The translations under genes and the position numbers were made by a program. Below the pieces are notes generated by a model. The model saw nothing but the letters and a program-made list of their open reading frames with translations, ran no database searches and was not told the origin of the DNA. Below are positions 1 through 64,000 of a stretch of 64,000 bases of DNA, piece by piece (positions within the stretch are counted from its first letter, which is position 1; each line of letters starts with the position of its first letter). Location: assembly GCA_964569015.1 (NCBI GenBank), contig CAZMSN010000005.1:2846-66845 (forward strand). Reading direction: 5' to 3'. Source of the stretch: an uncultured Acidimicrobiaceae bacterium. GTDB taxonomy: Bacteria > Actinomycetota > Acidimicrobiia > Spongiisociales > UBA5794.

Positions 1-69
1 GAACTAGTTGACTGCTGTAGGTGGTGGAGGCTACACTCTCCGTAGGCGGAAGACACCCTTCTACGACGT

Positions 70-1104
70 GTGCAGCCCTATGGGCCCGATCCTGAGGCGG
101 TCCGCATGAGCCGAGACGACGACCAGCCAGGAGATGTGACTGTCATCGTGTCCGCCGCCGACGCGGCCGAAGATGCCGCCGTCGAACCCGCGTGGTTGGA
201 GCAGCTCGCCGAGACCGAACGGCGCATCGCCGCTCTCGAGAAGAAGATCGCCGGCTCGAGGCCGGCGGCGGCCGCCGCAAAGCCAACCAAGGCTCCCAAG
301 GCGGAGACCGCTCCGCCGATCGTGGCCGCCACTCCCGAGGTTGACAAAGGCGTCACCCGTGCGACGCCCGGTGAGCAAACGGCCGCCGAGGCGAGCGAGA
401 TCTTGGTGACGGCCCATCAGGAAGCCGCCGCCGTCCTCAGCGAAGCCAGGAGGGAAGCCTTCCGCCTCGTCACCGAAGCACGCGACGATGCCGAGAACAC
501 CGCCGCCGAAGCCCAAACCAACGCCGCCCGCATCACCAAGAACGCCGAGGAGACCCGCGGCGCCACTCGACGCGACTCCATCGCCCTCATCGACGAGGTC
601 AAGGACGAGAGTGAGCGGCTCATCGCCGAGCGCAACACCGTCCTCGAGACGATGCGGGCCGAGTACGAGACCGAGAACGCAGATCTCCTCGAGCGGATCA
701 CGGAACTCCGTTCCATCGCCGCCGATCTCGAGAATCGGCTCTCCGCCGCCCTCCAGCACCACGCCACACAAGACCAATCCCCCTCTCCGTCACCGGCCCC
801 CCAGCCCGAACCAAGACCCCCAACGGCGTCGGGCCCGGCCGAGGATGTCGCAGGCTCCGCACAAGCCGACCCTGACACGCCCAATGTGCCTGTGCAACAC
901 AACGGGGTCGCGCCAACAGCCGCGTCGCGCGGATCGTATTACAGCCGACGCTCCGCCAGATTGCCTCGGCTCGGGTCCGATGCCGGCCGCAACGCAATCG
1001 CCGCCATCAACGCCATGCGAGCCCATGCCAGGGACGCTGAGAACAAAGACAACGGCGACGGGCCAGCTGCCGACAAGGAGGGATTGACCGCACAGACCGC
1101 CTGA
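70..1104 (+). CDS. Coiled-coil protein (DivIVA/ATP-synthase-b-like helical repeats), paralog A of 24776..25606
   Basis: 344-aa ORF with an Ala/Glu/Arg-rich helical segment (EARREAFRLVTEARDDAE...), a Pro-rich linker and the C-terminal peptide YYSRRSARLPRLGSDAGRNAIAAINAMR, which is shared with the ORF at 24776..25606. Starts at GTG 70, with an alternative ATG at 106. Confidence 0.6.
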   Translation: MQPYGPDPEAVRMSRDDDQPGDVTVIVSAADAAEDAAVEPAWLEQLAETERRIAALEKKIAGSRPAAAAAKPTKAPKAETAPPIVAATPEVDKGVTRATPGEQTAAEASEILVTAHQEAAAVLSEARREAFRLVTEARDDAENTAAEAQTNAARITKNAEETRGATRRDSIALIDEVKDESERLIAERNTVLETMRAEYETENADLLERITELRSIAADLENRLSAALQHHATQDQSPSPSPAPQPEPRPPTASGPAEDVAGSAQADPDTPNVPVQHNGVAPTAASRGSYYSRRSARLPRLGSDAGRNAIAAINAMRAHARDAENKDNGDGPAADKEGLTAQTA

Positions 1105-1182
1105 AGGCTCGACGGGAACGGGCGCCTCATCAAACGGCCCGCACGCGCACGGCTGAACGACCGCCCCGTTTCCGTCGACAAA

Positions 1183-1213
1183 GTGGGCGCCCTCCCGCAA
1201 CGAGGGCGCCCAC
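1183..1213. terminator. Perfect 12-bp stem / 7-nt loop hairpin between convergent genes; candidate bidirectional terminator
   Basis: gtgggcgccctc-ccgcaac-gagggcgcccac. On the minus strand it is followed by a short T run (TTTG). Confidence 0.4.
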
Positions 1214-1279
1214 TGCTCGTCTCCGGAGGATTTCGACGCGTCGGAAGCCGACACGACCGGCCCGCGCCGGGCCGGCGGA

Positions 1280-1903
1280 TCAGGTGTAGTAGGGATCGGC
1301 CCCGGCGGTGTGGTCGGTCACATCGACCACACCGGTGATCTCCGGCACGTTGGATTTGATGGCGGTCTCGATGCCCTGGCTCAGGGTCATGGCCGCCAGA
1401 CCGCAGCCCTGACACCCGCCCCCGAGCTGCACGTACGCGGTCGTGTCCTCGACGCGATCGAGCGTCACGAAACCGCCGTGGGCGGCAATGGCAGGATTGA
1501 TGTGCTCCGAGATGAGTTGGGCGACGCGCTCTTCGATGGTCCCCTCGAGAACGATCGGCGGGGCATCCGGCGCTTCGATCCGCGCAGTCGGCGGATTGGG
1601 ATTGTGCAACACGAGTCCCGGAGTCGCGGGATCACCCGCGATGTCGACAATGGCGCCCCTCAGGTTGTCGACGCTGTGAAGAGGGATCGCCACCGCCAGC
1701 TCACCGTGATGCTCGATGTGGTCGTTGTCGCCGATGTCCTCGGCTCGGAGGAAGGCGGTCTCGTAGCGGAATCCATTCCGGCCCGCGCCGACGATGCGCA
1801 GGCCCAAGGACAGATCGGGGATCTCCTCCCGGTCCCGTTGCTGCAGGATTCGGGAAAGAGCGGGCTCTGTGATCTCGACGATGGCTTCAGCGGTCGTATC
1901 CAT
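1280..1903 (-). CDS. nfuA: NfuA/NifU-like Fe-S cluster assembly protein
   Basis: C-terminal Nfu domain with GGGCQGCGLAAMTL (CxxC) motif. Start taken at ATG 1903 (MDTTAEAIVEI...); the track ORF extends to GTG 1930. Confidence 0.7.
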   Translation of the reverse strand: MDTTAEAIVEITEPALSRILQQRDREEIPDLSLGLRIVGAGRNGFRYETAFLRAEDIGDNDHIEHHGELAVAIPLHSVDNLRGAIVDIAGDPATPGLVLHNPNPPTARIEAPDAPPIVLEGTIEERVAQLISEHINPAIAAHGGFVTLDRVEDTTAYVQLGGGCQGCGLAAMTLSQGIETAIKSNVPEITGVVDVTDHTAGADPYYT

Positions 1904-1955
1904 GCGACCGGATGCTACTGCGGCCCCCACGGCTTCCCGACGTCCCGTTTCCGCA

Positions 1956-3746
1956 TCAATCCATGTACATGGCCTCGATGAGGTCCGCGAAGTGCTCGGC
2001 CACCGCCGCCCTCCGCACCTTGAGCGTCGGAGTCAGCTCCCCCTCATCCATCGAGAGCGGCCTCGGCAGGATGGTGAAGCGCTTCAGCTGTTCCGCCCGG
2101 GCGAAGTGCCGGTTGAGGCCGGCGATCGCCTCTTCGATCTCGCGGTGGATCTCCTCGCTCTCATGGGCAGGCCCCGACAGGCCGTGCGCCTCCAGGTAGC
2201 GGGCGGCAGCCCCCTCGTGCAGCGTCACCAACGCCGACAGATACTTGCGCCGATCGCCGATCACCATCACCTCGAACACGAGTGGGTGGGTCCTCAACGC
2301 CTCCTCGAGCGGCTTGGGAGCGACATTCTTGCCCCCGGCGGTGATGATGATGTCCTTCTTGCGGCCCGTGATCCAGAGCATGCCGTCGTCGTCGAACCTT
2401 CCCATGTCGCCCGAGTGGAGCCATCCGTCCGCCAGCGTGGCGGCGGTCCCCTCCGGATCGCGGTAATAGCCGAGGAAGACGTTGCGGCCCTGCACTAGCA
2501 CCTCGCCGTCTTCGGCGATGCGGACCTCCGTCCCCGGGAAGGGAGGCCCCACCGAGCCGTAGACAGTGCGGCCTGGGACGTTGATCGTGGTCGGCCCCGT
2601 GTCCTCCGATTGCCCGTAGACCTCACGGATCGGGATGTCGACGCTCGAGAAGAACTCGAGCAGCTCCTTGGAGATCGGAGCCGCCCCGCTGACCGCCAGT
2701 GCGGCTCCGCCGAGCCCCAATGCCTTCTTCGCCTTGTCGAGGACGAGCTTGCGGGCCACGGCGTAACGCCCAGCCAGCATCTTGTTGGGTTCCTCTCCCC
2801 GATTGCGAAGATCGTTCACTTTCGTGGCCACGCCCATCGCCCAGGCGGCGATCTTGGCCTTCGATCCCGAGAGCTCGTCCAAATGCGCCGTGACCCCCGA
2901 CTGGAACCGTTCCCAAACCCGCGGCACCGCGAAGAAGATCGTGGGCTGCACCTCCTTGAGGTTGTCGGCCACCCGCGCGAAGGACTCTGCGTAGTAAACC
3001 GCCTCCCCCGCCACCGCCGGAGCGTGAATCGTGAACACCTGCTCGGCGATGTGCGACAGCGGCAGGTACGAGACGCTCCACTCGGACGAGTCGATCTCGA
3101 AGAGTCGCGCCGCCTGCGATGCCGTCCACACCAAGTTGTCGTGCGACAACATGACACCCTTGGGAGGACCGGTCGTCCCCGACGTGTAGATGAGGGTGGC
3201 GAGGCCGTTGGGCTCCAGCGCCTCCAACCGGGCATCGACCTCCTCGGTGCCCACCGTGGCGCCCCGCTCGATGAAATCGTCCCACGAGATGACAAGGTCG
3301 TCGTCGATCCGGGAGGCAGGGCGCATCGTCACCACGTGCCGCAGGTCGGGAAGATCTGCCCTCACCTCGCCGATCTTGGCCCACTGCTCCTCGTTCTCCA
3401 CGAGAACCATTGGCGCCTTGGAATGGGAGATGATGTACTGGCATTCCTCCGGCGAATCGGTGGCGTAGATCCCGGCCGGGACCGCGCCGGCCGCCATCGC
3501 CCCGACGTCGAAGAGGACCCACTCCGGTCGATTGAAGCCGAGGATGTTCACGGCATCGCCGGCCTCGATGCCGAGTGCGATCAGCGACTTGGCAACCGCC
3601 ACCACCTCACCGGCGTACTCTTTCCACGTGGTTGCTTGCCATGCCTCGCCGACCCGCTGGTAGTACGCCGGTCGATCGGCGAGGACCTCGCCGTTGCAAA
3701 GCACCCTGAACGGAATGGTCTCAGCCGGCACGTTCCTCCTCCTCAC
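1956..3746 (-). CDS. fadD: Long-chain fatty-acid--CoA ligase (AMP-dependent synthetase)
   Basis: AMP-binding motif LIYTSGTTGPPKGVML and full-length ANL-superfamily architecture. GTG start at 3746, alternative GTG at 3731. Confidence 0.8.
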   Translation of the reverse strand: MRRRNVPAETIPFRVLCNGEVLADRPAYYQRVGEAWQATTWKEYAGEVVAVAKSLIALGIEAGDAVNILGFNRPEWVLFDVGAMAAGAVPAGIYATDSPEECQYIISHSKAPMVLVENEEQWAKIGEVRADLPDLRHVVTMRPASRIDDDLVISWDDFIERGATVGTEEVDARLEALEPNGLATLIYTSGTTGPPKGVMLSHDNLVWTASQAARLFEIDSSEWSVSYLPLSHIAEQVFTIHAPAVAGEAVYYAESFARVADNLKEVQPTIFFAVPRVWERFQSGVTAHLDELSGSKAKIAAWAMGVATKVNDLRNRGEEPNKMLAGRYAVARKLVLDKAKKALGLGGAALAVSGAAPISKELLEFFSSVDIPIREVYGQSEDTGPTTINVPGRTVYGSVGPPFPGTEVRIAEDGEVLVQGRNVFLGYYRDPEGTAATLADGWLHSGDMGRFDDDGMLWITGRKKDIIITAGGKNVAPKPLEEALRTHPLVFEVMVIGDRRKYLSALVTLHEGAAARYLEAHGLSGPAHESEEIHREIEEAIAGLNRHFARAEQLKRFTILPRPLSMDEGELTPTLKVRRAAVAEHFADLIEAMYMD

Positions 3747-3821
3747 CTCGTACGGGCTCTCCGACTGTAGTGAAAAACGATCCGCCGCCGCGGGGCGACA
3801 CGGGAGTATTCAGCGACGAGA

Positions 3822-5327
3822 ATGGCGCCCATGTCCATCGCCGATCTGCAGACGCGCTCCTCGGGTCTGTTGCTGCATCCCAGCAGCCTGCCCGGCCCCT
3901 ACGGCATCGGCGACATCGGACCGGCAGCGGCCGCCTGGGTCGACTTCGTCGCCGCCACCGGATGCCGGATGTGGCAGATCCTCCCGCTCGGCCCCACCGG
4001 GTACGGGGACTCGCCCTACCAGTGCTTCTCTTCGTTCGCCGGCAACCCCTACCTCGTCAGCCCCGACCTGTTGCTCCAAGACGGCCTCGTCTCCGACGAG
4101 GACCTCGCCGCCTACCCAAGACTGCCCGCCGAACGGGTCGACTACGGCGCCGTGATCCCGGCCAAGCTGGCTCTGCTCGACCGTGCATTCGACCGCTTCG
4201 GCGACGCTGCCCCCGCGCTGCGGGACGAATACAGATCCTTCGCCGACGCCGAGCGCCGCTGGCTCGATGACTTCGCGGTGTTCATGACGCTCAAGGATCT
4301 CCACGGCGGAGCACCCTGGATCTCGTGGGAGCGTCCCTTGCGCCTACACGACCCGGAGGCGATCGCCGACCTGCGGCGCCGCCACGCCGACGCCGTCGGC
4401 CGTCACGTCTTCCGCCAGTGGGTCTTCCATCGCCAGTGGGCCATCCTGCGACAGCATGCCGCCGCAGCAGGCGTCGCCATCATTGGCGACATCCCGTTCT
4501 TCGTCGCCGGAGACTCCGCCGACGTCTGGGCCAACCGCCATCTCTTCCAGCTCGACGCGGAGGGAAACCCCTCGGTGATCGCCGGCGTCCCACCCGACCT
4601 GTTCTCCGACACCGGCCAGCGCTGGGGCAATCCCCTCTACAACTGGGAGCGTCACGAGGCCGACGGATACACATGGTGGGTCGACCGGATCGCAGCGACG
4701 CTTTCACAGGTCGACATTCTCCGCATCGACCACTTCCGAGCCTTCGTCAACTACTGGGAGATTCCCGGCGGGGCGCCCACCGCCGAGGTCGGCCGCTGGA
4801 TGGACGGCCCGGGAGAAGCGGTCTTCACCGCCGTGCGCAGCGCCCTCGGCACCCTACCGATCATCGCCGAAGATCTGGGAGAGCTCGATCCGAGAGTCCC
4901 GGCGCTGCGCGACAAGCTCGGCCTCCCAGGAATGAAGGTCCTCCAGTTCGCGTTCGACGGCGACCTGACTCACCCGTTCCTTCCCCACAACTACCCCCCC
5001 ACCTGTGTCGTGTACACCGGAACCCACGACAACAACACTGTCAAGGGCTGGTGGAACTCGGCCCCGCCCGAAGAACGCCGCTTCGCCAGGGACTACTTGG
5101 GCGTCGACGAGAACGACCCGGTGGAAGCGTTCCTCGAGGGGGTGTGGAGTTCGGTGGCGCTGCTGGCCATCGCCCCTATCCAGGACGCGCTGCGCCTTGG
5201 GGCGGAAGGTCGCATGAACAGTCCCGGCACCACGAGCGGCAACTGGCAATGGCGTCTCGCCGCCGACGCGCTGACAACGCCGGTGCACGACCAAATCCGC
5301 GATCTCAACCGCCGCTATGGACGCTGA
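3822..5327 (+). CDS. malQ: 4-alpha-glucanotransferase (amylomaltase)
   Basis: GH77 N-terminal signature GLLLHPSSLPGPYGIGD and YGDSPYQ. ATG at 3822. Confidence 0.85.
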   Translation: MAPMSIADLQTRSSGLLLHPSSLPGPYGIGDIGPAAAAWVDFVAATGCRMWQILPLGPTGYGDSPYQCFSSFAGNPYLVSPDLLLQDGLVSDEDLAAYPRLPAERVDYGAVIPAKLALLDRAFDRFGDAAPALRDEYRSFADAERRWLDDFAVFMTLKDLHGGAPWISWERPLRLHDPEAIADLRRRHADAVGRHVFRQWVFHRQWAILRQHAAAAGVAIIGDIPFFVAGDSADVWANRHLFQLDAEGNPSVIAGVPPDLFSDTGQRWGNPLYNWERHEADGYTWWVDRIAATLSQVDILRIDHFRAFVNYWEIPGGAPTAEVGRWMDGPGEAVFTAVRSALGTLPIIAEDLGELDPRVPALRDKLGLPGMKVLQFAFDGDLTHPFLPHNYPPTCVVYTGTHDNNTVKGWWNSAPPEERRFARDYLGVDENDPVEAFLEGVWSSVALLAIAPIQDALRLGAEGRMNSPGTTSGNWQWRLAADALTTPVHDQIRDLNRRYGR

Positions 5328-5352
5328 CCTCTCGCGCTCGAGGCCCTCCTGA

Positions 5353-5646
5353 TCAGGGAGCGACCTCGACCAGCTCGTTGGTCGTCAAGTCGAGCACCCG
5401 TTCCACGTCGCTGCGGCTCTCGGCGATCCATCGGGCGAGACTCTCCCCCTGACGCCGCACCAGCCACCAGGCAACCTCGTTGGAGCCGCTCTCTCGATGC
5501 TCGCGCCAGCGGGACCGCGCAGTGGCGATCGCTATCCTCTCCGACTCGAAGGTGCCCAGCAAGGTCTCTTCCGGACCCCGATAGGGCTTTCCCGGCGCGG
5601 GCATGGGCTCGCGATACTCGGTTGCCGTGAAGGCCTCGCTGCTCAT
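5353..5646 (-). CDS. Hypothetical small protein (97 aa)
   Basis: ORF only, with GC-rich third codon positions. No recognisable domain. Confidence 0.25.
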   Translation of the reverse strand: MSSEAFTATEYREPMPAPGKPYRGPEETLLGTFESERIAIATARSRWREHRESGSNEVAWWLVRRQGESLARWIAESRSDVERVLDLTTNELVEVAP

Positions 5647-5799
5647 ATACCCTCCTCAAGCCTGGCCGAATGCTACTACTCACAGCGGCAAGCGCGCGTG
5701 CCGATCAGAGGAATGATCACCACTGGGGAGACCCGGTCTGGCAGCTCCGGCTCGACGCCCGGCGGCAGCCACATCGCGGCCGCACCAGACCCCGGAGCG

Positions 5800-5871
5800 T
5801 GGGCGCTGGCAGGATTGAACTGCCGACCTCTTCCGCGTCAAGGAAGCGCTCTCCCACTGAGCTAAGCGCCC
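5800..5871 (-). tRNA. tRNA-Val (anticodon GAC)
   Basis: Reverse complement GGGCGCTTAGCTCAGTGGGAGAGCGCTTCCTTGACGCGGAAGAGGTCGGCAGTTCAATCCTGCCAGCGCCCA folds as a cloverleaf. Anticodon loop TTGACGC, T-loop TTCAATC. Confidence 0.9.
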
Positions 5872-5895
5872 TGGGACCGGCTGGAGACCGGTTCG

Positions 5896-5967
5896 AGGCG
5901 ACGCCGGGAATCGAACCCGGGTAAAAGGTTTTGCAGACCTTTGCCTAAACCACTCGGCCACGTCGCC
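5896..5967 (-). tRNA. tRNA-Cys (anticodon GCA)
   Basis: Reverse complement GGCGACGTGGCCGAGTGG...AAGGTCTGCAAAACCTT...CCGGGTTCGATTCCCGGCGTCGCCT. Anticodon GCA, discriminator U. Confidence 0.9.
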
Positions 5968-5993
5968 AGACGGACGGCTCTCGCCGCCCTCGG

Positions 5994-6066
5994 AGCGGAC
6001 GACCGGGATCGAACCGGCGACCTCAACCTTGGCAAGGTTGCGCTCTACCAGCTGAGCTACGTCCGC
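5994..6066 (-). tRNA. tRNA-Gly (anticodon GCC)
   Basis: Reverse complement GCGGACGTAGCTCAGCTGGTAGAGCGCAACCTTGCCAAGGTTGAGGTCGCCGGTTCGATCCCGGTCGTCCGCT. Anticodon GCC, discriminator U. Confidence 0.9.
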
Positions 6067-6110
6067 GGGGACCGGAATAGTACCACGCCACCCGGCGGCG
6101 ACGGCAGGGC

Positions 6111-6539
6111 TCAGATGCCGGTGGAGCCAAAGCCGCCACTGCCCCGAGCCGAATCCGGCAGCTCTCCGACCTCCACAAATTCCTGCTCTGCGACGGGCAC
6201 GACCACGAGCTGCACGATGCGCTCTCCCCGTGCCAGCTCCACCGGCTCACTCCCCAGGTTCACCAAGATCGCGTGGATCTCGCCGCGGAAACCGGCATCG
6301 ATCACCCCCGGCGCGTTGACGACGCCGATCCCGTGCCGTGCCGCCAGGCCGCTGCGTGGCGCTACCAATCCGACGTGACCGGACGGGATCGCCACCGCGA
6401 TCCCGGTTGGTACCATGCCCCGCTCCCCCGGTTCGAGCCGGACGGCACAGCGGGCACGGAGATCGACGCCGGCGTCACCGGGATGAGAATGCGACGGCAG
6501 CGGCAGTTCGGGATCGAGCCGGACAAGCGGTATCTTCAT
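6111..6539 (-). CDS. dut: dUTP diphosphatase
   Basis: Dut motifs PRSGLAARHGIGVVNAPGVIDAGFRGEI and the C-terminal Gly-rich SRGSGGFGSTG. Start chosen at ATG 6539 (MKIPLVRLDP...), which matches the Dut N-terminus. Confidence 0.85.
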   Translation of the reverse strand: MKIPLVRLDPELPLPSHSHPGDAGVDLRARCAVRLEPGERGMVPTGIAVAIPSGHVGLVAPRSGLAARHGIGVVNAPGVIDAGFRGEIHAILVNLGSEPVELARGERIVQLVVVPVAEQEFVEVGELPDSARGSGGFGSTGI

Positions 6540-6584
6540 CGGCGGCATTGTGGCCGACGGTCGTATCAACGGCAAAGGTGACAC

Positions 6585-7652
6585 GTGAGCAAGAAGAGGC
6601 AAGTCGAAGCCCCGACCTCGGGCAATGACGGCGCCTGGTTCCTGGACATGCTGGGAATCGAACGTGGCCGGCTCATTTCCTCAACCCGACGATCCCACGG
6701 CGACGTCGAGATGCCGACGCTGTCTCCATCGGCGTCGCCGGCAGAGACCACGTCTGAACACGTCGGCCAACTCTGGCAAGCCACCGGTGAACAGGATCCG
6801 CTCACCGACTGGGAGCCCCACGAGTTGGCGAAACAGGTGACCTCCAGCCGGAACTTCCGCTGGACGGTCATCGGCGCCCTGGTGATCCTCGGAGTCATCG
6901 CCGCGGCGACGATCCTCTGGCTCCCCTCGATCGTGCAGAGGCGGGCCGATGCCCGAGCCGATGAATACCGCCGCGTCATCGTCGATCTTCGCGCCGCGCT
7001 CCCCGACACCCAGAGTGCCCTCGCGACCGCCACCGACCCGGCTGCCACGGCCGAAGATTTCTCGGCGCTCGTGGGCCCTCTGGCCGGCCTCTCCTCGCTG
7101 GCGGACCGCCTTGGCGACACGATCGCTGAGCCGCTCCCGGAAGCGCCGCCGCTCCTGCCGTCCGGGCCGATCGAGGAGCTCATCCCCATCCAGGACAAGC
7201 TCGGTCCCCTGGGCAGCGAAGCCGCCGCCATCGAGCAGCGCATCTCCGATCTGGTCCTCTACCGCACGCTGTTGGCCAGCGTCTCGACTCTCCCCGACAT
7301 CCCCACCGAGGGATCGGCCAGCGACATCAACGAGCTGCGGGTCGAGCTGGCCGCGTTCCACGCCGACGGGATCGGCATCGTCAACCAGATGAACCCCGAT
7401 CCAACCCTCGAAGACCACCTCGAAGAGGTGAGGGTGGCCCTCGACCGGTTCGCCGATTGGCAAATCGACTACCTCGAGGCGATTCGCGAGGGCGACGATG
7501 CCGGCCCAGTCGTCGACGAGATCACCATGGTCTTCGAGGCGCTCGGGCACACCATCGTCGCGCCTCTGGCGGAGATCCGCAGCGAGACCGACGCCCGGAT
7601 CCTGGACCTGGCGAACGAGCTGGATGACACCCTGGTGCTCATGCCGTCCTGA
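6585..7652 (+). CDS. Ala-rich single-pass membrane protein, divergent from dut
   Basis: One predicted TM helix (WTVIGALVILGVIAAATILWL). GTG 6585 is preceded by AAGGTG. Its position next to dut mirrors the mycobacterial Ala-rich TM protein. Confidence 0.55.
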   Translation: MSKKRQVEAPTSGNDGAWFLDMLGIERGRLISSTRRSHGDVEMPTLSPSASPAETTSEHVGQLWQATGEQDPLTDWEPHELAKQVTSSRNFRWTVIGALVILGVIAAATILWLPSIVQRRADARADEYRRVIVDLRAALPDTQSALATATDPAATAEDFSALVGPLAGLSSLADRLGDTIAEPLPEAPPLLPSGPIEELIPIQDKLGPLGSEAAAIEQRISDLVLYRTLLASVSTLPDIPTEGSASDINELRVELAAFHADGIGIVNQMNPDPTLEDHLEEVRVALDRFADWQIDYLEAIREGDDAGPVVDEITMVFEALGHTIVAPLAEIRSETDARILDLANELDDTLVLMPS

Positions 7653-7658
7653 GACGGG

Positions 7659-8108
7659 TCAGGCTTGCTCCTCGAGAGCGGCTGCTTCACGCTCGAAATC
7701 GCGAGCACGCTGGAACTCCTTGTACACCGAGGCGAATCGAAGGTACGCGACGTCGTCGATCTCTCGCAGGCCGAGCAGCACCTCGTCGCCGATGTCACTC
7801 GCCGAGACCGTGGATACCCCCGACGTGTACAGCCCCTCAGCCCGCTCCACAATCGCTTCGATCGTGCCCGCCGCCACCGGGCGATCGGCCAGTGCCCGCT
7901 CGATCCCCCTGCGTACCTTGCGTGCGTCAAACGGCTCGGTCCGTCCGTCCCGCTTCTGCACCAGCGGCGTCACGGCAATTCGTTCGTAGGTCGTGAAACG
8001 ATGGCCGCACCCCACACATTGTCGCCGCCGCCGGATCGACACCCCGCCCTCTGCCGGACGGCTGTCGATCACACGATTGTCGTCGGTGAGGCAGAGTGGG
8101 CAGCGCAT
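7659..8108 (-). CDS. nrdR: Transcriptional repressor NrdR
   Basis: N-terminal zinc ribbon MRCPLCLTDDNRVIDSRP...CVGCGHRFTTYE followed by an ATP-cone. ATG at 8108, 150 aa. Confidence 0.9.
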   Translation of the reverse strand: MRCPLCLTDDNRVIDSRPAEGGVSIRRRRQCVGCGHRFTTYERIAVTPLVQKRDGRTEPFDARKVRRGIERALADRPVAAGTIEAIVERAEGLYTSGVSTVSASDIGDEVLLGLREIDDVAYLRFASVYKEFQRARDFEREAAALEEQA

Positions 8109-8176
8109 CGTCGAGAGGCTACTCGCTCTGTTCGGAGGCCTCCATCGAGCCCGTGACACGACACCGCCTCCGAGCC

Positions 8177-8461
8177 TCAGTCGATGATCGGGATCTCGAT
8201 CACCTGGCCCGGCACGATCACGCTCGAGTCCATGCCATTGATCGTCCGGATGGTGGCAACCACCTCCCGGACATCGCCTCCGTCGGGCGACAGCTCGGCG
8301 GCGATGGCCCACAGCGTGTCTCCCGATCGCACCAAGTGGACGGTGGTGTCCGAGCCGGCCCCGGCTGCGTGGACGGCGGAAGCGAGGAGGAGCACCAGAG
8401 CCGCGATCACGATGGAGATGACGACCAGCACGCGTGATGGAGTGGTCATGTGTCCGGGCAT
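8177..8461 (-). CDS. LysM-domain secreted/membrane protein, divergent from lexA
   Basis: TM helix followed by a LysM domain (VHLVRSGDTLWAIAAEL...). ATG 8461 is preceded by GGAGGAG. Confidence 0.7.
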   Translation of the reverse strand: MPGHMTTPSRVLVVISIVIAALVLLLASAVHAAGAGSDTTVHLVRSGDTLWAIAAELSPDGGDVREVVATIRTINGMDSSVIVPGQVIEIPIID

Positions 8462-8629
8462 CGTGGTGTCTCCTCCCCTTCCCGCTTCCAACCGTGTTTC
8501 GGGTCTCTCCTGAGGCCCGCTGTCAGACCGGGATCGTGGGCCCGGCCCTGCAAGCAACGTATCGCCGGGGTGTGACAGGATCTCCGGCGACCCGAGGGCC
8601 TGTGTCCGGACCTGATTTGCATCTCCCGA

Positions 8630-8644
8630 TCGAACACGTGTTCG
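8630..8644. promoter_or_regulatory. LexA (SOS) box 1: TCGAACACGTGTTCG
   Basis: Perfect match to the Gram-positive/actinobacterial Cheo-box CGAAC-N4-GTTCG. Lies in the lexA/LysM divergent intergenic region. Confidence 0.75.
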
Positions 8645-8660
8645 CATATGGGGCACGCTA

Positions 8661-8675
8661 TCGAACATATGTTCC
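8661..8675. promoter_or_regulatory. LexA (SOS) box 2: TCGAACATATGTTCC
   Basis: Cheo-box-like palindrome, 17 nt downstream of box 1. Confidence 0.7.
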
Positions 8676-8684
8676 GGTGTCAAG

Positions 8685-8699
8685 TCGAACATATGTTTG
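8685..8699. promoter_or_regulatory. LexA (SOS) box 3: TCGAACATATGTTTG
   Basis: Cheo-box-like palindrome about 55 nt upstream of the lexA ATG. Confidence 0.65.
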
Positions 8700-8754
8700 G
8701 TAGATCGCGAAATCGCAACTACGATGGCCGGGTCGCGTTGAGAAAGGCACCGCA

Positions 8755-9387
8755 ATGGACCCCAAGCAGCTCACCGGTCGCCAGCAGCAGATCCTGGACT
8801 TCATCCTCGAGACGGTGCGAGACCGGGGCTACCCACCGGCAGTGCGCGAGATCGGCGCCGCCGTCGGGCTCAGCTCGCCATCGACCGTACACAGCCACCT
8901 GTCGGCGCTGGTCAAGGCCGGCTGCATCCGGCGCGATCCCTCCAAGCCCCGCGCGATCGAGGTGCTCAACACCGGCGAGGATCTCCGCTCTTTGCACCGC
9001 GCTCCCGTGCGCGACGTCCCCCTGGTGGGCCGCATCGCGGCCGGATCGCCCATCCTCGCCGAGGAGGACATCGACGAGATCTTCCCCCTTCCCGTCGAGT
9101 TGGTGGGCAACGACCCTGCCTTCATGCTGAGGGTGCGCGGCGAGTCGATGATCGACATCGGCATCTTCGACAACGACTACGTCATCGTGCGCCGCCAACC
9201 CGATGCCCGAGACGGCCAGATCGTCGCCGCTCTGGTCAACGGCGAGGAGGCGACCATCAAACGTTTGCAGCGCATCGACGGCCGGGTGGTCCTCAAGGCT
9301 GAGAATCCGGCGTTCCCGCCCATGGTGTTCTCCGAGGGCGTCGAGATCCTCGGTGTCGTGGTGGCAGTCATGCGCCGTGTCATGTGA
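8755..9387 (+). CDS. lexA: LexA repressor
   Basis: Winged-HTH N-terminus, Ala-Gly cleavage site (RIAAGSPI) and S24 peptidase Ser/Lys motifs (GESM...KRL). ATG is preceded by GAAAGG. Confidence 0.9.
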   Translation: MDPKQLTGRQQQILDFILETVRDRGYPPAVREIGAAVGLSSPSTVHSHLSALVKAGCIRRDPSKPRAIEVLNTGEDLRSLHRAPVRDVPLVGRIAAGSPILAEEDIDEIFPLPVELVGNDPAFMLRVRGESMIDIGIFDNDYVIVRRQPDARDGQIVAALVNGEEATIKRLQRIDGRVVLKAENPAFPPMVFSEGVEILGVVVAVMRRVM

Positions 9388-9393
9388 CACGGC
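9374..9393. terminator. Perfect palindrome gccgtgtca-tg-tgacacggc spanning the lexA stop codon; candidate bidirectional terminator between lexA and dapF
   Basis: 9-bp arms with a 2-nt centre. Sits between convergent genes. Confidence 0.3.
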
Positions 9394-9407
9394 GTGTCGC
9401 ATGAGCC

Positions 9408-10166
9408 TCAGTCGACGGATCCGCCGAAAACGAGGTTCGCCGGCCCTTCGATCCAGGCCGTCCCGTCCTCCATCTCGACCATCATCGTCCCGCCCGGGAG
9501 ATCGACCGCCACTCGCGCATCGGTGAGACCCTGCCGGCTCGCCAGGAAGGCGGTCGCGGCGGCTCCGGTGCCGCAGGCCAGCGTCTCGCCCACTCCTCGC
9601 TCCCACACGCGCAACTCGATGCGGTCCCTTCCCCGCACCGCAGCGAATTCCACATTGGTGCCTGCCGGGAAGATGGGATCGGTCTCGATCTGCGGACCCA
9701 GAGTCGTCACCGGTGCCAACGCCGGATCGTCCACGAACACGATCGCGTGCGGGTTGCCCATGCCCACCGGATGCACCTCGACACCTGCCACCCGCAGCGA
9801 CGCCAACCGATACTCCTGCGGAACGCCGAGCATCGCCCGCACAGTGCCGTCCGGCCTCACCTGTGCCGGTCGCTCCCCCACGGCCGACTCGATGATCAGA
9901 TTCGGGCCCTCCACCCAGCCGCGCATCACCGCCAGCCGGGCAACACAGCGCAGCCCGTTTCCGCACATCTCGGCACTGCGCCCATCGGCGTTCCAATAGC
10001 GCATCCGTACCCGGTCCGAGCCGAGCGGGGTCACCTCGAGCACCCCGTCCGCCCCGACCCCGCGCTTGCGCTCGCACCAGCGCACGATGTCCGCCGCCGC
10101 CATCGTGACCGGGCCTTCGACCACGATGAAATCGTTGCCGAGACCCTCCATCTTCACGAAATCCAT
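9408..10166 (-). CDS. dapF: Diaminopimelate epimerase
   Basis: NDF motif (GLGNDFIVVE) and catalytic Cys motifs (CGNGLRC, ACGTGAAA). ATG 10166 is preceded by GGAGG. Confidence 0.85.
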   Translation of the reverse strand: MDFVKMEGLGNDFIVVEGPVTMAAADIVRWCERKRGVGADGVLEVTPLGSDRVRMRYWNADGRSAEMCGNGLRCVARLAVMRGWVEGPNLIIESAVGERPAQVRPDGTVRAMLGVPQEYRLASLRVAGVEVHPVGMGNPHAIVFVDDPALAPVTTLGPQIETDPIFPAGTNVEFAAVRGRDRIELRVWERGVGETLACGTGAAATAFLASRQGLTDARVAVDLPGGTMMVEMEDGTAWIEGPANLVFGGSVD

Positions 10167-11074
10167 CCGCCGGCCTCCTGCACTGCTGCGATGGCTCGAT
10201 CGATACGCTCCGAGGCATCATGGTGCCACGGAATCCATCGAATGCGCGGATCCCTCCCGAAGAACGTACGCTGGCGCTTCGCCAGCGCCAGAGTCGCCCG
10301 GACCGCCTCGTCCCTGGCTCCAGCGAGGTCGACCCGTCTCTCGACGACCGGCAGCAGCTCCTTGTACCCAACCGCCTGGCGGGCGGTTCGGCCCAGGCGC
10401 GGCGCAAGCCGCCGCACCTCGTCGAGCAAGCCGTCGTCGAGCATCTTGTCGAAACGGGCCGCCACCCGGTTCGCCAGCTCGTCGCCCGGGTCGAAGCCCA
10501 GCGCCACCAATGGCACCGACGGCAGGTAACGCCGCACCGCCTCCGCAACCGGTGACGCCGCCCGGTCGCTCGGAGTGAGGCCTGTGAGCCGCTCGATCTC
10601 GAGGGCCCGCAGCACCCGTCGCGGGTTCGCCAGGTCCACGTGGTTCCCTGCTGCGGGATCGAGCGCTTGCAGCTCAGCGAGATGCTCGGCAGCGCTCCCT
10701 TGCTCCAGCTCTGCCCGGATCGCAGCGTCGGTCGGCGGGAAGTCGAGCGGATCCACCAGCGAGCGGAAGTGCAGTCCCGAGCCACCGCACATCACCGGTG
10801 TGATCCCCTCCTCCCGAAGCCGATCGCGGATCATCACCCCGACCTCCTGGAATTCGGCGACGGCGAACTCCTCCTCCGGCTCCACGAGGTCGATGAGGTG
10901 GTGCTCCACCGTGGCCCGGATCTCCGGAGTCGGCTTTGCGGTGCCGATGTTCATGTCCCGGTACACCTGCATGGAGTCCACCGACAGCACCTCGCCGCCG
11001 AGCCGGGAGGCGAGCCCGACGCCGACCTCGGATTTGCCCGAGGCAGTGGGACCGACGATTGCGACGACGCTCAG
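10154..11074 (-). CDS. miaA: tRNA dimethylallyltransferase; start codon uncertain
   Basis: The P-loop (GPTASGKS) is encoded in frame upstream of the first ATG/GTG/TTG at 10990. The only start-like codon is CTG at 11072-11074, overlapping the miaB stop. Confidence 0.7.
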   Translation of the reverse strand: MSVVAIVGPTASGKSEVGVGLASRLGGEVLSVDSMQVYRDMNIGTAKPTPEIRATVEHHLIDLVEPEEEFAVAEFQEVGVMIRDRLREEGITPVMCGGSGLHFRSLVDPLDFPPTDAAIRAELEQGSAAEHLAELQALDPAAGNHVDLANPRRVLRALEIERLTGLTPSDRAASPVAEAVRRYLPSVPLVALGFDPGDELANRVAARFDKMLDDGLLDEVRRLAPRLGRTARQAVGYKELLPVVERRVDLAGARDEAVRATLALAKRQRTFFGRDPRIRWIPWHHDASERIDRAIAAVQEAGGWIS

Positions 11075-12459
11075 AACGCGAGCCTCCCCATGAGGTGATG
11101 CGGGGCAGCCCGCTCGATCTGCACCGTGAGGAACGTTCCCGCCGCGTGATCCCCCGGCAGGTGGACCGGCTTGTTGCCCCGAGTCCGAGCCGTCACCATC
11201 TCGGGATCCTTCCGCGACGCGCCTTCGACCAGGACCTCGTAGCGTCGACCCACCATCTCCTCGTTCTTCTCCAGTGAGATCCGATTCTGAAGCGTCACCA
11301 GACGATCGAATCTCTCCTGGACAACGGGCGGCGCCACCTGATCACCCATCTCGGCCGCCGGAGTGCCCGCGCGCGGCGAGAACTGGAACGTGTACGCCTG
11401 ATCGAAGCGAGCCTGCCGCACCACCTCGAGCGTGGCGGTGAAGTCCTCTTCGGTCTCGCCGGGAAAGCCCACGATCACGTCCGTCGACACCGAGAGACCG
11501 GGGATGAGGCTATGGGCCATCTCGAGCTTCTCGAGGAAGCGATCGGCACGGTAGCCGCGGTGCATCGCCGCCAAGATCCGGTCACTCCCCGATTGGAGGG
11601 GAAGGTGAAGCTGCTCGCACACGGCTTCCGTGGACGCCATTGCCTCGGCCACCTCCGGCCCAAAGTCCTTCGGATGGGGGCTCGTGAAGCGCACCCGCCG
11701 CACCCCGTCGACCTCGCCCACCCGTCGCAGCAGATCGGCGAACAGCGGCTTGCGTCCGCCGAGGTCGAGATCACGACCATACGAGTTGACGTTCTGGCCC
11801 AGCAGCATCACCTCGACCACGCCATCCGCCGCCAGATCCTCGATCTCGCGCATGATCTCGTCGGGCCGCCGGCTCATCTCTCGGCCTCTCACCGAGGGAA
11901 CGATGCAGAACGTGCATGAGTTGTCGCACCCGATGGTGATCGTCACCCACGCCGAGTGATGGGTCGCCCGCCTGGTCGGCAGGGAGGAAGGGAACTCCTC
12001 AATGGAGACGGCCTCGTCCCAGATCTCCGTGACCGGCCCCCGCTCCTCGGCGTGATCGAGGAGATCCAGCACCCGGTGGAGGTTGTGGGTTCCCAAGACG
12101 ACGTCGACCCATCCGGCACGCTGCCTGATCACTTCCCGGTCCTTCTGGGCCGTGCAGCCGCCGACGATGATCCGGAGGTCGGGACAACGATCCTTGACGG
12201 CCTTGAGAGCACCCAAATAGCCGTACAGCCGGTTGTCGGCGTTCTCACGGACCGTGCACGTGTTGACAACGATGACGTCGGCTTCGTCGACTCCCGTCGC
12301 CGCCGCCATGCCGTCCGCCTCGAGCATCCCCGCGATCCGTTCCGAATCGTGCTCGTTCATCTGGCACCCGAAGGTGCGCACGAAGTAGCGGCGACCATGC
12401 CGCGTTGGCGGCCGACCATGCCACGTCGCCAAGGAGTCCGGAAGAGCGATCCGGGACAT
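11071..12459 (-). CDS. miaB: tRNA-2-methylthio-N6-dimethylallyladenosine synthase (radical SAM methylthiotransferase)
   Basis: MTTase N-terminus (FGCQMNEHDSE), radical-SAM CxxxCxxC (CDNSCTFC) and a TRAM domain. ATG 12459 is preceded by GAGGA. The upstream part of the track ORF is an artefact. Confidence 0.85.
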   Translation of the reverse strand: MSRIALPDSLATWHGRPPTRHGRRYFVRTFGCQMNEHDSERIAGMLEADGMAAATGVDEADVIVVNTCTVRENADNRLYGYLGALKAVKDRCPDLRIIVGGCTAQKDREVIRQRAGWVDVVLGTHNLHRVLDLLDHAEERGPVTEIWDEAVSIEEFPSSLPTRRATHHSAWVTITIGCDNSCTFCIVPSVRGREMSRRPDEIMREIEDLAADGVVEVMLLGQNVNSYGRDLDLGGRKPLFADLLRRVGEVDGVRRVRFTSPHPKDFGPEVAEAMASTEAVCEQLHLPLQSGSDRILAAMHRGYRADRFLEKLEMAHSLIPGLSVSTDVIVGFPGETEEDFTATLEVVRQARFDQAYTFQFSPRAGTPAAEMGDQVAPPVVQERFDRLVTLQNRISLEKNEEMVGRRYEVLVEGASRKDPEMVTARTRGNKPVHLPGDHAAGTFLTVQIERAAPHHLMGRLAF

Positions 12460-12479
12460 GTGGCCATCCTCGCTCAGGG

Positions 12480-14012
12480 TCAATGGGCGAAATCGATCGA
12501 TCGGAACTCGCGGATCACGGTCACCTCGATCTGGCCCGGATACTGAAGCTCCTCCTCCAGCCGCCGGGCGATGGCGCGGGCCAGTGCCGCCGCTCCCAGG
12601 TCGTCGACCTGGGAGGGACTGACCACGACCCGGATCTCGCGGCCGGCCTGCATGGCGAAGACCCGCTCGACCCCGGCGAAGGAGGCCGCGATCTCTTCGA
12701 GTTGCTCCAGCCGCCGCACATATGATTCCAGCGCCTCTCGCCGTGCCCCCGGCCTGGCCGCCGACACCGCGTCCGCCGCCTGCACCAGAACCGCGGTCAG
12801 GGTACGGGGCTCGACCTCGTTGTGATGGGCCTCGATGGCGTGCACGATGGCGGGATCCTCCCCGAAGCGGCGGGCGATCTCGGCACCGATGAGGGCGTGG
12901 GAGCCGCCGACTTCGTGGCTGACTGCCTTGCCGATGTCGTGCAAGAAGGCGGCACGCCGCGCCTCGGCGGCGTCGACCCCGAGCTCGGAAGCCAGCATGC
13001 CGGCGATATGCGCCGTCTCGATGAGGTGGTTCAGCACGTTCTGGCCGTATGAGGTCCGGTAATTGAGGCGCCCCAGCAGCGTGACCAGCTCGGCGTGCAT
13101 CCGGGTGACACCCACCTCGAGCAGTGCCCATTCCCCGGCATCTCGAATGCTCTGCTCGACCTCGGCCTTCGCCTTCTCGTACGCCTCCTCGATCGAGGCC
13201 GGGTGGATACGCCCGTCCTCGACGAGGCGTTCGAGAGTCAGCCGGGCGGTCTCCCTTCGCACCGGATCGAACGTCGACACCGAAACCGCCTCAGGGGTGT
13301 CGTCGACGATGAGGTTGACGCCGGTGACGGCCTCGAACGTGCGAATGTTGCGCCCGTCCCGACCGATGATGCGACCCTTCATGTCGTCCGACGGCAACGG
13401 CACGACCGAGACGGTGGTTTCGGAAACGACCTCGGAGGCGAGCCGCTGCACCGCCGTCGCCAGGATGCGGCGCGCCCGCCGATCGGCTTCCTCGCGCGCC
13501 TTGACCTCGAGATCCCGCACCAGGACCATCGCCTCGCGGCGGGTGTCGTCCTCCACCTTGCGAAGCAGCTCCTCCTTGGCTGCACGCGAGTCGAAGCCCG
13601 CCGTTTGCTCGAGATTGGCGCGTGCTTCCTCGCGGAGAGCCTCGACTTCGCTCTTGGCAGTGCCGATGTCGCGATCCTTCTCTATCAGCATCTCCTCGCG
13701 ATGCGCCAGATTGGCGGCACGCTGCTCCAAGGTGGCTTCGCGCTGCGCCAAGCGCTCCTCGAGCGCCGACGTTTCGAGGTGGCGATGCTCCAACGCAGCT
13801 TCCTCGCGCTCGCGGTAGCTCTCAGCCAACGCTCGGGCGTCCGCTTCGGCCCGCGAGAGGATGCGCTGGGCATCGATGCGCGCATCACGCAGCGCGGCTT
13901 CAGCACTCGCAGCAGCCTTCGCGATCTGTCGTCTCTGGAAACCCCGGCCCGCGACGAAGGCCAGGACGGCAACCGGACCCATCGCGATGCTCAGAACGAC
14001 CCAACCCTGCAT
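12480..14012 (-). CDS. rny: Ribonuclease Y
   Basis: N-terminal TM helix, coiled coil, KH domain (GRIIGRDGRNIR) and HD domain (HDIGKA). ATG at 14012. Confidence 0.85.
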   Translation of the reverse strand: MQGWVVLSIAMGPVAVLAFVAGRGFQRRQIAKAAASAEAALRDARIDAQRILSRAEADARALAESYREREEAALEHRHLETSALEERLAQREATLEQRAANLAHREEMLIEKDRDIGTAKSEVEALREEARANLEQTAGFDSRAAKEELLRKVEDDTRREAMVLVRDLEVKAREEADRRARRILATAVQRLASEVVSETTVSVVPLPSDDMKGRIIGRDGRNIRTFEAVTGVNLIVDDTPEAVSVSTFDPVRRETARLTLERLVEDGRIHPASIEEAYEKAKAEVEQSIRDAGEWALLEVGVTRMHAELVTLLGRLNYRTSYGQNVLNHLIETAHIAGMLASELGVDAAEARRAAFLHDIGKAVSHEVGGSHALIGAEIARRFGEDPAIVHAIEAHHNEVEPRTLTAVLVQAADAVSAARPGARREALESYVRRLEQLEEIAASFAGVERVFAMQAGREIRVVVSPSQVDDLGAAALARAIARRLEEELQYPGQIEVTVIREFRSIDFAH

Positions 14013-14043
14013 GTCGGTCCCCGTTCCCGGAACCCGAGAAACG

Positions 14044-14071
14044 GTGTGCCGAGCCACAAGGCTCGGCACAC
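14044..14071. terminator. 12-bp perfect stem/4-nt loop hairpin between recA stop and rny start (putative recA terminator or attenuator)
   Basis: gtgtgccgagcc-acaa-ggctcggcacac. On the minus-strand transcript the stem is followed by CGUUUCU. Confidence 0.35.
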
Positions 14072-14333
14072 ACACTCGGCCGGACAATCACGACGTCGGA
14101 CAGCGGTCAGCCGTCTCCTCGACCTACCCCTCGGTCAACGCTTCCAACCACGATCGTCCTCTTCGGTTCCGATGTTTGTTGTTTGGTGTCGAATATGTGT
14201 AGTCCTGATGCTACTCCACCCATCATGCGACCGGAACCGCAATAATCGCGCCCCGAGTGGCTGGACGGCCGCTCTTCGCGCACCGACGTTCGATGTGACA
14301 CTTCTCCGGGGCCGGACATCACGAGAAGCGGCC

Positions 14334-15368
14334 TCAGGCCTCGCTCTCCTCTCCGTCGCTCTTCGCCCCTTCGTTCTGCAGTGCCTCATCGGGTAACTCC
14401 TCGTCCTCAGCGATCAGGCCTACCGCCCGATACACCCGATCCTGGAGCTGCACCACCAGCTCCGGGTTGTCACGGAGGAAATCCTTGGCGTTCTCCCGAC
14501 CTTGTCCGAGTTGGTCACCGTCGAAGGTGTACCACGCCCCGGCCTTGCGGACGATGTTGTGCTCGACAGCCACATCGATCAGGCTGCCCTCCCGAGAGAT
14601 GCCCTGGCCGAACATGATGTCGAACTCCGCCAGCCGGAACGGTGGAGCCACCTTGTTCTTCACGATCTTGGCCCGCACCCGATTGCCCACGTTCTCGGTG
14701 CCCTGCTTGATCGCCTCGATCCGGCGGATGTCAATCCGCACGCTGGCATAGAACTTCAGGGCCCGGCCGCCCGGCGTCGTCTCCGGCGAGCCGAACATCA
14801 CGCCGACCTTCTCTCGCAACTGATTGATAAAGACCGCGGTCGTGTCCGAGCGGTTGATCGTGCCGGCCAGCTTGCGAAGCGCCTGCGACATGAGCCGCGC
14901 CTGGAGACCCACGTGGATGTCACCCATGTCTCCCTCGAGCTCGGCCCTCGGAACCAGGGCGGCCACCGAGTCGATCACGACCACGTCGAGCGCACCAGAG
15001 CGGATCAGCATGTCGGTGATCTCCAGCGCCTGCTCCCCGGTGTCGGGCTGCGAGATCAACAGCTCGTCGACGTCGACGCCGAGCGCCTTGGCATAGACCG
15101 GGTCGAGGGCGTGCTCGGCGTCGATGAACGCCGCCACCCCGCCGTTGCGCTGCGCCTCGGCGATCACGTGGAGCGCCAGGGAGGTCTTGCCGCTGCTCTC
15201 GGGGCCGAAGATCTCCACGATCCGGCCCCGGGGGACGCCGCCGATGCCCAACGCCAGGTCGAGAGAGAGGGCGCCGGTCGGGATGGCCCGCACGTTCCTC
15301 ACCCCGCTGTCGCTCAGCTTCATGATGGCGCCCTTGCCGAACTGCCGCTCGATCTGCGACATCGCCAT
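14334..15368 (-). CDS. recA: Recombinase RecA
   Basis: Walker A (GPESSGKT), L1/L2 loops and high overall similarity. Start chosen at ATG 15368 ([13 protein letters not shown]). The track ORF begins at an upstream TTG at 15428. No intein is present. Confidence 0.9.
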
Positions 15369-15427
15369 CTCGAGGTTCTTGTCGTCCTGTCCCACTGCGG
15401 CTCCCTTCCAATGCTTTGTCGATGGCA

Positions 15428-15449
15428 AACGTAACGGATACCTGTGACA
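15428..15449 (-). promoter_or_regulatory. Candidate PafBC-type (RecA-NDp-like) promoter: TGTCACAG-N8-TACGTT
   Basis: Minus-strand reading TGTCACAGgtatccgtTACGTT matches TGTCRGTG-N8-TANNNT with two mismatches in the upstream element. It lies about 55 nt upstream of the recA ATG. Confidence 0.3.
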
Positions 15450-15496
15450 GAACTACAGCCATGTAATCGTAGTGCCGAGTTCCCCCACACTCTAGG

Positions 15497-15510
15497 CGAA
15501 CATGTGTTCG
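15497..15510. promoter_or_regulatory. LexA (SOS) box CGAACATGTGTTCG upstream of recA
   Basis: Perfect Cheo-box palindrome in the thpR-recA intergenic region. Confidence 0.75.
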
Positions 15511-15541
15511 GAGTCGAGCACCCTCGCTGCCGGCTGCGGCC

Positions 15542-16066
15542 TCACAGCTCGACCCGGTCAATCACCTCGTATGTCGCCCCTCCCGGCTCCAGCCGGCTCC
15601 GGAACAGCGTGATCGCGTCGACCATCATGGCGACGTCGAATCTGGGAAACCGCTCCACCAGAGCGGTGACATCCTCCGGCGGCCGGATCCTGCTCAGCGT
15701 CAGATGGGAATGGAAGGGCCGGTCCTCAGGCGAGAAGCCCGCCGCGGCAACAGCCTGCTCGGCGGCGGCGGCGAGCAGGCTCAAGCCCTCGACACCGGCC
15801 GCCACCCCCAGCCACAGCACCGTGGCCCTCCGCTGCTTCGGGAACGCACCCAATCCGGCGAAACGGATCCGGAAGGGCTCTCCCAAGTCGCTCTCGTCGA
15901 GCCAGCGCAGGATCCCGTCGCGCTGCACGCCGGTCGTCCAGCCGAGGAAGCGCAAGGTGAGATGCCAGTTCTCCGGCGGCACCCGGCGACCTGGCAGCGC
16001 GGCTCCATCGAGGAAGCTCGCCAGTAACCGCCGCACCTCCTCGCCGAGAGCTACCGCCAGGAACAT
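15542..16066 (-). CDS. thpR: RNA 2',3'-cyclic phosphodiesterase (2H family, ThpR/LigT)
   Basis: Two H-x-T/S-x motifs (HLTLRFLG, HSHLTLSRI). ATG 16066 gives the LigT-like N-terminus MFLAVALGEE. An alternative GTG at 16090 overlaps the cinA stop. Confidence 0.75.
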   Translation of the reverse strand: MFLAVALGEEVRRLLASFLDGAALPGRRVPPENWHLTLRFLGWTTGVQRDGILRWLDESDLGEPFRIRFAGLGAFPKQRRATVLWLGVAAGVEGLSLLAAAAEQAVAAAGFSPEDRPFHSHLTLSRIRPPEDVTALVERFPRFDVAMMVDAITLFRSRLEPGGATYEVIDRVEL

Positions 16067-16086
16067 GCGCTCGCGGGACGGGTCGC

Positions 16087-17379
16087 TCACCGGCCGCTCG
16101 GTTCACGACGATCCCAATGGGTGTGGTCGGCGCTCCCCCACCACGCCCCGGCAAGGGCCAACCGCGCCAGGTGCAGCGCCGCCGTCGTCGTGTACGCCCG
16201 CACCCGCTCCCGATCACCCGGAACCTGCAGCGATCGCGCCCGCGTTCCCTCCGGCGTGTGCACCGCGACAACCATGCTGCCCACCGGCTGTTCCTGCGGA
16301 TCGGGCCCCGCCGAGCCGGTGGTGGCGATCGCCACGTCGGCGCCCAGCAGGGCGGCCACTCCCTCCGCCATGGCACACGCCGTTGCCTCGCTGACGACGC
16401 CTTCCGTGTCGATGATCGCTCGCGGCACTCCCAGCACGCCGGTCTTGACATCCTCCTGATAGGCAACGATCGATCCCCGAAAGACCTTCGACGCGCCCGG
16501 CACCGAGGTGAGGCGGGCCGCCACCATCCCCGCGGTGGCCGATTCGGCCGTGGCGAGCTTCCAGCCATGCGCCTCCACGAGCTCGAGCACCACCCGCTCG
16601 ATCGTGTCCTCGTCGATCCCGAACACCTGCGTCCCGAGACGGCGCCGCACCTCGGCCTCGACCGGAGCGATGAGCCCGAGCGCCTCCTCCTCGGTCGCCG
16701 CCTTGGCGGTGAGCCGTACCTTGATCTCGCCGGACGAGGCGAGGAATGCCACCGTCGGGTTGACCGAGGTCTCGTACAGGTCATCGAGGATCTCTGCGAT
16801 GAGCGACTCCGACTCTCCCCAGGTCCGGATCAGTCGACTCACCACTACTGCCTCCCCACTGCCGCTCTCACGGCGCAGGAACGGCACGATGTCGTTGTCG
16901 AGCATCGGCAGCATCTCGGCCGGAACGCCGGGAACGGCGAACACCCACGCCCCCTCGATGCACATGCGCAGCCCGGGAGCCGTGCCCTTGGTGTTGGCGA
17001 TCAGCTCGGCGCCCTCCGGATACTGGGCCTGGCGCAGATTCGACTCGGGCATCTCGCGACCGCGCTCCGCCCAGCGACGGCGCAGCGTATCGGCCTGCTC
17101 CTCACTGAAGTCCATCTCTGCCCCGGCGGCGGCACAGATCGCCTCTCGTGTCACATCGTCCTGGGTCGGCCCGATGCCACCGGTGATGATCAAGGCGTCT
17201 GCTCGCCCGATTGCCAGGCGCACAGCTTCGGCGATGCGTTCCACGTTGTCGCCGACGACCGCCTGGTGGTAGTGATCGAATCCCGCCTCGGCGAGGCGGG
17301 CCCCGATCGTGGCGGCGTTGGTGTTGACGATCTGGCCCAGCAACAACTCCGTACCGACCGCGAGCACTTCGACGATCAT
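16087..17379 (-). CDS. cinA: Competence/damage-inducible protein CinA (MoCF-binding domain plus nicotinamide-nucleotide amidohydrolase)
   Basis: MIVEVLAVGTELLLGQIVNTN N-terminus and C-terminal CinA/PncC domain. ATG 17379 overlaps the rimO stop (ATGA). Confidence 0.85.
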   Translation of the reverse strand: MIVEVLAVGTELLLGQIVNTNAATIGARLAEAGFDHYHQAVVGDNVERIAEAVRLAIGRADALIITGGIGPTQDDVTREAICAAAGAEMDFSEEQADTLRRRWAERGREMPESNLRQAQYPEGAELIANTKGTAPGLRMCIEGAWVFAVPGVPAEMLPMLDNDIVPFLRRESGSGEAVVVSRLIRTWGESESLIAEILDDLYETSVNPTVAFLASSGEIKVRLTAKAATEEEALGLIAPVEAEVRRRLGTQVFGIDEDTIERVVLELVEAHGWKLATAESATAGMVAARLTSVPGASKVFRGSIVAYQEDVKTGVLGVPRAIIDTEGVVSEATACAMAEGVAALLGADVAIATTGSAGPDPQEQPVGSMVVAVHTPEGTRARSLQVPGDRERVRAYTTTAALHLARLALAGAWWGSADHTHWDRREPSGR

Positions 17380-18734
17380 CTCGCCCCCGCTCGCTTGGCG
17401 GCTGCCTCCCTGGAGGCCGTCACCTTGCCGGCGAGATCCAACCCGTAGCAGCCCGTGATCTCTGCCTCGAGCCACTCCCCCGGCCGTCCCTCGTCCAGCA
17501 GGATCACCCCATCGATCTCCGGTGCCTCCCGATACGAGCGGCCCACTGCCTGGCCCTCCTCGACCTGGTCGACCAACACCTCGAGCACCCGACCCACCTG
17601 CGCCGCGTTGCGGGAGGAGGTCACGTCGTCCTGGATCTCCTGGAGGTAGCGGAGCCGCTCCGCCTTCACCTCCTGAGGGAGTTGCCTCTCGAAGCCCGCC
17701 GCCGGCGTCCCCTCCTCCGGTGAGAACGGAAACAGACCGACCCAATCGAGCAGGGCCTCCCTGAGGAACTCCCCGAGGCTCTCCACGTCTTCGTCACATT
17801 CGCCGGGGAAACCCACGATGAAGCTCGACCGCAACGCCGCCTCGGGCGCCTCGCGACGGATCCGGGCGATCAGATCGAGATGGCTCTCACCACTCCCGGG
17901 CCGTTTCATTGCCCGCAACAAGCGCTCCGATGAGTGCTGAAGCGAAATGTCGAAGTAGTCCGCCACCACCGGGCTCGCCGCCATCGTGGAGATGAGGGCG
18001 GGCCGCACCTCGCGCGGGTACAGGTAGTAGAGGCGGAGTCGCCGCAGACCCTCCACGTCGGACACCGACTCCACCAGTTCCCTCAGCCCGCCGGACACGC
18101 CGATGTCACGCCCGTAGCCGGCCAAGTCCTGGGCGACGAGCACGATCTCCCCGACGCCTGCCGCGACGAGATCCACGATCTCTTCCCGGATGTTGGCGGG
18201 CGGTCGAGACCGCTGCCTGCCGCGGAACTGGGGGATGGCACAGAAGGTGCACGACCTGTCGCATCCCTCCGCCACCTTGACATAGGCGTACGGCATCGTC
18301 GGGGTGGGACGCCGCACCTGATACAGGATGTCCATGTGCGATCGGGGAATGGAGCAGACCCGCCGTGGCATCCACTGTGTGAGAGCGTCCAGCCGATCCA
18401 CCAGCTCGGAGTAGCGGTCGAGGCCGATGACGGCGTCGGCCTCCGGCAACGCTTCCTCGAGCTCCCGCTCGTAGCGCTGTGCCATGCATCCGATCACAAC
18501 CAGCTTGGCACCGTCCTTGCGGGCGGCCGACAACGCCAGGATCGTGTCGATCGATTCCCGGCGGGCCGACTCGATGAAGGCGCATGTGTTCACCATCACC
18601 ACGTCGGCGCGCTCGGGCGCCACCGCCCGCCGATAGCCGGCATCGTCGAGCATGCCCGTCACCTTGGCGGAATCGACCTCGTTCTTGGAACAGCCCAGCG
18701 TCGTCAGCCAGACAGAGGGAACGGTGCAGGACAT
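17376..18734 (-). CDS. rimO: Ribosomal protein S12 methylthiotransferase
   Basis: MTTase N-terminus (LGCSKNEVDS), radical-SAM CDRSCTFC and a TRAM domain. Confidence 0.85.
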   Translation of the reverse strand: MSCTVPSVWLTTLGCSKNEVDSAKVTGMLDDAGYRRAVAPERADVVMVNTCAFIESARRESIDTILALSAARKDGAKLVVIGCMAQRYERELEEALPEADAVIGLDRYSELVDRLDALTQWMPRRVCSIPRSHMDILYQVRRPTPTMPYAYVKVAEGCDRSCTFCAIPQFRGRQRSRPPANIREEIVDLVAAGVGEIVLVAQDLAGYGRDIGVSGGLRELVESVSDVEGLRRLRLYYLYPREVRPALISTMAASPVVADYFDISLQHSSERLLRAMKRPGSGESHLDLIARIRREAPEAALRSSFIVGFPGECDEDVESLGEFLREALLDWVGLFPFSPEEGTPAAGFERQLPQEVKAERLRYLQEIQDDVTSSRNAAQVGRVLEVLVDQVEEGQAVGRSYREAPEIDGVILLDEGRPGEWLEAEITGCYGLDLAGKVTASREAAAKRAGAR

Positions 18735-18793
18735 GCGCCGAGTCTACGGGTGTCGTGCCATCGCCACCGGCAACCCGGCCCGACGAGGCTCGA

Positions 18794-19324
18794 TCAACCG
18801 AACCCGCGGTACTCGCCTCGGAAGTAGAGGAGCGGGTCCTCGACATCGCCGAGCTCGAGCTTGTCGATGACGCCCTCCGCAACGAGGAAATAGGTCTCCT
18901 CGTCGCCGCCCTCGAAGGTGCAGTAGGCGCGGGTGGCAACGTCACTCAACACCGGACCCCAGTCGCTGTCCTCCACTTCGAGGCCGGCGAACCGGCCCCC
19001 CGGGCTGGGACGCAGACCGGCGAAGATGTCGGCGATGTCATGGTGCCGATCCTCGAGCACGTGCACCACGAGCTTCCCGCTCTCCTCGAGCACGTAGTAG
19101 AGGTCGGTCGTCGTCCCGACGAGGAAGTACACCCGGGAAGGCTCACCCTCGGCGACCACGATGGACGACACGGTCAGCCCCGTCCGGTGATCGCCGGTGC
19201 CGGCGGTGACGACAGTCACCGGAGACGCCAGACGCCCCCGGAAGCGGCGCGCCGGATCCCGCTGATCCGTCGGCGTCTCGAACGGGTTCTCGTCGTGGAT
19301 GCCGCCCTGATTCGTCATCTGCAC
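18794..19324 (-). CDS. Flavin reductase-like (FMN-binding split barrel) protein
   Basis: Family similarity (PVTVVTAG...GLTVSSI...YFLV); 176 aa. Confidence 0.65.
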   Translation of the reverse strand: MQMTNQGGIHDENPFETPTDQRDPARRFRGRLASPVTVVTAGTGDHRTGLTVSSIVVAEGEPSRVYFLVGTTTDLYYVLEESGKLVVHVLEDRHHDIADIFAGLRPSPGGRFAGLEVEDSDWGPVLSDVATRAYCTFEGGDEETYFLVAEGVIDKLELGDVEDPLLYFRGEYRGFG

Positions 19325-19347
19325 CTTTCGTCCTCGGCGTTCCGAGT

Positions 19348-20283
19348 CTACGGGGTGCGCTCGGAAGCGTCCACGCGATCGCCGCCGGACGGCGGCCGCT
19401 CACCGATCAGCGGCACCCGGGACGATTGCCTGCGGCGGAATCGCAGACGCTCGGTGTACCCGGCATCGGACGCTGCCGCTACCAGCACGTCCCGGCCGAG
19501 CGCACAATCCTGAGCATTGTGGGCGTCGCTCGCCAGGGTGATGGGAACGCCGGCCTCGGCGAACATGCGCAGGAAGGTCGGCTCGGGATAGATCTCGTGG
19601 ACTTGATATCGAAGGCCGGCACTCGATACCTCCACTGCCGTGCCGCTGCTAGCTGCCGCCTCCACCACGGGTCGGTAGAGGTCAATGGGAACCTCGGGAA
19701 GGCGGTAGCCGAACTTCTTGACGACATCGGCGTGAGCGAGCACGTCCACCTGTCCCGAAGCGGCGAGCTGAGCCTCGAGCGCGAAGTAGTCCTCGTAGGC
19801 CTTGCGGATGCCGCGGCGCCGGAACTCGAAAGCGGCACCGGAGTGGTCGATCGCCCACCCGCCGATCCAGTGCACCGATCCGACGAGGAAATCCCACGGG
19901 TACGGGGCGAGCAGCTCGGCCACGGCGTCGATGGTCTCGGGAAAGAAGTCCACCTCCAGCCCGAGGAGCACCGGGAGGCCCCGATCTCGGGCCGCCACCA
20001 CCGCCTCGACGTAGCCTTCCAGAGACAGGGCCAGATCCTCGGCTACGAACGCCGCCGTCTGCTCGGCGAGATCGACCCGCGGCTCAGAGTCCCAGAAACG
20101 ACCGAGCACCGGAGCCGCTTCGACACAACGGTAGAGGTGCTCGGTGAAGCCGACCTCCTCGGCGCCACGCGCCGCCGCCTGCTCCACGTACGCCTCGATG
20201 TGACCCGGCGGATACTCCCCGGGAGGTGGCCCGACGCCCTGGTAGGGACCGTGCGGGTGGAGGTGGACGTGGTAGTCACCCAT
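19348..20283 (-). CDS. PHP-family histidinol-phosphatase-like hydrolase
   Basis: N-terminal YHVHLHPHG metal-binding motif and later His/Asp motifs (SVHWIG, SDAHN). ATG at 20283. Confidence 0.65.
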   Translation of the reverse strand: MGDYHVHLHPHGPYQGVGPPPGEYPPGHIEAYVEQAAARGAEEVGFTEHLYRCVEAAPVLGRFWDSEPRVDLAEQTAAFVAEDLALSLEGYVEAVVAARDRGLPVLLGLEVDFFPETIDAVAELLAPYPWDFLVGSVHWIGGWAIDHSGAAFEFRRRGIRKAYEDYFALEAQLAASGQVDVLAHADVVKKFGYRLPEVPIDLYRPVVEAAASSGTAVEVSSAGLRYQVHEIYPEPTFLRMFAEAGVPITLASDAHNAQDCALGRDVLVAAASDAGYTERLRFRRRQSSRVPLIGERPPSGGDRVDASERTP

Positions 20284-20315
20284 TGGCCCCGAGCGTAGCC
20301 GTGCCCCGGCTCGGG

Positions 20316-22130
20316 TCAGTCGACCGTCTCGTCGACCTGCAGCATCGCCGGCCGCCACCCGCGCACCGAGTTCAGCACCGCCACCCCTTCTGCCGCCGCG
20401 AGATCCGAGACGTGAATCACCCTCTCCTCCAGCTCTCCGGCGTCGAGTAGCCTGCCCCGGTAGACGCCGCCCAGGCACCCGGAATCGAGCGGGGGTGTGT
20501 ACCACCGGCCTCCCAGCAGCACCGCGATGTTGCCGATGGTGGTCTCAGTGACCTCGCCACGTTCGTTCTGGAGCACCACGTCGTCCGCCGTCGGATGGCG
20601 CTTGATCCGCTCCTCATACACCTTGCGCTGGGTCGTCTTGTGGAAGACGAAGACGTTGCACGACGAGATCGGCCCGGGATCCACTGCCACCGCGACGCCC
20701 TCCCCTCCGCCACCGGGGCCGTCGTACCATGGCGGCGCCACCTCCTCCGACTCGGCCCGGCACACGCCGTCACGGTCGAGCACCAACCGCACCCGCCGGG
20801 CGTCCACCGACCCCTCGACCGCCTCGTGAACCGCGGCCGCCACCGCCGCCCGCTCGTAGGGAAACCCGAAGTAGTGGGCCGATCCGGCGAGCCGCTCGAG
20901 GTGATCCTCGAGAAACCGGAAGCCGCGCCCCGGATCCCAGCGCAAGGTCTCTATCAAAGAGAACTCGGGTCGGCGCTCGACGAGGAGCTGCGCCTTGAGA
21001 CGTGCCTCCTCGTATTCGCCGGCCGAATCGGAATCCCAAGTGATGCCCCCACCCACGCCGTATTCCGCCAGGCCCTCGCGCTCGTCGATCACGACCGTGC
21101 GGATGCCGACGCTGAACTCGGCATCGGGGCCCGCCGCGCCCGGAGGGGCAACGTATCCGACCGCCCCGCAGTACGCGCCGCGGGGAGATCTCTCCAGCTC
21201 GGCGATGAGCTGCATCGTCCGTGTCTTGGGAGCTCCGGTAATCGATCCCGAAGGGAAGAGGGCTCGGAACACGTCCGAGAGCGACGTGTTGGGCCGCATG
21301 ATCGCGGAGACCTCCGACGTCAGCTGCCACACGGTCTCGAAACGCTCCAGCTCGAGAAGTGCATCGACCTCGACCGAGCCGAACTCGGCGATGCGCCCCA
21401 GGTCATTGCGCAGCAGGTCGACGATCATCAGGTTCTCCGCCCGGTCCTTCTCCGAAGCGCACAGCTCCTCGCCGAGCGCCTCGTCTTCCTCGGGCCAGCG
21501 ACCGCGACGAGTGGTCCCTTTCATCGGGCGGACCTCGATGCGGGACCCGTCGATTCTGAAGAACTCCTCCGGGGAGGCGCTGACCACTCGATAGCGGCCG
21601 ACATCGATGTAGGCAGCGTGGGCACCGCGTTGGGCGAGCACGAGGTCGCGATACAGCTCCTTGGCATCACCGGAGAAGGCGGCACGCAACCGCAAGGTGT
21701 GATTGACCTGGTAGGTGTCACCCGCCGCGATGGCCGCCCTGATCTCCTCCACACCGCGCTCGTACTCGACACGGTCGATCTCGGGGGTCCATGCCGAGAC
21801 GCTGTACGGAGCGGGATGCACCGACCGGGGCTCCAGCGGCTCGCACTCCTCTCGCCGCACGAACAGACCGAAGTACACCAGGGGCATCTGCCGCAGCGGG
21901 TCGTGGATTCCGGGAATCCGCACCATCAGGGCCGGATCGAATGCAGGCGCGGCTTCGTAGGCAACGTACCCCGCGGCCCACAGCCCGGACCGGGTGGCCT
22001 GCTCGAGCTCGTCGAGGGCCGGAACGACCTCGTCGAGTGTCCGGGCAACCACCGCACCACGACGGCCGCGAAGGCAAAACGACCTCTCACCCCCCGGCGT
22101 CAGGTCGTCGAATCGGGCGCGCGGCGTCAT
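20316..22130 (-). CDS. pabB: Aminodeoxychorismate synthase component I fused to an aminodeoxychorismate lyase-like (class IV aminotransferase fold) domain
   Basis: Chorismate-binding domain motifs (SPEEFFR, PKTRTMQLIAELE...GAYCGAVGY) followed by about 200 aa with fold-type IV motifs (ETLRW..., VFVFHKTT, GNIAV). Confidence 0.75.
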   Translation of the reverse strand: MTPRARFDDLTPGGERSFCLRGRRGAVVARTLDEVVPALDELEQATRSGLWAAGYVAYEAAPAFDPALMVRIPGIHDPLRQMPLVYFGLFVRREECEPLEPRSVHPAPYSVSAWTPEIDRVEYERGVEEIRAAIAAGDTYQVNHTLRLRAAFSGDAKELYRDLVLAQRGAHAAYIDVGRYRVVSASPEEFFRIDGSRIEVRPMKGTTRRGRWPEEDEALGEELCASEKDRAENLMIVDLLRNDLGRIAEFGSVEVDALLELERFETVWQLTSEVSAIMRPNTSLSDVFRALFPSGSITGAPKTRTMQLIAELERSPRGAYCGAVGYVAPPGAAGPDAEFSVGIRTVVIDEREGLAEYGVGGGITWDSDSAGEYEEARLKAQLLVERRPEFSLIETLRWDPGRGFRFLEDHLERLAGSAHYFGFPYERAAVAAAVHEAVEGSVDARRVRLVLDRDGVCRAESEEVAPPWYDGPGGGGEGVAVAVDPGPISSCNVFVFHKTTQRKVYEERIKRHPTADDVVLQNERGEVTETTIGNIAVLLGGRWYTPPLDSGCLGGVYRGRLLDAGELEERVIHVSDLAAAEGVAVLNSVRGWRPAMLQVDETVD

Positions 22131-22186
22131 CGCTCAACCATACCGATGTGATGCCAGGGTGCGGCCCGGGAGGCGCCTTTCCGGCC

Positions 22187-24427
22187 TCAGCCTCCGATGG
22201 GCGTGCGATCCAGCTCCTCGACCGTGATCAACACGGACCGGGCCTTCGAGCCCTCGGAGGGACCCACGATGCCTCTCATCTCGAGGATGTCCATCACCCG
22301 ACCCGCCCGGGCGAATCCGATGCGTAGTTTGCGTTGCAGCATCGAGGTGGACCCGAGTTGCGAGCGCACCACCAAGTCGATCGCCTGACGGACGATATCG
22401 GGATCCTCGCCGTCGTACTCGTCCTCCGCCTCCCTCTTCCTGGTGGCGGCCTCGAAGACCTCGGAGTCCCGATAGGTGGCATCGCGCTGCTCACGCACCC
22501 AGTCGACCACGGCGTGGATCTCCCTCTCGGAGACGAATGCGCCCTGAATCCGTTTCGGCTTCGGCTCACGAGCGGTGACGACGAGCATGTCCCCCAACCC
22601 GACCAGTTTCTCGGCACCCGAAGCGTCGAGAATCACCCGCGAATCGGTCTGGGAGGCCACAGAGAAGGCCAGACGGGACGGGATGTTGGCCTTGATGACC
22701 CCAGTGATGACGTTGACCGAGGGACGCTGAGTCGCCAGCACGAGGTGCACACCGACGGCACGGGCCATCTGGGCGATCCGCACCACAGCGTCCTCGACGG
22801 CACGTCCCGCCACCATCATCAGATCGTTGAGCTCGTCGACGATCACCACGATGTGCGGGAAGCGATCGAAGCCCCCCTCGTCGAGCACTCCTGCATCCCA
22901 CTTCTCGCGGTAGCCGATGATATCCCGCACCCGGGCATCGGCGAGCAGCTCGTAGCGCCGATCCATCTCCTGGACCGCCCACTGCAGGGCGTCGGCCGCC
23001 TTCTTCGGATTGGAGATGACCCTGGTGAGGAGGTGGGGCACACCGTTGTACTGGCCGAGCTCCACCCGCTTCGGATCGACCAGGACCAGGCGCACCTCAT
23101 CCGGCCTGGCGCGCATCAGGATCGACGTGACGATCGCGTTGATGCATGACGACTTGCCGGCACCGGTGGCGCCGGCGATCAGCATGTGAGGCAGGTCATC
23201 GAGCTTGAGGAAGTGGGCATGGCCGCTGATGTCCTTGCCGAGGCCGATCTTCATCGGGTCAGGATCGGCGGAGGCCTCGGCGCTCGCAAGGATGTCGCCC
23301 AGGGTCACGAGGTCCCGATGGTGATTCGGCACCTCGATGCCGATGGCGCTCTTCCCTGGAATCGGCGCCAAGATCCGCACATCGGCCGACGCCATCGCGT
23401 ACGCGATGTCGTGCGACAGCCCAGTGACCTTGGCGACCTTCACCCCTGGCTCCAGCTCGACCTCGTACCGCGTCACCGTCGGTCCCGGCACGATCCGCGT
23501 CAGCCGGGCGTCGACCCCATGCTGGAGCAGTGTCTCCTGCAGCTCGCGGGCGGCTCGCTCCAACGCCCGCCGGTTCTGGCCACCGGTCGAGCCGACATCG
23601 AGCAGCTCGAGCGGCGGCAGCCGGTACGCCTCCCCGACCGGTTGCGCGACGGGCCGGACCGGCTGCTTCGGGCGGGCCTTGGGAGGCGCTGTCTTCTCGG
23701 CAGCGGGCTTCGGCGGGGCGGCCTTGGCCGGAGCCCCGGTCGGCGCTCGGCGCACCGAGGACGACTCGACCAGGCGAGCCGGCACGGTGGTGCGGCGAGC
23801 GTGAGGCCCGAAGCCGAGCTTGTGGACTGCGGCGACGAGGGTGTGGGCCACGTCGCGGATGGTGGCTCTCGTCAGCACCAGCGCCGCCAGGCCACTGATG
23901 GCAATCAGCACCAGGAGGGCACCCCAGAATCCGATGAGGCGGCGCAGCGGGAAAGCGATGAGGGAGCCGGCGACGCCACCGCGGGCGATGACCTCGTCCA
24001 TGCTCTCTGCGAGCGAGACGGCACCGGTCAGGAGATGGTAGAGCGCCAGCGATCCGAGGTAGAGCGCCAGCAATCCCACCGAGACCCGGCCGTAGTCACT
24101 GCGCGGCATACTCCCGATGAGCGCCAGCCCGGCAGCGGCTAGGACCACCGGCACGAAGTACGCCCACACCCCGAACATGAACGCGAGGCCGGTGGTGACC
24201 CCCCGGCCGACCGGCCCGGCGAGGTCGAAGAACGCCATCACCAGGAGGCCGGCGATGACAATACAAACAAGACCCCAGACGTCGTCGGTGTGACGCCCGA
24301 GCCGCCTTCGAAGGCGGTCCCTGCTTCCCCGCAGCGCAGTGAGGAAGCTGGTCCGCTGCTTCTTGGTCTTCCGTTTCCTGACCCTTTTCCGCCCCGTCGC
24401 CCCACGGGATGATCTCCGTGCAGCCAT
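22187..24427 (-). CDS. ftsK: DNA translocase FtsK/SpoIIIE
   Basis: N-terminal TM helices, Pro/Ala-rich linker, Walker A GATGAGKS, Walker B LVVIVDE and a C-terminal gamma-domain wHTH. Confidence 0.85.
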   Translation of the reverse strand: MAARRSSRGATGRKRVRKRKTKKQRTSFLTALRGSRDRLRRRLGRHTDDVWGLVCIVIAGLLVMAFFDLAGPVGRGVTTGLAFMFGVWAYFVPVVLAAAGLALIGSMPRSDYGRVSVGLLALYLGSLALYHLLTGAVSLAESMDEVIARGGVAGSLIAFPLRRLIGFWGALLVLIAISGLAALVLTRATIRDVAHTLVAAVHKLGFGPHARRTTVPARLVESSSVRRAPTGAPAKAAPPKPAAEKTAPPKARPKQPVRPVAQPVGEAYRLPPLELLDVGSTGGQNRRALERAARELQETLLQHGVDARLTRIVPGPTVTRYEVELEPGVKVAKVTGLSHDIAYAMASADVRILAPIPGKSAIGIEVPNHHRDLVTLGDILASAEASADPDPMKIGLGKDISGHAHFLKLDDLPHMLIAGATGAGKSSCINAIVTSILMRARPDEVRLVLVDPKRVELGQYNGVPHLLTRVISNPKKAADALQWAVQEMDRRYELLADARVRDIIGYREKWDAGVLDEGGFDRFPHIVVIVDELNDLMMVAGRAVEDAVVRIAQMARAVGVHLVLATQRPSVNVITGVIKANIPSRLAFSVASQTDSRVILDASGAEKLVGLGDMLVVTAREPKPKRIQGAFVSEREIHAVVDWVREQRDATYRDSEVFEAATRKREAEDEYDGEDPDIVRQAIDLVVRSQLGSTSMLQRKLRIGFARAGRVMDILEMRGIVGPSEGSKARSVLITVEELDRTPIGG

Positions 24428-24775
24428 GGGAGAACAACCTTACACGCGAGCGGCGCTTCGGCCAACGATCAAGACCGCGGTCCGCGCGCACTCTGTCACG
24501 CACCGTGCGCGCTCATCATTCGGGCTCGCTCCGATTGACTAGCTACCTATGCAGTTCTCACCTCGTTGCGGTACGGAAGACCCTCTGCTATCAATGCCTT
24601 CAAGGGTTTCGCGTCCCCTCGAGACGAGCGATCCGTGGCGCCTGTCCGCCCAGAAGCATCCCGATCGACTCCAGGCCCACCGCTCGGTTGCTTGGATACG
24701 GGAACTAGGTTACAGATACGACAATGCCGTGCCGAAGGAAAGGAAAGAAGCCGCTGACCCCGGCGGCGACGATCT

Positions 24776-25606
24776 GTGACGATGGGAGAACCAGGCGTGA
24801 GCGCCACGTTGCATGAGATAGCCGGCGCCGCTGGCGGTGCGTCGCCGGAGGTCGAGGCCAGGCCGTCCAAGGATGAAGCTGTGTCTGCTGAGGCACTCGA
24901 AAACGCCCGTCGTGAAGCCTTCCAGCTCGTCGCCACTGCGCGCAAGGAAGCCGAGCGCATCATCGGCCAAGCTCATGACGAGGCGAAGCGCATCACAGAT
25001 CAGGCCAGCTCCGGCATCGGGAAACTCGCCTCTCTCGGCGACAGCACCGATGAGCTGTTCGCTCACATCAAGAGCCTCATCAAGCGCCAGAAGGAATTCG
25101 ACGCCGAGCGCCGCACCCTCATGGAGCAGATCGCCGAACTCGAGCTGGAGCGGGACATCCTCATGCACCGCATCGCTCTCGGCGGCATGGAACCGGCCGA
25201 CGTGCCCGAGCCCGAGCCCGAGCAGCAGCAGCCACCCGCCGCCGACAGGCCCTTCCCCGTCTTCGGAGACCCGGCCCCCACGCTCGCCGAGCCGGCGCCC
25301 GTCACCGAGGAATCGCCCGCTCCCGCCGTCGAGGACTCCCTTCCCGTGATCGAGCCCGCCCCGGTCGTCGAGGAGCCACCGGCCCCCGTCGCAGAAGAGC
25401 CGCTCCCGGCGCCGGAAGAGCCGGACATCCCACCGCGGCCGTCGTACCGGGACGAAGCGGCTTCACCGGTCGCCGACACCCGCTCGATCTACAGCCGCCG
25501 CTCGGCCAAGCTCCCCCGCCTCGGCGACCAGGCCGGCCGCGACGCCCTCGCCTCGCTGAAGGCGATCCGCAAGCCCCGGGAAGACGACGACGAGGACTAC
25601 GAGTAG
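24776..25606 (+). CDS. Coiled-coil protein, paralog B of 70..1104
   Basis: Shares ENARREAFQLVATARKEAE, a long Pro/Glu-rich linker and the C-terminal SIYSRRSAKLPRLGDQAGRDALASLKAIR with the first ORF. Divergent from ftsK. GTG 24776, with an alternative ATG at 24782. Confidence 0.6.
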   Translation: MTMGEPGVSATLHEIAGAAGGASPEVEARPSKDEAVSAEALENARREAFQLVATARKEAERIIGQAHDEAKRITDQASSGIGKLASLGDSTDELFAHIKSLIKRQKEFDAERRTLMEQIAELELERDILMHRIALGGMEPADVPEPEPEQQQPPAADRPFPVFGDPAPTLAEPAPVTEESPAPAVEDSLPVIEPAPVVEEPPAPVAEEPLPAPEEPDIPPRPSYRDEAASPVADTRSIYSRRSAKLPRLGDQAGRDALASLKAIRKPREDDDEDYE

Positions 25607-25612
25607 TCGCCG

Positions 25613-27241
25613 TCACAACTCGATGAGGACGGGGAACACCACGGGTCTGCGATCGATCTGACGCTTCACCGCCTTGGCCGCTGCGCTCCTCACGCTGCGC
25701 CGAAGCGTGTCGAGATCGGTGGGACGGTCGAGCGCCGCCACTGCCCGAGACACTTGCTCCGCCACCTCCTGGTGGATCTCACTCGTGTCATCACTCACGC
25801 CGTGGCTGTCGATGTCCGGACCGAACACCACTTCACCGCTCGAGACGTCAACGCCAACCGTCACGATGAGCACCCCCTCGTCGGCGAGGTGCCTTCGATC
25901 GCGCAGCACCTCTTCGACGTCCCCGAGGCCGGACCCGTCGAGGTAGACGTAGCCGGCCGGGACCGCCCCCCGCTCGATCGTGAGAGTCCCGCCATCGAGC
26001 ACCACGGCGTCGCCGTCCTCACAGACCACCACCTCGGGCACCCCGACCTGGCGTGCCAGCGCCGCGTTGGCGCTGAGATGCCGGTACTCACCGTGGATCG
26101 GCACCATCGCCTGGGGACGGACGATGTTGAAGAAGGTTCGCAGCTCGTCTGCCGCGGCGTGGCCGGACACGTGGACATGGGAATTGAGGCCGTGATGGAC
26201 AATCACCCCGAGCCGGGTGAGATTGTTGATAACCCGTGAGACCTTGGTCTCGTTGCCGGGGATCGGGGTCGCCGAGAGGATCACGGTGTCGCCGGCGGAG
26301 AGACGGATCGAGTGGTGCTCACCGGAGGCCATGAGCGACAGGGCGGCGAACGGCTCGCCCTGGCTCCCGGTGCAGACCACCGCGGTCTGCTCGGGCGGGT
26401 AGTGCTCCAGGTCGTCCAGCTCGACCTGGATCTCGGGCGGGTACTCCAACAGTCCGAGGTCGCGAGCGATCTCGGTGTTGCGCAACATCGAGCGACCCAG
26501 GAAGGCGAAGCGACGTCCCGAAGCGGCGATGGCATCCAGCGCCTGCTGCACCCGGTGGATGTGGCTGGCGAAGCAGGCCACGATCACCCGCCCCTCGGCG
26601 TGCGAGATGAACTCGTTCAGGGGCTTGCCGACCGACGCTTCGGAGGGCACGAAACCGGCCCGCTCCGCGTTGGTGCTGTCACACAGCAGGAGACGAACGC
26701 CGTTCCGGCCGAATCCGGCAAACGTGCCCAGATCGGTCGGCTCGCCGTCGATTGGCGTCGGATCGAGCTTGAAATCCCCTGAATGAACGATGACGCCCTC
26801 AGGGGTGTCGAAAACCAAGCCGGTTGCCTGCGGCACCGAATGGGTCACTCGAACAAGGGTGAAGCGGAATGGTCCATGCTCCACCCATTCCAGCGGCTGC
26901 ACACTGCGCAGATCGGGCACCAATCCGATCTCTTCGATTCGGGGACGTGCCAGCCCGATGGTGAACTCGGTGCCGTAGACGGGGACATTGACATCGCGCA
27001 GCAGATACGCCAGCGCGCCGACGTGGTCCTCGTGGCCGTGGGTGAGGATCACACATTCGAGATCGTCGGAACGCTCGAGCACCGAGGTGAAATCCGGGAG
27101 TACCAGATCGACCCCGAGCATGTCCTCCTCGGGGAACATCAGCCCGGCCTCCATCAGAGCCAGCTTGCCATCGATCTCGAGGATGGCACAGTTGCGACCG
27201 ATCTCACCGAGACCTCCCAGGAAGCTGACCCGGACGGTCAT
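25613..27241 (-). CDS. rnj: Ribonuclease J (metallo-beta-lactamase/beta-CASP)
   Basis: HxHxDH motif (THGHEDHVGA), beta-CASP and C-terminal domain. ATG 27241 overlaps the dapA stop (ATGA). Confidence 0.85.
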   Translation of the reverse strand: MTVRVSFLGGLGEIGRNCAILEIDGKLALMEAGLMFPEEDMLGVDLVLPDFTSVLERSDDLECVILTHGHEDHVGALAYLLRDVNVPVYGTEFTIGLARPRIEEIGLVPDLRSVQPLEWVEHGPFRFTLVRVTHSVPQATGLVFDTPEGVIVHSGDFKLDPTPIDGEPTDLGTFAGFGRNGVRLLLCDSTNAERAGFVPSEASVGKPLNEFISHAEGRVIVACFASHIHRVQQALDAIAASGRRFAFLGRSMLRNTEIARDLGLLEYPPEIQVELDDLEHYPPEQTAVVCTGSQGEPFAALSLMASGEHHSIRLSAGDTVILSATPIPGNETKVSRVINNLTRLGVIVHHGLNSHVHVSGHAAADELRTFFNIVRPQAMVPIHGEYRHLSANAALARQVGVPEVVVCEDGDAVVLDGGTLTIERGAVPAGYVYLDGSGLGDVEEVLRDRRHLADEGVLIVTVGVDVSSGEVVFGPDIDSHGVSDDTSEIHQEVAEQVSRAVAALDRPTDLDTLRRSVRSAAAKAVKRQIDRRPVVFPVLIEL

Positions 27242-28134
27242 ACGGCCTGTGCGGCCTCCAACCCGGATTCGATCAGGGAGAGCGTCTCCGGCGACGCCGC
27301 GATGAGCGGGAGCCGTGGCTCGCCGACCGAGCCCCACCATGCCGACATGCCACCTTTGAGCGGAATCGGGTTCGGCTCAGCGAAGAGGGCAGCGATGAGC
27401 GGCTTCAACGCGTCGTCGATCTTGGCAGCCTCGTCGTCGTCACCCGCCTTCACGGCATCGAGAAGGCGCCGAATCTGGGGCCCAACGAGATGTGCCGCTA
27501 CCGAGACGGCCCCCACGCCGCCGGCGGCGACGATCGCCCGAGTCATCGAATCGGAACCGGAATAGACGGCGAAGCCCTCGGGCAGAGCCGCGAGAGCCCG
27601 TCGTGTGTAGTCGATGTCGTCGACGGCGTCCTTGACGGCAACGATCTTGGGGTGTTGCGCGAGACGAACCAGCGTCTCGACCTCGATGAGGCGGGCGGTG
27701 CGACTCGGGATGTTGTAGAGCATCAGCGGCAGGTCGGAGGCTTCGGCGATCGCCGTGAAGTGCCGGTAGAGCCCCTCCTGGGGAGGCTTCGAGTAGTAGG
27801 GGGTCACAGCCATGACGGCGTCGCAGCCCATCTCCGCCGCCTGTTCGGTGAGTGCGACGGATGCTGCCGTGTCGTAGGTGCCGGTGCCGGCGATGACTTT
27901 GAGGTTGCCGCCGGCCGCGTCGACGGCCGCCTTGAACAGCGCGATCTTCTCGACCTTGGACAGGGTGGGAGACTCGCCGGTAGTTCCGGAGACAACGATG
28001 CCCTCGGTCCCGTTCTCGGACAGGTGACGCACCAAGCGCCAGTACGTCCCGTAGTCGACGGCACCGTCTTCGTCGAAGGGAGTGAGGGTGGCGGTGAGCA
28101 ACTCGCCAAACGGTGCGGTGGGTCGTGCTTCCAT
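27238..28134 (-). CDS. dapA: 4-hydroxy-tetrahydrodipicolinate synthase
   Basis: TIM-barrel DapA motifs (GTTGE, active-site Lys region IVAVKDA). Confidence 0.85.
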   Translation of the reverse strand: MEARPTAPFGELLTATLTPFDEDGAVDYGTYWRLVRHLSENGTEGIVVSGTTGESPTLSKVEKIALFKAAVDAAGGNLKVIAGTGTYDTAASVALTEQAAEMGCDAVMAVTPYYSKPPQEGLYRHFTAIAEASDLPLMLYNIPSRTARLIEVETLVRLAQHPKIVAVKDAVDDIDYTRRALAALPEGFAVYSGSDSMTRAIVAAGGVGAVSVAAHLVGPQIRRLLDAVKAGDDDEAAKIDDALKPLIAALFAEPNPIPLKGGMSAWWGSVGEPRLPLIAASPETLSLIESGLEAAQAV

Positions 28135-28222
28135 GGACCGGACGGTAGCAGCCTGATGGATCACTATCCTTCATGTTCCCGTGCGCTGAGAGGAAACGGG
28201 ACGCCAGTCTGCGATCTGCAAC

Positions 28223-29068
28223 ATGAAGCACGACCAACCCCACATCCAGGACGTTTCGGCCACCGAGTTCCCTCGAGCGGTGCTCCAGCGCAGCCACGAG
28301 ATCCCGGTGGTCGTGGATTTCTGGGCGACGTGGTGCAGGCCGTGCACGACGCTCAGCCCTCTCCTGGAGCGCCTCGTCGCCGAAGCCGATGGGGCCTTCG
28401 AGCTGGTCAAGGTCGATGTCGATCAGAACCAGGATCTCGCCGCCCAGTTCAACGTTCAAGGCATTCCCACGGTCATCGGCTTCCGGGGCGGACTCCCCGT
28501 GCACCAGTTCACGGGCGCGATCCCCGAGCCGGCTCTCCGCAAGTGGATCGCGCAGATCCTCCCCACCGAACTCGACGGCAAGCTGGAGAAAGCTCGTGAC
28601 GCGATCCTCGCCGACGACGCCGACACCGCGGAGCGTCTCCTGCGAGAGGTCCTCGATCAGCGCCCTGACCACCTCGAGGCGGGCACCGGCCTCGCCAGCC
28701 TGCTCATCGCCCGCGGTGACACCGACGATGCCATCATCGTGCTCGGCAAGCTCGCCCCCGCCCCCGAGGTCGAGCGCCTCCGCGCCGCGGCGCGGCTCAG
28801 CGCCTCGCGCGGCCAGGACATTCCCGAGCTCGAGGCGCAGCTCGAGGCCGACCCGAGTGACGACGGCGTACGCCTCGCGCTAGCCCAGGCGCTGGCCGCG
28901 CATTCCGAGTTCGAGCCGGCCCTCGACCACATGCTGAGCATCGTGCGCGCCAAGCAAGGGCTGCGGGATGATGCCCGTCGCGCCATGGTCGACATCTTTG
29001 GGCTCCTCGGCGACGACCATCCCCTCACGGTGACGTACCGCCGGCAGCTCGCCAGCGCCCTGTTCTGA
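28223..29068 (+). CDS. Thioredoxin-domain protein with C-terminal TPR-like domain (CnoX/YbbN-like)
   Basis: Thioredoxin fold with WCRPC active site, followed by about 170 aa of helical TPR-like repeats. Confidence 0.7.
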   Translation: MKHDQPHIQDVSATEFPRAVLQRSHEIPVVVDFWATWCRPCTTLSPLLERLVAEADGAFELVKVDVDQNQDLAAQFNVQGIPTVIGFRGGLPVHQFTGAIPEPALRKWIAQILPTELDGKLEKARDAILADDADTAERLLREVLDQRPDHLEAGTGLASLLIARGDTDDAIIVLGKLAPAPEVERLRAAARLSASRGQDIPELEAQLEADPSDDGVRLALAQALAAHSEFEPALDHMLSIVRAKQGLRDDARRAMVDIFGLLGDDHPLTVTYRRQLASALF

Positions 29069-29105
29069 GCGGCCGGCCGGCCGTCAGGCACCGGCCGAGA
29101 GCAGA

Positions 29106-29870
29106 TCAGAGGCCGAGCAATGCGTCGAGCCCCACCGTGACGGGCGAGGGAAGGTCGGCGACCTTGCGGATCCCGAGCACCACGCCCGGCATGAACGCCT
29201 GCCGATCGGTGGTGTCGTGGCGAATCGACAGCGTCTCGCCGAGCCCACCGAACAGGACCTCCTGGTGGGCGACGAGGCCCGGAAGGCGAATCGAATGCAC
29301 CGGGATGCCCGCCACCATCGCACCTCGGGCACCGGCCGTCAGCTCGCGACTCTGGACCTCCCGGCGCTGATCGGGCGCCTTGGCGGCGATGCGCTCCGCC
29401 GTCGCCGCCGCGGTACCGGAGGGAGCATCCACCTTCCGGTCGTGGTGGAGTTCGATGATCTCGGCGGCATCGAAGTGGGGCGCCGCCAACTCGGCGAGCC
29501 GCATCATCACCACCGCACCGATCGAGAAATTGGGGACAATGAGGCAATTGGGAGGACCGTCCCCCCACAGCTCCTCCACCTCGGCGACCCGGTCGGCGTC
29601 GAAGCCAGAGGTGCCGACAACGGCGTGCTTGCCGAGGGCCCTCCAGGTACGGAGGTTGTCCATGACGACGTCGGGTCTGGTGAACTCGACGACGACTTCG
29701 GCATCGACCACCACCTCGGGCGTGCCGGACACCTCGATATCGGCGATCGTCTTCCCCGCCTCGTTCGGGTCGAAGAGGGCAGTGAGCTCGAAACCGGCCG
29801 CGTTTGCGACGGTCTCGGCCACGAGGCGTCCCATCCGACCGCCGGCGCCTGAGACGGCAACCTTCGTCAT
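29106..29870 (-). CDS. dapB: 4-hydroxy-tetrahydrodipicolinate reductase
   Basis: N-terminal NAD-binding GAGGRMG and DapB C-terminal domain. ATG overlaps the pepR stop (ATGA). Confidence 0.85.
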   Translation of the reverse strand: MTKVAVSGAGGRMGRLVAETVANAAGFELTALFDPNEAGKTIADIEVSGTPEVVVDAEVVVEFTRPDVVMDNLRTWRALGKHAVVGTSGFDADRVAEVEELWGDGPPNCLIVPNFSIGAVVMMRLAELAAPHFDAAEIIELHHDRKVDAPSGTAAATAERIAAKAPDQRREVQSRELTAGARGAMVAGIPVHSIRLPGLVAHQEVLFGGLGETLSIRHDTTDRQAFMPGVVLGIRKVADLPSPVTVGLDALLGL

Positions 29871-31117
29871 GTCACATGCTCCTCCAGGTCGGAAGCTTCG
29901 AATGGCCCAACCGCGCCGAGCACGTACGGGCCCGAGTAGACCTCACGCGCCACCTCGACCGCCTCGTCGATCGTGATCGCCTCGATGCGCTCGACGACCT
30001 CGTCCACCGAAAGGTGCTCGATCCCGGTCAGCTCCTCACGACCGAGACGGCTCATCCTGCTGCTCGATTCCTCGAGCGACAGCGCCAGACTCCCCTCGAC
30101 GTTGCCCTTGGCTCGTTTCAACTCGTCGGTGCTCGGCCCGGATTCCATCATCTTGTCGAACTCGGCCCGGATGAGCTTCAACACCTCCGAGGCCTGGGTC
30201 GGCGTGGTCCCGGCGTACACCGCCACCGCCCCGGTCTCGAGGAACGGCATGCGGAAACTGTTCACGGCGTAGGCGAGGCCGCGCTGCTCCCGGATCTCAC
30301 GGAAGAGACGCGATGACATGCCTCCCCCGAGCACGTGATCGACAATCGTGAGGGCGAACCTGCGATCGTCCCCCCGCGGCAGCCCCTCCGATCCCAGCAC
30401 CAGATGTGCTTGCTCGGTGTCGCGACGGGTCACCTCGACCTTGGAATCGATAGCGGCGAGCACCGGAGAGCGGCTCGTCGTCCCGCCCTCCCACTCCCCC
30501 ATCGCATCGCCGATCCTCATCACCAGATCGTCATGGTCGATGCGTCCCGCCGCGGAGACAACCACCGAGGATGGGGCGTAGCGTCGTGCCCAGTATCCCC
30601 GGATCGTGTCGCGGTTCATCCCGCCGATCGATTCCGGTGTCCCCAGGATCGGGGGCGCCAGCGGATGGCTGTCCCAGAGGGCCTTCACGAACAGCTCGTG
30701 TGCCACATCGGAGGGGTCGTCTTCGTTCATGTTGATCTCCTCCAGCACCACATGGCGCTCCGAGTCGATCTCGTACTGACGGAAGGCCGGACGTTGCAGC
30801 ATCTCGGCGAGGATGTCGATGGCGAGCTGGAGATCGGCGTCCCGCACCCGCGCCCAGTAGCAGGTGTATTCCTTCGAGGTGGAAGCGTTGTGCCGGGCCC
30901 CGACGGCGTCGAACGCCTCGCTGATTTGATGAGCGGACATCGTCTCAGACCCCTTGAAGAGCAAATGCTCCAGGAAGTGGCTCGCCCCGGCTTCGATCGG
31001 GTCCTCGTCCCGACTTCCGGCATCGACCCAACAGCCGATGGTCGCCGAGCGCACCGACGGCATATCCTGGGAGATGATCCGTAGCCCGTTCGGCAGTGTC
31101 GTGAGGTCGTAATGCAT
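29867..31117 (-). CDS. pepR: M16-family zinc peptidase (insulinase-like)
   Basis: HxxEH zinc motif (HFLEHLLFKGS) and M16 N- and C-domains. Start at ATG 31117 (MHYDLTTLPNGLRII); the track ORF extends to GTG 31159. Confidence 0.75.
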   Translation of the reverse strand: MHYDLTTLPNGLRIISQDMPSVRSATIGCWVDAGSRDEDPIEAGASHFLEHLLFKGSETMSAHQISEAFDAVGARHNASTSKEYTCYWARVRDADLQLAIDILAEMLQRPAFRQYEIDSERHVVLEEINMNEDDPSDVAHELFVKALWDSHPLAPPILGTPESIGGMNRDTIRGYWARRYAPSSVVVSAAGRIDHDDLVMRIGDAMGEWEGGTTSRSPVLAAIDSKVEVTRRDTEQAHLVLGSEGLPRGDDRRFALTIVDHVLGGGMSSRLFREIREQRGLAYAVNSFRMPFLETGAVAVYAGTTPTQASEVLKLIRAEFDKMMESGPSTDELKRAKGNVEGSLALSLEESSSRMSRLGREELTGIEHLSVDEVVERIEAITIDEAVEVAREVYSGPYVLGAVGPFEASDLEEHVT

Positions 31118-31192
31118 GACGAGATGATAGGGGGTGGCATCGGCCAAACCCGCCGCCACCCATCCACGCCGAACCTCCGTAGAATCGATGCG

Positions 31193-31987
31193 GTGAGGAG
31201 CATCCGGGCCCCGCGCCTGCTCACCGTGGCCGTGATGGTCGCCGCCCTGCTCACCGCCTCGTGCGCTGAGCCGGTCACGGGAAGAAGAACCGGCACCACC
31301 GACCCGCCCACCGTGGTCGACATGCCGCTCACCACGACCACGGAGCCCGCTTCCACCACGACCCCGTCCGCTCCCGAGACACCGGAGGAAAGTGTGGCTA
31401 TCTCATTCGTGACTGCCGACGGAATCACACTGGAGGGTCGCCGCTTCGGCACGGGAGCCGACTTCGTCGTCGTGGCGCACATGCGGCCCGCCGAGATGGA
31501 TTCCTGGTTCGACCTCGCCGCCACCCTCGTCGCGGAGGGGTACTCGGTGCTCGCCTTCAACTTCCGCGGCTACGGGAAGTCGGAGGGCTCGGGCTACTCC
31601 GTCGACATCGACACCCTCGCCGCCATCGATCACGCTTTCGAGCTCGGCGCCGAGCGCGTGTTCCTGATCGGCGCCTCGATGGGCGGCACCGGCGTGATTG
31701 CCGCCGCCGCGCAGCGGGAGATCGCCGGGATCGTGACGCTGTCGGCGGCCGAGGAGTTCGACGGGGTGGACGCCCTCACCGCTGCTGCCACGCTCGAGGT
31801 GCCGATGCTGCTCTTTGCCGAGGAGAACAAGACCTATCCGGAGGACGCCAAGGCCATCGCCGCCGCCAGCAGGGGATCCGCCGAGGTTGTCGTGCTCCCC
31901 GGAGATCAACACGGCACCAACCTCTTCGCCGAGCACGACCCCGCCCTCACCGATCGCATCGTGGCGTTCCTGCACGACCACTCGTAG
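31193..31987 (+). CDS. Secreted alpha/beta-hydrolase lipoprotein
   Basis: Signal peptide with lipobox LLTASC, a Thr/Pro-rich linker and an alpha/beta hydrolase fold (GASMGG nucleophile elbow). Start GTG 31193; an alternative ATG at 31112 with GAGG 5 nt upstream would overlap pepR. Confidence 0.55.
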   Translation: MRSIRAPRLLTVAVMVAALLTASCAEPVTGRRTGTTDPPTVVDMPLTTTTEPASTTTPSAPETPEESVAISFVTADGITLEGRRFGTGADFVVVAHMRPAEMDSWFDLAATLVAEGYSVLAFNFRGYGKSEGSGYSVDIDTLAAIDHAFELGAERVFLIGASMGGTGVIAAAAQREIAGIVTLSAAEEFDGVDALTAAATLEVPMLLFAEENKTYPEDAKAIAAASRGSAEVVVLPGDQHGTNLFAEHDPALTDRIVAFLHDHS

Positions 31988-31999
31988 ATCGAGCAACGC

Positions 32000-32422
32000 C
32001 TACTCGGGATCGGGCGGCCGTCGCAGCCGCTTCAGCTCACCGCGAGCCCGCTTCGACGCGAGGCGTCTCCGCCGCGCCGCTCCCGACGGAGCAGTGGGCA
32101 CCCGGCGCCGCCCGGTACGCAGCGCCCCCGCCAGCAGCTCGGCCATGCGCCGGCGCGCGATCACCCGGTTCCGCCACTGGGAACGGGATTCGTCGGCCAC
32201 CACCGTCACGACCCCGTTCACCACCCGCCGGCCGAGCCGCGCCACGAATCGTGCCTTCGTCTCCTCGTCGAGCGCATCGCTCCCGTCGAGATCGAACAGC
32301 AACTCCGCCCGGGTGGCGGAACGGTTGGCGTGCTGACCGCCGGGCCCACCGGCGGGACCGAACCGCCAGCTCAGCTCGCCGTCGGGAATAACCACGCGAT
32401 CGGTGATGCGCAGATCCTTCAT
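32000..32422 (-). CDS. arfB: Peptidyl-tRNA hydrolase ArfB (alternative ribosome-rescue factor)
   Basis: GGQ motif (GPGGQHANRS) and a basic C-terminal tail. ATG at 32422. Confidence 0.8.
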   Translation of the reverse strand: MKDLRITDRVVIPDGELSWRFGPAGGPGGQHANRSATRAELLFDLDGSDALDEETKARFVARLGRRVVNGVVTVVADESRSQWRNRVIARRRMAELLAGALRTGRRRVPTAPSGAARRRRLASKRARGELKRLRRPPDPE

Positions 32423-32478
32423 GGCCCTCAAGCTACCGGACGCGCGACGGGACCCCCGGCATCCGGCCCTGCAGGCAT

Positions 32479-34689
32479 GTGAGACAATCAACGGTTATGC
32501 GTCAGCGCGACCAATCCGTGCTCAACGAGGTCCTCCCCCCAGAGGACCGGGTCATCGAGGCCGTGGTTGCCCGCTACCAACGGGTGGCCCCGGCCGTGAC
32601 GCGCTTCGCCCGCAGCCTCGCCGACAACGAGAACTTGGTGGTGCGGCTCGGTTCGCAGGCGGCGGGTGGAAACGACGAGATCGTGCTCGACCCCGGGGTG
32701 TTCCAGAGCGCCTATGCCCGCAGCGCGCCCGTGACGCCAGCCGAGGTGGCGCTGACCAGCGCCCTGCACGAGGTGGTACACCTCATCGCCACCGACCTCG
32801 ACGAGATGCGGCCCATCCCGCCCGTGTGGATTCCCCCACCATCCCAGAACCCGCCGCGCGAACGGGCGCCCCTGTCCTCGCCGCTCGGTCTCTTCCCGGA
32901 TGACGACCCGCCGATCGACCTCCCCCCCGAGGCCGACCCAGCCACTCCTGTCCGGCTGCTCGACGCCCTCGCCGAGGTCGGAGGACCGGCGGCCGAAGCG
33001 CTGTTCCTCTCCTTGGAGGACGCACGCCAGGAGCGCACCCTGCTCGCCGCATACGCCGGCGCCCGGTCGGTGCTGGCCGACCTCTACCGCAGCGCCACAC
33101 CACAGGCGATGCAGAACGCCCGCCCCCTCGGCCAGTTCGCCCTCGCCTGCTTCCTGGTGACCGGCGGCTACGCCGACCGCAACGGCCTCCAGCGCAGGCT
33201 CGCCCCGCACGTCGCCGCCGCCCTCGACGACGCGATGGACTGCCTCCACGATGTCCCCACCGCCGCCGGCCCCTGGGAAGTCGGAGGGCTCGCCCTGCGC
33301 CTTCTCGAGATCGCGCTCCTCCACGGCCTGGTCCAGCAGACCGACCCTTCCGATTCGCCTGCTGCCAACCGCGCCAAGGGCGAAGCGGATCGGGCGGCGA
33401 TCTCCGAGACCGTCGATGCCGTGCGCATCGTGACCCCACCGCTCCAGGACGCCGACAGCTACGACCAGACCCGCCGTGCGACCCAGGCGGTGACGGCCCA
33501 GCACGGCAAGGCCGGCGACGCCCAGCAAGCAGGAGACCCCGCCACCGATCAGGTGGTCCGTGTCAGTGAAGCGCCCACGATCTACCTCCCGACCGGCCAG
33601 AGCGGCAAGCTGCTGGTGTGCCCCTTCCCCGATCGCTTTGCTCGCCACGCCCCCGATGGGCGCCGCCTCATCGAAGAGGCCGCCTTGCGCTGGCAAGTTG
33701 CGCAGCGCCGAGTAGCCGGTGAGCTCTACCCCCTCTTCGTCGCCAACCAGCGGCGCGGGCTCCGCTCCGGCTACGACGCCGGCGACCTCTCGCCGTACGC
33801 GGCGCTCTTGCTCGGTGCCGGGCTCTACGAGCGCATGTTCGAGCGGCGCGACCTACCGTCACGACGCTCCTACGGCGTGAGCCTGCTCGTCGACGGATCG
33901 GCGTCCATGCTCCAGCCGAAGGCAACCCCCGACGGACGCAACACCCCGTGGCCGCTGGCCGCTGCCATCCTCGGCGCCTGGACCCTCGCCAACCTGTGCA
34001 ACGAGCTTCAGATCGATTTTGAGGTCGCGTTCTTCAACCGGGCGTTCGCCGCGGTCGCCGACGATACCGAGCGGGCCTTCTCCGATCGGCGCCACGCCGC
34101 CACCGGGGCGCTGCGGCGCACCCAGGGAGGGGCTGCGCCACGACTGTCTCGGACCGTCAACCACTACCTCCTCAAGCCGTTTGGTGCCCGCTGGCGGACT
34201 GCTGAGGACATCCTCGCCGGGCTCTTCTGGATGGCGGCGACGCCCTCCGACGCCGCACGCGTCGCCCGCCTCTCACCCGAGGAGGCGCCCCCGATCTCGA
34301 TGTTCGACAAGGCCGCCAACGTCGACGAGTACAACGTCGCCTACGCCGCCCGCCGGCTGGCAGGCCGCAACGTCTCGACCCGCATCCTGGTGGTGCTCGC
34401 CGACGGCATGACCCGCGGCTCGGTCGAGGATCTCGCCGCGTCCGTGCGATCGGTCGAGGGGGCCGGAGCCGTCGTGCTCGGCATCGGCATCGGCGACGAC
34501 ACCGTCCAAGCCGCCTACGATCGCAACCAAGTCGTCGAGCGCCCCGATCATCTCGCTCGCGCCATGGTCGACGGCGTTCGCTCGACCCTCTATCGCACGA
34601 TCGCCGCCGCCGGCGGCAACACCTGGTGGGCTCACACCAGCGAGCGCGCCGTCTACGATCATCCCGCCCCAAGGAGCATCGATGCCTAG
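32479..34689 (+). CDS. Large von Willebrand factor A (VWA) domain protein, CobT/NorD/CbbO-like
   Basis: 736 aa with a C-terminal VWA domain and MIDAS motif (LLVDGSASM). Its stop overlaps the start of the downstream AAA+ gene. Confidence 0.65.
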   Translation: MRQSTVMRQRDQSVLNEVLPPEDRVIEAVVARYQRVAPAVTRFARSLADNENLVVRLGSQAAGGNDEIVLDPGVFQSAYARSAPVTPAEVALTSALHEVVHLIATDLDEMRPIPPVWIPPPSQNPPRERAPLSSPLGLFPDDDPPIDLPPEADPATPVRLLDALAEVGGPAAEALFLSLEDARQERTLLAAYAGARSVLADLYRSATPQAMQNARPLGQFALACFLVTGGYADRNGLQRRLAPHVAAALDDAMDCLHDVPTAAGPWEVGGLALRLLEIALLHGLVQQTDPSDSPAANRAKGEADRAAISETVDAVRIVTPPLQDADSYDQTRRATQAVTAQHGKAGDAQQAGDPATDQVVRVSEAPTIYLPTGQSGKLLVCPFPDRFARHAPDGRRLIEEAALRWQVAQRRVAGELYPLFVANQRRGLRSGYDAGDLSPYAALLLGAGLYERMFERRDLPSRRSYGVSLLVDGSASMLQPKATPDGRNTPWPLAAAILGAWTLANLCNELQIDFEVAFFNRAFAAVADDTERAFSDRRHAATGALRRTQGGAAPRLSRTVNHYLLKPFGARWRTAEDILAGLFWMAATPSDAARVARLSPEEAPPISMFDKAANVDEYNVAYAARRLAGRNVSTRILVVLADGMTRGSVEDLAASVRSVEGAGAVVLGIGIGDDTVQAAYDRNQVVERPDHLARAMVDGVRSTLYRTIAAAGGNTWWAHTSERAVYDHPAPRSIDA

Positions 34690-35671
34690 ACCCGTCACCT
34701 TCACCGACCCGACCGGCGACGGCCCTCCCGTCGAGCTGGATTCCGTCGAGGTACCCCCGGGACTCCCCGATCGCGAGCTGCGGCTCGCCCACGTCCCGAA
34801 GCCCGATCCCTACTACGTCGACCTCGGGATGCTCTACAAGCTCGCCCAACTCGAGCAGGTCCGCCGGCTCCATTTCACCGACACTCCTCTGCATCTCGCC
34901 CTCCGGGGCCACATGGGCACCGGCAAGGACCACGACCTCGAGCAGTTCGCGGCGCTGCTCGGCATGCCCCACTACCGAATCCCCCTCACCGGTGAAGTGC
35001 GCGACATCACCCTGATCGGTTCGGTCAAGCTGCACGGAGACGGCAGGGGCGGTACCGAGAGCAGGTGGCAAGACGGCGACATCACCCGGGCCCTGCGGGG
35101 CCCCGCTCTCATCAACCTCTCGGAGTTGAACGCCGCCGGAGCCGAGACCTTGTTTGCCCTTCACGGCCTGCTCGACCGCCACCAGGCGCTCGAGCTCCCC
35201 ACCGGCGAGATGGTGCGCCTGCGAAGCGACGTGCGGGTCTTCGGGACCCTCAACCCCACCGATCTGCGCGACTATGCCGGCACCCAGACGCTCAACAAGG
35301 CTTTCGCCGACCGGTGGATCATTTGGGAGAAGGACTTCCCCGACGAAGCCCAGCTCGCCGGGATGCTCGACCGCCGCCACCCGGGCCTCAAAGCGGAATT
35401 CGTGGAGCCCATCGCCAAGCTGGCCGTCGAAGTCAACGCCTCGTTCACCTCAGCCGATGCCCGTACCCGGGTCGAGACCCCGATGAGCCTCCGCACCGTG
35501 CTCGATCGCGTCCCGGCCGGGCTCCGAGTGTACGCCGGGAGCAGCGACCCGCTGCGCGACGCCTGGGACGAGTTCGTGCTTCCTCACATCGATCCCTTCG
35601 ATCGAGATCACTATGAGACGGTGTGGGCGGCAGTGGTGCGGCACGGACCCGCCGGGCCGCCCTTCGCCTGA
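34682..35671 (+). CDS. MoxR/CobS-like AAA+ ATPase with non-canonical Walker motifs
   Basis: Walker A-like GHMGTGKD, Walker B-like ALINLSELNAA, sensor-1 VFGTLNPTD and ...NKAFADRW (MoxR/CobS pattern). The start overlaps the upstream VWA gene. Confidence 0.65.
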   Translation: MPRPVTFTDPTGDGPPVELDSVEVPPGLPDRELRLAHVPKPDPYYVDLGMLYKLAQLEQVRRLHFTDTPLHLALRGHMGTGKDHDLEQFAALLGMPHYRIPLTGEVRDITLIGSVKLHGDGRGGTESRWQDGDITRALRGPALINLSELNAAGAETLFALHGLLDRHQALELPTGEMVRLRSDVRVFGTLNPTDLRDYAGTQTLNKAFADRWIIWEKDFPDEAQLAGMLDRRHPGLKAEFVEPIAKLAVEVNASFTSADARTRVETPMSLRTVLDRVPAGLRVYAGSSDPLRDAWDEFVLPHIDPFDRDHYETVWAAVVRHGPAGPPFA

Positions 35672-35719
35672 GCACATCCGACCTGCAGCCAGCGGCGACG
35701 GGCTATCGTCACGCCCGCC

Positions 35720-36205
35720 ATGCCTTCGTTCGACGTCGTGTCCCAGGTCGATCTCCAGGAAGTCCGCAACGCGGTCGATCAGGCCTCGCGCGAGATCGTG
35801 AATCGCTACGACTTCAAGGGCACGGAGACCACGGTCAGGCTCCAAGACAACTCGATCGTGCTCGAATCAAGCACCGAACAGCGCCTCGAGGCGGCCGTCG
35901 ACGTCCTCAAGGGAAGGCTCGTCAAACGCAAGGTGTCGCTCAAGGCACTCAGCGGCGGCGAGCCGCGGCCGGCCGCAGGAGGCCGGTCGCGCAGCGAGTT
36001 CACGCTCAATCAGGGAATCGCCCAGGATGCCGCCCGTGAGCTGTCCAGACAGGTCCGGGACCGCAAGCTCAAGGTGCAGGTCCAGATCCAAGGTGACCAG
36101 CTTCGCGTCCAGGGCAAGAAGCGCGACGATCTCCAGGAGGTCATCGCCTTCCTCAAGGGCCTCGACTACCGCCTGCCGCTTCAGTACGTCAACTACCGCG
36201 ACTGA
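35720..36205 (+). CDS. yajQ: YajQ-family nucleotide-binding protein (UPF0234)
   Basis: MPSFDVVSQVDLQEVRNAVDQASREIVNRYDFKG signature. Confidence 0.8.
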   Translation: MPSFDVVSQVDLQEVRNAVDQASREIVNRYDFKGTETTVRLQDNSIVLESSTEQRLEAAVDVLKGRLVKRKVSLKALSGGEPRPAAGGRSRSEFTLNQGIAQDAARELSRQVRDRKLKVQVQIQGDQLRVQGKKRDDLQEVIAFLKGLDYRLPLQYVNYRD

Positions 36206-36210
36206 GCCGC

Positions 36211-36750
36211 TCAGCGGTCCTCGGCAGCGAGCTCACCGATGTACGGGAGGGTGCGATAGCGCTCGGCGTAGTCGAGCCCGTACCCCACCACCCACACATC
36301 GGGGATGGTGAAGCCCAGGTAGTCGATGGCGACTTCGGCCTCGGTGCGATCCGGTTTGTGCAGCAGCGTGCACAGCTTGAGCGAGGCGGGACCACGGGCC
36401 GTGAGCAGACGTTGCAGGTAGGCGATCGTGTGACCGGTGTCGACGATGTCCTCGACGACCAGCACGTGCTCGTCTGCGATATCGTGCCGGACGTCCATGA
36501 GGAGCCGCACCGATCCGAGGTGCTCCTCGCTCTCGCGATCCCCGTAGCTGGAGACGGCGATGAACTCGATCCGGTTGGGAACGGTGAGGCGGCGGGCGAG
36601 GTCGGACAGGAACACGAACGAGCCCTTGAGCACCCCGACGAGCACGAGGGAATCGACGTCGGCGTAGTCCCGATCGATCGTGGCCGCCAGCTCGGCGACC
36701 TTGTGCCGGATCTCTTCCTCGGTGACGAGCGGTGCAGGTGGGTGCGCCAT
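36211..36750 (-). CDS. hpt: Hypoxanthine-guanine phosphoribosyltransferase
   Basis: PRPP-binding motif VLVVEDIVDTGHT. ATG at 36750. Confidence 0.85.
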   Translation of the reverse strand: MAHPPAPLVTEEEIRHKVAELAATIDRDYADVDSLVLVGVLKGSFVFLSDLARRLTVPNRIEFIAVSSYGDRESEEHLGSVRLLMDVRHDIADEHVLVVEDIVDTGHTIAYLQRLLTARGPASLKLCTLLHKPDRTEAEVAIDYLGFTIPDVWVVGYGLDYAERYRTLPYIGELAAEDR

Positions 36751-36800
36751 CGCCGTGACGGTACTTCCTCGCTCACACGATGTCGCAATCGAACCGTCGA

Positions 36801-37481
36801 TCAGGCATCGGTGACGAGCCTCGCCGCGATCTCCACCGCTTCGAGCAGATTGGTGGCGATGGGAGTTCGCGCCTCGGCGAGCAGCTCGGCGAGGTGATGC
36901 GACCCGCCGTCGTACACCACGCACTTGATCCCCGTCTCGCGCGCGGCGCCGGCGTCGTCGAGGGCATCGCCGATCAGCACGACCCGTGCCGGGTCGAGGC
37001 TCCCGAGGGCGACCTCCAGATCGGCGAGATGGCGCTCCAGGTGATGGAGCTTGGTCTCGCCGGCCTCTCCTCGATTGCCGTCGACGCGGACCATGGCCCG
37101 GTCGAGGCCGTGGGCGGCAACCGCTTGCACCAGCTCACCGTGCCACCACATGGACAGGATCGATTGGCTCCATCCGGCATCGCCGACTCGTTCGACGGCG
37201 AGCCGGGCATCCTCGGTGAGGGGAAGCGACGCGACGCCTTCCCGGTATCCCTGATGGAAGACGGCATCGATCCGGCGCCACTCGTCCTCGTCGATGCGAC
37301 GATCGAGGAGGCGCTCGTAGAAGACAGCAACGGGACGGGTGTAGTGGGTCCGGTAGGCATCGGCGTCGATGGGCTCGGCGCCGATGTCCTCCAGCGACAG
37401 GTTGACGGCGTCGACGACCAGTTCGAGGTCGTCGACGAGGGTGCCGTTCCAGTCCCAGATCACGTGTGGTGTGTCGCTCAC
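36801..37481 (-). CDS. HAD-superfamily hydrolase (phosphatase-like)
   Basis: HAD motif I DWNGTL and a C-terminal GD..D motif. Confidence 0.6.
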   Translation of the reverse strand: MSDTPHVIWDWNGTLVDDLELVVDAVNLSLEDIGAEPIDADAYRTHYTRPVAVFYERLLDRRIDEDEWRRIDAVFHQGYREGVASLPLTEDARLAVERVGDAGWSQSILSMWWHGELVQAVAAHGLDRAMVRVDGNRGEAGETKLHHLERHLADLEVALGSLDPARVVLIGDALDDAGAARETGIKCVVYDGGSHHLAELLAEARTPIATNLLEAVEIAARLVTDA

Positions 37482-37586
37482 GGCTCACGACTGTACCCGG
37501 GCACTCGTCATTCCTTCACCGCGTCCCCACCGTCGGGAACGGGAGTCCCGTGCCCTGCGCCGGAAGGTCCCGCTAGCGTGCGGGCC

Positions 37587-38654
37587 ATGCGTCCCTATCG
37601 GCTCGGCAACGACGACCTCGATCGGCGGCTGCGTCAACTCGTCAGCGACGCCGTCGCATCCCATGAAGGACGGGCCCAAGACGAGGGCCTCATCGCCGAG
37701 ATGCTGGTGAGCGGCCTCAAGCTGCTGCTCGACGACACCGACACCGGAGATCTCAAGCTGGTCAACAGCGCCCTCAAGGAGCTGCGCTACGCACTCTTGA
37801 TCTTCTCGCGCTACCGGGACACACCCAAAGTGACGATGTACGGCTCAGCCCGGGTGACCCCGGATGACCCCAACTACCGGCTCGCCGCCGAGTTCGCCAA
37901 TCTCATGGCCGACACCCACAACTGGATGATCGTCACCGGCGCCGGCCCCGGCATCATGGAAGCCGGCAACAAGGGCGCCGGGACGGAGTACGGCTTCGGG
38001 GTCAACATTCGCCTCCCCTTCGAAGCCGATCCGAATCCCTACGTGCACGAGAGCCGCCTCATCAACTTCAAGTACTTCTTCACCCGCAAGCTCATGTTCG
38101 TCAAGGAATCCCACGCCTTCGTCCTCTTTCCCGGCGGGTTCGGAACCCAGGACGAGACCTTCGAGCTGCTCACGCTCGTGCAGACCGGCAAGTCGGACAT
38201 GCACCCGATCGTGCTCATCGAAGCGCAAGGCACCGGCTACTGGGAATCGTGGCTGGCATTCGTCTTGACGCTGCGTGAGAAGGGCATGATCCTCCCCGAC
38301 GACTTCAGCCTCTTCAAGTACACCACCAGCGTCGAAGAGGCCTGCAACGAGATCCTCCGGTTCTACGGCAACTACCACTCACAGCGCTTTGTGGAAGGAA
38401 AGCTGGTGCTCAGGCTCAAGCACGAGCCGAGCGACGAGTTGGTCGCCGAGCTCAACGACGAGTTCCCCGACATCCTGGTTCGAGGCTCGATCGAGAAGAT
38501 CCCGGCCACCCCGGCCGAGAACAACGACGGCGACAACGTCGATCTCCACCGCATCAGGATGCACTTCGATCGGCGTCATCTGGGACGTCTCCGACAGCTC
38601 GTCGACCGCCTCAACGAGGCCGCGGCGAACCAAGAGGACGGCGCGGGCCGGTAG
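37587..38654 (+). CDS. LOG-family nucleotide 5'-monophosphate nucleosidase, long (PpnN-like) form
   Basis: LOG motifs GAGPGIMEA and PGGFGTQDE with N- and C-terminal extensions. Real start at ATG 37587; the upstream 269 codons of the track ORF are antisense to the HAD gene. Confidence 0.75.
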   Translation: MRPYRLGNDDLDRRLRQLVSDAVASHEGRAQDEGLIAEMLVSGLKLLLDDTDTGDLKLVNSALKELRYALLIFSRYRDTPKVTMYGSARVTPDDPNYRLAAEFANLMADTHNWMIVTGAGPGIMEAGNKGAGTEYGFGVNIRLPFEADPNPYVHESRLINFKYFFTRKLMFVKESHAFVLFPGGFGTQDETFELLTLVQTGKSDMHPIVLIEAQGTGYWESWLAFVLTLREKGMILPDDFSLFKYTTSVEEACNEILRFYGNYHSQRFVEGKLVLRLKHEPSDELVAELNDEFPDILVRGSIEKIPATPAENNDGDNVDLHRIRMHFDRRHLGRLRQLVDRLNEAAANQEDGAGR

Positions 38655-38666
38655 AATACGTGTCCG

Positions 38667-39431
38667 ATGCGAGAGATCCTGTCCGACTTGGTAGCCGAAC
38701 AGCAGGCACTGGATCAGTTCCTCCAGAGTATCTCCGAACGCGATTGGAATCTCCCCACGCCCGTCAAGGGCTGGAGCATCAAGGACACGGTGAGCCATCT
38801 CGCCCACTCCGAGGAATTCGCCGCCGGGGCCCTCAACGGCGGCGCGTCGTTCATCGAGGACGCCAACGTCACCGACATCGACGAGTGGACGGCCCGCGGC
38901 GTGCGTCAGGGCCGCAAGAAGCGCTACCAGGAGGTCATCGAATGGTGGCGCAACAGCCGGGCCACCGTCATCGAGGCCCTCTCCCGCATGGAGCCAAGCC
39001 GTCGCATCCCCTGGGTGGCGACACCGGTTGGCGCCAGGACCTTCGCCACCATACGCCTGACGGAAACGTGGGCCTATGGTCTCGACATCCAGGCAGCCAT
39101 GGAAGGGCGCCTTCCTCCGCCGGACGACGATGAGGAGGCGGCCGGCGATTCGCCCCGCATTCGCCACATCGCCTGGCTGGCACACCGCATGCTCCCCCAC
39201 GCCTTCGATCAGGAGGGCGAGGAATTTCCCCCCGGTGGTATCCGGATCGAGCTGATGGGCCCCAAGTACGCCCGCTGGGTATTCGGGCCCGCCGATGCAG
39301 AGAACGTCATCAAGGGGCTCGCCGGCGAATGGTGCCGGGTGGCCGTGCAGCGGCTCGACGTCACGAAGACCACGCTCAAGGCCGACGGCACGGCGGCCGA
39401 GACCGCCCTGCACATCGTTCGGGCGTCCTGA
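38667..39431 (+). CDS. DinB/maleylpyruvate-isomerase-N-terminal-like (mycothiol-dependent enzyme family) protein
   Basis: N-terminal helical-bundle signature W..KD..SHL of this actinobacterial family. Confidence 0.5.
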   Translation: MREILSDLVAEQQALDQFLQSISERDWNLPTPVKGWSIKDTVSHLAHSEEFAAGALNGGASFIEDANVTDIDEWTARGVRQGRKKRYQEVIEWWRNSRATVIEALSRMEPSRRIPWVATPVGARTFATIRLTETWAYGLDIQAAMEGRLPPPDDDEEAAGDSPRIRHIAWLAHRMLPHAFDQEGEEFPPGGIRIELMGPKYARWVFGPADAENVIKGLAGEWCRVAVQRLDVTKTTLKADGTAAETALHIVRAS

Positions 39432-39436
39432 AGCTC

Positions 39437-40216
39437 ATGCACCAGATCCCCCGGCTCATCGGCATGGTCCACCTGGGCCCGCTGCCGGGAGCCCCCCGCT
39501 TCAAGGGCGATCTCGACACGGTGCTCGCGGCGGCGGTGCGCGACGCCGAGGTGCTCGCCTCGTCGGGCTTCGATGCGCTCCTCGTCGAGAACTACGGCGA
39601 CCTTCCCTACTTCGCCGACGACGTCCCCAAGACCACGGTGGCCGCGATGACCCTGGCTGTTACCACGATTCGCAGCGCCGTCGATGTCCCGGTCGGCGTC
39701 AACGTCCTGCGCAACGATGCGCTTGCGGCGCTGGCGGTGGCCACCGTGGCAGGGGCCTCCTTCATCAGGGTCAACGTGCTCTCGGGCATCATGATGACCG
39801 ACCAGGGAACGATCGTGGGACGGGCTGCCGAGGTGCTTCGGCTGCGGCAATCCCTCGCCCCTGAGGTCCCCATCCTCGCCGACGTCTTCGTCAAGCACGC
39901 CACCCCGCCCGGCCGCGTGCCCTTGGACCGGGCCGCCGAGGAGGCCGCCGAACGGGCCCTCGCCGATGCGCTCGTCGTCTCCGGGCCGACCACCGGGCGA
40001 CCTCCCACGATGGCGGTGCTGCGCAAGGTGAAGGACGCGGCCCCGGCAATCCCCGTCCTGGTGGGCTCGGGGGCCACCGCCGCTTCGGTTGCCCGCTTCC
40101 TCACGGTCGCCGACGGGGTGATCGCAGGAACCTCGCTCAAGCAGGGCGGCGTCACCACCAATCCGGTCGCAGCCAGCCGAGCCAAGATCTTCGTCGCCGC
40201 CGCGACGAAGACCTGA
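39437..40216 (+). CDS. BtpA/SgcQ-family TIM-barrel protein
   Basis: LIGMVHLGPLPGAP N-terminal signature. ATG 39437 follows the previous stop. Confidence 0.6.
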   Translation: MHQIPRLIGMVHLGPLPGAPRFKGDLDTVLAAAVRDAEVLASSGFDALLVENYGDLPYFADDVPKTTVAAMTLAVTTIRSAVDVPVGVNVLRNDALAALAVATVAGASFIRVNVLSGIMMTDQGTIVGRAAEVLRLRQSLAPEVPILADVFVKHATPPGRVPLDRAAEEAAERALADALVVSGPTTGRPPTMAVLRKVKDAAPAIPVLVGSGATAASVARFLTVADGVIAGTSLKQGGVTTNPVAASRAKIFVAAATKT

Positions 40217-40230
40217 GAACGGGGCATCAC

Positions 40231-40668
40231 ATGCAGGCCCATCGACTCACCGGCGGCACCGTCCACCTTCTCCGGCTGTCCCACGGCGCCGATCTCTACG
40301 ACGAGATGAGCCGCTTCGTCATCGACAACGACATCCGGGCGGCGACGGTGACCTTCCTGGGTGCCGTGCAGCGAGCTTCTCTCCGCTACTACGACCAGGA
40401 AGCCGGGGAGTATCGCGATTTCGTCATCGACGAGCCTCTCGAGGTGGTCTCCGGAGTGGGCAACGTGTCGCTACTGAACGGCCGCCCGTTCCTCCACATT
40501 CACGCAGCCCTCGCCGATGCACGAGGCCACGCCCACGGGGGTCATGTCAACACCGGCACTGCCGTCTTCGCCCTGGAGGCGACCATTCAGGAGTTGGAGG
40601 GCGAACCACCGATCCGCCTCCCCGACGACTGCACCGGGCTCACGTTGTGGGGACGCAATCCCCAGTAG
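40231..40668 (+). CDS. PPC (DUF296) domain protein
   Basis: DUF296-like beta-sandwich signature (IDEPLEVVSGVGNVS...). Confidence 0.55.
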   Translation: MQAHRLTGGTVHLLRLSHGADLYDEMSRFVIDNDIRAATVTFLGAVQRASLRYYDQEAGEYRDFVIDEPLEVVSGVGNVSLLNGRPFLHIHAALADARGHAHGGHVNTGTAVFALEATIQELEGEPPIRLPDDCTGLTLWGRNPQ

Positions 40669-40679
40669 CGGCCCCGGGA

Positions 40680-41297
40680 TCACTTGTGGAGAACGTCGAA
40701 GCCTGCCTTGAGCAGGAGCCGGAGAAACGCCGGAGCGGGCTCCCGGAACTGGATCGGCCGAAACGCTTCTTCATGTTCCTCGAAGAAGCGGAGCATCGTG
40801 GTGACGATGTGGGTGATCGAGACTGTGTTGAGGTTCGATCGGTCACTCCTCCCGAAGGCCACTAGCCGGGTGCGGATCGCGCCGCCGCCCCGGGCAGGAC
40901 CGGAGTGCACCGCGTGCTGCTGGAGCTCGTCGATCACCTCGGTGAGAGGCGCGGCGTAGACCCACTCGAGTCGCCGCAACATGGAGTGCAGCACGCCGTG
41001 GTCCTTGATCGCCGGGTTGAGATCGGCCTGGCCCTGTTTCACCTCACCGACGATGACGTCGATGCAGTCGGCTTCGAGCTCGAGCACGGGGTCGTCGATG
41101 AGGAGCAGCTCACCGTGACGCGCTTGATCCGGATCCCCGAGCAGCACCTCACCGGGAAAACGAATCCCCATCACGTCGATGTCGGTGACCGTCTTGAAGG
41201 TGCCGTCGTCCTGGCGTCGCTGTACCTCGAACTCGCTCAGGGTCATGTATCCGGTGAGCCGGAGGTAGTTCTCGACGAGGTTGACGGCGATGTCCAT
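40680..41297 (-). CDS. PD-(D/E)xK nuclease-fold protein of unknown function
   Basis: TDIDVMG ... ELEADCIDVIVGEVKQG core motif. ATG 41297 is preceded by GGAG. Confidence 0.5.
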   Translation of the reverse strand: MDIAVNLVENYLRLTGYMTLSEFEVQRRQDDGTFKTVTDIDVMGIRFPGEVLLGDPDQARHGELLLIDDPVLELEADCIDVIVGEVKQGQADLNPAIKDHGVLHSMLRRLEWVYAAPLTEVIDELQQHAVHSGPARGGGAIRTRLVAFGRSDRSNLNTVSITHIVTTMLRFFEEHEEAFRPIQFREPAPAFLRLLLKAGFDVLHK

Positions 41298-41475
41298 GGT
41301 CACTCCAGTCGCCTGCGGACCATCGAATCCATCCTCCCCCATCGGGGAGACGGGGTCCGATCATTCGCAATAGCTGCATCCGGCACTCGTAGGCCCGTCA
41401 TTCGACCCTAGGCACGAACCCCGTCTGGTGCCAGCATGGTCGGTTGGAGACCCGTACGAATGCCGGAGATGTGCC

Positions 41476-42861
41476 ATGGACGATCCCGTCCGCCGCGATG
41501 CCCCCGAAGCCCAGGCCGAGCCCGAGGAGGACCTCAATCCATACCACGTGAGCCGTCGCCAGTTCGAGGAGGCGATTCCGTTCATTGACGAGATCCGCAC
41601 CTACGAGGGATTGGCCGATGTGATCTTCACCCCGGAGCGTTCGGTATCGGTGAGCCTCCCGGTGACGATGGACGATGGCCACTTCGAGGTGTTTCGCGGC
41701 CACCGGGTGCTGCATGACCACTCACGCGGCCCCGGCAAGGGGGGCATTCGCTACTACCCCGCCGTCGACCTCGACGAGGTCACCGCTCTCGCCACCTGGA
41801 TGACCTGGAAGTGTGCGCTCGTCGGCGTGCCCTTCGGCGGGGCCAAGGGCGGGGTGGCCTGCGATCCACGCACCATGTCCCGCAGCGAGAAGAAGCGGAT
41901 CACCCGCCGCTTCATCTCAGCCCTGGGTGACAACATCGGCCCGCACACCGACATCCCGGCACCCGATGTCTACACCGACGCCTCGACCATGGCGTGGGTC
42001 TACGACACCTACGACATGATGCATCCCGGGCACAACAACCTGCCGGTCGTGACCGGCAAGCCGCTCGACCTCGGCGGGTCTCTCGGGAGGGAGAGAGCCA
42101 CCGCCCAAGGAGCCGTCTACGTGACGGAGCGATTCCTGGACTTGATGTCCATCCCCGGCCTGATGGAGCTGAAAGGGAGCCGCGTGGCGATCCAGGGCTT
42201 CGGGAACGCAGGACGAAACGCGGCGGAGATCCTGGCCGCGGCCGGAGCCGTCATCGTGGCGGTGAGTGACTCACAGGGCGGGATCGCCGGCGACGACGGG
42301 CTCGACGTGCACGACGTCGGTCTCCACAAGGACGCCACCGGCAGCGTCACCGGCTTCCCGGATGCCAAGCCGCTCGACTCGGGCGAGGTGCTGGAGGTGC
42401 CCTGCGACATCCTCATTCCGGCCGCGCTCGAGAACCAAATCACGACCGCCAACGCCGAGCGCATCGACACCAAGCTCGTCGTGGAGGCAGCAAACGGACC
42501 GACGAGCCCTCTTGCCGACCAGATCCTGAGTGCCCGCGGGATCTCGGTCCTCCCCGACATCCTGGCGAACGCCGGCGGCGTCGTGGTGAGCTACTTCGAA
42601 TGGGTACAGAACCTCGACAACGAGCAGTGGCCGGAGCACGTCGTCCAGGAGAAGCTCAAGGCAAAGATGTACCGGACGACCGACGAGGTCATCGCCAAAC
42701 GCATCACGCTCATCGAGCAGCTTCCCCGCTACCAGGAGTTGTGGTCGGAGGCCCGTCCCGACGACGGAGTGCTGCCGACCCCGAGCCTGCGGACCGCGGC
42801 GTACGTCAACGCCATCAGCCGGGTCACCCAGGCGACGATCATGCGAGGCATCTGGCCTTGA
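41476..42861 (+). CDS. gdhA: Glutamate dehydrogenase (Glu/Leu/Phe/Val dehydrogenase family)
   Basis: GPGKGGIRYYP ... GVPFGGAKGG catalytic motifs and a Rossmann domain. ATG 41476 is preceded by GGAG. Confidence 0.85.
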   Translation: MDDPVRRDAPEAQAEPEEDLNPYHVSRRQFEEAIPFIDEIRTYEGLADVIFTPERSVSVSLPVTMDDGHFEVFRGHRVLHDHSRGPGKGGIRYYPAVDLDEVTALATWMTWKCALVGVPFGGAKGGVACDPRTMSRSEKKRITRRFISALGDNIGPHTDIPAPDVYTDASTMAWVYDTYDMMHPGHNNLPVVTGKPLDLGGSLGRERATAQGAVYVTERFLDLMSIPGLMELKGSRVAIQGFGNAGRNAAEILAAAGAVIVAVSDSQGGIAGDDGLDVHDVGLHKDATGSVTGFPDAKPLDSGEVLEVPCDILIPAALENQITTANAERIDTKLVVEAANGPTSPLADQILSARGISVLPDILANAGGVVVSYFEWVQNLDNEQWPEHVVQEKLKAKMYRTTDEVIAKRITLIEQLPRYQELWSEARPDDGVLPTPSLRTAAYVNAISRVTQATIMRGIWP

Positions 42862-42955
42862 GCCATCGGCCCGGCACCGGACCACCCGGCTCGCCGACCG
42901 GCGGCGCCGTGGCCCCGCCCGTCGTATCGCCTTGCCCGGCAGTCTGATTGGCGGT

Positions 42956-42979
42956 TCTTACGCGCGCCATCGCGCGTAA
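42956..42979. terminator. Perfect 10-bp stem/4-nt loop hairpin (cttacgcgcg-ccat-cgcgcgtaag) followed by ACGATTTTG; gdh terminator or lhr operator
   Basis: Seen directly in the sequence. A U-run follows on the plus strand. Confidence 0.4.
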
Positions 42980-43082
42980 GACGATTTTGTCATTCATCCC
43001 AAGATATGGCGCGGCTGTGGCATCCGGCCGGCATGTCCTCTCGGGCGCGAATCGTGTCACCCACCCGCAGTAGCCTGCGCGC

Positions 43083-46000
43083 ATGGCGCTCAGTCGCTTC
43101 ACCCCTGCCACGCGCGCCTGGTTCGAGGCGTCATTCGCCGCGCCCACCACCGCCCAGACACTGGGGTGGGCCGCCATCGCCGACGGCGAGCACACCCTGA
43201 TCCACGCCCCCACCGGCTCTGGCAAGACCCTCGCCGCCTTCCTGTGGGCCCTCGATCGCCTCTCCGCCGAGCCCACCCCGCCCGAACGCGAGCGCTGCCG
43301 TGTGCTCTACGTGTCCCCGATGAAGGCCCTCGCCTACGACGTCGAGCGCAACCTGCGGGCGCCGCTGACCGGCATCCAGCTCGCCGCCGACCGCCTGGGA
43401 ACGGCGCCCCCCCGGCTCACCACCGCGATGCGCACCGGCGACACTCCGGCCAGAGAACGACAGGCAATGGTGCGCCACCCGCCCGACATCCTCATCACGA
43501 CCCCCGAATCGCTCTACCTGATGCTCACCTCACGAGCCCGCGAGATACTGCGGTCGGTGCGATGGGTCATCGTCGACGAGATCCATTCCGTTGCCGCCAC
43601 CAAGCGGGGCACCCACCTCAGCCTGAGCCTGGAACGCCTCACCGAGATCGCCGACAGCCCCCCGCAGCGCATCGGCCTCTCCGCCACCCAGCGGCCCCTC
43701 GAAGCGATCGGGCAGTTCCTCGCAGGCGGCGTCATCGACGAGGACGAGTGGAAGGCCCGACCCGTCACCATCGTCGATGCTCCCTGGCAGAAGCAACTCG
43801 AAATCCAGATCGTGGTCCCGGTCGAGAACATGCTGCGACCGGAGGAGACCCCGCCTGCCGCCGGAGATCCGATCGAGCCCGAGGACGGCGCCCGCCGCTC
43901 GATCTGGCCTGCGGTGTATCCCCGTCTCCTCGACCTGATCCGAGAGCACACTTCCACGCTCCTGTTCGTCAACAGCCGCGGCCTGGCCGAGCGGCTCGCC
44001 GCCGAGCTGAACCGGCTCGCCGGCGAGGAGCTGGTGCAGTCCCACCACGGCTCGGTGTCCCGCGAGCGGCGGCTCGAGATCGAGGGACGGCTCAAGAGCG
44101 GCGAGTTGCGAGGCGTCGTCGCCACCTCCACCCTGGAGCTGGGAATCGACATGGCCGCCGTCGACCTCGTCGTCCTCGTGGAATCTCCCGCCTCGGTCGC
44201 CCGCGGCCTGCAGCGGGTGGGGCGAGCCGGGCATCAGGTGGGCGTGCCGAGCCGGGCTCGGGTGTTCCCCAAGCACCGCGGTGATCTGCTCGAGACCGCG
44301 GTCGTGGTCGATCGCATGTACCAGGGCGCCATCGAGGAGACGAAGATCCCCGCCAACCCACTCGACGTGCTCGCCCAGCACGTCGTTGCCGCGACGGCCG
44401 TTGAGCCTCGCAAGGTCGACGACCTGTACTCGCTTGTGCGTCGCGCCTCCCCGTATCGCGATCTCACCCGCGGTGCCTTCGAAGGCGTGCTCGACATGCT
44501 CGCCGGCCGCTATCCGTCCGATGAGTTCGCCGAGCTGAGACCTCGCATCGTGTGGGACCGCGTCGAAGACACCGTGACGCCGCGGGGCAACGCTCGGATG
44601 CTGGCGGTGACGAACCCGGGCACCATCCCGGACCGCGGCCTCTACACCGTCATGCTCCCGGAAGGAGGACGGGTCGGTGAGCTGGATGAGGAGATGGTCT
44701 ACGAGCGGCGACCCGGAGACGTCTTCGTGCTCGGGTCGACCTCGTGGAAGATCTCCGAGATCACCCACGATCGGGTCATCGTCAGCCCCGCCCCGGCGCA
44801 GGCCGCCACCTTCATGCCCTTCTGGCACGGGGACGGGCCGGGAAGGCCCTGCGAGCTGGGACGAGCAATCGGCGCCTTCGTGCATGAGATCGGAGGTTTG
44901 GATCGTGCCGAGGCCGCCGAGGCACTCCGGGAACGCTATCGCCTCGATCCCTGGGCCGCGGCCAATCTCGCCGAGTTCCTCGAGGAGGAGCGCAGCATCA
45001 CCGGGACGCTTCCCAGCGACCGCACCATCGTCGTAGAGCAGTTCCGCGACGAGATCGGGGACTGGCGCACCGTGCTGCTCTCGCCGTTCGGGGCCCGGGT
45101 CCATGCCCCGTGGGCGCTGGCCGCCCGACGCCGCTACCGCCGCAGCCACGGCGTCGAGGTCGACGTCATCTGGAGCGACGACGGCATCGTCTTCCGCTTC
45201 CCGGATGTCGACGCGCCACCGTCGACCGCCGAGCTGGTGATCCCCCCCGATGAGATCGACGACCTGGTGCTCGAAGAGGTCGGCGACAGCGCCCTGTTCA
45301 CCTCACACTTCCGCGAGGCGGCGGCGCGGGCGCTGCTCCTCCCCCGGCGCCGGCCCGGCACGCGGACGCCGCTGTGGCTCCAGCGGAGGCGGGCCGCCGG
45401 CCTGCTCGACATCGCCAAGCGCTTCAGCTCCTTCCCGATCGTGCTCGAGACCTACCGCGAGGTGCTCCAGGACCACTTCGACCTCCCCGCCCTGCGGGAG
45501 GTGCTCACCGGCATCGCCCGCCGTTCCATCCGGGTCGCCGAGGTCGAGCTGCACGGCCCCAGCCCGTTCGCCACCTCGCTCATGTTCGATTTCCTGGCAT
45601 CGTTCATGTACGAGTACGACGCACCCGCCGCCGAGAAACGCGCCGCGGCGCTCACCCTCGATCGCAAGCTGCTCCAGGAGCTGCTCGGCGATCCCCAGTT
45701 CCGCGATCTGCTCGACCCCGATGTAATCGCTCAGGTGGAGCTGGAGCTGCAACGCCTCGCCGAGGATCGCAAGATCTCAGGGCCGGACGCTCTCCACGAT
45801 GCGCTGCGCGACCTCGGGCCGCTGACCATTGAGGGTGTCGCCGCCCGAGCCACCGACCCCGCGGCCATCACCGCCTGGATCACCACTCTCACACAGTCGC
45901 GCCGGGTCGTACCAATCCGCGTCCACGGCACCGACGGGTTCGCCGCCGTCGAGGATGTCTCCCGACTGCGCGACGCACTCGGGATCTCACCCCCGCCGGG

Positions 46001-47483
46001 AGTGCCGCCTGCACTGCTCGAGACCGTGCCCGACCCTCTCGGCGATGTCGTCGGCCGGTACGCTCGCACCCACGGTCCATTCACGGCTTCGGCAGCCGCG
46101 ACCGAGCTTGGACTCCCGCAAGCCGCCGTCGTCGAGATCCTGCACCGGCTCGAACTCGAATCAAGGGTCGCCGCGGGAGCCTACGTTCCCGGTTCGACGG
46201 GCACTGAATGGGTCGACCTGGAGGTGCTGCGTCGCCTCCGCCGCCGCTCGCTGGCCGTTCTCCGCCAGGAGGTCGAGGCCGTCCCGCCCGAGGCCCTCGG
46301 GGCCTTCCTGCCGGCGTGGCACGGGATCGGAGCGGGCGGCTCGAGTCCTGAACGCGCCCTCGACGTCGTACGCCGGATCCAGGGCGCGGTGGTGCCGGCC
46401 GCCATCATCGAGACCGACATTCTCCCGTCGCGGCTCGCTTACCGACCTCAGGAGCTCGATCGGCTCCTCGCTTCGGGTGACGTCGTCTGGGTCGGCCGGG
46501 GACCGTTGGGCACTCACGACGGAAAGATCACCTTCTACCTGCGCGACCAGGTGCCGTTGCTGCACTGGGCCGGCGCCGAAAACGCACCGACCGGGGAACT
46601 CCACGAGCGATTGCGGGCCCATCTCGCCACACGAGGCGCCAGCTTCTTCAGGGAGCTCTACGTCGCTGCCGAGGGGGGCGATCCCCGAGCCGTGCTCGAC
46701 GCCCTGTGGGATCTCGTGTGGGCGGGGGAGGTCACCAACGACACCCTGGCACCGCTGCGCTCTTTCCTCTCCGGGCCGGCACGCCGTGGCTCGAGCAGGC
46801 GGCACGTGCCGGGCGCGACCCCGCCGTCTGCCTCGGGCCGGTGGTACCTCGTCGCGGATCTCCTCGCCGGCGTGCCCCCGACCCTCGAGGCCCGCGCTGC
46901 GGCTGTTGCTGAGCACCTCCTGGAACGGCACGGCATCGTCACCCGCGACGCGGTGCTCGCCGAGGGAGTCCCCGGCGGCTTCTCCGGCCTCTACCCGGTC
47001 CTGGCGGCCTTGGAGGACGCCGGAAAGGCCCGCCGTGGATACTTCGTCGAGGGATGCGGCGGGGCACAGTTCGGCTTCCCGGGCGCCGTCGATCGCCTCC
47101 GCGAGCGTCCTACCCCCGGCGTGACGCTGCTCGCCGCCGCCGACCCGGCCAATCCGTACGGAGCTGCCATACCGTGGCCCGACCTCGCCGCCGGCCGCCC
47201 TGCCCGCCGATCCGGCGCTCACGTCGTGCTTCACGACGGACGCATGATCGCCTTTGTCGAACGCGCCGCCCACCGGGTGCTCACAGCCGGCATCGAGCCG
47301 GAGGCGGTCGCCGCCGGCCTGGTCGAGCTCGCCGGCCGCCGGCGCCGGCGCACGACCATCGCCTCCGTCGACGGAGAACCGGTGACCTCTTCGCCGCTGG
47401 CAGCCGAGCTGCGAGGCGCCGGATTCCGGGTCGGGTATCGCGGCCTCACCTTTCACCGGGCCCGATCGGGTCCGACCCGGTGA
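43083..47483 (+). CDS. lhr: Lhr-type large ATP-dependent helicase (SF2), full length with C-terminal domain
   Basis: Motif I APTGSGKT, DEIH box and the Lhr-specific winged-helix and C-terminal domain. 1466 aa. Confidence 0.85.
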   Translation: MALSRFTPATRAWFEASFAAPTTAQTLGWAAIADGEHTLIHAPTGSGKTLAAFLWALDRLSAEPTPPERERCRVLYVSPMKALAYDVERNLRAPLTGIQLAADRLGTAPPRLTTAMRTGDTPARERQAMVRHPPDILITTPESLYLMLTSRAREILRSVRWVIVDEIHSVAATKRGTHLSLSLERLTEIADSPPQRIGLSATQRPLEAIGQFLAGGVIDEDEWKARPVTIVDAPWQKQLEIQIVVPVENMLRPEETPPAAGDPIEPEDGARRSIWPAVYPRLLDLIREHTSTLLFVNSRGLAERLAAELNRLAGEELVQSHHGSVSRERRLEIEGRLKSGELRGVVATSTLELGIDMAAVDLVVLVESPASVARGLQRVGRAGHQVGVPSRARVFPKHRGDLLETAVVVDRMYQGAIEETKIPANPLDVLAQHVVAATAVEPRKVDDLYSLVRRASPYRDLTRGAFEGVLDMLAGRYPSDEFAELRPRIVWDRVEDTVTPRGNARMLAVTNPGTIPDRGLYTVMLPEGGRVGELDEEMVYERRPGDVFVLGSTSWKISEITHDRVIVSPAPAQAATFMPFWHGDGPGRPCELGRAIGAFVHEIGGLDRAEAAEALRERYRLDPWAAANLAEFLEEERSITGTLPSDRTIVVEQFRDEIGDWRTVLLSPFGARVHAPWALAARRRYRRSHGVEVDVIWSDDGIVFRFPDVDAPPSTAELVIPPDEIDDLVLEEVGDSALFTSHFREAAARALLLPRRRPGTRTPLWLQRRRAAGLLDIAKRFSSFPIVLETYREVLQDHFDLPALREVLTGIARRSIRVAEVELHGPSPFATSLMFDFLASFMYEYDAPAAEKRAAALTLDRKLLQELLGDPQFRDLLDPDVIAQVELELQRLAEDRKISGPDALHDALRDLGPLTIEGVAARATDPAAITAWITTLTQSRRVVPIRVHGTDGFAAVEDVSRLRDALGISPPPGVPPALLETVPDPLGDVVGRYARTHGPFTASAAATELGLPQAAVVEILHRLELESRVAAGAYVPGSTGTEWVDLEVLRRLRRRSLAVLRQEVEAVPPEALGAFLPAWHGIGAGGSSPERALDVVRRIQGAVVPAAIIETDILPSRLAYRPQELDRLLASGDVVWVGRGPLGTHDGKITFYLRDQVPLLHWAGAENAPTGELHERLRAHLATRGASFFRELYVAAEGGDPRAVLDALWDLVWAGEVTNDTLAPLRSFLSGPARRGSSRRHVPGATPPSASGRWYLVADLLAGVPPTLEARAAAVAEHLLERHGIVTRDAVLAEGVPGGFSGLYPVLAALEDAGKARRGYFVEGCGGAQFGFPGAVDRLRERPTPGVTLLAAADPANPYGAAIPWPDLAAGRPARRSGAHVVLHDGRMIAFVERAAHRVLTAGIEPEAVAAGLVELAGRRRRRTTIASVDGEPVTSSPLAAELRGAGFRVGYRGLTFHRARSGPTR

Positions 47484-47540
47484 TGCCCTCGCGCCGTGGT
47501 ACGTTGACCCGCATGCGACGCGGCTTGCGGGGGTGACCCG

Positions 47541-48761
47541 ATGAGTGTTCCCTATCTCTCGATCCGGCCGGGACACCCTGATTTCCTCGATCTCGAATGG
47601 GGACGACCCGTCTCGGAGTGGAACGACCCGCGCGTCATCGACCTCCCCACCGGCGTCCATCGCCATCCCATCTGTTTCGTCGCCTATGGAGAGCGGATCT
47701 ACGCCATCAAAGAACTCCCCAGGCACCTGGCTCACCACGAGTACGAGACGCTGCGAACCCTCCAGAACCGGCTACGACCGATCGTGACACCGGTCGGCGT
47801 CGCCGAGCGGCGCTGGATTCCCCCCGACGAGGAGTCATCGACGGCGGTCATCACCGAGTACGTGCGGTTCGCTTTCACCTACCGGGAGTTGCTCACCGGC
47901 TGGGGCTTCGGCGCCCGCCGCGAGCAGATGCTGGACGCCTTCGCCGGCCTGCTCGTCGAGCTCCACCTCGCAGGGTGCTACTGGGGAGACTGCTCGCTCT
48001 CCAACGTGCTGTACCGCTACGACGCCGATTCGATAGAGGCCATCATGATCGACGGCGAGACCGCCGAGCTGCACGACGACCTGTCGAATGGGCAGCGGCT
48101 CTCCGACCTCGAGATCATGGAGATCAACGTCGCCGGCGGGATGGCGGACATCGCCGCCTCCCAGGGCATCGACATCGACGCCGCCGACCTGGCTCTCGGC
48201 GCCGACATCAGCGCGCGCTACGCCCGATTGTGGAACCAGCTCACCCGGGACGTGATCCTCCGACCACACGAGCGCTACCGCATCAAGGAGCGTATTGAGC
48301 GGCTCAACGCCCTCGGGTTCGAGGTCGATGACGTCGAGCTCGTTCCCGACGGTGAGGGCGGCGACCGGCTCGAGATGCGCGTCAAGGTGGGCGGGCGCAA
48401 CTACCACTCCGCCCGCCTCCGTGAGCTGACCCGCATCCGCGCCTCGGAGAACCAGGCCCGCCAGATCCTCTCCGACCTCTACTACTACGAGGCGGGACGA
48501 GACAACATCAGCCCAGTGGGAAAAGACGTCTTGGCTATCCAGTGGCGCGTCCGCGTCTTCGAGCCGCTGCTGGCGCGCATCATCGGCGACATCGAGCCCG
48601 GGCAAGACGCAGTCCAGGCCTACTGCGACTTCCTCCACCACCGCTATGTGCTCGCCACCGAGCAGGGCCGCGATGTCTCCAACGACGAGGCCTACGCCCG
48701 CTGGATCGAAGCCGGCAAACCCGGCTATCCCCTCGCCGAAGACTCCCCCGCCGACCAGTGA
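47541..48761 (+). CDS. Atypical protein-kinase-like (RIO/Kdo-kinase-like; DUF4032-like) protein
   Basis: Putative catalytic loop GDCSLSNVLY resembling HGDLSEYN of RIO/Kdo kinases. ATG 47541 is preceded by GGGGGTGA, 57 nt after lhr. Confidence 0.5.
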   Translation: MSVPYLSIRPGHPDFLDLEWGRPVSEWNDPRVIDLPTGVHRHPICFVAYGERIYAIKELPRHLAHHEYETLRTLQNRLRPIVTPVGVAERRWIPPDEESSTAVITEYVRFAFTYRELLTGWGFGARREQMLDAFAGLLVELHLAGCYWGDCSLSNVLYRYDADSIEAIMIDGETAELHDDLSNGQRLSDLEIMEINVAGGMADIAASQGIDIDAADLALGADISARYARLWNQLTRDVILRPHERYRIKERIERLNALGFEVDDVELVPDGEGGDRLEMRVKVGGRNYHSARLRELTRIRASENQARQILSDLYYYEAGRDNISPVGKDVLAIQWRVRVFEPLLARIIGDIEPGQDAVQAYCDFLHHRYVLATEQGRDVSNDEAYARWIEAGKPGYPLAEDSPADQ

Positions 48762-48889
48762 GCGACCTCAGCGTCCCAGGACACCTCCGGCGAACGACCA
48801 TCGCCGAGCGGCGCTCGCTGCCTCGGATTTCGCGCTCTGCCCACCGATCGACTGGCGGAACGGCACGGGTCCGATCCTAGGATTCACCG

Positions 48890-49402
48890 GTGCACGTCCT
48901 CATCGCTACCACCGGAGTGCTGAGCCCGGACTCGGCCGTCGAGTTCAGCGGCAAGCTGATCCGTGGCGGAGGAAGGGTGACGGTGACCACTGTCATCGAG
49001 GTCCCTCGCAGCTTCCTCGACGCGCTGCGATCCGAGGGGTGGCACCCACTCGGCGAGAACGCCACAAACGGCGCCCATGCGACCGACGATGCGTTGCTCG
49101 CCCGCTACGTCGACGAACGGGGACAGCGCCTCACCGACCCCATCGTCACGGCCCTCAAGGCGGCCGGCATCGCGGCGACGGCGGTCTTCAGAGAGGGCGA
49201 CGACCCGGCACGCACCATCTCCCAACTCGCCGACGAGCTCGCCGCCGACGTCGTCGTGCTCGGCGCCACGCGCAAGATCTTCGATCAGTCCGCCTGGGAA
49301 AGTGTTTCAGCGCGGGTGATGATCGAGTCGGGTCGCCCGGTCCTGGTGTTGCCGCCCCCGCACCGCGATCCGGTCTCCGACGGCACGGACCAGGCAGGCT
49401 GA
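48890..49402 (+). CDS. Universal stress protein (UspA family)
   Basis: Usp fold with C-terminal VVLGATRK...PVLVLP. GTG start with AGGA upstream. Confidence 0.7.
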   Translation: MHVLIATTGVLSPDSAVEFSGKLIRGGGRVTVTTVIEVPRSFLDALRSEGWHPLGENATNGAHATDDALLARYVDERGQRLTDPIVTALKAAGIAATAVFREGDDPARTISQLADELAADVVVLGATRKIFDQSAWESVSARVMIESGRPVLVLPPPHRDPVSDGTDQAG

Positions 49403-49521
49403 GCAGCCCTCTCACTCTCCGACCGCGCCGCGCTCGAACGTGACGTGAAGCGACACACGCAATTCGGCGCCGTTCCTCGTTCCTCACACGGCGTACCGTC
49501 TGCTTGCCAGCCGGCCTACCG

Positions 49522-51357
49522 TCAGGCGTCGTCAGCGAGCTTGCGGAACTGCGTCCGGTAGAGCGATGCGTACAGGCCACCGTGGGCGATCAACTCCTCG
49601 TGGGCGCCGGACTCGACCAGCGCTCCCCGGTCGAGCACGAAGATGCGGTCGGCCGCCAGAATGGTCGACAGGCGATGGGCGATCACGAGCGAAGTGCGCC
49701 CTTCCATCACCCGCTCCAGGGCATCCTGGATGAGCGCCTCGGAGTGGGCGTCGAGGTGAGACGTCGCCTCGTCGAGGATGAGGATGCGGGGGTTTTCGAG
49801 CAGGACGCGGGCGATCGCCATGCGCTGCTTCTCCCCGCCCGAGAGCCGGTAGCCGCGCTCGCCCACGACGGTCTCCAGCCCCAATGGCAGGTCTTCGATC
49901 ATCTCGGTGAGGTTGGCGGCTTCCACCACGGCGCGGAGTTCGGTGTCGGTGGCGTCCGGCCGTGCATAGCGGAGATTGGCGGCGATGGTGTCGTGGAACA
50001 GGTACGACTCCTGGGTCACCACCCCGATCGCCGCCGCCAGCGACTCCAACGACAGGTCGCGGACGTCGCGGCCGTCGATGGAGACACTCCCTCTCGTGAC
50101 GTCGTAGAGCCGGGGCACGAGGTAGGTCGCCGTCGTCTTCCCGGCACCGCTCGGCCCCACCAGCGCCGCCAGCTCCCCGGGCCGGATATGGAACGAGACA
50201 TCCCGCAGCGCCCAGCCCTCAGTCGCGATCCGGGCCCTGGGGACCTCACCCTCGGTGACCTCCCGGCGGCCGTAGCGTCGCACCGATTCGAGACCCGCCG
50301 ATCCGCTCTCCCCATAGGAGAACCAGACGCCGTCGAACTCGATCGTGCCCTCTACCTCGGTGAGCGCCGCCGGGTGCTCCGCCTCCTCGATGTCGTGGGG
50401 AAGATCGAGCACCTCGAACACCCGCTCGAATGAGACCAGCGAGGTAGCGAACTCGACCCTGGCGTTCGACAGGCCCGAGAGTGGCCCGTACAGCGCCGAG
50501 AGGTAGGCCGAGAGAGCCACGATGGTGCCGATCGAGAGCGAGCCGTTGATTGCCATCACCGCACCCACCCAGAAGACAAGGGCCGTGCCCAGGGCGCTGA
50601 CCACCCCGAGCGCCATGAAGAACCAGCGGCCGATCGTCGCTTGGCGGACCCCGAGATCACGGACGAAGCCCGCCTGCTCGGCAAAGCGGGCATCCTCGTC
50701 GCGGGTGCGGCCGAACAGCTTCACCAACAGCGCCCCCGACACGCCGAGAGTCTCCTGCATCAACGAGCTCATGCGGGCGTTGTGCTCCATTTGCTCCCGG
50801 CGGATCTCACGCAGCAACCGCCCTACTCGCCGCGACGCCAGGATGAAAAGCGGCAGGATCGCCACCGCCAGCAGCGTCAGGCGCCACTCGAGCCTCAGCA
50901 TCACCACGAGCGTGGCGATCACGCTGAACACGTTGGCGGCCAGCGTCACGAACGTACCGGTGACCGCCTGCTGAGCGCCCACGACATCGGTGTTGAGCCG
51001 ACTCATCAGCTCCCCGGTCCGGGTAGCCGTGAAGAAGCCGAGCGACATGCGCTGGAGATGCCCGTAGAGCTGGCAACGCAGATCGAAGATGATGCCTTCT
51101 CCGATCGCCGCCGAAGCCCGACGCTGCACCACGCCGACGACACCGTTGACGATGGGCACCAGGACCATTCCGATCCCCAGCCAGGCGACCGCGGTCAGGT
51201 TCTTCTCAGGGATGGCACGGTCGATGAGGCTACGCATCAACAACGGGGGGGCCAGCGTGAGCAGGCCGATGACGACGATCGTCGCCAGCACCACGACGAT
51301 CCTGCCACGGTGGCGCAGGGCGTAGCCGACGACGCGCCCCAGCAGCGCCCGATCCAT
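49522..51357 (-). CDS. ABC exporter, fused permease/ATPase (MsbA-like)
   Basis: Six TM helices, Walker A GPSGAGKTT, signature LSGGEKQR and Walker B ILILDE. Start at ATG 51357 or 51420. Confidence 0.8.
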   Translation of the reverse strand: MDRALLGRVVGYALRHRGRIVVVLATIVVIGLLTLAPPLLMRSLIDRAIPEKNLTAVAWLGIGMVLVPIVNGVVGVVQRRASAAIGEGIIFDLRCQLYGHLQRMSLGFFTATRTGELMSRLNTDVVGAQQAVTGTFVTLAANVFSVIATLVVMLRLEWRLTLLAVAILPLFILASRRVGRLLREIRREQMEHNARMSSLMQETLGVSGALLVKLFGRTRDEDARFAEQAGFVRDLGVRQATIGRWFFMALGVVSALGTALVFWVGAVMAINGSLSIGTIVALSAYLSALYGPLSGLSNARVEFATSLVSFERVFEVLDLPHDIEEAEHPAALTEVEGTIEFDGVWFSYGESGSAGLESVRRYGRREVTEGEVPRARIATEGWALRDVSFHIRPGELAALVGPSGAGKTTATYLVPRLYDVTRGSVSIDGRDVRDLSLESLAAAIGVVTQESYLFHDTIAANLRYARPDATDTELRAVVEAANLTEMIEDLPLGLETVVGERGYRLSGGEKQRMAIARVLLENPRILILDEATSHLDAHSEALIQDALERVMEGRTSLVIAHRLSTILAADRIFVLDRGALVESGAHEELIAHGGLYASLYRTQFRKLADDA

Positions 51358-51439
51358 GTGGGGACGATCCTGCTCGTCGTCGTATCGGACGTATGACCAC
51401 CAGCCGCCTGAATGAAGCATCGGTCCGCCCATCCGGGCC

Positions 51440-52162
51440 TCAGTCGCCGCCGGCTTCGGCGGAATCCTCCGCAGCCGGTGGCTCGGCGAGCTGCCCGGAG
51501 AGCGGCGCCGCCGACTGGGCCATCTGCTCGCACATCGCCTCCCCCACGCTGCCACGGCAAAACAGCTCATATCGATAGGTGCCGCGCACCCAGATGAGGC
51601 TCAGGCCGTCGGGAACGACCTCGAAGCGGATGTCGCCGGCCTGCTGCTGTTCGGAGATGGAGGCGGCACCCACCCGGAACACGGCGGCATCGCCGTCCTC
51701 GGCCGTGTACGGCTCGGATTTCCAGAGCCCGAAAGCGGCCGAGGTACCGGCGTCGAGTGTCGCCGACGCGGTGTCGAACACGAGCTGGCTCGTCACCCAG
51801 CCCACCTCGTCGGGGATGAGCGAGGGGAACTCCACACCAGGTAGAGCCGCCGCGATCTCAGCCCGGCTCGCCTGGATGAACCGGTTGACGCCGTCGTTGC
51901 GATCCCAGACATCGGCGATCACCACGGCGGGAATCGGTACCACGGTTGCTTCGCCGACGCCGTCGTTGTACCAGTCCACGTCGACGGCCAGGACCGCCCC
52001 CTGAGGCGCCGTTTCACCGTCATCGACCACGATGGTCGTCGTGGTCGTCGTGTCGCCGTACACGATCTCGCGGGACCGATCGCCCAGCCCGTCGAGGAGT
52101 CCGCTCTCGCCGCATCCCGACAGCAAGATCGTCGTCAAGAGCAGCCATCCGGCCCTTTTCAC
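51440..52162 (-). CDS. Lipoprotein of unknown function upstream of the ABC exporter
   Basis: Lipobox LLSGC. GTG 52162 is preceded by GGAGG. Confidence 0.55.
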   Translation of the reverse strand: MKRAGWLLLTTILLSGCGESGLLDGLGDRSREIVYGDTTTTTTIVVDDGETAPQGAVLAVDVDWYNDGVGEATVVPIPAVVIADVWDRNDGVNRFIQASRAEIAAALPGVEFPSLIPDEVGWVTSQLVFDTASATLDAGTSAAFGLWKSEPYTAEDGDAAVFRVGAASISEQQQAGDIRFEVVPDGLSLIWVRGTYRYELFCRGSVGEAMCEQMAQSAAPLSGQLAEPPAAEDSAEAGGD

Positions 52163-52278
52163 CCGTGCCTCCGCACATTGCGACTCGATGCCGGTCAACC
52201 GGCACAGCCGCGCAGCATACCGGTGACGGCGCCCAACGCCTCGATCCGGACGCGGCGGGCTGGCTACGCTCCCCCGCG

Positions 52279-53043
52279 ATGAGCTCACCCCGTCAGATCC
52301 GAGTGCTCCACGATGCTGCGGCAGTGCCCGCCTTCCTCGAAGCGCCGATCGCACGGGCGCTCCTGATGCGGGCAGCCGCCGGCGAGATCCCCGAGACGTT
52401 CCGGATCACGGTCCCCGGCCGCGTCGTCGCCTTCGGGAAGCTCGACCGCCTCGGCGGTGGCTACCCGCAGGCGGTCGCTGCCGCCCGCCGGGCCGGATTC
52501 GATGCCGTAGAACGGCTCGCCGGGGGACGAGCCGCCGCCTTCACAGAGCACACGCTCTCGTTCGGCTGGACGATCCCCCATCCCGACCCCCGTCGCGGGA
52601 TACGAGATCGCTTCATCACCCTCTCCGAACTGATGGTCCGGGCCTTCGCCCGGCTCGGCGTCGCTTCCCAGGTCGGCGAGGTACCGGGGGAATACTGTCC
52701 CGGGGAATTCAGCGTCAACCATGCCGGCCGTCTCAAGCTCATGGGCGTCGGCCAGCGGCTCGTCAAGGCCGCGGCTCACGTCGGGGGGATCGTGGTCGTC
52801 GATCACAGCGCTCTGGTGCGCGATGTGCTCGTGCCCGTCTACGAAGCCCTCGCGCTGCCGTGGCGGCCCGAGACGACCGGATCGCTCACCGAGATCACTC
52901 CCGGGGTCACCACGGCCTCCACCCGCCGCGCCGTGCTCGACGAACTGGCCGACCTGGCGGATCTGCATCCCGGTCATCTCGACGCGGCCACGATGCAGCT
53001 CGCCGCCAGGCTCGCCCCGGATCATGTTCCCCTGAGCGACTGA
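52279..53043 (+). CDS. Lipoate/biotin-protein ligase (BPL/LPL catalytic domain) family protein
   Basis: BPL_LplA_LipB-like core (GRVVAFGKLD ... CPGEFSVN ... KLMGVGQR). Confidence 0.6.
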   Translation: MSSPRQIRVLHDAAAVPAFLEAPIARALLMRAAAGEIPETFRITVPGRVVAFGKLDRLGGGYPQAVAAARRAGFDAVERLAGGRAAAFTEHTLSFGWTIPHPDPRRGIRDRFITLSELMVRAFARLGVASQVGEVPGEYCPGEFSVNHAGRLKLMGVGQRLVKAAAHVGGIVVVDHSALVRDVLVPVYEALALPWRPETTGSLTEITPGVTTASTRRAVLDELADLADLHPGHLDAATMQLAARLAPDHVPLSD

Positions 53044-53256
53044 GTGCTCAGGACGGCGCCGACCCCGCCGGCGGCATCGGATCGAGATGGGTGTACTCCC
53101 CGGTTCGCAGGTGGCATGCCGCCTGGTGGGTGGACCACCAGGCGCAGAAGCTGGCCGATTCCGCGCTCTCAGGCACTGCGGCGCGGCCGCGAAGCGTCGT
53201 TGCGGGGTGAGGGACATGCCTTGGATGGGCGGGCGCCATGCAATACTCTCCCAGCA

Positions 53257-54453
53257 ATGGAACGTGTCCTCGTCGTCAACGGGCCGAACCTCAATCTGCT
53301 GGGAACACGAGAGCCGGAGGTCTACGGGACCACCACGCTCCCCCAGCTCGAGGCATCGCTCCAAGCGTGGGGCGGCGAGCTGGGCGTCGCTGTCGAGACC
53401 TACCAGTCGAACCACGAGGGCGGCATCATCGATCGTCTCCACGCCGCCGCAGGCAAGGTGGATGGCGTGGTGCTCAACGCCGGGGCCTACACCCACTCCA
53501 GCTACGCCATCCACGACGCGATCCTCGCTTCGGGCCTCCCCACCGTCGAGGTGCACATCTCCAACATCCACGCCCGGGAGCCCTGGCGCCGCATCTCACT
53601 CACGGCGCCCGCCTGCGTCCACACCATCTACGGCCGCGGGCTCGCCGGGTACCGTCACGCCCTGCGTCACCTGTTCTGGCATGAGGCGTGGCCGGCCGTT
53701 CCCGTCCACTACGGGGACGGTCCCGACCACCTAGCCGACCTCCGGGTGCCGGAGGGCGCCGGTCCGTTCCCAGTGGCTGTGCTCATTCACGGTGGCTTCT
53801 GGCGTGACCCGTGGACCCGCGACCTGATGGACGGCCTCGGCGTCGATCTGGCGCGCCGCGGCTGGGCCACCTGGAACGTCGAGTACCAGAGGGTCGGCGC
53901 CGGCGGAGGCTGGCCAACGACCATGACGGATGTAGGCGCCGCCATCGACTCTCTCGCCAATCTCGTCGACGAGCACCATCTCGACCTCGACCGGGTCGTC
54001 GCCCTTGGCCACGAGGCCGGGGGACAACTCGCCCTGTGGGCTGGAGCTCGTCCTCACCTGTCGGACGACACCCCGGACCCCGGCGCCGTCGTCACGGTGG
54101 CGGCCGCCGCCGGCCTGGCACCGCTGTGCGATCTCGCCGAGGCGCATCGCCTCGATCTGGGCAACGGCGCCGTCGCCCGCTATCTGCGGCGCACCCCCGA
54201 CGACGGACCGCGCCGCTATGCCCTCTCCTCGCCACTCGCCCTGCTTCCCCTCGGCATCCCCCAGGTCATCGTTCACGGTGGGGCCGACGACCACATCCCG
54301 GTCCAGATGAGCCGCGACTACGCAGGCGATGCCGCCCAACGGGGAGACACGGTCGTCTATCACGAGATCGAGAACGCCGGGCACGATGACCTCGTCGATC
54401 CCGCCTCCGACGCCTGGCGGGTCGTGGTCGACGAGCTGGACGGGCTGTTCTGA
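53257..54453 (+). CDS. aroQ: 3-dehydroquinate dehydratase type II fused to an alpha/beta-hydrolase-fold domain
   Basis: N-terminal about 145 aa carries type II DHQase motifs (VLVVNGPNLNLLGTREPEVYG, NAGAYTHSS, HISN). The C-terminal about 250 aa has an esterase-like fold (HGGFW oxyanion motif) with GHEAGG in place of GxSxG. Confidence 0.75.
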   Translation: MERVLVVNGPNLNLLGTREPEVYGTTTLPQLEASLQAWGGELGVAVETYQSNHEGGIIDRLHAAAGKVDGVVLNAGAYTHSSYAIHDAILASGLPTVEVHISNIHAREPWRRISLTAPACVHTIYGRGLAGYRHALRHLFWHEAWPAVPVHYGDGPDHLADLRVPEGAGPFPVAVLIHGGFWRDPWTRDLMDGLGVDLARRGWATWNVEYQRVGAGGGWPTTMTDVGAAIDSLANLVDEHHLDLDRVVALGHEAGGQLALWAGARPHLSDDTPDPGAVVTVAAAAGLAPLCDLAEAHRLDLGNGAVARYLRRTPDDGPRRYALSSPLALLPLGIPQVIVHGGADDHIPVQMSRDYAGDAAQRGDTVVYHEIENAGHDDLVDPASDAWRVVVDELDGLF

Positions 54454-54463
54454 GGAAGGCTTC

Positions 54464-55678
54464 TCAGCCGGAGCGCTGCACCAGGTCCTGAAGACGCCGC
54501 AGACCCTCCTCGAGGTCGGCATCAGCGAGCGCGAACGAGAAACGGGCGTAGCCCGGCGCCCCGAACGCCTCGCCGGGAACGATGGCGACGTTGATCGTGT
54601 CGAGCAGCAACGTGGCGAGTTCCAGCGTCGTGGCCGCCGAGCCTGCTCCGAGCGGCCGGTTCAGGAGTCCCTTCATGGACGGGAAGGCGTAGAACGCGCC
54701 TTGTGGTTCCGGGCACACCACACCGTCGACGGCGTTGAGCATCTCGCACATCGTGCGTCGCCTCCGGTCGAATGCCGCCCTCATCTCGACGACGAGATCC
54801 ATCGGGCCTTCGAGGGCGGCCAAGGCAGCCCGCTGGCTGACGTTGGCGACGTTCGACGTCGTGTGGCTCTGCAACCGGATGGCTCCGGCTGCGACCGCCG
54901 GCGGGCCGATCAGCCACCCCACCCGCCAGCCGGTCATGGCGTAGGTCTTGGCGACGCCGTTGACGACGACACAGCGCGGCGCCGCGGAGGGAGCCTCCAC
55001 CGGCATCGAGCTGAACGTGGCGTCGCCGTATACGAGATGCTCGTAGATCTCGTCGGTCATGATCCAGATGCCGTGGTCGGCGGCCCATTCTCCGATGGCC
55101 CTCACCTCGTCGGCCGGGTAGACGGCACCGGTCGGGTTGGACGGGGAGACGAACACGAGCATCTTGGTGCGCGGGGTCCGGGCCGCCTCGAGCTGGTCGA
55201 CGGTGACCCGGTAGCCGGTGGTCTCGTCGGCCTCCACCACCACCGGGACCCCGTCGGCGAGCCGCACCGCCTCCGGGTAGGTCACCCAGTAGGGGGCGAG
55301 GAGCAGCGCTTCGTCCCCGGGATCGAGCAGCACCTGGCAGGTGGCGTACACGGCCTGCTTGGCACCGTTGGTGATGACGACCTGAGACGACTCGACGGCG
55401 TAGCCCGATTCGCGCCGCGTCTTGGCGGCCACAGCCTCCCGCAGCTCGGGCAGCCCGGCCGCCGGCGTGTAGTGGTGGTTGCGAGGGTCGGCGGCTGCCG
55501 CGATCGCGGCGTCCACGACGAATTGCGGCGTCGGGAAATCGGGCTCTCCCGCCCCGAATCCGATCACTGGTTTGCCTTCGGCACGCAGTGCCTTGGCCTT
55601 GGCTGTGATGGCTAGAGTCGCTGACTCTGCGACACCTGCGATGCGCTGCGACAGCTCGCCTGGGACCGCACCGGACAT
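54464..55678 (-). CDS. aspC: Aspartate aminotransferase (class I PLP aminotransferase)
   Basis: Fold-type I motifs ([10 protein letters not shown]-Lys region [12 protein letters not shown]). Confidence 0.8.
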
Positions 55679-55743
55679 TGCTCTAGCCTCCCGTCGTACG
55701 CTCAGCGTTTCCATTCGAGCCGCACGATACCCGGGGTAACCAA

Positions 55744-56865
55744 ATGACAGACAATCCAGAAATCCCGCTCCCAGCCGACATCGTTCCCGACGACGGGAGG
55801 TTCGGTTCGGGGCCGTCGAAGGTGCGAACCGAGATCCTCATGGAGCTCGGAGTCACCGGCTCCGGTTACATGGGGACCAGCCACCGGAGACCCGGCGTGC
55901 GCAGCGTGGTGGCTGCGATCCGTGCCGGCCTCACTGAGATGTTCTCACTGCCGGGCGGCTACGAGGTGGTCCTGGGTGTCGGAGGCGCGACGTTGTTCTG
56001 GGACGCCGCCTCGTTCGGCCTGATCCAGCGCCGCAGCCAGCACCTGGTGTTCGGAGAGTTCTCCGGCAAATTCGCTGCGGTGGCCGCGGCGGCGCCCCAC
56101 CTCGAGGATCCGCAGATCATCGAATCGGAACCGGGAAGGCATCCGCTGCCGGTGGCCGATCCGGACATCGATCTCTACGCCTTCACCCACAATGAGACCT
56201 CGACCGGAGTGATGATGCCGATCGAGCGGCCGGACGGCTCATCAGGCCTCGTGGCCGTCGATGCCACGTCCGGCGCCGGAGCGATGACGGTCGACCCGTC
56301 CCACTTCGACGCCTACTACTTCTCCCCGCAGAAGGTCTTCGGAGCCGAGGGCGGCTTGTGGGTGGCGCTGTGCTCACCCGCCGCAGTGAACCGCATCGAT
56401 CAGATCGCCGCCTCGGACCGATGGATCCCGCCGACCCTGTCGCTGGCAACCGCGCTCTCCAACTCGCGTAAGGACCAGACCTATAACACGCCGGCACTGG
56501 CAACACTGTTCCTCCTCCGCCGTCAGATCGACACCATGCTCGAGCTCGGCGGGCTCGAATGGGCGGTCGAGCGTTGCCAGGAGTCGTCGTCAATCGTCTA
56601 CGCATGGGCGGAGTCCCGCGACTACACCACGCCTTTCGTGACCGATGTCGCGATGCGCAGCACCACCGTGGCCACGATCGATTTCGTGTCCGACGTAGAC
56701 GCCAACACGGTGGCCGCGGTGTTGCGCTCCAACGGCATCGTGGACACGGAGAGCTACCGCAAGTTGGGGCGCAATCAGCTCCGGATCGCCATGTTCCCGA
56801 ACATCGAGCCGTGCGATCTCGAGAAGTTGACGGCGGCCATCGACTACATCGTCGAGCGCCTCTAG
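55744..56865 (+). CDS. serC: Phosphoserine aminotransferase (actinobacterial type)
   Basis: FGSGPSKV N-terminus, [15 protein letters not shown]-Lys region, 373 aa. Confidence 0.8.
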
Positions 56866-56906
56866 GACACTGCGGCCCAGCCGGCCGCGGCGCAGGCGGC
56901 CGCGTC

Positions 56907-57419
56907 TCAGCCCCGGAGTCGCTCGCTCAGGTCACCGATCTTCTCACCGCGGGAAAACTCGAATCGAAGATCGTGCCCCTCCGCCCGAAAGGCGAGGTGG
57001 TGGGGCCGCAGCAGCCGCCCCGGCCGATACCGCACCGCGCCGACGGAGGACCGGCAGTATGCGGCCGCCAAGGCGTCGCGCGAGTCCCCGAGAGCCCGGT
57101 CGAGGACCAACACCCGGCGCGTCGTCACCGCCAGGGTGACGTAGGGGCCGGTCAGGCGCGGGTCGTGGCGCCGGGCCATCGGCCGGCCCACCAGGAGCAG
57201 CACTGTCACGAAGCCGGCGACGACGATTCCCACGATGGCCGCCGCCCCCGTCCAGAATCCGAGGTTGGCGGCCCGCGGCACGGTGAGCGCGATCAGCACC
57301 GACACGGCGCCACCCAGGCTGGACCACGTCGTGAAACCCTCGATCACTCCCTGCACGGATGCCTCGAGTTTCTCACCCGCCTCGAGTTGAGTCTCGACCG
57401 CCGCTTCTCGTCGCGCCAT
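56907..57419 (-). CDS. Membrane protein with bacterial PH-like domain
   Basis: Two TM helices followed by a PH-like C-terminal segment. No further motif. Confidence 0.45.
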   Translation of the reverse strand: MARREAAVETQLEAGEKLEASVQGVIEGFTTWSSLGGAVSVLIALTVPRAANLGFWTGAAAIVGIVVAGFVTVLLLVGRPMARRHDPRLTGPYVTLAVTTRRVLVLDRALGDSRDALAAAYCRSSVGAVRYRPGRLLRPHHLAFRAEGHDLRFEFSRGEKIGDLSERLRG

Positions 57420-57485
57420 CTCGCCGCCTTCTCACCGGCTCGGCTGCATTCCTCCTCCAGAAGCTACTTCGGTATCGTGGCGCGC

Positions 57486-57998
57486 ATGAAACAGCTCCTG
57501 GTGATGCGGCACGCCAAATCCGACTGGGGAGGCGAGGTCGCCGATCACGACCGCCCCCTCAATCGCCGGGGCAAGGCCTCGGCGACCGTGATGGGACAGG
57601 TACTGACCCTCATGGACCACGAGCCTCAGCTCATCTACAGCTCGACTGCGGTGCGGGCCCGCACCACAGCCGAGCTCGCCGCCGGCGCCGGTGGCTGGGG
57701 CGCCGAGATCGAGCTGATCCCCGAGCTGTACGGCACCTCCTCCGCCAACGCCCTCGACGTCGTCAGCAGGGCCCCGCGGGCGATCCGCTCCCTGATGATC
57801 GTCGGACACCAGCCGACCTGGGGCGATCTCGTATCTGAGCTCACCGGATCCAACGCCCAGATCAGGACCGCATCGGTGATCGGCATCGATCTGGCGATCC
57901 TGGAATGGACGGAGACCCGCACCGGGCGCGCCGAGCTCGCGTTCGCCCTCCACCCCCGGCTGTTCATGGAAGGCAAATGGGGCGACCTGTTCGACTGA
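57486..57998 (+). CDS. sixA: Histidine phosphatase (SixA-like phosphohistidine phosphatase)
   Basis: RHAKS (RHG-like) motif at the N-terminus and IVGHQP near the C-terminus. Confidence 0.65.
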   Translation: MKQLLVMRHAKSDWGGEVADHDRPLNRRGKASATVMGQVLTLMDHEPQLIYSSTAVRARTTAELAAGAGGWGAEIELIPELYGTSSANALDVVSRAPRAIRSLMIVGHQPTWGDLVSELTGSNAQIRTASVIGIDLAILEWTETRTGRAELAFALHPRLFMEGKWGDLFD

Positions 57999-58268
57999 GC
58001 GGCCGTGTCCTCGAAGGGAGCCAGGCGAAAGGATCCCCGGCGGACGACTCTCGGCTCGGGCCTGCGGCGCGAAGGTGCCGGCACGACCTACACCAAGAGA
58101 CGGCCCAGCCTGCCGGATGCACCGCTGCGCTCACTACGATGAGGGCGCCGCCGGGATGCTGATGGAGCGGGTGCCTGTGGTGAGAGCCACCGGCCAACCA
58201 GTTGATGCAACACCGGCACGCACCGTGGTCGAGCATTGTCCTGGAGAGAAGCGGTAGGGGAATCGAAA

Positions 58269-58604
58269 ATGAGAATCGCGGTACCAGTGAGTGACGGCGT
58301 CCTCTGCCGCCACTTCGGCCACTGCACGACGGTGGCCTTGTTCGAAGTGGACCCCGACACGTCGACCATCCAATGCCGACAGGACCTGATCCCGCCGCCT
58401 CACGAGCCCGGAGTCCTTCCCCGCTGGCTCAACGAGCAGGAAGCCACGGTCATCATCAGCGGCGGCATGGGAAGACGGGCACAGGACCTCTTCGCCCAGA
58501 ACGGCATCACCGTGGTCGTTGGCTCGGTCGGCGAGCCCGAGACGATCGTCGAGGACTACCTGGACGGCCGGTTGGAGACGGACGACAACTTCTGCGACCA
58601 CTGA
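58269..58604 (+). CDS. NifX/NafY-like dinitrogenase FeMo-cofactor-biosynthesis-domain protein
   Basis: MRIAVPVSDGVLCRHFGHC signature of the NifB/NifX C-terminal domain family. ATG 58269 is preceded by GGAGAG/GGGGAA. Confidence 0.6.
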   Translation: MRIAVPVSDGVLCRHFGHCTTVALFEVDPDTSTIQCRQDLIPPPHEPGVLPRWLNEQEATVIISGGMGRRAQDLFAQNGITVVVGSVGEPETIVEDYLDGRLETDDNFCDH

Positions 58605-58642
58605 CCCGTCCGCCCGGACACCGGGCAGAAAGACAGAACCTG

Positions 58643-59545
58643 GTGAGGACCGAGCTCGAATGCATCCCGTGTCTCTTGAGGCAGAGCCTCGAGGCAGCCC
58701 GGTTCGTCACCGAGGACCCTGCCATCCACGAGCTCGTGATGCGGGAGACCTTGCGCACGGTGGCCGACCTGGACTTCCTCGAGTCGCCACCCACGATTGC
58801 GCAGGTCGTTCACCGCAGGCTGCGTGAGCTCACAGGTGACCCCGACCCCTATCGGTCGGCCAAGGCTGCCGCCAATCGCCTCGTCATGGCATTGCTGCCG
58901 GAGCTGGCCGCCGACGTGGAGCGGGCGCCCGACCCACTGCTGGCAGCGGTCCGGCTGGCGATCGCAGGCAACGTCATCGACCTGGCAATAACCGCCGATC
59001 TCACCGAGGCCGTGACCTGTCGGGCGCTGCAAGACGCGTCACGCGAGCCGTTCCACGGCGAGTGGACGGAGTTCCGCCGAGCACTGGCCGACGCGACGGA
59101 CATTCTCTATCTGGCGGACAACGCCGGCGAGATCGTCACCGACCGCCTGCTCATCGAGCAGATCGGCCCGGCGCGGGTGACCATGGCCGTCCGTGGCCAC
59201 GCGGTCATCAACGACGCAACTCTCGCCGATGCGCGCGATGTCGGTCTCTGCGAACTCGTCGAGGTGGTTTCCAACGGCTCGGACGCGCCGGGCACGATCC
59301 TCGACGACTGCGATGCCTCGTTTCGCGAGCGATTCCGGAACGCCGATCTGCTGATCGCCAAGGGACAAGGCAACTTCGAGACGCTCAGTCACGCCGAGGA
59401 CGACGAGGACACGAAAGACGGCGTCTTCTTCCTCTTCAAGGTGAAATGCCCGGTGGTCGCCGGCCAGGTCAACCTGCCGGTCGGTTCCCAGGCGCTGGTT
59501 CAAGCCCATCCGACCCGGCCCGTGCTCGATCCCGGAACCGCCTGA
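58643..59545 (+). CDS. DUF89/ARMT1-family metal-dependent phosphatase-like protein
   Basis: N-terminal ELECIPCLLRQ and C-terminal DNAGEIV...KGQGNFE motifs. GTG 58643 lies 38 nt after the NifX-like stop. Confidence 0.55.
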   Translation: MRTELECIPCLLRQSLEAARFVTEDPAIHELVMRETLRTVADLDFLESPPTIAQVVHRRLRELTGDPDPYRSAKAAANRLVMALLPELAADVERAPDPLLAAVRLAIAGNVIDLAITADLTEAVTCRALQDASREPFHGEWTEFRRALADATDILYLADNAGEIVTDRLLIEQIGPARVTMAVRGHAVINDATLADARDVGLCELVEVVSNGSDAPGTILDDCDASFRERFRNADLLIAKGQGNFETLSHAEDDEDTKDGVFFLFKVKCPVVAGQVNLPVGSQALVQAHPTRPVLDPGTA

Positions 59546-59643
59546 GCAAGCACACGGCTCCCTTGGAAGCCGGCGCCGTCATGGCAACCGGTCGAACCGC
59601 AGCCGCCTCCGGAGCGGCAGATCGATTCCGCCGTACTCCCCGG

Positions 59644-60648
59644 TCACGACCCGGTCAGGGCGAGCCCCACCATGCCGACGATGGCGATCACCGCGCCCAC
59701 GAAATACCACGGCGGCGGCCGGTGCTTCTCCAGCCACCTGGCGAACGGAACGCTGATCAGGGGGGCAACGGCGGCGATCGCCTGTACCTTGCCCGGCTGC
59801 ATGGTCTGCAGTGCCCAGACCATGCAGGTGACGCCGAGGATGGGGCCAAACAGGGCGTTGGCGCCGACCCAGGGCCATGCCTTCTCCGGCGGCGACTCGG
59901 CGCTCTCGTCGGCATCGCCGGCATCGGCGGTGACGCCTTCGACGGGGGTCCCCGCCGGACCGAGCGCGGCCCGGGCCCACGAAACGCGCCGGGAAGCCCA
60001 CCACACCGCCAGGAACACCAACAGCGCCACACAGAAGCCGCCGGTGAGGCGATCGAAGGCGGCCGTGAACACGTAATCGAAGCTGCTGCCGACCTTCACC
60101 TTCGGGCCGTCGGGAACAGCCTGCACCGTCTGCTGAACAGCGATCAGAGCCTTGCGGCTGATCACAGCGCTGATCCCCTGTGCGATCGCCGCGATGCACG
60201 CCAGCGTCACACCACTCGCCGCCCCGACCCGCCGGGCGGCGCCCCTCACGTAGGGGAGCAGGCCGATGACCACTCCGGCCAGGACCACCAGGCACCAGAC
60301 GATCTCCTCGCCGGTGAGCCGATCGGAGAACCACACCCAGGCCAGCACGGCAGCGGCGAAGGCGGCCACGGTCTCTACCACCAGTGAGGCCAGCGGCGCC
60401 CCCAGCGGCGGCAGTGCCCGGAACATCGCCAGCCCCCCGATGCCGAACCCGATCGCCCCCGCGGTAGCGAACATCCAGTACTCGGTGCCGAGGCCCCTGC
60501 CGACGGTGAATGCCAGCACGCCGATCACACCCAGGGCAATCAGCAGCCGCAGCAGATTGGCCCTCACAAACCCGAGCAGCCGGATGGCGCGTCGGGCACA
60601 GACCGGGGTGATGCCGTAGAACAGTGCGGTGAGGCTGGCCCCGATCAA
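59644..60648 (-). CDS. EamA/DMT-superfamily transporter
   Basis: About 10 TM helices in two EamA repeats. TTG start overlaps the stop of the NuoE-like gene. Confidence 0.65.
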   Translation of the reverse strand: MIGASLTALFYGITPVCARRAIRLLGFVRANLLRLLIALGVIGVLAFTVGRGLGTEYWMFATAGAIGFGIGGLAMFRALPPLGAPLASLVVETVAAFAAAVLAWVWFSDRLTGEEIVWCLVVLAGVVIGLLPYVRGAARRVGAASGVTLACIAAIAQGISAVISRKALIAVQQTVQAVPDGPKVKVGSSFDYVFTAAFDRLTGGFCVALLVFLAVWWASRRVSWARAALGPAGTPVEGVTADAGDADESAESPPEKAWPWVGANALFGPILGVTCMVWALQTMQPGKVQAIAAVAPLISVPFARWLEKHRPPPWYFVGAVIAIVGMVGLALTGS

Positions 60649-61148
60649 CCTGCGGCACCCCGGAGCGCAGCGACGATGTCGGTGACCTTCTCCGGGGTGA
60701 GGTCGCCGTATGCCTCGTCGTTCACCAGCATCGCCGGGGCCTGGTCACACATGCCGATGCAGTTGGCCCACTCCAGCGTGAACAGTTCGTCCTCGGTTGT
60801 CTCCCCAAATGACACGCCCAGCTCGCGCTCGAGCTGATCGGCCACCGCCTGCTTGCCTGCGAACTCGCAGCTGAGCGTCCGGCACATCCGGATCACATAG
60901 CGGCCGGTTCGTCGTGTGCCGAGGAACGAGTAGAACGTGGCCACCCCATAGACCTCGACGGGTGGCACGTCCAGCCGGTCGGCGATCACCTGCATCGCCA
61001 GGTCGCCGATCTCCCGATACCGCTCGCGTAGGTCCTGCAGCACGGGGATGAGCGCATCGCGGCTCCGTCCGTGGCGCTCCACCAGAGCGTCGATCTCGTC
61101 GACCAGCTCCGCCTGTTGCGCGGTCAGCTCGGGTGGCACGGTCAGCAT
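60645..61148 (-). CDS. NuoE-like [2Fe-2S] thioredoxin-fold subunit (HydC/HndA-type)
   Basis: CRTLSCEFAG ... CIGMCDQAP cluster-binding motifs. The ATG overlaps the HydA stop. Confidence 0.8.
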   Translation of the reverse strand: MLTVPPELTAQQAELVDEIDALVERHGRSRDALIPVLQDLRERYREIGDLAMQVIADRLDVPPVEVYGVATFYSFLGTRRTGRYVIRMCRTLSCEFAGKQAVADQLERELGVSFGETTEDELFTLEWANCIGMCDQAPAMLVNDEAYGDLTPEKVTDIVAALRGAAG

Positions 61149-63118
61149 GCGGAATCCTCCCTCTCACGATCACCGCCGGCGGCTATGAACGTCCCCCGCG
61201 CGGTGTACTCGGTGTGCAGCAGATGGTGACTGGTGTGCCCACACGGGCCGTCCGTGAGCAGCTCCTGGTAGAGACGGAGCACCGCCGGGTTCTCGTGGCT
61301 CTTGCGTGCCCGGCCCGCCTCGCCGTAGGCGGAATCCTCGGCGTAGATGGCCCTGGCCCGTGCTGCGCGGATCTCCGGAGTCGTCGGGATCGGCTGACCG
61401 CCACCGCCGAGGCATCCTCCCTCGCACGCCATGAACTCGATGAAGTGACACTCGCTGAACTTCCCACCCGCCTTGATGTCCTCCATCACCTTGTGGGCGT
61501 TGGCGGTGCCGTGCGCCACCGCCAGCTTCAGCGTCGCTCCCCGCAGCCAGTCCCAGTTGGGAACCAGGTGCGCGATCAGCTCGGGCACCGGGCCCACCTC
61601 ATCGGGGATCGTCAGCTCGACATAGCGGCACCCTTCGAAACCACGGACCGGCACGATGTCGGCGTGCTCGAACAGGCTCTCCACTTTCGTTCCGGTGACG
61701 AACTCGACGACGCTGCGCAGTGCCGCTTCCATGACGCCGCCGGTGGCCCCGAAAATCACGCCTGAACCGCTGGCGGTCCCGAACGGGTCGTCGAAATCGC
61801 TCTCGGGCATGTCCGGCAGGTGGATGCCCGCCTCTCGGATCATCTTCGCCAGTTCGCGGGTGGTCAGGGCGCAGTCGACGTCCTGGTAGCCGCTGTCGCT
61901 CATCTCGGGACGCTCGCACTCGTACTTCTTCGCCGCGCACGGCATCAACGACACGGAGACGACGTTGGCGGGATCGAGGCCGTTCGCTTCGGCGTACCAG
62001 GTCTTGATCAGCGATCCGAACATCTGCTGCGGGCTCTTGCACGTCGACACGTTCGGCAGGTACTCGGGGTAGAAGTGCTCGATGTACTTCACCCAGCCCG
62101 GGCTGCACGACGTGAACTGGGGCACCGGCTGCGAATCGTCGCCGAGCACCAGGTTCTTGTAGAGCCGCAGGATGAGCTCGGTGCCCTCCTCGATGATGGT
62201 GAGGTCGGCGGCGAAGTTGGTGTCGAAGACCCGGTCGAAGCCGCACTCCCGCAATGCCGTGTTCATGTGCCACGTCATCGGGGTGCCCGGCTCCTGGCCA
62301 AACTCCTCACCGATGGCCGACCGCGGCGCCGGGGCGGTCTGGATGACGACATGCTTGGCGGGATCCTCGATGGCGACCCACACCTCGTCGGTGGAATCGA
62401 CCGCCTGGAGCGCCCCGGTCGGGCAGCGGTTGATGCACTGCCCGCAGTTGATGCAGACCACGTCGGCCAGCGGCAGGTCCAGGTAGGTGGAGATCGTGGT
62501 CCGGTCGCCGCGACCGACTACGCCGACCGCGCTCACGCCTTGCATCTCAGCGCAGGTGCGCACGCAACGCAGGCACTGGATGCACTTGTTCATGTCCCGC
62601 ACGATCGAGGAGCCAATGCGGTCGATCGGCAGGGGCGGCCGGTCACTGGTGCCGAGCCGGAACGAATCCACGCCGTACTCAACAGCGAGGTCCTGCAGCT
62701 CGCAGTTGCCGTTGCGCACACAGGTGATGCAGGCGCCCTGGTGCTCGGAGAGCAGCAGGTCGATGACGTCCCTGCGGGCCCTGCGGACCCGAGAGCTGTG
62801 AGTGTGCACCTCCACCGGCGCCGTGATCGGGAAGGCGCAGCTCGCCTGGAGGTTCCGCTGCCCGGAGACCTCGACCACACAGACACGGCAGACGCCGGCC
62901 TCGGGCAGGTCCGGGTGGTGGCACAGTGTCGGGATGGTGATACCGCACTGCTGGGCGGCATCGAGGATGCTCGTCCCCAGAGGGACCCCCACCTGCCTGC
63001 CGTCGATGGTGACCTCAACTGTCCCGATGGCTGCGGTGTCTGCTCCGCCTTCGAGGGTTCCGACGCTCGTCTCAGGCGCTGCCGCATCGCGGTCGGGGCA
63101 GGAATCTTGTTTGCTCAT
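61142..63118 (-). CDS. hydA: [FeFe]-hydrogenase catalytic subunit (HydA, M3 type)
   Basis: N-terminal 2Fe-2S and His-ligated and 2x[4Fe-4S] ferredoxin-like domains (CIQCLRCVRTC, CINCGQCINRCP). H-cluster motifs L1 FTSCSPGW (variant), L2 MPCAAKKYE, L3 EFMACEGGCLGGGGQP. ATG 63118 is preceded by GAGGAG. Confidence 0.85.
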   Translation of the reverse strand: MSKQDSCPDRDAAAPETSVGTLEGGADTAAIGTVEVTIDGRQVGVPLGTSILDAAQQCGITIPTLCHHPDLPEAGVCRVCVVEVSGQRNLQASCAFPITAPVEVHTHSSRVRRARRDVIDLLLSEHQGACITCVRNGNCELQDLAVEYGVDSFRLGTSDRPPLPIDRIGSSIVRDMNKCIQCLRCVRTCAEMQGVSAVGVVGRGDRTTISTYLDLPLADVVCINCGQCINRCPTGALQAVDSTDEVWVAIEDPAKHVVIQTAPAPRSAIGEEFGQEPGTPMTWHMNTALRECGFDRVFDTNFAADLTIIEEGTELILRLYKNLVLGDDSQPVPQFTSCSPGWVKYIEHFYPEYLPNVSTCKSPQQMFGSLIKTWYAEANGLDPANVVSVSLMPCAAKKYECERPEMSDSGYQDVDCALTTRELAKMIREAGIHLPDMPESDFDDPFGTASGSGVIFGATGGVMEAALRSVVEFVTGTKVESLFEHADIVPVRGFEGCRYVELTIPDEVGPVPELIAHLVPNWDWLRGATLKLAVAHGTANAHKVMEDIKAGGKFSECHFIEFMACEGGCLGGGGQPIPTTPEIRAARARAIYAEDSAYGEAGRARKSHENPAVLRLYQELLTDGPCGHTSHHLLHTEYTARGTFIAAGGDREREDSAC

Positions 63119-63143
63119 GCTGATTCTCCTCTGCTTCCTGCGC

Positions 63144-64000
63144 TCAGACCGCCGCAGCGGCGCGGTCGAGGATCTCGGACCGGTGATGCTCGACGATGGA
63201 CAGGAAGACGTTCGGACTGGATTGCCCCAGCCCGCACTTCGAGGCCACCTGCATCGTGCTTCCCAGGTCACACAACTCTTGGAGGTAGCCGGTGGAGCAC
63301 TCCCCACGTTTCAGCATGCGGATCCCGTTCAGGATCTTGACGTTGCCCACCCGGCACGGAGTGCACTGCCCACAGGACTCGTCGACAAAGAACTCCATGA
63401 AGTTCTCGGCCACGTCCAGCAGGTCGCGGTCCGGGCCGATCACGATCACTGCACCCCCGGTTGCCACGTCCTCGTAGCAGATCCCCCGGGAGAACTCGGC
63501 GGCGGGCACGCATCGCCCGGAGGCTCCCCCGACGACGACCGCCTTGGCTTCCTCGCCACCGGCCGCTGCCAGCAGGTCCCGGATCGTGACTCCCATCGGG
63601 AACTCATACACACCCGGGCGTTCCACGTCACCCGAGATGCTCAGCAGCTTGGGACCGGTGGAGCCATCGGTGCCGATGCCCTTGAACCACTCGACGCCGT
63701 TGGCCAGGATGGCAGCCGCCCAGGCGAAGGTCTCGACGTTGTTCACCGTCGTCGGCAGCCCGTGCAGGCCGGTGCTCACCGGGAAGGGGGGACGGTTCCG
63801 CGGCTCGCCCCGCTTGCCCTCCAGGCTCTCGAGCAACGCCGTTTCCTCTCCACACACGTACGCTCCCGACCCCATGTGAATGTGGATATCGAAGTCGAAA
63901 CCCTCGTTGCCCATGACGCCGGCTCCGAGCAGGTTCGCGTTCCGGCGCCGTCCCAGACATTCCTCGAGCCGGTCCCGCAGATAGGTGTACTCGGCCCGCA
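63144..64000 (-). CDS. NuoF-like FMN/NADH-binding flavoprotein subunit of the hydrogenase (HydB/HndC), 5' end beyond window
   Basis: GSGAYVCGEETALLESLEG and 4Fe-4S ESCGQCTPCR motifs. The reading frame stays open to the window edge. Confidence 0.8.
   Translation of the reverse strand, partial: RAEYTYLRDRLEECLGRRRNANLLGAGVMGNEGFDFDIHIHMGSGAYVCGEETALLESLEGKRGEPRNRPPFPVSTGLHGLPTTVNNVETFAWAAAILANGVEWFKGIGTDGSTGPKLLSISGDVERPGVYEFPMGVTIRDLLAAAGGEEAKAVVVGGASGRCVPAAEFSRGICYEDVATGGAVIVIGPDRDLLDVAENFMEFFVDESCGQCTPCRVGNVKILNGIRMLKRGECSTGYLQELCDLGSTMQVASKCGLGQSSPNVFLSIVEHHRSEILDRAAAAV

Follow-up and report, generated by a model that had tools for sequence, protein, structure and literature searches.

Two adjacent genes in the window (the whole 64-kb stretch of DNA analyzed here) encode a CobS-like AAA+ ATPase and a CobT-like adaptor, and the ATPase has exchanged two residues of its nucleotide site: Asp stands at the position after the Walker A lysine (K+1), and Ser stands where Walker B has Asp. 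Both positions are strictly conserved proton-handling residues, and replacing either normally abolishes P-loop NTPase activity (PMC9599734). Our best explanation, which we consider somewhat probable, is that the pair is a divergent, Acidimicrobiia-specific AAA+/VWA remodelling motor of the CobS/CobT type with a compensated, re-wired metal site.

Both open reading frames are present and intact on the + strand, at 32479..34689 (736 aa when read from a GTG) and 34682..35671 (329 aa). The preliminary description had started the upstream, adaptor gene at the GTG, but gene callers on four independent contigs begin at the ATG at 32497 (32497..34689, 730 aa), as does database cluster P0121, which is the 730-aa form; the start is probably 32497, with the GTG at 32479 lying 18 nt too early. 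The start of the AAA+ (AAA_5) gene does overlap the adaptor stop by 8 nt, as first described (ATGCCTAG, 34682..34689, + strand), and this overlap recurs in 23 related loci; elsewhere the junction is an overlap of 1-4 nt (4 loci) or a gap of 7-17 nt (about 25 loci). A search for orthologous pairs, which the preliminary description had proposed, found the two genes next to each other in 61 of 63 loci. The adaptor (VWA) gene comes first here, the reverse of the order in the nearest canonical relatives, where the AAA gene precedes the VWA gene.

The previously noted flanking genes arfB (RF-1 domain) and yajQ (DUF520) were confirmed, and hpt, an M16 peptidase gene and dapB are further neighbours of the pair. 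These conserved neighbours are housekeeping genes and look like general core-genome synteny. As had been reported, no adjoining client gene was found, either in the window or among the conserved neighbours across related loci. The NorQ/NorD and CbbQ/CbbO genes adjoin their client genes, norCB and cbbLS, whereas no client gene lies beside the pair here, and neither norCB nor Rubisco genes were found among its neighbours. No cobN or other cob gene was detected in the 64-kb window or among conserved neighbours, and neither protein matched a PADLOC anti-phage model at E up to 1.

The family differs from CobS/CobT in being chromosomal, single-locus and restricted to uncultured Acidimicrobiia. At 50% identity over the full length, its members fall into a single cluster among 1.84 billion representatives; the AAA+ gene is present in about 218 species-level genomes, and the adaptor has 1103 homologues. 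The AAA+ gene is the most conserved of its neighbourhood, with a median identity of 79.6% compared to 68-73% for dapB, the M16 peptidase gene and yajQ in the same loci.

Assignment of the 329-aa protein to the MoxR/CobS/NorQ class of AAA+ proteins, with a VWA-MIDAS partner, was borne out by a Pfam AAA_5 (PF07728) match over residues 71-211 (E 2.8e-12, 47.3 bits against a cut-off of 22). Its best NCBIfam match is the CobS equivalog TIGR01650, at 44.1 bits against a cut-off of 558.55. CobS is also the best single-domain PDB match of the AAA+ profile (E 3.8e-29), with residues 72-313 collinear with 67-308. The highest-scoring sequence matches are to midasin/Rea1, at ~30% identity per AAA domain, and these high midasin E-values reflect six summed domains, as this eukaryotic ribosome-assembly protein carries six AAA_5 domains and a MIDAS domain on a single giant polypeptide. 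The AF2 model (pLDDT 88) has CbbQ (E 1.3e-15) and NorQ (E 3.4e-15) as its top Foldseek matches. CobS of the CobNST complex (PDB 9ujv, 9uka; bioRxiv 10.64898/2026.07.21.739949) is collinear with the protein and, like it, ~330 aa long; the two share an N-terminal P-x-P-x-Y-(V/I)-D lead-in, the H2 and PS1 inserts, the sensor-1 Asn, a DRW/DRF Arg finger and the sensor-2 Arg. Sensor-1 Asn191 (35252..35254) and arginine finger Arg211 within FADRW (35312..35314) are invariant, outgroups included, and correspond to CobS N186 and R210, while sensor-2 Arg271 within MSLRTV (35492..35494; all + strand) is nearly invariant and corresponds to CobS R271. The helix-2 insert forms a beta-hairpin in the model (aa 113-131; 35018..35074, + strand; strands 113-119 and 125-131) that is predicted, by analogy with the CobS and NorQ structures, to be the pore element gripping the partner's shaft. 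A second, pre-sensor-1 hairpin is modelled at 169-179.

The Walker A motif GHMGTGKD, followed by H84-D85, lies at 34907..34936, and the Walker B motif LINLSE at 35108..35125 (both + strand). A phmmer alignment to the midasin AAA domains placed GHMGTGKD on GETGTGKT/GSPGVGKT and LINLSELNAA on WIVLDELNLA, and a MAFFT alignment with 13 canonical relatives gave the same correspondences. Therefore, Asp83 (34928-34930) occupies the Walker A K+1 position and Ser147 (35120-35122) takes the place of the Walker B Asp, as originally proposed. Measured against the consensus GxxGxGK[S/T], GHMGTGKD keeps Gly and Lys and deviates at K+1; measured against hhhhDE, LINLSE has Asn145 in place of a hydrophobic residue at -2 and Ser147 in place of Asp, and it keeps the catalytic Glu148. 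The P-loop K82, E148, N191, R211 and R271 are all retained, in agreement with the CobS site list. The swap itself is present, but it is not isolated as first thought: M78, H84, D85 and N145 are likewise unvarying and peculiar to the family, making this a six-position remodelling that sets the protein apart from CobS. An earlier suggestion that the NR of DEINR had been lost used the wrong comparator, since the CobS/CbbQ/NorQ/midasin clade has DELNxx and its Asn is kept here (SELNAA).

GHMGTGKD and xxNLSELNAA are found in 120/120 of the nearest protein clusters. Across 85 genes, Asp83 is encoded by GAC (64) or GAT (21), and Ser147 by TCC (43), TCG (27), TCT (7), TCA (7) or AGC (1). Each replacement costs at least two nucleotide changes, as read from the sequence (e.g., ACN to GAY, and GAY to TCN/AGY). 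GK[ST] goes together with DE or EE in each of the 33 canonical relatives examined, and no half-swapped form was seen among them or among the 120 nearest clusters. Asp at K+1 was found in 0 of 503 P-loops of related midasin-type AAA_5 domains, 491 of which have S/T. The two substitutions are thus found only together and in no canonical relative, which is what a reciprocal and plausibly compensatory swap, as put forward in the preliminary description, would predict.

Such a swap would keep a hydrogen-bonded hydroxyl/carboxylate pair beside the metal, with its polarity inverted and its summed side-chain length equal. We infer that the Asp83 carboxylate would contact and ligate the metal directly from the P-loop, with Ser147 taking the second-shell role. 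The metal-nucleotide would still be bound and would probably still be hydrolysed via Glu148, Asn191, Arg211 and Arg271, and altered kinetics and metal dependence are possible at the re-wired site. Given the extra substitutions H84, D85, N145 and M78, the site may bind something other than Mg-ATP held in the conventional manner.

Natural deviations at these positions have been catalogued by Kozlova et al. 2022 (PMC9599734), and include Gly at K+1 in NMP kinases, Glu for the Walker B Asp, and Asn at K+1 in torsinA and DnaC, whose ATPase activity is very low and which possibly work as switches; torsinA also lacks the catalytic Glu. In MglA, Thr takes the place of the Walker B Asp, an Asp on the neighbouring strand compensates, and function is kept (PMC9599734 supplement), a precedent for a carboxylate supplied from another position. 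Like MglA, torsinA, DnaC and the NMP kinases, the present family departs from the "strictly conserved" pair in a lineage-specific way. However, a carboxylate at K+1 combined with a hydroxyl at Walker B is in none of the deviations of Kozlova et al. 2022 (PMC9599734), and a literature text search, of incomplete coverage, returned no report of it.

The partner had been described as a VWA protein with an intact MIDAS, which it is, but it appears from its sequence to be more than that: a CobT-like protein with the full CobT layout, including a zincin motif (HExxH...E), a candidate shaft and a CobT-type MIDAS. In the order seen in CobT, a putative M48C-like domain at the N-terminus is followed by a disordered linker, the candidate shaft and a VWA domain whose MIDAS reads D-S-S-N-D. 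The VWA domain spans aa 459-704 (33871..34608, + strand), with D466-S468-S470 at 33892-33906, N608 at 34318-34320 and D636 at 34402-34404; all five residues are invariant, and DGSAS is present in 120/120 homologues. By fold search the closest domain is the VWA domain of NorD in the NorQD complex, with the midasin MIDAS domain also a top match. The midasin MIDAS domain is the sole PDB sequence-profile match of the adaptor, and a weak one. Pfam CobT_C (PF11775) scores 17.1 bits on the window protein, below the cut-off of 21, and is the commonest Pfam match in the adaptor family, with weak matches in 39/45 members (best E 1.6e-5). The CobT N-domain model PF06213 matched 1/45 members (E 0.15) and not the window protein. 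Using hhalign, the adaptor matched phage CobT over the shaft and VWA region (prob 95.5%, E 1.4e-8). Its match to the CobT_C-containing protein that is paired with a canonical relative extended along the whole adaptor (prob 93.9%) and brought HExxH and EDARxE into register; a direct hhalign to phage CobT_N covered just 27 columns (E 0.05).

The N-terminal helical domain (aa 15-335; 32539..33501, + strand) appears CobT_N/M48C-zincin-like from its AF2 model and alignment. The model contains one helix, a small beta-sheet and ~9 helices (pLDDT 80-97 over aa 150-330), agreeing with the published description of CobT_N, which resembles the peptidase M48C fold (10.64898/2026.07.21.739949), and the domain aligns with the N-domain of an outgroup partner. 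Its zincin-type HExxH motif, HEVVH (H91-E92-x-x-H95; 32767..32781, + strand), reads HE[VA][VI]H in 120/120 homologues, and its aligned counterparts in the outgroup partners and phage CobT are HETAH, HELGH and HEAGH; in a weak alignment, the residues at this position of the solved chelatase CobT are apparently DSMAL. A candidate third-ligand glutamate helix, LEDARQE (E174...E179; 33013..33033, + strand), has E174, R177, Q178 and E179 invariant and aligns with VEDARVE, LEDARVE and LEDIWLE of the outgroup partners and phage CobT. The adaptor and phage CobT both keep HExxH...EDxxxE; the "orphan" cobST pairs of phages and archaeal viruses are, together with the chelatase CobS/CobT, the systems most similar to the present one. 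Between HExxH and the Glu helix, the adaptor has a long Pro-rich insert (aa about 99-153) that distinguishes it from CobT. Within the conserved pre-VWA segment (aa 405-440, ...ELYPLFVANQRRGLRSGYDAGDLSP...; 33709..33816, + strand), invariant columns are more tightly packed (G408-P433) than anywhere else in the adaptor. The segment aligns with the one directly before the VWA domain in phage CobT; pLDDT is low there in the monomer model. From a position equivalent to that of the CobT shaft and the NorD finger, both observed inside the pore, it is a candidate shaft/finger entering the AAA+ pore.

By homology with CobST and NorQD, the 329-aa AAA_5 protein would form a hexamer, and the helix-2-insert hairpins of this hexamer would grip the conserved shaft before the partner's VWA domain. 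The ATPase small subdomain would be the docking site of the zincin-like N-domain, and the MIDAS (D466, S468, S470, N608, D636) would bind a client, presumably encoded elsewhere, through one of its acidic residues. That client would be remodelled as nucleotide powers a rotation or pull of the shaft. NorQ/NorD (Fe insertion into cNOR; PDB 9qh4-9qhg; PMC13036017) and CbbQ/CbbO (Rubisco activase; PDB 6l1q, 5c3c) have canonical Walker motifs and the AAA+ gene first, whereas here the motifs are swapped and the order is inverted. The adaptor-first order also separates the pair from CobS/CobT, as does the lack of a cobN/cob context.

A less probable reading, though one that deserves weight, is that the hexamer binds ATP or ADP and scaffolds the partner as a switch or pseudo-ATPase, with hydrolysis abolished or nearly so, like torsinA and DnaC. 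Loss of activity is the usual outcome of replacing K+1 or the Walker B Asp, natural AAA+ variants at K+1 have very low ATPase activity (PMC9599734), and a P-loop carboxylate near the beta and gamma phosphates could weaken nucleotide binding. The high conservation of the AAA+ gene is itself compatible with a non-hydrolysing switch. However, nothing would oblige a pure scaffold to keep Glu148, the trans Arg finger, sensor-1 and sensor-2, and torsinA, unlike the protein here, has lost the catalytic Glu too. The changes are moreover reciprocal and always paired, with no half-states, which argues for compensation and not decay. Since the remaining catalytic motifs are intact and no neighbouring gene is as well conserved, the sequence data favour a constrained, nucleotide-handling enzyme over a pseudo-ATPase scaffold. 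Simple error at the two codons, whether in sequencing or assembly or through decay into a pseudogene, is ruled out, with a probability we regard as negligible: the same residues recur across 120 clusters and across 85 genes, drawn from independent assemblies, whose codons vary synonymously, the reading frames are intact in a gene carried by so many species-level genomes, and nothing was found in favour of an artefact.

Two further readings concern the function of the pair, and we consider each improbable. In one, the pair would be the CobS/CobT of Acidimicrobiia and act with a distally encoded CobN or ChlH-type subunit as a genuine cobaltochelatase motor, inserting cobalt in aerobic B12 synthesis. 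The profile matches to CobS and TIGR01650, the frequency of CobT_C among the partners and the Asn as fourth MIDAS ligand, as in CobT, are consistent with this, and most cobN-bearing prokaryotes lack cobS/cobT, with viral cobST proposed to use the host CobN (PMC8651126). However, the TIGR01650 score is far below the equivalog cut-off, the window adaptor falls under the CobT_C cut-off and is missed by the CobT N-domain model, cob genes are absent from the window and conserved neighbours, and the gene order is inverted. The partner also keeps the HExxH that chelatase CobT, by the weak alignment above, appears to lose. That same motif is the basis for the other reading, in which HExxH...E is an active zincin, the ring feeds or positions the substrate and the MIDAS serves as receptor, an FtsH-like logic split over two polypeptides. 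The invariance of the motif and of E174/E179, its presence in outgroup partners and phage CobT but apparent degeneration in chelatase CobT, the M48C-like fold of CobT_N and the frequent peptidase annotation of phage cobT (PMC8651126) all point in this direction. Yet the fold matches listed for the adaptor are all VWA domains, none covering the N-domain, and no Pfam peptidase family matched it. The ATPase small subdomain and the client are the docking partners of this domain in CobST and NorQD, with protease activity not reported (10.64898/2026.07.21.739949, PMC13036017), and a conserved HExxH could instead bind a structural metal or a metal for delivery.

Within the favoured reading of a compensated remodelling motor, we tentatively suggest, as a possibility that falls short of probable, that this is the first natural P-loop/AAA+ ATPase to hydrolyse ATP with an inverted Ser/Thr(K+1)-Asp(Walker B) polarity, driving a CobT-like adaptor with an HExxH zincin site competent for catalysis or metal transfer. 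H84, D85 and N145 would then possibly tune the site to another divalent metal or to strictly metal-gated nucleotide binding. By trading "universally conserved" residues, the family offers a natural test of how a very common class of ATPases works. If the inverted polarity is real, nature would have supplied a direct test of the proton-relay mechanism proposed for P-loop NTPases, and the motor would count as a new housekeeping remodelling system of the Acidimicrobiia.

The ORF scan places two same-strand ORFs at 32479–35671 (+). The first, which encodes the CobT-like VWA-MIDAS protein (hereafter the adaptor), can be read from GTG at 32479 (736 aa) or from ATG at 32497 (730 aa). The preliminary description had taken the GTG; both database cluster P0121 and the gene calls made on four independent metagenomic contigs begin at ATG 32497 instead, and adaptor residue numbers here follow the 730-aa form. 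The second ORF, at 34682–35671 (+), encodes a 329-aa CobS-like AAA_5 protein (hereafter the ATPase), whose ATG shares the octamer ATGCCTAG with the adaptor stop. Across related loci, the two genes overlap by 8 nt in 23 and by 1–4 nt in 4, and are separated by a gap of 7–17 nt in about 25. The GC content of the pair (~0.70) is the same as that of the remainder of the region. Scans of 32300–36400 for σ70 promoters and intrinsic terminators found none, a result that is uninformative at 70% GC in an actinobacterium.

The ATPase matches Pfam AAA_5 (E 2.8e-12; 47 bits, cut-off 22) and, weakly, the CobS equivalog TIGR01650 (44 bits vs 558). A single-sequence search of the PDB returns midasin AAA domains first, then NorQ, CobS and CbbQ; with a profile of the family (the Acidimicrobiia orthologues), CobS is the best single-domain match (E 3.8e-29) and is collinear over residues 72–313 vs 67–308. 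In phmmer alignments to midasin, GHMGTGKD pairs with GETGTGKT/GSPGVGKT and LINLSELNAA with WIVLDELNLA. Aligned by MAFFT with 13 canonical relatives (related AAA_5 proteins with normal Walker motifs), independently of phmmer, the ATPase shows the identical Walker register. Because these alignments agree, we assign Asp83 to the position of the Walker A Ser/Thr that follows the P-loop lysine (K+1), and Ser147 to that of the Walker B Asp. The correspondences in the preliminary description are therefore borne out by phmmer, by the CobS profile match and by MAFFT. Canonical Walker motifs elsewhere in the ATPase, which it had named as contrary evidence, are ruled out, as all alignments return the original placement and the protein holds no second GxxxxGK[ST]. 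Its statement that the NR of "DEINR" is lost does not stand, since that motif is the one of MoxR proper. In the CobS/CbbQ/NorQ/midasin clade the corresponding motif is DELNxx, and the Asn is kept in SELNAA.

GHMGTGKD and xxNLSELNAA are present in 120 of the 120 nearest protein clusters (78–100% identity). Across 85 genes drawn from independent assemblies, the Asp83 codon is GAC (64) or GAT (21), and the Ser147 codon is TCC (43), TCG (27), TCT (7), TCA (7) or AGC (1). Judging from these sequences, Asp83 and Ser147 are held by selection while their codons drift. Each replacement requires at least two nucleotide changes. In related midasin-type proteins K+1 is Asp in 0 of 503 P-loops and Ser or Thr in 491, and all 33 canonical relatives examined combine GK[ST] with a Walker B of the DE or EE type. 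The swap is reciprocal, as first proposed: the two replacements always occur together (120/120 clusters), and no half-swapped form was seen among the 33 outgroup sequences (best 150 of 3342 representative matches inspected). Sequencing error and pseudogene formation are ruled out by the same residues in 120 clusters and 85 genes, and by the 218 stretches that encode the ATPase. In more than 200 species of this lineage, strong purifying selection maintains the swap.

Other positions also set the family apart. The closest canonical relatives read GHTGTGKTEA... and ...IVILDELNAA, and relative to these the changes T78M, E84H, A85D and I/L145N are invariant or nearly so, so the swap is part of a wider remodelling of the nucleotide site. 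The P-loop Lys82, catalytic Glu148, sensor-1 Asn191, Arg finger Arg211 and sensor-2 Arg271 are all retained, matching the CobS site residues listed in the CobSTN preprint (Walker A G71–S78, D141–E142, N186, R210 and R271; 10.64898/2026.07.21.739949). The AF2 model of the ATPase (pLDDT 88) has the helix-2-insert and pre-sensor-1 hairpins, and CbbQ and NorQ are its closest Foldseek matches.

In the window adaptor, Pfam CobT_C and VWA matches are sub-threshold; CobT_C is matched, weakly, by 39 of 45 family members. The AF2 model (pLDDT 71) contains a well-predicted N-terminal domain (aa 15–335; one helix, a small sheet and about nine helices), disordered linkers, a conserved pre-VWA segment and a VWA domain (aa 459–704). 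With hhalign, the adaptor matches a bona fide phage CobT, which carries both Pfam CobT and CobT_C, at 95.5% probability over aa 411–694 (putative shaft and VWA domain). It also matches the 609-aa CobT_C-containing partner of P0395, a canonical relative, at 93.9% over aa 43–698, with HEVVH placed on HETAH and LEDARQER..Y.G on VEDARVEK..F.G. Probable homology of the N-domain to CobT is recovered via this intermediate rather than by direct profile, where comparison with two phage CobT N-domains yields 27 columns around LEDxxxER (E 0.05). The direct alignment breaks because of a Pro-rich, low-confidence insert (aa ~99–153; window 32790–32955) that separates the HExxH helix from the Glu helix and is missing from phage CobT and the outgroup partners. 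Against the PDB, single-sequence and profile searches gave marginal matches only, to the midasin MIDAS domain and the integrin I domain. The MIDAS residues are D466, S468, S470, N608 and D636, and Asn as the fourth ligand is a further likeness to CobT. The densest invariant run, G408–P433, matches the CobT shaft and NorD finger in position.

HE[VA][VI]H is found in 120/120 adaptor homologues, with E174 and E179 invariant, and the HExxH...EDxxxE signature is common to the adaptor, phage CobTs and outgroup partners. The form HExxH plus (L/V)EDxRxE occurs in all examined CobT-like adaptors outside true chelatases (family, phage CobT and canonical AAA_5 partners); it lies at 32767–32781 and 33013–33033 in the window and, elsewhere, within L086:3693-5642, L087:6228-8042, L089:1634-3460 and L090:9119-10999. 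The solved chelatase CobT (9uka_G) appears to have GDSMALRQARH at this place, a loss that is tentative because the alignment is weak. Since the orphan adaptors keep HExxH and 9uka_G seems to be without it, the ancestral or "orphan" CobT N-domain may be a functional zincin or metal site, as this pattern suggests.

On homology, the pair is probably a member of the CobS/CobT-like branch of AAA_5/VWA pairs. Its adaptor-first order, which had been described as reversed, is indeed so, and is derived, because the ATPase gene comes first both in phage cobS-cobT pairs and in the family's canonical relatives. At the locus of another canonical relative, P0393 (L090 1-12200 and L091), an AAA_5 protein whose Walker B is of the EE type (LLLEEMNAT) and whose sensor-2 Arg is replaced by Gly is paired with a 627-aa CobT-like protein. 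Neighbours there are LarC-like (Ni_insertion), LarB-like (AIRC) and LarE-like genes, two DUF362 proteins, a CbiA/ParA ATPase and a radical SAM enzyme, and the locus may be a metal-cofactor maturation cluster.

A HMMER search of 1.84 billion 50%-identity representatives recovered a single full-length cluster, P0241 (75% identity), together with fragments and chimeras; past P0241, matches jump to eukaryotic midasins and a few short proteins at 30–45% identity. Several of the family's 50%-identity representatives are frameshifted or chimeric predictions (P0247, P0248 and P0253), with the adaptor VWA C-terminus joined to the ATPase N-terminus in P0253 and a 3-hydroxyacyl-CoA-dehydrogenase-like N-terminus joined to the ATPase in P0248. 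These look like assembly or gene-calling artefacts rather than real fusions. A scan of species-representative genomes identified 218 stretches encoding the ATPase, and the 80 loci retrieved are almost all from uncultured Acidimicrobiia/Actinomycetota MAGs.

In the window, the pair is flanked by a divergent upstream arfB (RF-1 domain) and by yajQ (DUF520), 48 nt downstream of the ATPase gene, followed by hpt on the opposite strand. The retrieved loci provide the orthologous pairs sought, with adaptor and ATPase adjacent in 61 of 63; neighbouring metalloenzyme genes were not found in the conserved neighbourhood at these 80 loci, which agrees with the original placement between arfB and yajQ with no obvious client gene. 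The surroundings are a conserved core-genome neighbourhood (yajQ downstream in 56/72, arfB upstream in 42/60, an M16 peptidase gene in 41/49 and dapB in 39/48). A ribosome-linked role, which a neighbouring arfB and the likeness to midasin had raised, was rejected: the arfB gene is divergent and its adjacency tracks general core-genome synteny, and the role is further weakened because the midasin scores arise from summed repeats. The ATPase is the most conserved gene at these loci (median 79.6% identity), with the caveat that the loci were picked by match to the ATPase; the medians for dapB, M16 peptidase and yajQ lie at 68–73%, and that for the adaptor at 68%. The pair has no PADLOC match for defence systems, and no mobile-element signs were seen near it in the window context.

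The region is ordinary actinobacterial core genome, including a tRNA-Val/Cys/Gly cluster (5799–6066, −), FtsK (22187–24427, −), RNase J (25613–27340, −) and a 1466-aa Lhr-type large helicase (43083–47483, +). A 603-aa ORF (20316–22130, −) fuses chorismate-binding (PabB-like) and class IV aminotransferase (PabC-like) domains. The first half of the 624-aa mechanical ORF at 36780–38654 (+) is probably spurious and overlaps a conserved HAD-like gene (36801–37481, −); only the C-terminal ~350 aa of the ORF are a LOG/"lysine decarboxylase"-family (SLOG) protein, kept in 46/54 related loci. A 720-aa ORF (61142–63307, −) fuses [FeFe]-hydrogenase large and small subunit domains to NuoG-like 2Fe-2S/4Fe-4S modules, which is notable for an Acidimicrobiia genome fragment.

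The proposed working mode is like that of CobST, NorQD and CbbQO. By analogy with CobST/NorQD, the ATPase would form a hexameric ring whose H2-insert hairpins grip the adaptor shaft inside the pore; the adaptor N-domain would sit on the ATPase small subdomain and its MIDAS would bind a client, with nucleotide driving rotation or stretching. The K+1 hydroxyl of a canonical P-loop NTPase is a ligand of Mg2+ and shares a hydrogen bond with the Walker B carboxylate (PMC9599734). The swap would retain this hydroxyl/carboxylate pair, with equal combined length, beside the metal, and the Asp83 carboxylate would enter the first coordination shell. We infer a compensated inversion of the active site, and lean slightly towards the pair being a functional motor. 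A working nucleotide site is preferred over a dead one because the site still has its catalytic Glu, Arg finger and both sensors, because the replacements are always paired, because the ATPase gene is exceptionally conserved, and because in MglA the Asp is relocated with function retained (PMC9599734). It is possible, if rather doubtful, that the ATPase is instead a non-hydrolysing switch: replacing either residue normally abolishes activity (PMC9599734), torsinA and DnaC, which vary naturally at K+1, hydrolyse ATP very poorly, and H84, D85 and N145 may point to another metal or ligand.

There are two further readings. A true cobaltochelatase motor working with a distant CobN is improbable; the ATPase differs from CobS proper in failing the equivalog score and in having no cob context in the window or the conserved neighbourhood. 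A peptidase output, which is compatible with the functional motor, also seems unlikely. CobT_N resembles a peptidase M48C domain and docks on the CobS small subdomain (10.64898/2026.07.21.739949), and annotations of phage cobT as a peptidase are frequent (PMC8651126).

For P-loop enzymology, an inverted active site is surprising. In a 2022 survey of ~3,100 catalytic sites, the Walker A Ser/Thr and Walker B Asp were termed strictly conserved, and the two were proposed as a universal hydrogen-bonded proton-trapping module (PMC9599734). The natural exceptions catalogued there comprise K+1 replaced by Gly or Asn, the Walker B Asp replaced by Glu, and the MglA relocation; the Asp-K+1/Ser-Walker-B exchange is not among them. 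Our literature search found no precedent, which is absence of evidence only, as its coverage was incomplete. The lineage thus offers a ready-made natural experiment on the Walker A/B pair: if the ATPase turns over ATP, the Ser/Thr-Asp pair matters and its orientation does not. The family extends CobST/NorQD/CbbQO-type AAA+/VWA machines to a chromosomal, apparently housekeeping system, and the intact zincin motif in CobT-type adaptors outside true chelatases hints at roles beyond metal insertion.

Follow-up and report, generated by a model that had tools for sequence, protein, structure and literature searches.

Does the trimeric [FeFe]-hydrogenase encoded at the edge of this stretch of DNA (the window, 64,000 nucleotides in all) bifurcate electrons, or does it exchange them between NADH and H2 alone? 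The default "bifurcating" label on trimeric [FeFe]-hydrogenases, which the initial annotation also used, leads to the wrong energetics: a bifurcating enzyme depends on reduced ferredoxin and is able to produce H2 where the H2 partial pressure is high, whereas the type with a short HydB requires NADH only and is a H2 producer only where partners hold H2 at pascal levels. Judging from the sequence, the locus is very probably a four-gene operon, hydB-hydA-hydC-eamA, for a non-bifurcating, NADH-dependent [FeFe]-hydrogenase that is cytoplasmic and trimeric and of the Syntrophomonas wolfei Hyd1ABC kind (NCBIfam group A6).

Organization of the hydrogenase locus

Four genes lie tightly packed or overlapping on the minus strand of 59644-64000, with hydB cut by the window edge (Table 1). 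All are where the initial annotation placed them, and its description of a three-subunit, NAD(H)-linked [FeFe]-hydrogenase arranged as HydABC, with a translationally coupled EamA gene, holds; we confirm that the hydC TGA stop and the eamA TTG start share TTGA at 60648-60645. The end of hydA and the beginning of hydC share 7 nt, the gap between hydB and hydA is 25 nt, and Shine-Dalgarno-like GGAGG or GAGGAG sequences lie 5′ of hydC and hydA. The hydA open reading frame spans 61142-63307, and its conserved start is the ATG at 63118. Computed subunit masses are 41.8 kDa (HydB), 70.9 kDa (HydA), and 18.5 kDa (HydC). A search upstream of hydB allowing up to 3 mismatches found no Rex-type redox operator, and a promoter and terminator scan gave nothing above shuffle expectation, with no recognizable promoter upstream.

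Table 1. Features of the hydrogenase locus in window coordinates
Feature	Position	Strand	Remarks
hydB, NuoF-like flavoprotein	63144..64000	-	3′ 284 codons + stop; full gene 394 codons
hydA, catalytic [FeFe]-hydrogenase subunit, M3 architecture	61142..63118	-	658 aa; Pfam, NCBIfam
Ser339 codon, at Cys-ligand position of H-cluster [4Fe-4S]	62102..62104	-	alignment to CpI and A. woodii
hydC, NuoE-like [2Fe-2S] subunit	60645..61148	-	167 aa; PF01257 1.2e-46
EamA-family (DMT) membrane protein gene	59644..60648	-	334 aa; Pfam EamA 1.2e-20, two stretches

HydB is short and lacks the bifurcating signatures

As had been anticipated, the N-terminus of the NuoF-like protein lies beyond 64000, and its 110 missing codons sit in an extending metagenome contig. 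We read the full HydB from two such contigs, L001 and L002, which are 99.9% identical to the window (hydB is L001:3711-4895). Of the 11 Cys in the protein, four make up a CxxCxxC...C motif, and the only Pfam domains are Complex1_51K, SLBB, and NADH_4Fe-4S. It carries GRGGAGFPTG at the FMN site, EPG-T-F-K-DR, GSGA-Y-VCGEET, and GGASG, the N3 cluster ligands are C319, C322, C325, and C365, and there are no further Fe-S cluster motifs over its full length. Only ~20 residues precede the FMN domain of HydB and 7 follow its NADH_4Fe-4S domain; at 394 aa, the protein has the makeup of a short HydB (~400-434 aa; FMN/NADH, SLBB, one [4Fe-4S]).

In the PDB, HydB best matches bifurcating BfuB proteins and HydA best matches the enzymes of A. 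woodii and T. kivui, which also bifurcate, the layout is the trimeric NuoF/HydA/NuoE one, and HydDB-style schemes usually assign trimeric enzymes to group A3 (e.g., PMC11406978). These points favor an electron-bifurcating (confurcating) enzyme of the HydABC/Bfu or Hnd type, in which oxidation of NADH and reduced ferredoxin is coupled to H2 production, but several features of the locus make this very improbable. Alignment of HydB to the bifurcating structures 7t2r_B, 7q4v_B, and 7p5h_B covers only their central ~143-523, with no counterpart in HydB to their N- or C-terminal cluster domains. Every true Bfu enzyme has the B2-B5 clusters, whereas non-bifurcating homologues, including that of S. 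wolfei, are without them (Schut 2022, PMC9304861); of the five clusters (B1-B5) that define BfuB in this family (T. maritima, A. woodii, and T. kivui), HydB is missing B5, the N-terminal [2Fe-2S], as well as the C-terminal region with B2-B4. Deletion of the HydB C-terminus results in low bifurcation activity (Katsyv 2023, PMC10021017). An hndB-like fourth gene, as the Hnd type would have, is absent from the locus.

The residue signatures point the same way. Bifurcating enzymes read A, M, F, and GGPSG at the diagnostic HydB positions, and the non-bifurcating pattern is T/S and K/S/A at TmHydB 232/234, Y at the FMN site, and no GGPSG (Losey 2020, PMC7311640). HydB reads T76 and K78 at the NADH site, Y157 at the FMN site, and GGASG at 267-271, such that three of three signatures are non-bifurcating; searched with the same regular expressions, A. 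mobile, A. woodii, NfnB, and a set of 661-aa paralogues yield AM/F/GGPSG. In a neighbor-joining HydB tree, the window protein groups with I. album; A. mobile, A. woodii, and NfnB lie elsewhere in the tree, as do the 661-aa paralogues, which have at least 30 Cys. The Syntrophobotulus and Desulfitobacterium subunits that Losey 2020 predicted to be non-bifurcating fall outside this clade in what is a small tree, and the "non-bifurcating" set of subunits may not be one clade. We favor a non-bifurcating enzyme over the bifurcating-type or HndABCD-type one of the initial annotation because HydB is short, is without extra Fe-S clusters or domains, and carries T/K/Y/GGASG, a call that lies wholly with this subunit.

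HydA and HydC

HydA has the M3 architecture with accessory Fe-S domains described previously, and the Pfam set (Fer2_4, NADH-G_4Fe-4S_3, Fer4_Nqo3, Fe_hyd_lg_C at 1e-84, and Fe_hyd_SSU) bears this out. It passes NCBIfam NF040763 ("NADH-dependent [FeFe] hydrogenase, group A6") narrowly, with 768.8 bits against a cut-off of 765 (+3.8 bits), and scores far under the cut-off of TIGR04105 (B1). P1 is TSCSPGW at 336-342, P2 is MPCAAKKYE at 392-400, and P3 is EFMACEGGCLGGGGQP at 561-576; all F-cluster Cys and His ligands are conserved, and the proton-path residues E311, E314, R318, S358, and C338 are present. A single residue distinguishes the window HydA from its metagenome copies. HydA is also longer by ~33 residues at the N-terminus and contains a ~24-aa insert specific to the family. 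The closest solved relative of HydA is HydA1 of the bifurcating A. woodii enzyme (7q4v_A, 1.4e-174), an observation that stands against the non-bifurcating call. HydC has exactly four Cys (C89, C94, C130, and C134), as a separate NuoE-like subunit with one [2Fe-2S].

In P1, Ser339 aligns with CpI C300 and A. woodii S301, and TSCSP is found in 79 of the 80 related loci. We considered whether this Cys-to-Ser change is the loss of the proton-relay Cys and rejected it, as CpI numbering and Katsyv 2023 (PMC10021017) show that it is a cluster ligand that is replaced and the relay Cys that is kept. With Ser in place of one Cys ligand of the H-cluster [4Fe-4S], and with no maturase genes accompanying the locus in 64 kb plus 4.9 kb, the locus could be a relic without function, or its product Nar1/NARF-like or sensory. 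We regard this as extremely improbable: the active A. woodii HydABC has the same Ser ligand and a normal H-cluster FTIR signature (Katsyv 2023, PMC10021017), and the three window genes are intact, with cluster ligands, relay Cys, and the full proton path conserved. Moreover, HydA identity across phyla, together with a clade tree congruent with taxonomy, points to purifying selection. Pfam finds no PAS or kinase domain in HydA, as sensory group C proteins have, and HydA is not of the Nar1/NARF-like kind that the initial annotation proposed to test for, since all H-cluster motifs and C338 are present.

Relatives and host

A genome scan found close relatives in Acidimicrobiia, Demequinaceae, Actinomycetales, and Thermoleophilia, and in the cultured Actinotalea fermentans, with a best HydA match of 83% and identities of 70-83% held across phyla. 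NCBI gives HydA relatives at 75-77% identity the group A6 label, and all 80 of the 80 related loci pair a window-type HydA with a short T/K/Y HydB. In several related genomes, a separate bifurcating-type cluster adjoins the short-HydB cluster, which argues for different roles and against bifurcation by the short-HydB enzyme. Although Actinomycetota are usually discussed in terms of [NiFe] enzymes, this family is widespread among them, and the earlier description of the module as uncommon in Actinobacteria was overstated. The enzyme is unexceptional within its family, which is known, widespread, and common in public genomes, including many Actinomycetota, and the locus leaves knowledge of the enzyme class itself unchanged.

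Because window positions 53216-64000 are syntenic with an Acidimicrobiaceae MAG (~78% nucleotide identity), we identify the host from its sequence as an Acidimicrobiia-related actinobacterium. Nothing favors recent horizontal acquisition of the operon, whose GC content of 0.66-0.67 is that of the window mean and whose clade tree agrees with taxonomy. The wider enzyme family has a scattered distribution among phyla.

A single actinobacterial clade is marked by the gene order B-A-C followed by EamA; 7 other loci of this clade also have an EamA gene 3′ of hydC (46-72% identity). Cultured A. fermentans carries a B-A-C operon with EamA. Sister loci have a gene for a small 4-TM protein coupled to hydC instead of EamA/DMT. 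We predict that eamA is co-transcribed with the hydrogenase genes, with no assignable role. It is conceivable, although improbable, that the B-A-C-order operons of Actinomycetes and Acidimicrobiia constitute a distinct, undescribed actinobacterial lineage of non-bifurcating NADH hydrogenase, with the membrane protein (EamA/DMT or 4-TM) as a functional partner, and with the conserved 24-aa HydA insert and the invariant Ser tuning the H-cluster for NADH-potential chemistry; such a partner might tether the soluble enzyme to the membrane or act as an exporter of a fermentation product.

Flanking genes and maturation

The two extending contigs reach 4.0-4.9 kb past 64000 and carry GH1, GH3, and a GH94 fragment. 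The hydrogenase operon thus lies directly after cellodextrin/beta-glucoside catabolic genes (GH94, GH3, GH1) on the same strand, and the GH1 adjacency is conserved in the nearest MAG. The initial annotation held that hydE/F/G must lie beyond 64000, which is wrong for the next 4.9 kb: tblastn (E ≤ 1e-5) found none of the three in the 64-kb window or in L001/L002, where the sole radical-SAM gene is RimO/MiaB-like. Nor does hydE, hydF, or hydG flank any B-A-C-order locus. This absence is one ground for a relic, but maturases are often unlinked to hydrogenase genes, and elsewhere in the family they are adjacent. In 27 loci of relatives, hydG, hydF, and hydE lie directly downstream of hydA and score above NCBIfam cut-offs, and because of these loci we infer that the HydA family is a matured hydrogenase. 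The window enzyme, too, would presumably be matured.

A HydG homologue search for actinobacterial maturases returned only Planctomycetota-type sequences among its top 120 matches. A GC-biased HydG DNA pattern recovered 115 stretches from metagenomes; among them is L149, a 1.6-kb hydG-hydE fragment with 67% GC, whose sample number adjoins those of the samples containing this population; the fragment is not assignable to the window organism.

Proposed reaction and physiological role

We propose that NADH binds HydB at FMN, beside which sits the [2Fe-2S] of HydC, and that the only [4Fe-4S] of HydB, of N3 type, would carry the electrons away singly. From there they would pass to the F-clusters of HydA (one [2Fe-2S], one His-ligated [4Fe-4S], and two [4Fe-4S]), and the H-cluster would reduce protons, arriving via the conserved R318-E314-S358-E311-C338 relay, to H2. 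The reaction is predicted to be reversible, with no ferredoxin site in the enzyme. Net H2 formation from NADH alone would be favorable only where the H2 partial pressure is very low, so the reaction direction in vivo would depend on H2 scavenging by neighbors. Recombinant non-bifurcating HydAB produces 2.2-40.2 Pa H2 from NADH without ferredoxin, and only the enzymes of S. wolfei and S. aciditrophicus are known to produce H2 from NADH and reduce NAD+ with H2 in a ferredoxin-free manner (PMC7311640).

Since the operon comes after the GH94/GH3/GH1 catabolic genes on the same strand, a likely role would be reoxidation of glycolytic NADH during anoxic sugar fermentation by this Acidimicrobiia-related bacterium. 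The host is predicted to have an H2-leaking NADH/H2 valve, syntrophy-dependent or reversible, tied to beta-glucan breakdown. An anaerobic or fermentative capability is plausible; a strict-anaerobe lifestyle is not predicted by the non-bifurcating call.

The same enzyme might instead act mainly in uptake, as a soluble NAD+-reducing hydrogenase with which a largely respiratory Acidimicrobiia bacterium harvests sediment H2 under anoxia. Characterized non-bifurcating enzymes work in both directions and can use H2 to reduce NAD+ (PMC7311640). By established redox potentials, electron flow from H2 to NAD+ is downhill at all but trace H2, and no PFOR, Rnf, or similar fermentation-specific genes were seen in the annotated parts of the window. 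Sequence alone does not set the direction. The operon directly follows beta-glucoside/cellodextrin genes, with the GH1 neighbor retained in the nearest MAG, and the cultured family carriers Actinotalea fermentans and Melioribacter are sugar fermenters. We therefore think a mainly uptake role unlikely.

Comparison with known systems

Nar1/NARF-like proteins and sensory group C/D HydA homologues show loss of H-cluster motifs or the relay Cys, or have PAS or kinase domains, none of which applies to the window HydA. The NADP-linked HndABCD of Desulfovibrio fructosovorans has four subunits, among them a small HndB and a long HndC bearing additional clusters, whereas the window encodes three redox subunits, with no extra small Fe-S gene between or beside hydB, hydA, and hydC. 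Acetobacterium woodii HydABC(D) (7Q4V; Katsyv 2023, PMC10021017) shares the M3 F-cluster set and the Ser in TSCSP; its HydB, however, has 599 aa, five Fe-S clusters, and A/M/F/GGPSG, whereas that of the window has 394 aa, one cluster, and T/K/Y/GGASG. The A. woodii enzyme bifurcates to ferredoxin, and the window enzyme is predicted to be without a ferredoxin branch.

Parallels are also found in Hydrogenedentota, whose "sub-type II" BfuABC has a BfuB without B5 and B3/B4 and was read as non-bifurcating by Zheng & Huang 2024 (PMC11406978); Ser is also common there at P1 position 5, and Hydrogenedentota loci are among the relatives of the window family, at 69-71% HydA identity. The "BAC" order of PMC11406978 is a different sub-type, III, with doubled B5, unlike the actinomycetotal B-A-C operon with its short B subunit. 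The short HydB of Ignavibacterium album (YP_005845236), predicted to be non-bifurcating by Losey 2020 (PMC7311640), is 56% identical to the window HydB over its full length, has T/K/Y/GGASG, and falls in the same clade of the HydB tree. In the Melioribacter/Ignavibacteria operons, the partner HydA is 66-69% identical and has TSCSP, although these Ignavibacteria loci have the C-B-A order, lack EamA, and lie beside a second, bifurcating-type cluster.

The S. wolfei Hyd1ABC subunits are 63.0, 43.9, and 17.5 kDa, with cofactor content identical to that predicted here (Losey table, PMC7311640). S. wolfei is a Firmicute syntroph and the window host is Acidimicrobiia-related; the window order is B-A-C rather than the C-B-A of other phyla, an EamA gene is coupled to hydC, and HydA has ~33 N-terminal residues and the ~24-aa insert in addition. 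The two systems are nonetheless alike in cofactors, subunit sizes, motifs, and family model: HydA with an H-cluster, three [4Fe-4S], and one [2Fe-2S]; HydB with FMN, an NADH site, SLBB, one [4Fe-4S], T/K/Y, and no GGPSG; and HydC with one [2Fe-2S].

A putative hydrogenase operon

The four co-directional minus-strand genes initially annotated at the end of the window were borne out by ORF listing and translation (see table), as was the TTGA shared by the end of hydC and the start of eamA. hydB and hydA are separated by 25 nt and hydA overlaps hydC by 7 nt, the hydA and hydC starts being preceded by GAGGAG and GGGAGG, respectively; these close or overlapping junctions indicate that hydB-hydA-hydC-eamA form a single putative operon. 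GC content is flat (0.66-0.69) over the operon and its surroundings.

All operon proteins have Pfam and NCBIfam domain matches far above chance level. HydA matches Fe_hyd_lg_C (1e-84), Fe_hyd_SSU (5e-19), Fer2_4, NADH-G_4Fe-4S_3, and Fer4_Nqo3, a set that by domain content is the M3 architecture, with the accessory Fe-S domains originally described. HydC matches the thioredoxin-like [2Fe-2S] family (1e-46), and HydB carries Complex1_51K, SLBB, and NADH_4Fe-4S domains.

Features of the window and of other contigs (L-numbers)
Feature	Location	Strand	Remarks
eamA	59644-60648	minus	ORFs listed and translated over the final 4.4 kb
hydC, NuoE-like	60645-61148	minus	ORF listing and translation
hydA, hydrogenase	61142-63118	minus	conserved ATG taken as start; ORF extendable to 63307
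hydB, NuoF-like	63144 to beyond the window edge	minus	ORF listing and translation
HydA insertion	~61529-61606		residues ~505-530
GH94 (partial), GH3, GH1	L002:3-4381, beyond window position 64000	hydB strand	directly upstream of hydB
Divergent hydG 3' end, then hydE	L149:1-1573 (Ga0307419_10059514)		67% GC
Second hydrogenase clusters	L045, L057, L065, L073 at ~850-4900; L039, L047, L052, L055, L058 at ~1800-3800		
842-aa fusion gene	L087:1309-3837		Actinotalea sp.
~115-aa protein, ~four hydrophobic helices	L009:5904-6257, L023:3696-4055, L028:12456-12803, L031:12633-12980		after hydC
RimO/MiaB-type methylthiotransferase	17376-18734		sole radical-SAM gene of the window
NifX/NifB-like Nitro_FeMo-Co domain protein	58269-58604	plus	111 aa
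ARMT1-like/DUF89 damage-control phosphatase	58643-59545	plus	300 aa
Type II dehydroquinase (AroQ) fused to BD-FAE/alpha-beta-hydrolase domain	53254-54453	plus	399-aa ORF
736-aa protein and 329-aa AAA_5 (MoxR/dynein-type) ATPase genes	32479-35671	plus	8-nt overlap
tRNA cluster: Gly(GCC), Cys(GCA), Val(GAC)	5799-6066	minus	sole Rfam match in the window
Synteny with an Acidimicrobiaceae MAG contig	53216-64000		~78% nucleotide identity, serC and aroQ included

The HydA active site

HydA has all three H-cluster motifs (TSCSPGW, MPCAAKKYE, and EFMACEGGCLGGGGQP), a complete proton path (E311, E314, R318, S358, and relay C338), and all F-cluster ligands. In alignment, the Ser of TSCSP falls at CpI C300, one of the H-cluster [4Fe-4S] ligands; replacement of the relay Cys was considered and ruled out, as the relay, CpI C299, is not the aligned position. 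The same replacement (Ser301) is present in A. woodii HydA1, which is active with an ordinary H-cluster infrared signature (Katsyv et al. 2023, PMC10021017), and Ser is common at this position (Zheng & Huang 2024, PMC11406978). TSCSP is found in 79 of 80 related loci, and the Cys-to-Ser change is a family trait rather than a defect. HydA also has an insertion of ~24 aa (VGPVPELIAHLVPNWDWLRGATLK), strongly conserved across phyla in the family and missing from the CpI, A. woodii, and T. kivui enzymes.

HydB is of the predicted non-bifurcating kind

HydB is the subunit that decides which kind of HydABC is present. What defines the electron-bifurcating Bfu family is a BfuBC core that is invariant and whose BfuB carries five Fe-S clusters; non-bifurcating homologues, including the S. 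wolfei FeFe-hydrogenase, are without clusters B2-B5 (Schut et al. 2022, PMC9304861). By the residue criteria of Losey et al. 2020 (PMC7311640), A and M occupy TmHydB 232/234 in bifurcating enzymes, which also show F at the FMN site and the pentapeptide GGPSG; in the non-bifurcating ones, of ~400-434 aa, these become T/S, K/S/A, Y, and another pentapeptide.

The window's HydB falls on the non-bifurcating side throughout. Its alignment to solved structures of bifurcating HydB is confined to their middle portion (e.g., 7t2r_B residues 143-523), with the protein starting ~20 residues before this core and ending 7 residues past it; its only cluster motif is the four N3 cysteines, and its other motifs are EPG-T-F-K-DR, GSGA-Y-VCGEET, and GGASG. 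Across its whole length it shares 56% identity with Ignavibacterium album YP_005845236, which Losey et al. 2020 (PMC7311640) list as predicted non-bifurcating and as having this T/K/Y/GGASG pattern; the two proteins group together in a neighbour-joining tree, apart from A. mobile, A. woodii, NfnB, and 661-aa paralogues from Melioribacter loci, whose AM/F/GGPSG matches Losey's table for Melioribacter. HydA scores 768.8 bits against NCBIfam NF040763 ("NADH-dependent [FeFe] hydrogenase, group A6"; cut-off 765). The initial annotation was thus right in what it observed and in reading a trimeric NAD(P)H-linked [FeFe]-hydrogenase, but the short HydB, its missing clusters, and T/K/Y/GGASG all point away from the bifurcating type it proposed; the locus is predicted to encode the non-bifurcating kind.

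Genes past position 64000

Searching for exact copies of HydC returned 13 metagenome contigs. L001 and L002, near-identical metagenome copies of the locus (99.9% identity over the common 3.4-5.6 kb), reach 4.0 and 4.9 kb beyond position 64000, and supply the expected remainder of the NuoF-like gene, giving a HydB of 394 aa. Upstream of a 226-nt spacer, genes for GH1 and GH3 enzymes lie on the hydB strand, along with the 3' portion of a cellobiose/cellodextrin-phosphorylase-type GH94 gene; together they look like a cellodextrin/beta-glucoside utilisation cluster adjoining the hydrogenase. The prediction of hydE/F/G just past the edge failed because the three GH genes precede hydB, and HydG, HydF, and HydE queries from related loci, each above its own NCBIfam cut-off, gave no tblastn matches in the window or L001/L002.

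L149 encodes a HydG 58% identical to the Planctomycetota type, and its sample ID adjoins Ga0307422 and Ga0307439, samples holding the window's population; it may be a candidate maturase locus of this organism or of a relative, and is not assignable to either.

Gene order marks out an actinobacterial clade

HydA homologues number thousands at E<=1e-100 in a protein search, the best 120 all at least 68% identical; these derive from Phycisphaerae, Demequinaceae, Actinotalea, Thermoleophilia, Vicinamibacterales, and others, and several carry the NCBI name group A6. Among the 80 loci of our genome scan, a short T/K/Y HydB precedes HydA wherever the upstream region is present, in two gene orders. 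hydC-hydB-hydA (C-B-A) occurs in Planctomycetota, Thermoleophilia, Ignavibacteria, Hydrogenedentota, and others, often with hydG, hydF, and hydE downstream of hydA (27 loci). hydB-hydA-hydC (B-A-C) is confined to one monophyletic HydA clade of Actinomycetes and Acidimicrobiia only, with the window as sister of two Acidimicrobiia MAGs. EamA comes after hydC both in the population of the window and in seven other B-A-C loci, in three subclades, and a 115-aa four-helix membrane protein takes its place in four others, so that in most of the clade the gene after hydC encodes a membrane protein. The clade of the predicted non-bifurcating hydrogenase is actinobacterial and is set apart by its gene order and by a linked gene for a membrane protein. 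A "BAC" order was called unreported, but for a different, long-B sub-type (Zheng & Huang 2024, PMC11406978), and we found no paper on a short-HydB hydrogenase in Acidimicrobiia or Actinotalea. In three of the four loci with the ~115-aa protein, the next plausible gene on the strand is gyrB/parE-like.

In Melioribacter and Thermoleophilia genomes, another hydrogenase cluster lies 6-8 kb upstream of the operon with the short HydB. In Melioribacter, the 661-aa HydB with AM/F/GGPSG is predicted to be of the bifurcating type; many second clusters add a HydA-like protein (25-28% identity) that is possibly sensory. The L087 fusion, with Pyr_redox_2, ferredoxin, and [FeFe]-hydrogenase domains, lies ~5 kb from the contig's hydB-A-C operon and gives this actinomycete a second [FeFe]-hydrogenase-like gene of a different kind.

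Host context and proposed role

The window contains a core stretch of actinobacterial chromosome, with, by sequence inspection, recA, lexA, miaA, dapF, ftsK, RNase J, dapA, and dapB. The syntenic contig (L007) also has a GH1 gene next to the hydrogenase operon. The Nitro_FeMo-Co and DUF89 genes converge on the eamA end and are unmatched at the nucleotide level in L007; the 736-aa protein has no Pfam matches.

In the mechanism we propose, NADH would reduce FMN in HydB, and electrons would travel via N3 and then the F-clusters of HydA to reach the H-cluster, without a branch to ferredoxin. Because NADH, at -320 mV, has less reducing power than the H+/H2 couple (-414 mV at 1 atm), net H2 evolution would need very low H2; the non-bifurcating enzyme of Losey et al. 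2020 (PMC7311640) reached 2.2-40.2 Pa. The adjacent GH94-GH3-GH1 genes suggest a role in NADH disposal during anoxic beta-glucan fermentation; for the enzyme, the reverse direction, H2 to NADH, would be equally possible.

The window's hydrogenase is a member of a family that is known and has been annotated before. The subunits of S. wolfei Hyd1ABC (63.0, 43.9, and 17.5 kDa) are paralleled by the window's HydA, HydB, and HydC (70.9, 41.8, and 18.5 kDa), as is the cofactor inventory.

Follow-up and report, generated by a model that had tools for sequence, protein, structure and literature searches.

A putative [FeFe]-hydrogenase gene, hydA, lies on the minus strand towards the end of the window (the whole 64,000-nucleotide stretch of DNA analysed here, from an uncultured Acidimicrobiaceae bacterium). 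The strict textbook form of the first H-cluster motif (L1) of these enzymes is TSCCPxW, with two adjacent cysteines; the HydA protein of the window has TSCSPGW, with a serine at residue 339. HydDB reportedly writes the L1 motif of group A as TSC[CS]P. The locus raises the question of whether Ser339 is an error of sequencing or assembly, the mark of a decaying active site, or a natural residue of a working enzyme and, in the latter case, what role it may play at the H-cluster.

The hydA gene and its H-cluster motifs

The open reading frame of hydA extends from 61142 to 63307 on the minus strand. The ATG at 63118, which opens the sequence MSKQDS..., is the most likely start and yields a protein of 658 amino-acids identical to database protein P0001. 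Pfam analysis reveals a full M3 architecture, in which the large (PF02906, E=1e-84) and small (PF02256, E=5e-19) hydrogenase domains follow the N-terminal iron-sulfur domains (Table 1). Among the NCBIfam models, HydA passes TIGR02512 ([FeFe] hydrogenase, group A) with 466.5 bits for a cutoff of 405.95, and passes NF040763 (“NADH-dependent [FeFe] hydrogenase, group A6”) marginally, with 768.8 bits for a cutoff of 765. Its best match among solved structures is HydA1 of Acetobacterium woodii (PDB ID 7q4v, chain A). By its sequence, HydA is thus the catalytic subunit of a group A, M3-type [FeFe]-hydrogenase of the HydABC class.

Table 1. Position of the hydrogenase genes and of the H-cluster motifs of HydA in the window.
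Feature	Coordinates	Strand	Description	Basis
hydB (3' part)	63144..64000	-	NuoF-like FMN/NADH subunit with GSGAYVCGEETAL and GGASG; the gene continues past the window end	
hydA	61142..63118	-	M3-type [FeFe]-hydrogenase catalytic subunit, 658 aa	Pfam; NCBIfam; PDB 7q4v_A, E=1.4e-174
HydA domains			Fer2_4, residues 33-108; NADH-G_4Fe-4S_3, 115-152; 2x[4Fe-4S], 169-237; Fe_hyd_lg_C, 255-573; Fe_hyd_SSU, 582-641	Pfam
L1 motif	62093..62113	-	TSCSPGW, residues 336-342; Cys338 is the conserved proton-relay Cys	
Ser339 codon	62102..62104	-	AGC	Direct reading; alignments to 7q4v_A, 8a6t_A and CpI; Katsyv et al. 2023
L2 motif	61919..61945	-	MPCAAKKYE, residues 392-400; Cys394 cubane ligand, Lys397 conserved	
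L3 motif	61391..61438	-	EFMACEGGCLGGGGQP, residues 561-576; Cys565 and Cys569 cubane ligands, one bridging to [2Fe]H	
hydC	60645..61148	-	NuoE-like thioredoxin-fold [2Fe-2S] subunit	Pfam 2Fe-2S_thioredx, E=1.2e-46

Direct reading of the DNA gives GCT on the plus strand and AGC on the minus strand for codon 339, within the coding frame CAG TTC ACG TCG TGC AGC CCG GGC TGG (QFTSCSPGW). Base 62104 is an A on the coding strand (T on the plus strand), and AGC differs from the cysteine codon TGC by this single base. HMMER alignments to three solved enzymes place Ser339 in the column of Cys300 of Clostridium pasteurianum CpI, of Cys299 of Thermoanaerobacter kivui HydA1 and of Ser301 of A. woodii HydA1, that is, at the first Cys ligand of the [4Fe-4S]H subcluster. 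The aligned L1 motif reads TSCCPGW in CpI and TSCCPSW in T. kivui (8a6t), while TSCSPGW of A. woodii matches that of HydA column for column. As no gap occurs in the motif in any of these alignments, a shifted register that would bring both cysteines into place is ruled out. The residue numbers given by Katsyv et al. (2023, PMC10021017) agree with our structure alignment of HydA, and so do the roles that the preliminary description had assigned from the letters alone: proton relay for the first cysteine and [4Fe-4S]H ligation for the second position, occupied here by a serine whose codon is one base away from TGC.

The rest of the active site is canonical, again as initially described. L2 (MPCAAKKYE) and L3 (EFMACEGGCLGGGGQP) follow the patterns MPCxxKxxE and ExMxCxxGCxxGGGxP, respectively. 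Aligned with CpI, HydA retains the counterparts of Glu279, Glu282, Arg286 and Ser319, within the stretches ...iieEgtElilR... and ...nvStckspqq..., and, together with Cys338, which corresponds to the proton-relay Cys299 of CpI, these residues indicate that the whole proton-transfer pathway is intact.

Conservation of Ser339

Two explanations had been put forward for the serine, a sequencing or assembly error and a natural serine at the cubane-ligating position; orthologues, independent assemblies and codon usage decide for the second. Independent JGI/IMG assemblies account for three members of the 90 %-identity cluster to which HydA belongs (P0272 and P0273, both 99.7 % identical to HydA, and P0274, 655 residues long and with no identity score), all of which read PQFTSCSPGWVKY. 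Among the closest 120 homologues (68-100 % identity), 117 possess the serine, as TSCSPGW in 114 cases and SSCSPGW in 3, and the remaining 3 display TSCCPGW. At the level of genomes, a scan using one genome per GTDB species yielded 80 related loci, and serine is encoded at every one of them. The closest relatives of HydA among the scanned genomes are found in Acidimicrobiia, including an Acidimicrobiaceae metagenome-assembled genome (locus L001) whose HydA is 83 % identical and also harbors the serine. The other loci of Actinomycetota belong to Demequinaceae, Thermoleophilia and the cultured Actinotalea fermentans, and those of other phyla to Planctomycetota, Ignavibacteriota (Melioribacter, isolates included), Fibrobacterota, Hydrogenedentota, Verrucomicrobiota, Armatimonadota, Chloroflexota and Bacteroidota.

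This distribution (117 of 120 homologues, 80 of 80 loci) identifies Ser339 as a conserved character and not as a random substitution. Both families of serine codons are in use at the 80 loci, with TCG in 45, AGC in 20, TCA in 10, TCT in 4 and TCC in 1, which is a signature of selection for the amino-acid itself. Judging from this conservation, Ser339 is a genuine, selected residue and a natural variant of the L1 motif. A miscall of the coding-strand base, the true codon being TGC, would require a single change only, and TSCCPGW does occur in 3 of the 120 close homologues. Nevertheless, the same serine is read in the three independent assemblies; 60 of the 80 loci use TCN codons, which a T-to-A miscall of TGC cannot reach; cultured A. 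fermentans and Melioribacter genomes are among the loci that encode it; and it is present in the solved A. woodii protein. The error hypothesis is thereby effectively excluded.

Serine as a putative ligand of the [4Fe-4S]H cubane

The serine variant is already documented in two reports. Katsyv et al. (2023, PMC10021017) name Cys299 of T. kivui and Ser301 of A. woodii as a ligand of the A1 cluster; in the A. woodii enzyme, Ser301 takes the place of the Cys ligand of [4Fe-4S]H without apparent effect on the FTIR signature, and the activity is similar. The statement of the preliminary description that the serine would alter redox and catalytic properties finds no support in these data. The Fe-O(Ser) bond may not be unambiguously resolved in the cryo-EM maps of A. 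woodii HydABC, the ligation resting on the authors' statement. Di Rienzi et al. (2013, PMC3787301) noted TSCSPGW, from genome data, in two “confurcating” hydrogenases of the Melainabacteria ACD20. No systematic catalogue of L1 variants and no study dedicated to the Ser ligand emerged from literature searches, which returned only the passing mentions in these two papers. The variant is thus known and characterised in one enzyme, and the gene of the window adds one more member to a large family that normally carries the serine.

By analogy with A. woodii HydA1, we consider it probable (about 85 %) that Ser339 provides an oxygen as the fourth ligand of the [4Fe-4S]H cubane and that HydA assembles a normal, active H-cluster. 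Ser339 would sit where the first Cys ligand normally stands, its oxygen ligating a cubane iron, and the remaining three ligands would be Cys394, Cys565 and Cys569. With these three ligands and the entire proton pathway, Cys338 included, preserved, the cluster is expected to be catalytically competent. The unchanged FTIR signature and activity belong to the A. woodii enzyme and would extend to HydA by the same analogy.

The distribution of serine and cysteine in the wider family bears on the alternatives. An exhaustive HMMER search of 1.84 billion cluster representatives provided the best 150 representatives at 50 % identity, to which the sequences of the window, A. woodii and T. kivui were added for alignment; counts were limited to sequences whose proton-relay Cys, Pro, L2 and L3 are all intact. 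Fifteen of these bear Ser (window and A. woodii included) and 89 bear Cys. When the H-domains are placed in a neighbour-joining tree, sequences with Ser are scattered among those with Cys. Fitch parsimony requires at least 10 Cys/Ser changes across the 101 leaves and places Cys at the root; the estimate is rough, as it is derived from a distance tree. A column-by-column Fisher test (15 Ser against 89 Cys sequences) found no column of the H-domain that gains a Cys in the Ser set, suggesting that no alternative ligand has been recruited. The best correlates of the serine are a Gly at the x position of L1 (14 of 15 Ser against 36 of 89 Cys sequences) and a Val at window residue 281, each with p ~1e-4, uncorrected for the 346 columns and for phylogeny.

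The idea that the serine might mark the NCBIfam “A6” family, or else non-bifurcating hydrogenases, was considered and rejected: NF040763 accepts A. woodii HydA1, which carries Ser and bifurcates, with 872 bits, and T. kivui HydA1, which carries Cys, with 852 bits. The “A6” label thus depends neither on the residue at this position nor on bifurcation.

A degenerate HydA, a paralogue with a decaying H-cluster site that is no longer catalytic or serves in sensing only, is suggested by the very departure from TSCCPxW and by some distant representatives of the same search that display heavily degraded motifs (SSASPAW, SSNSSGW) together with altered L2 and L3. HydA differs at a single position, however, with L2, L3, the proton-relay Cys and the Glu/Ser/Arg pathway intact; its Pfam domains include no PAS or other sensory domain, its gene stands within a conserved hydB-hydA-hydC operon, and high activity is known from the A. 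woodii enzyme, which has TSCSPGW too. Degeneration is therefore very improbable. Conversely, the serine may have been adopted for a function of its own: oxygen ligation would shift the potential of the [4Fe-4S]H cluster, and thus the catalytic bias, the affinity for H2 or the robustness towards O2 and reactive oxygen species, and would have been selected repeatedly in NADH-coupled multimeric hydrogenases. The exchange of a Cys ligand for Ser usually alters the potentials of Fe-S clusters. The near-absolute conservation of the serine in the HydA family across many phyla, with both codon families, the repeated switches among representatives and the mild preference for Gly as the x residue of L1 point in the same direction.

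Several observations weigh against such tuning. No apparent spectroscopic effect was reported for the A. woodii enzyme, and activities were similar (Katsyv et al. 2023). The three Cys revertants inside the family and the frequent switching suggest that the two residues are interchangeable in a near-neutral manner. The serine occurs both in the bifurcating A. woodii enzyme and in the predicted non-bifurcating family of the window, and hence does not track one physiology; as for the Gly association, its p value carries no correction for columns or phylogeny. Adaptive tuning thus appears distinctly unlikely. The broader proposal that Ser ligation is a recurrently selected design, fixed in a cross-phylum NuoEF-coupled family and present in about one seventh of the related HydA clusters, where it would adjust the cubane potential, the catalytic bias or the oxidative robustness to the needs of an NADH-coupled H2 metabolism, is likewise tentative and unlikely; in such a design, the Gly co-preference would be part of the accommodating geometry.

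The preferred reading, a serine-ligated and functional H-cluster, does not overturn the current understanding of these enzymes; it has consequences for how they are recognised. The validated A. woodii HydA1 departs from TSCCPxW in the same way as HydA, and the strict motif is therefore too narrow, giving no ground for exclusion. It is unfit for calling [FeFe]-hydrogenases non-functional or for filtering surveys, and should be relaxed to TSC[CS]PxW. One survey (PMC6085437) drops homologues that lack canonical motifs, and a filter of this type would lose the whole Ser family, with its members in Actinomycetota, Planctomycetota, Ignavibacteriota, Hydrogenedentota, Fibrobacterota and other phyla. 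A ligand mentioned briefly for A. woodii turns out to be standard in a large family; it has repeatedly exchanged places with Cys, and this switching offers a natural panel for testing the effects of oxygen ligation on the H-cluster.

The hydB-hydA-hydC operon and its relation to known hydrogenases

On the minus strand, the genes follow each other in the order hydB, hydA, hydC and then, with a 4 nt overlap, a gene of an EamA-family transporter; the start of hydC overlaps the stop of hydA by 7 nt. The matches of HydC to the NuoE-family models of NCBIfam all remain below their cutoffs (best NF005722, 137 bits for 141). HydB, whose best match among solved structures is the NAD-reducing HoxF (5xf9, chain A), stops 7 residues beyond the NuoF [4Fe-4S] domain and lacks a C-terminal ferredoxin domain. 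The part of HydB beyond the window end was read in the orthologous locus L001, which keeps the hydB-hydA-hydC order and encodes a complete HydB of ~393 residues comprising the NuoF core only. The surroundings of the operon in the window are ordinary chromosomal genes (RecA, FtsK, RNase J, DapB, Lhr helicase and glutamate dehydrogenase), and the G+C content of the window is 67.6 %. No HydE, HydF or HydG maturase was found among the 30 predicted genes scanned, which cover 14-64 kb of the window.

Losey et al. (2020, PMC7311640) described sequence signatures that separate the two types of HydB: at the NADH site, Ala/Glu-x-Met in bifurcating and Thr/Ser-x-Lys/Ser/Ala in non-bifurcating proteins; near the FMN, Phe in the former and Tyr in the latter; and GGPSG, in the SLBB domain, limited to bifurcating ones. 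In the alignments, A. woodii HydB displays GDPGAFMDR, GAGAFVCGEE and GGPSG, where HydB of the window family displays GEPGTFKDR, GSGAYVCGEE and GGASG, the first of these (the Thr..Lys site) being read in the L001 orthologue as the window cuts off that part. The pattern is general among the related loci, 73 of which possess an upstream HydB: Tyr is found near the FMN in 72 of 73, and none of the 73 HydB ORFs contains the Phe, GGPSG or a ferredoxin-type CxxCxxCxxxCP motif. The features of a bifurcating HydB (C-terminal 2x[4Fe-4S], N-terminal [2Fe-2S], GGPSG, Phe and Ala-x-Met) are thus missing from HydB of the window family, which carries the non-bifurcating signatures. In the HydABC enzymes studied by Katsyv et al. 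(PMC10021017), deletion of the HydB C-terminus led to low bifurcating activity.

Bifurcation is therefore not expected, HydB being devoid of the bifurcating domains and harboring Tyr, GGASG and T-x-K. Since HydB consists of the NuoF-like part only and shows the signatures published for non-bifurcating enzymes, the operon is predicted to encode an NADH-linked, ferredoxin-independent, non-bifurcating HydABC hydrogenase. At the genome level, it points to a predicted NADH-linked and probably ferredoxin-independent H2 metabolism in an Acidimicrobiia-like actinobacterium.

Among known systems, the closest counterpart of HydA at the active site is A. woodii HydA1, from the electron-bifurcating HydABC(D) complex (PDB IDs 7q4v, 7q4w and 8a5e). 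Both proteins share the M3 architecture, TSCSPGW in L1, intact L2, L3 and proton pathway, and both pass NF040763. Their sequence identity is 49 % only, and HydA possesses an N-terminal extension of ~30 amino-acids and an insertion of ~20 amino-acids in the H-domain. The two systems differ further in the gene order, hydB-hydA-hydC in the window, and in HydB: two parts of A. woodii HydB, the N-terminal [2Fe-2S] domain and the C-terminal 2x[4Fe-4S] domain, are missing in the window family. T. kivui HydA1 (8a6t) and CpI (e.g., 4xdc), the latter a monomeric, ferredoxin-dependent enzyme, have the same fold, domain order, L2, L3 and proton-relay residues as HydA, but carry Cys (Cys299 and Cys300, respectively) at the ligand position where HydA has Ser. 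The Melainabacteria ACD20 hydrogenases share TSCSPGW and have also lost a Cys of L3, replaced by Ile, and are thus more degenerate than HydA, whose L3 is intact. Finally, Hyd1ABC of Syntrophomonas wolfei and HydAB of Syntrophus aciditrophicus (PMC7311640) resemble the system of the window by their NuoE/NuoF-like diaphorase module and non-bifurcating HydB signatures, a likeness that concerns this module and these signatures; S. aciditrophicus possesses a fused HydB-C, unlike the window operon.

The HydB partner and the predicted NADH link

The HydB subunit associated with this M3-type [FeFe]-hydrogenase is a bare NuoF-like protein, in which neither the N-terminal [2Fe-2S] domain nor the C-terminal 2x[4Fe-4S] domain is present. 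It displays the published non-bifurcating signatures: a Tyr in GSGAYVCGEE, the replacement of GGPSG by GGASG, and Thr..Lys at the NADH site. Of the 80 related loci, all of which encode Ser at the L1 position of HydA, 72-73 keep this bare HydB and its signatures. The lack of ferredoxin-type domains, together with the conservation of the signatures, predicts from sequence a ferredoxin-independent, NADH-linked hydrogenase.

Coordinates of the features in the window and of their counterparts in the orthologous Acidimicrobiaceae MAG locus L001
Feature	Window	Strand	L001
MiaB-like radical-SAM protein	17376-18734		
NifX/NifB-like "Dinitrogenase iron-molybdenum cofactor" domain protein (small; PF02579), then ARMT1/DUF89 damage-control phosphatase domain protein	58236-59545	+	
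EamA-family (drug/metabolite transporter) gene	59644-60648	-	about 8400-9412
HydA residue 566 (Glu), in L3 EFMACEGGC	61421-61423	-	
HydA H-domain insertion, ~20 residues (IPDEVGPVPELIAHLVPNWDWLRGA within), residues ~504-528	61535-61609	-	
HydB (cut by the window end)	63144-64000	-	4700-5896

Genes surrounding the operon

The end of hydC and the EamA-family gene share 4 nt, so the transporter gene appears to be transcribed as part of the hydrogenase operon; L001 shows this arrangement as well. Further downstream, the PF02579 and ARMT1/DUF89 genes lie on the opposite strand and converge on the operon. A relation of these two genes to metallocluster handling is speculative, and no nitrogenase genes were seen. 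Among the 30 predicted genes scanned (window 14334-64000), none encodes the maturases HydE, HydF or HydG, the sole radical-SAM protein being MiaB-like. The maturases must be encoded elsewhere in the genome or within the first 14 kb of the window, outside the scan.

Variation in the HydA H-domain

The ~20-residue insertion of the window HydA is shared with L001, whereas the HydAs of A. woodii, T. kivui and CpI are devoid of it. This insertion and the N-terminal extension are probably responsible for the 640-650 aa length of this HydA family and for the marginal score against the group A6 model NF040763. Residue 566, sitting between both L3 cysteine ligands, is a Glu common to the window HydA and L001, its nearest Acidimicrobiaceae orthologue; this position is a Pro in 118 of 120 close homologues (EFMACPGGC and similar).

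Variation in L1 was also observed in P0121, a 4122 aa protein of the representative library, outside the window. It contains seven HydA H-domains in tandem, of which six recur every 444 aa, and flavodoxin-like segments are interspersed among them; its L1 reads TSCCASW or TSCCAGW, with Ala in place of Pro. Its appearance suggests a eukaryotic (protist-type) polyprotein or an assembly artefact.

In a published survey of bifurcating enzymes (PMC6085437), HydA/HytA homologues without a strict L1 TSCCPxW were discarded. Such a filter would drop the whole Ser-bearing HydA family, and A. woodii HydA1 with it.
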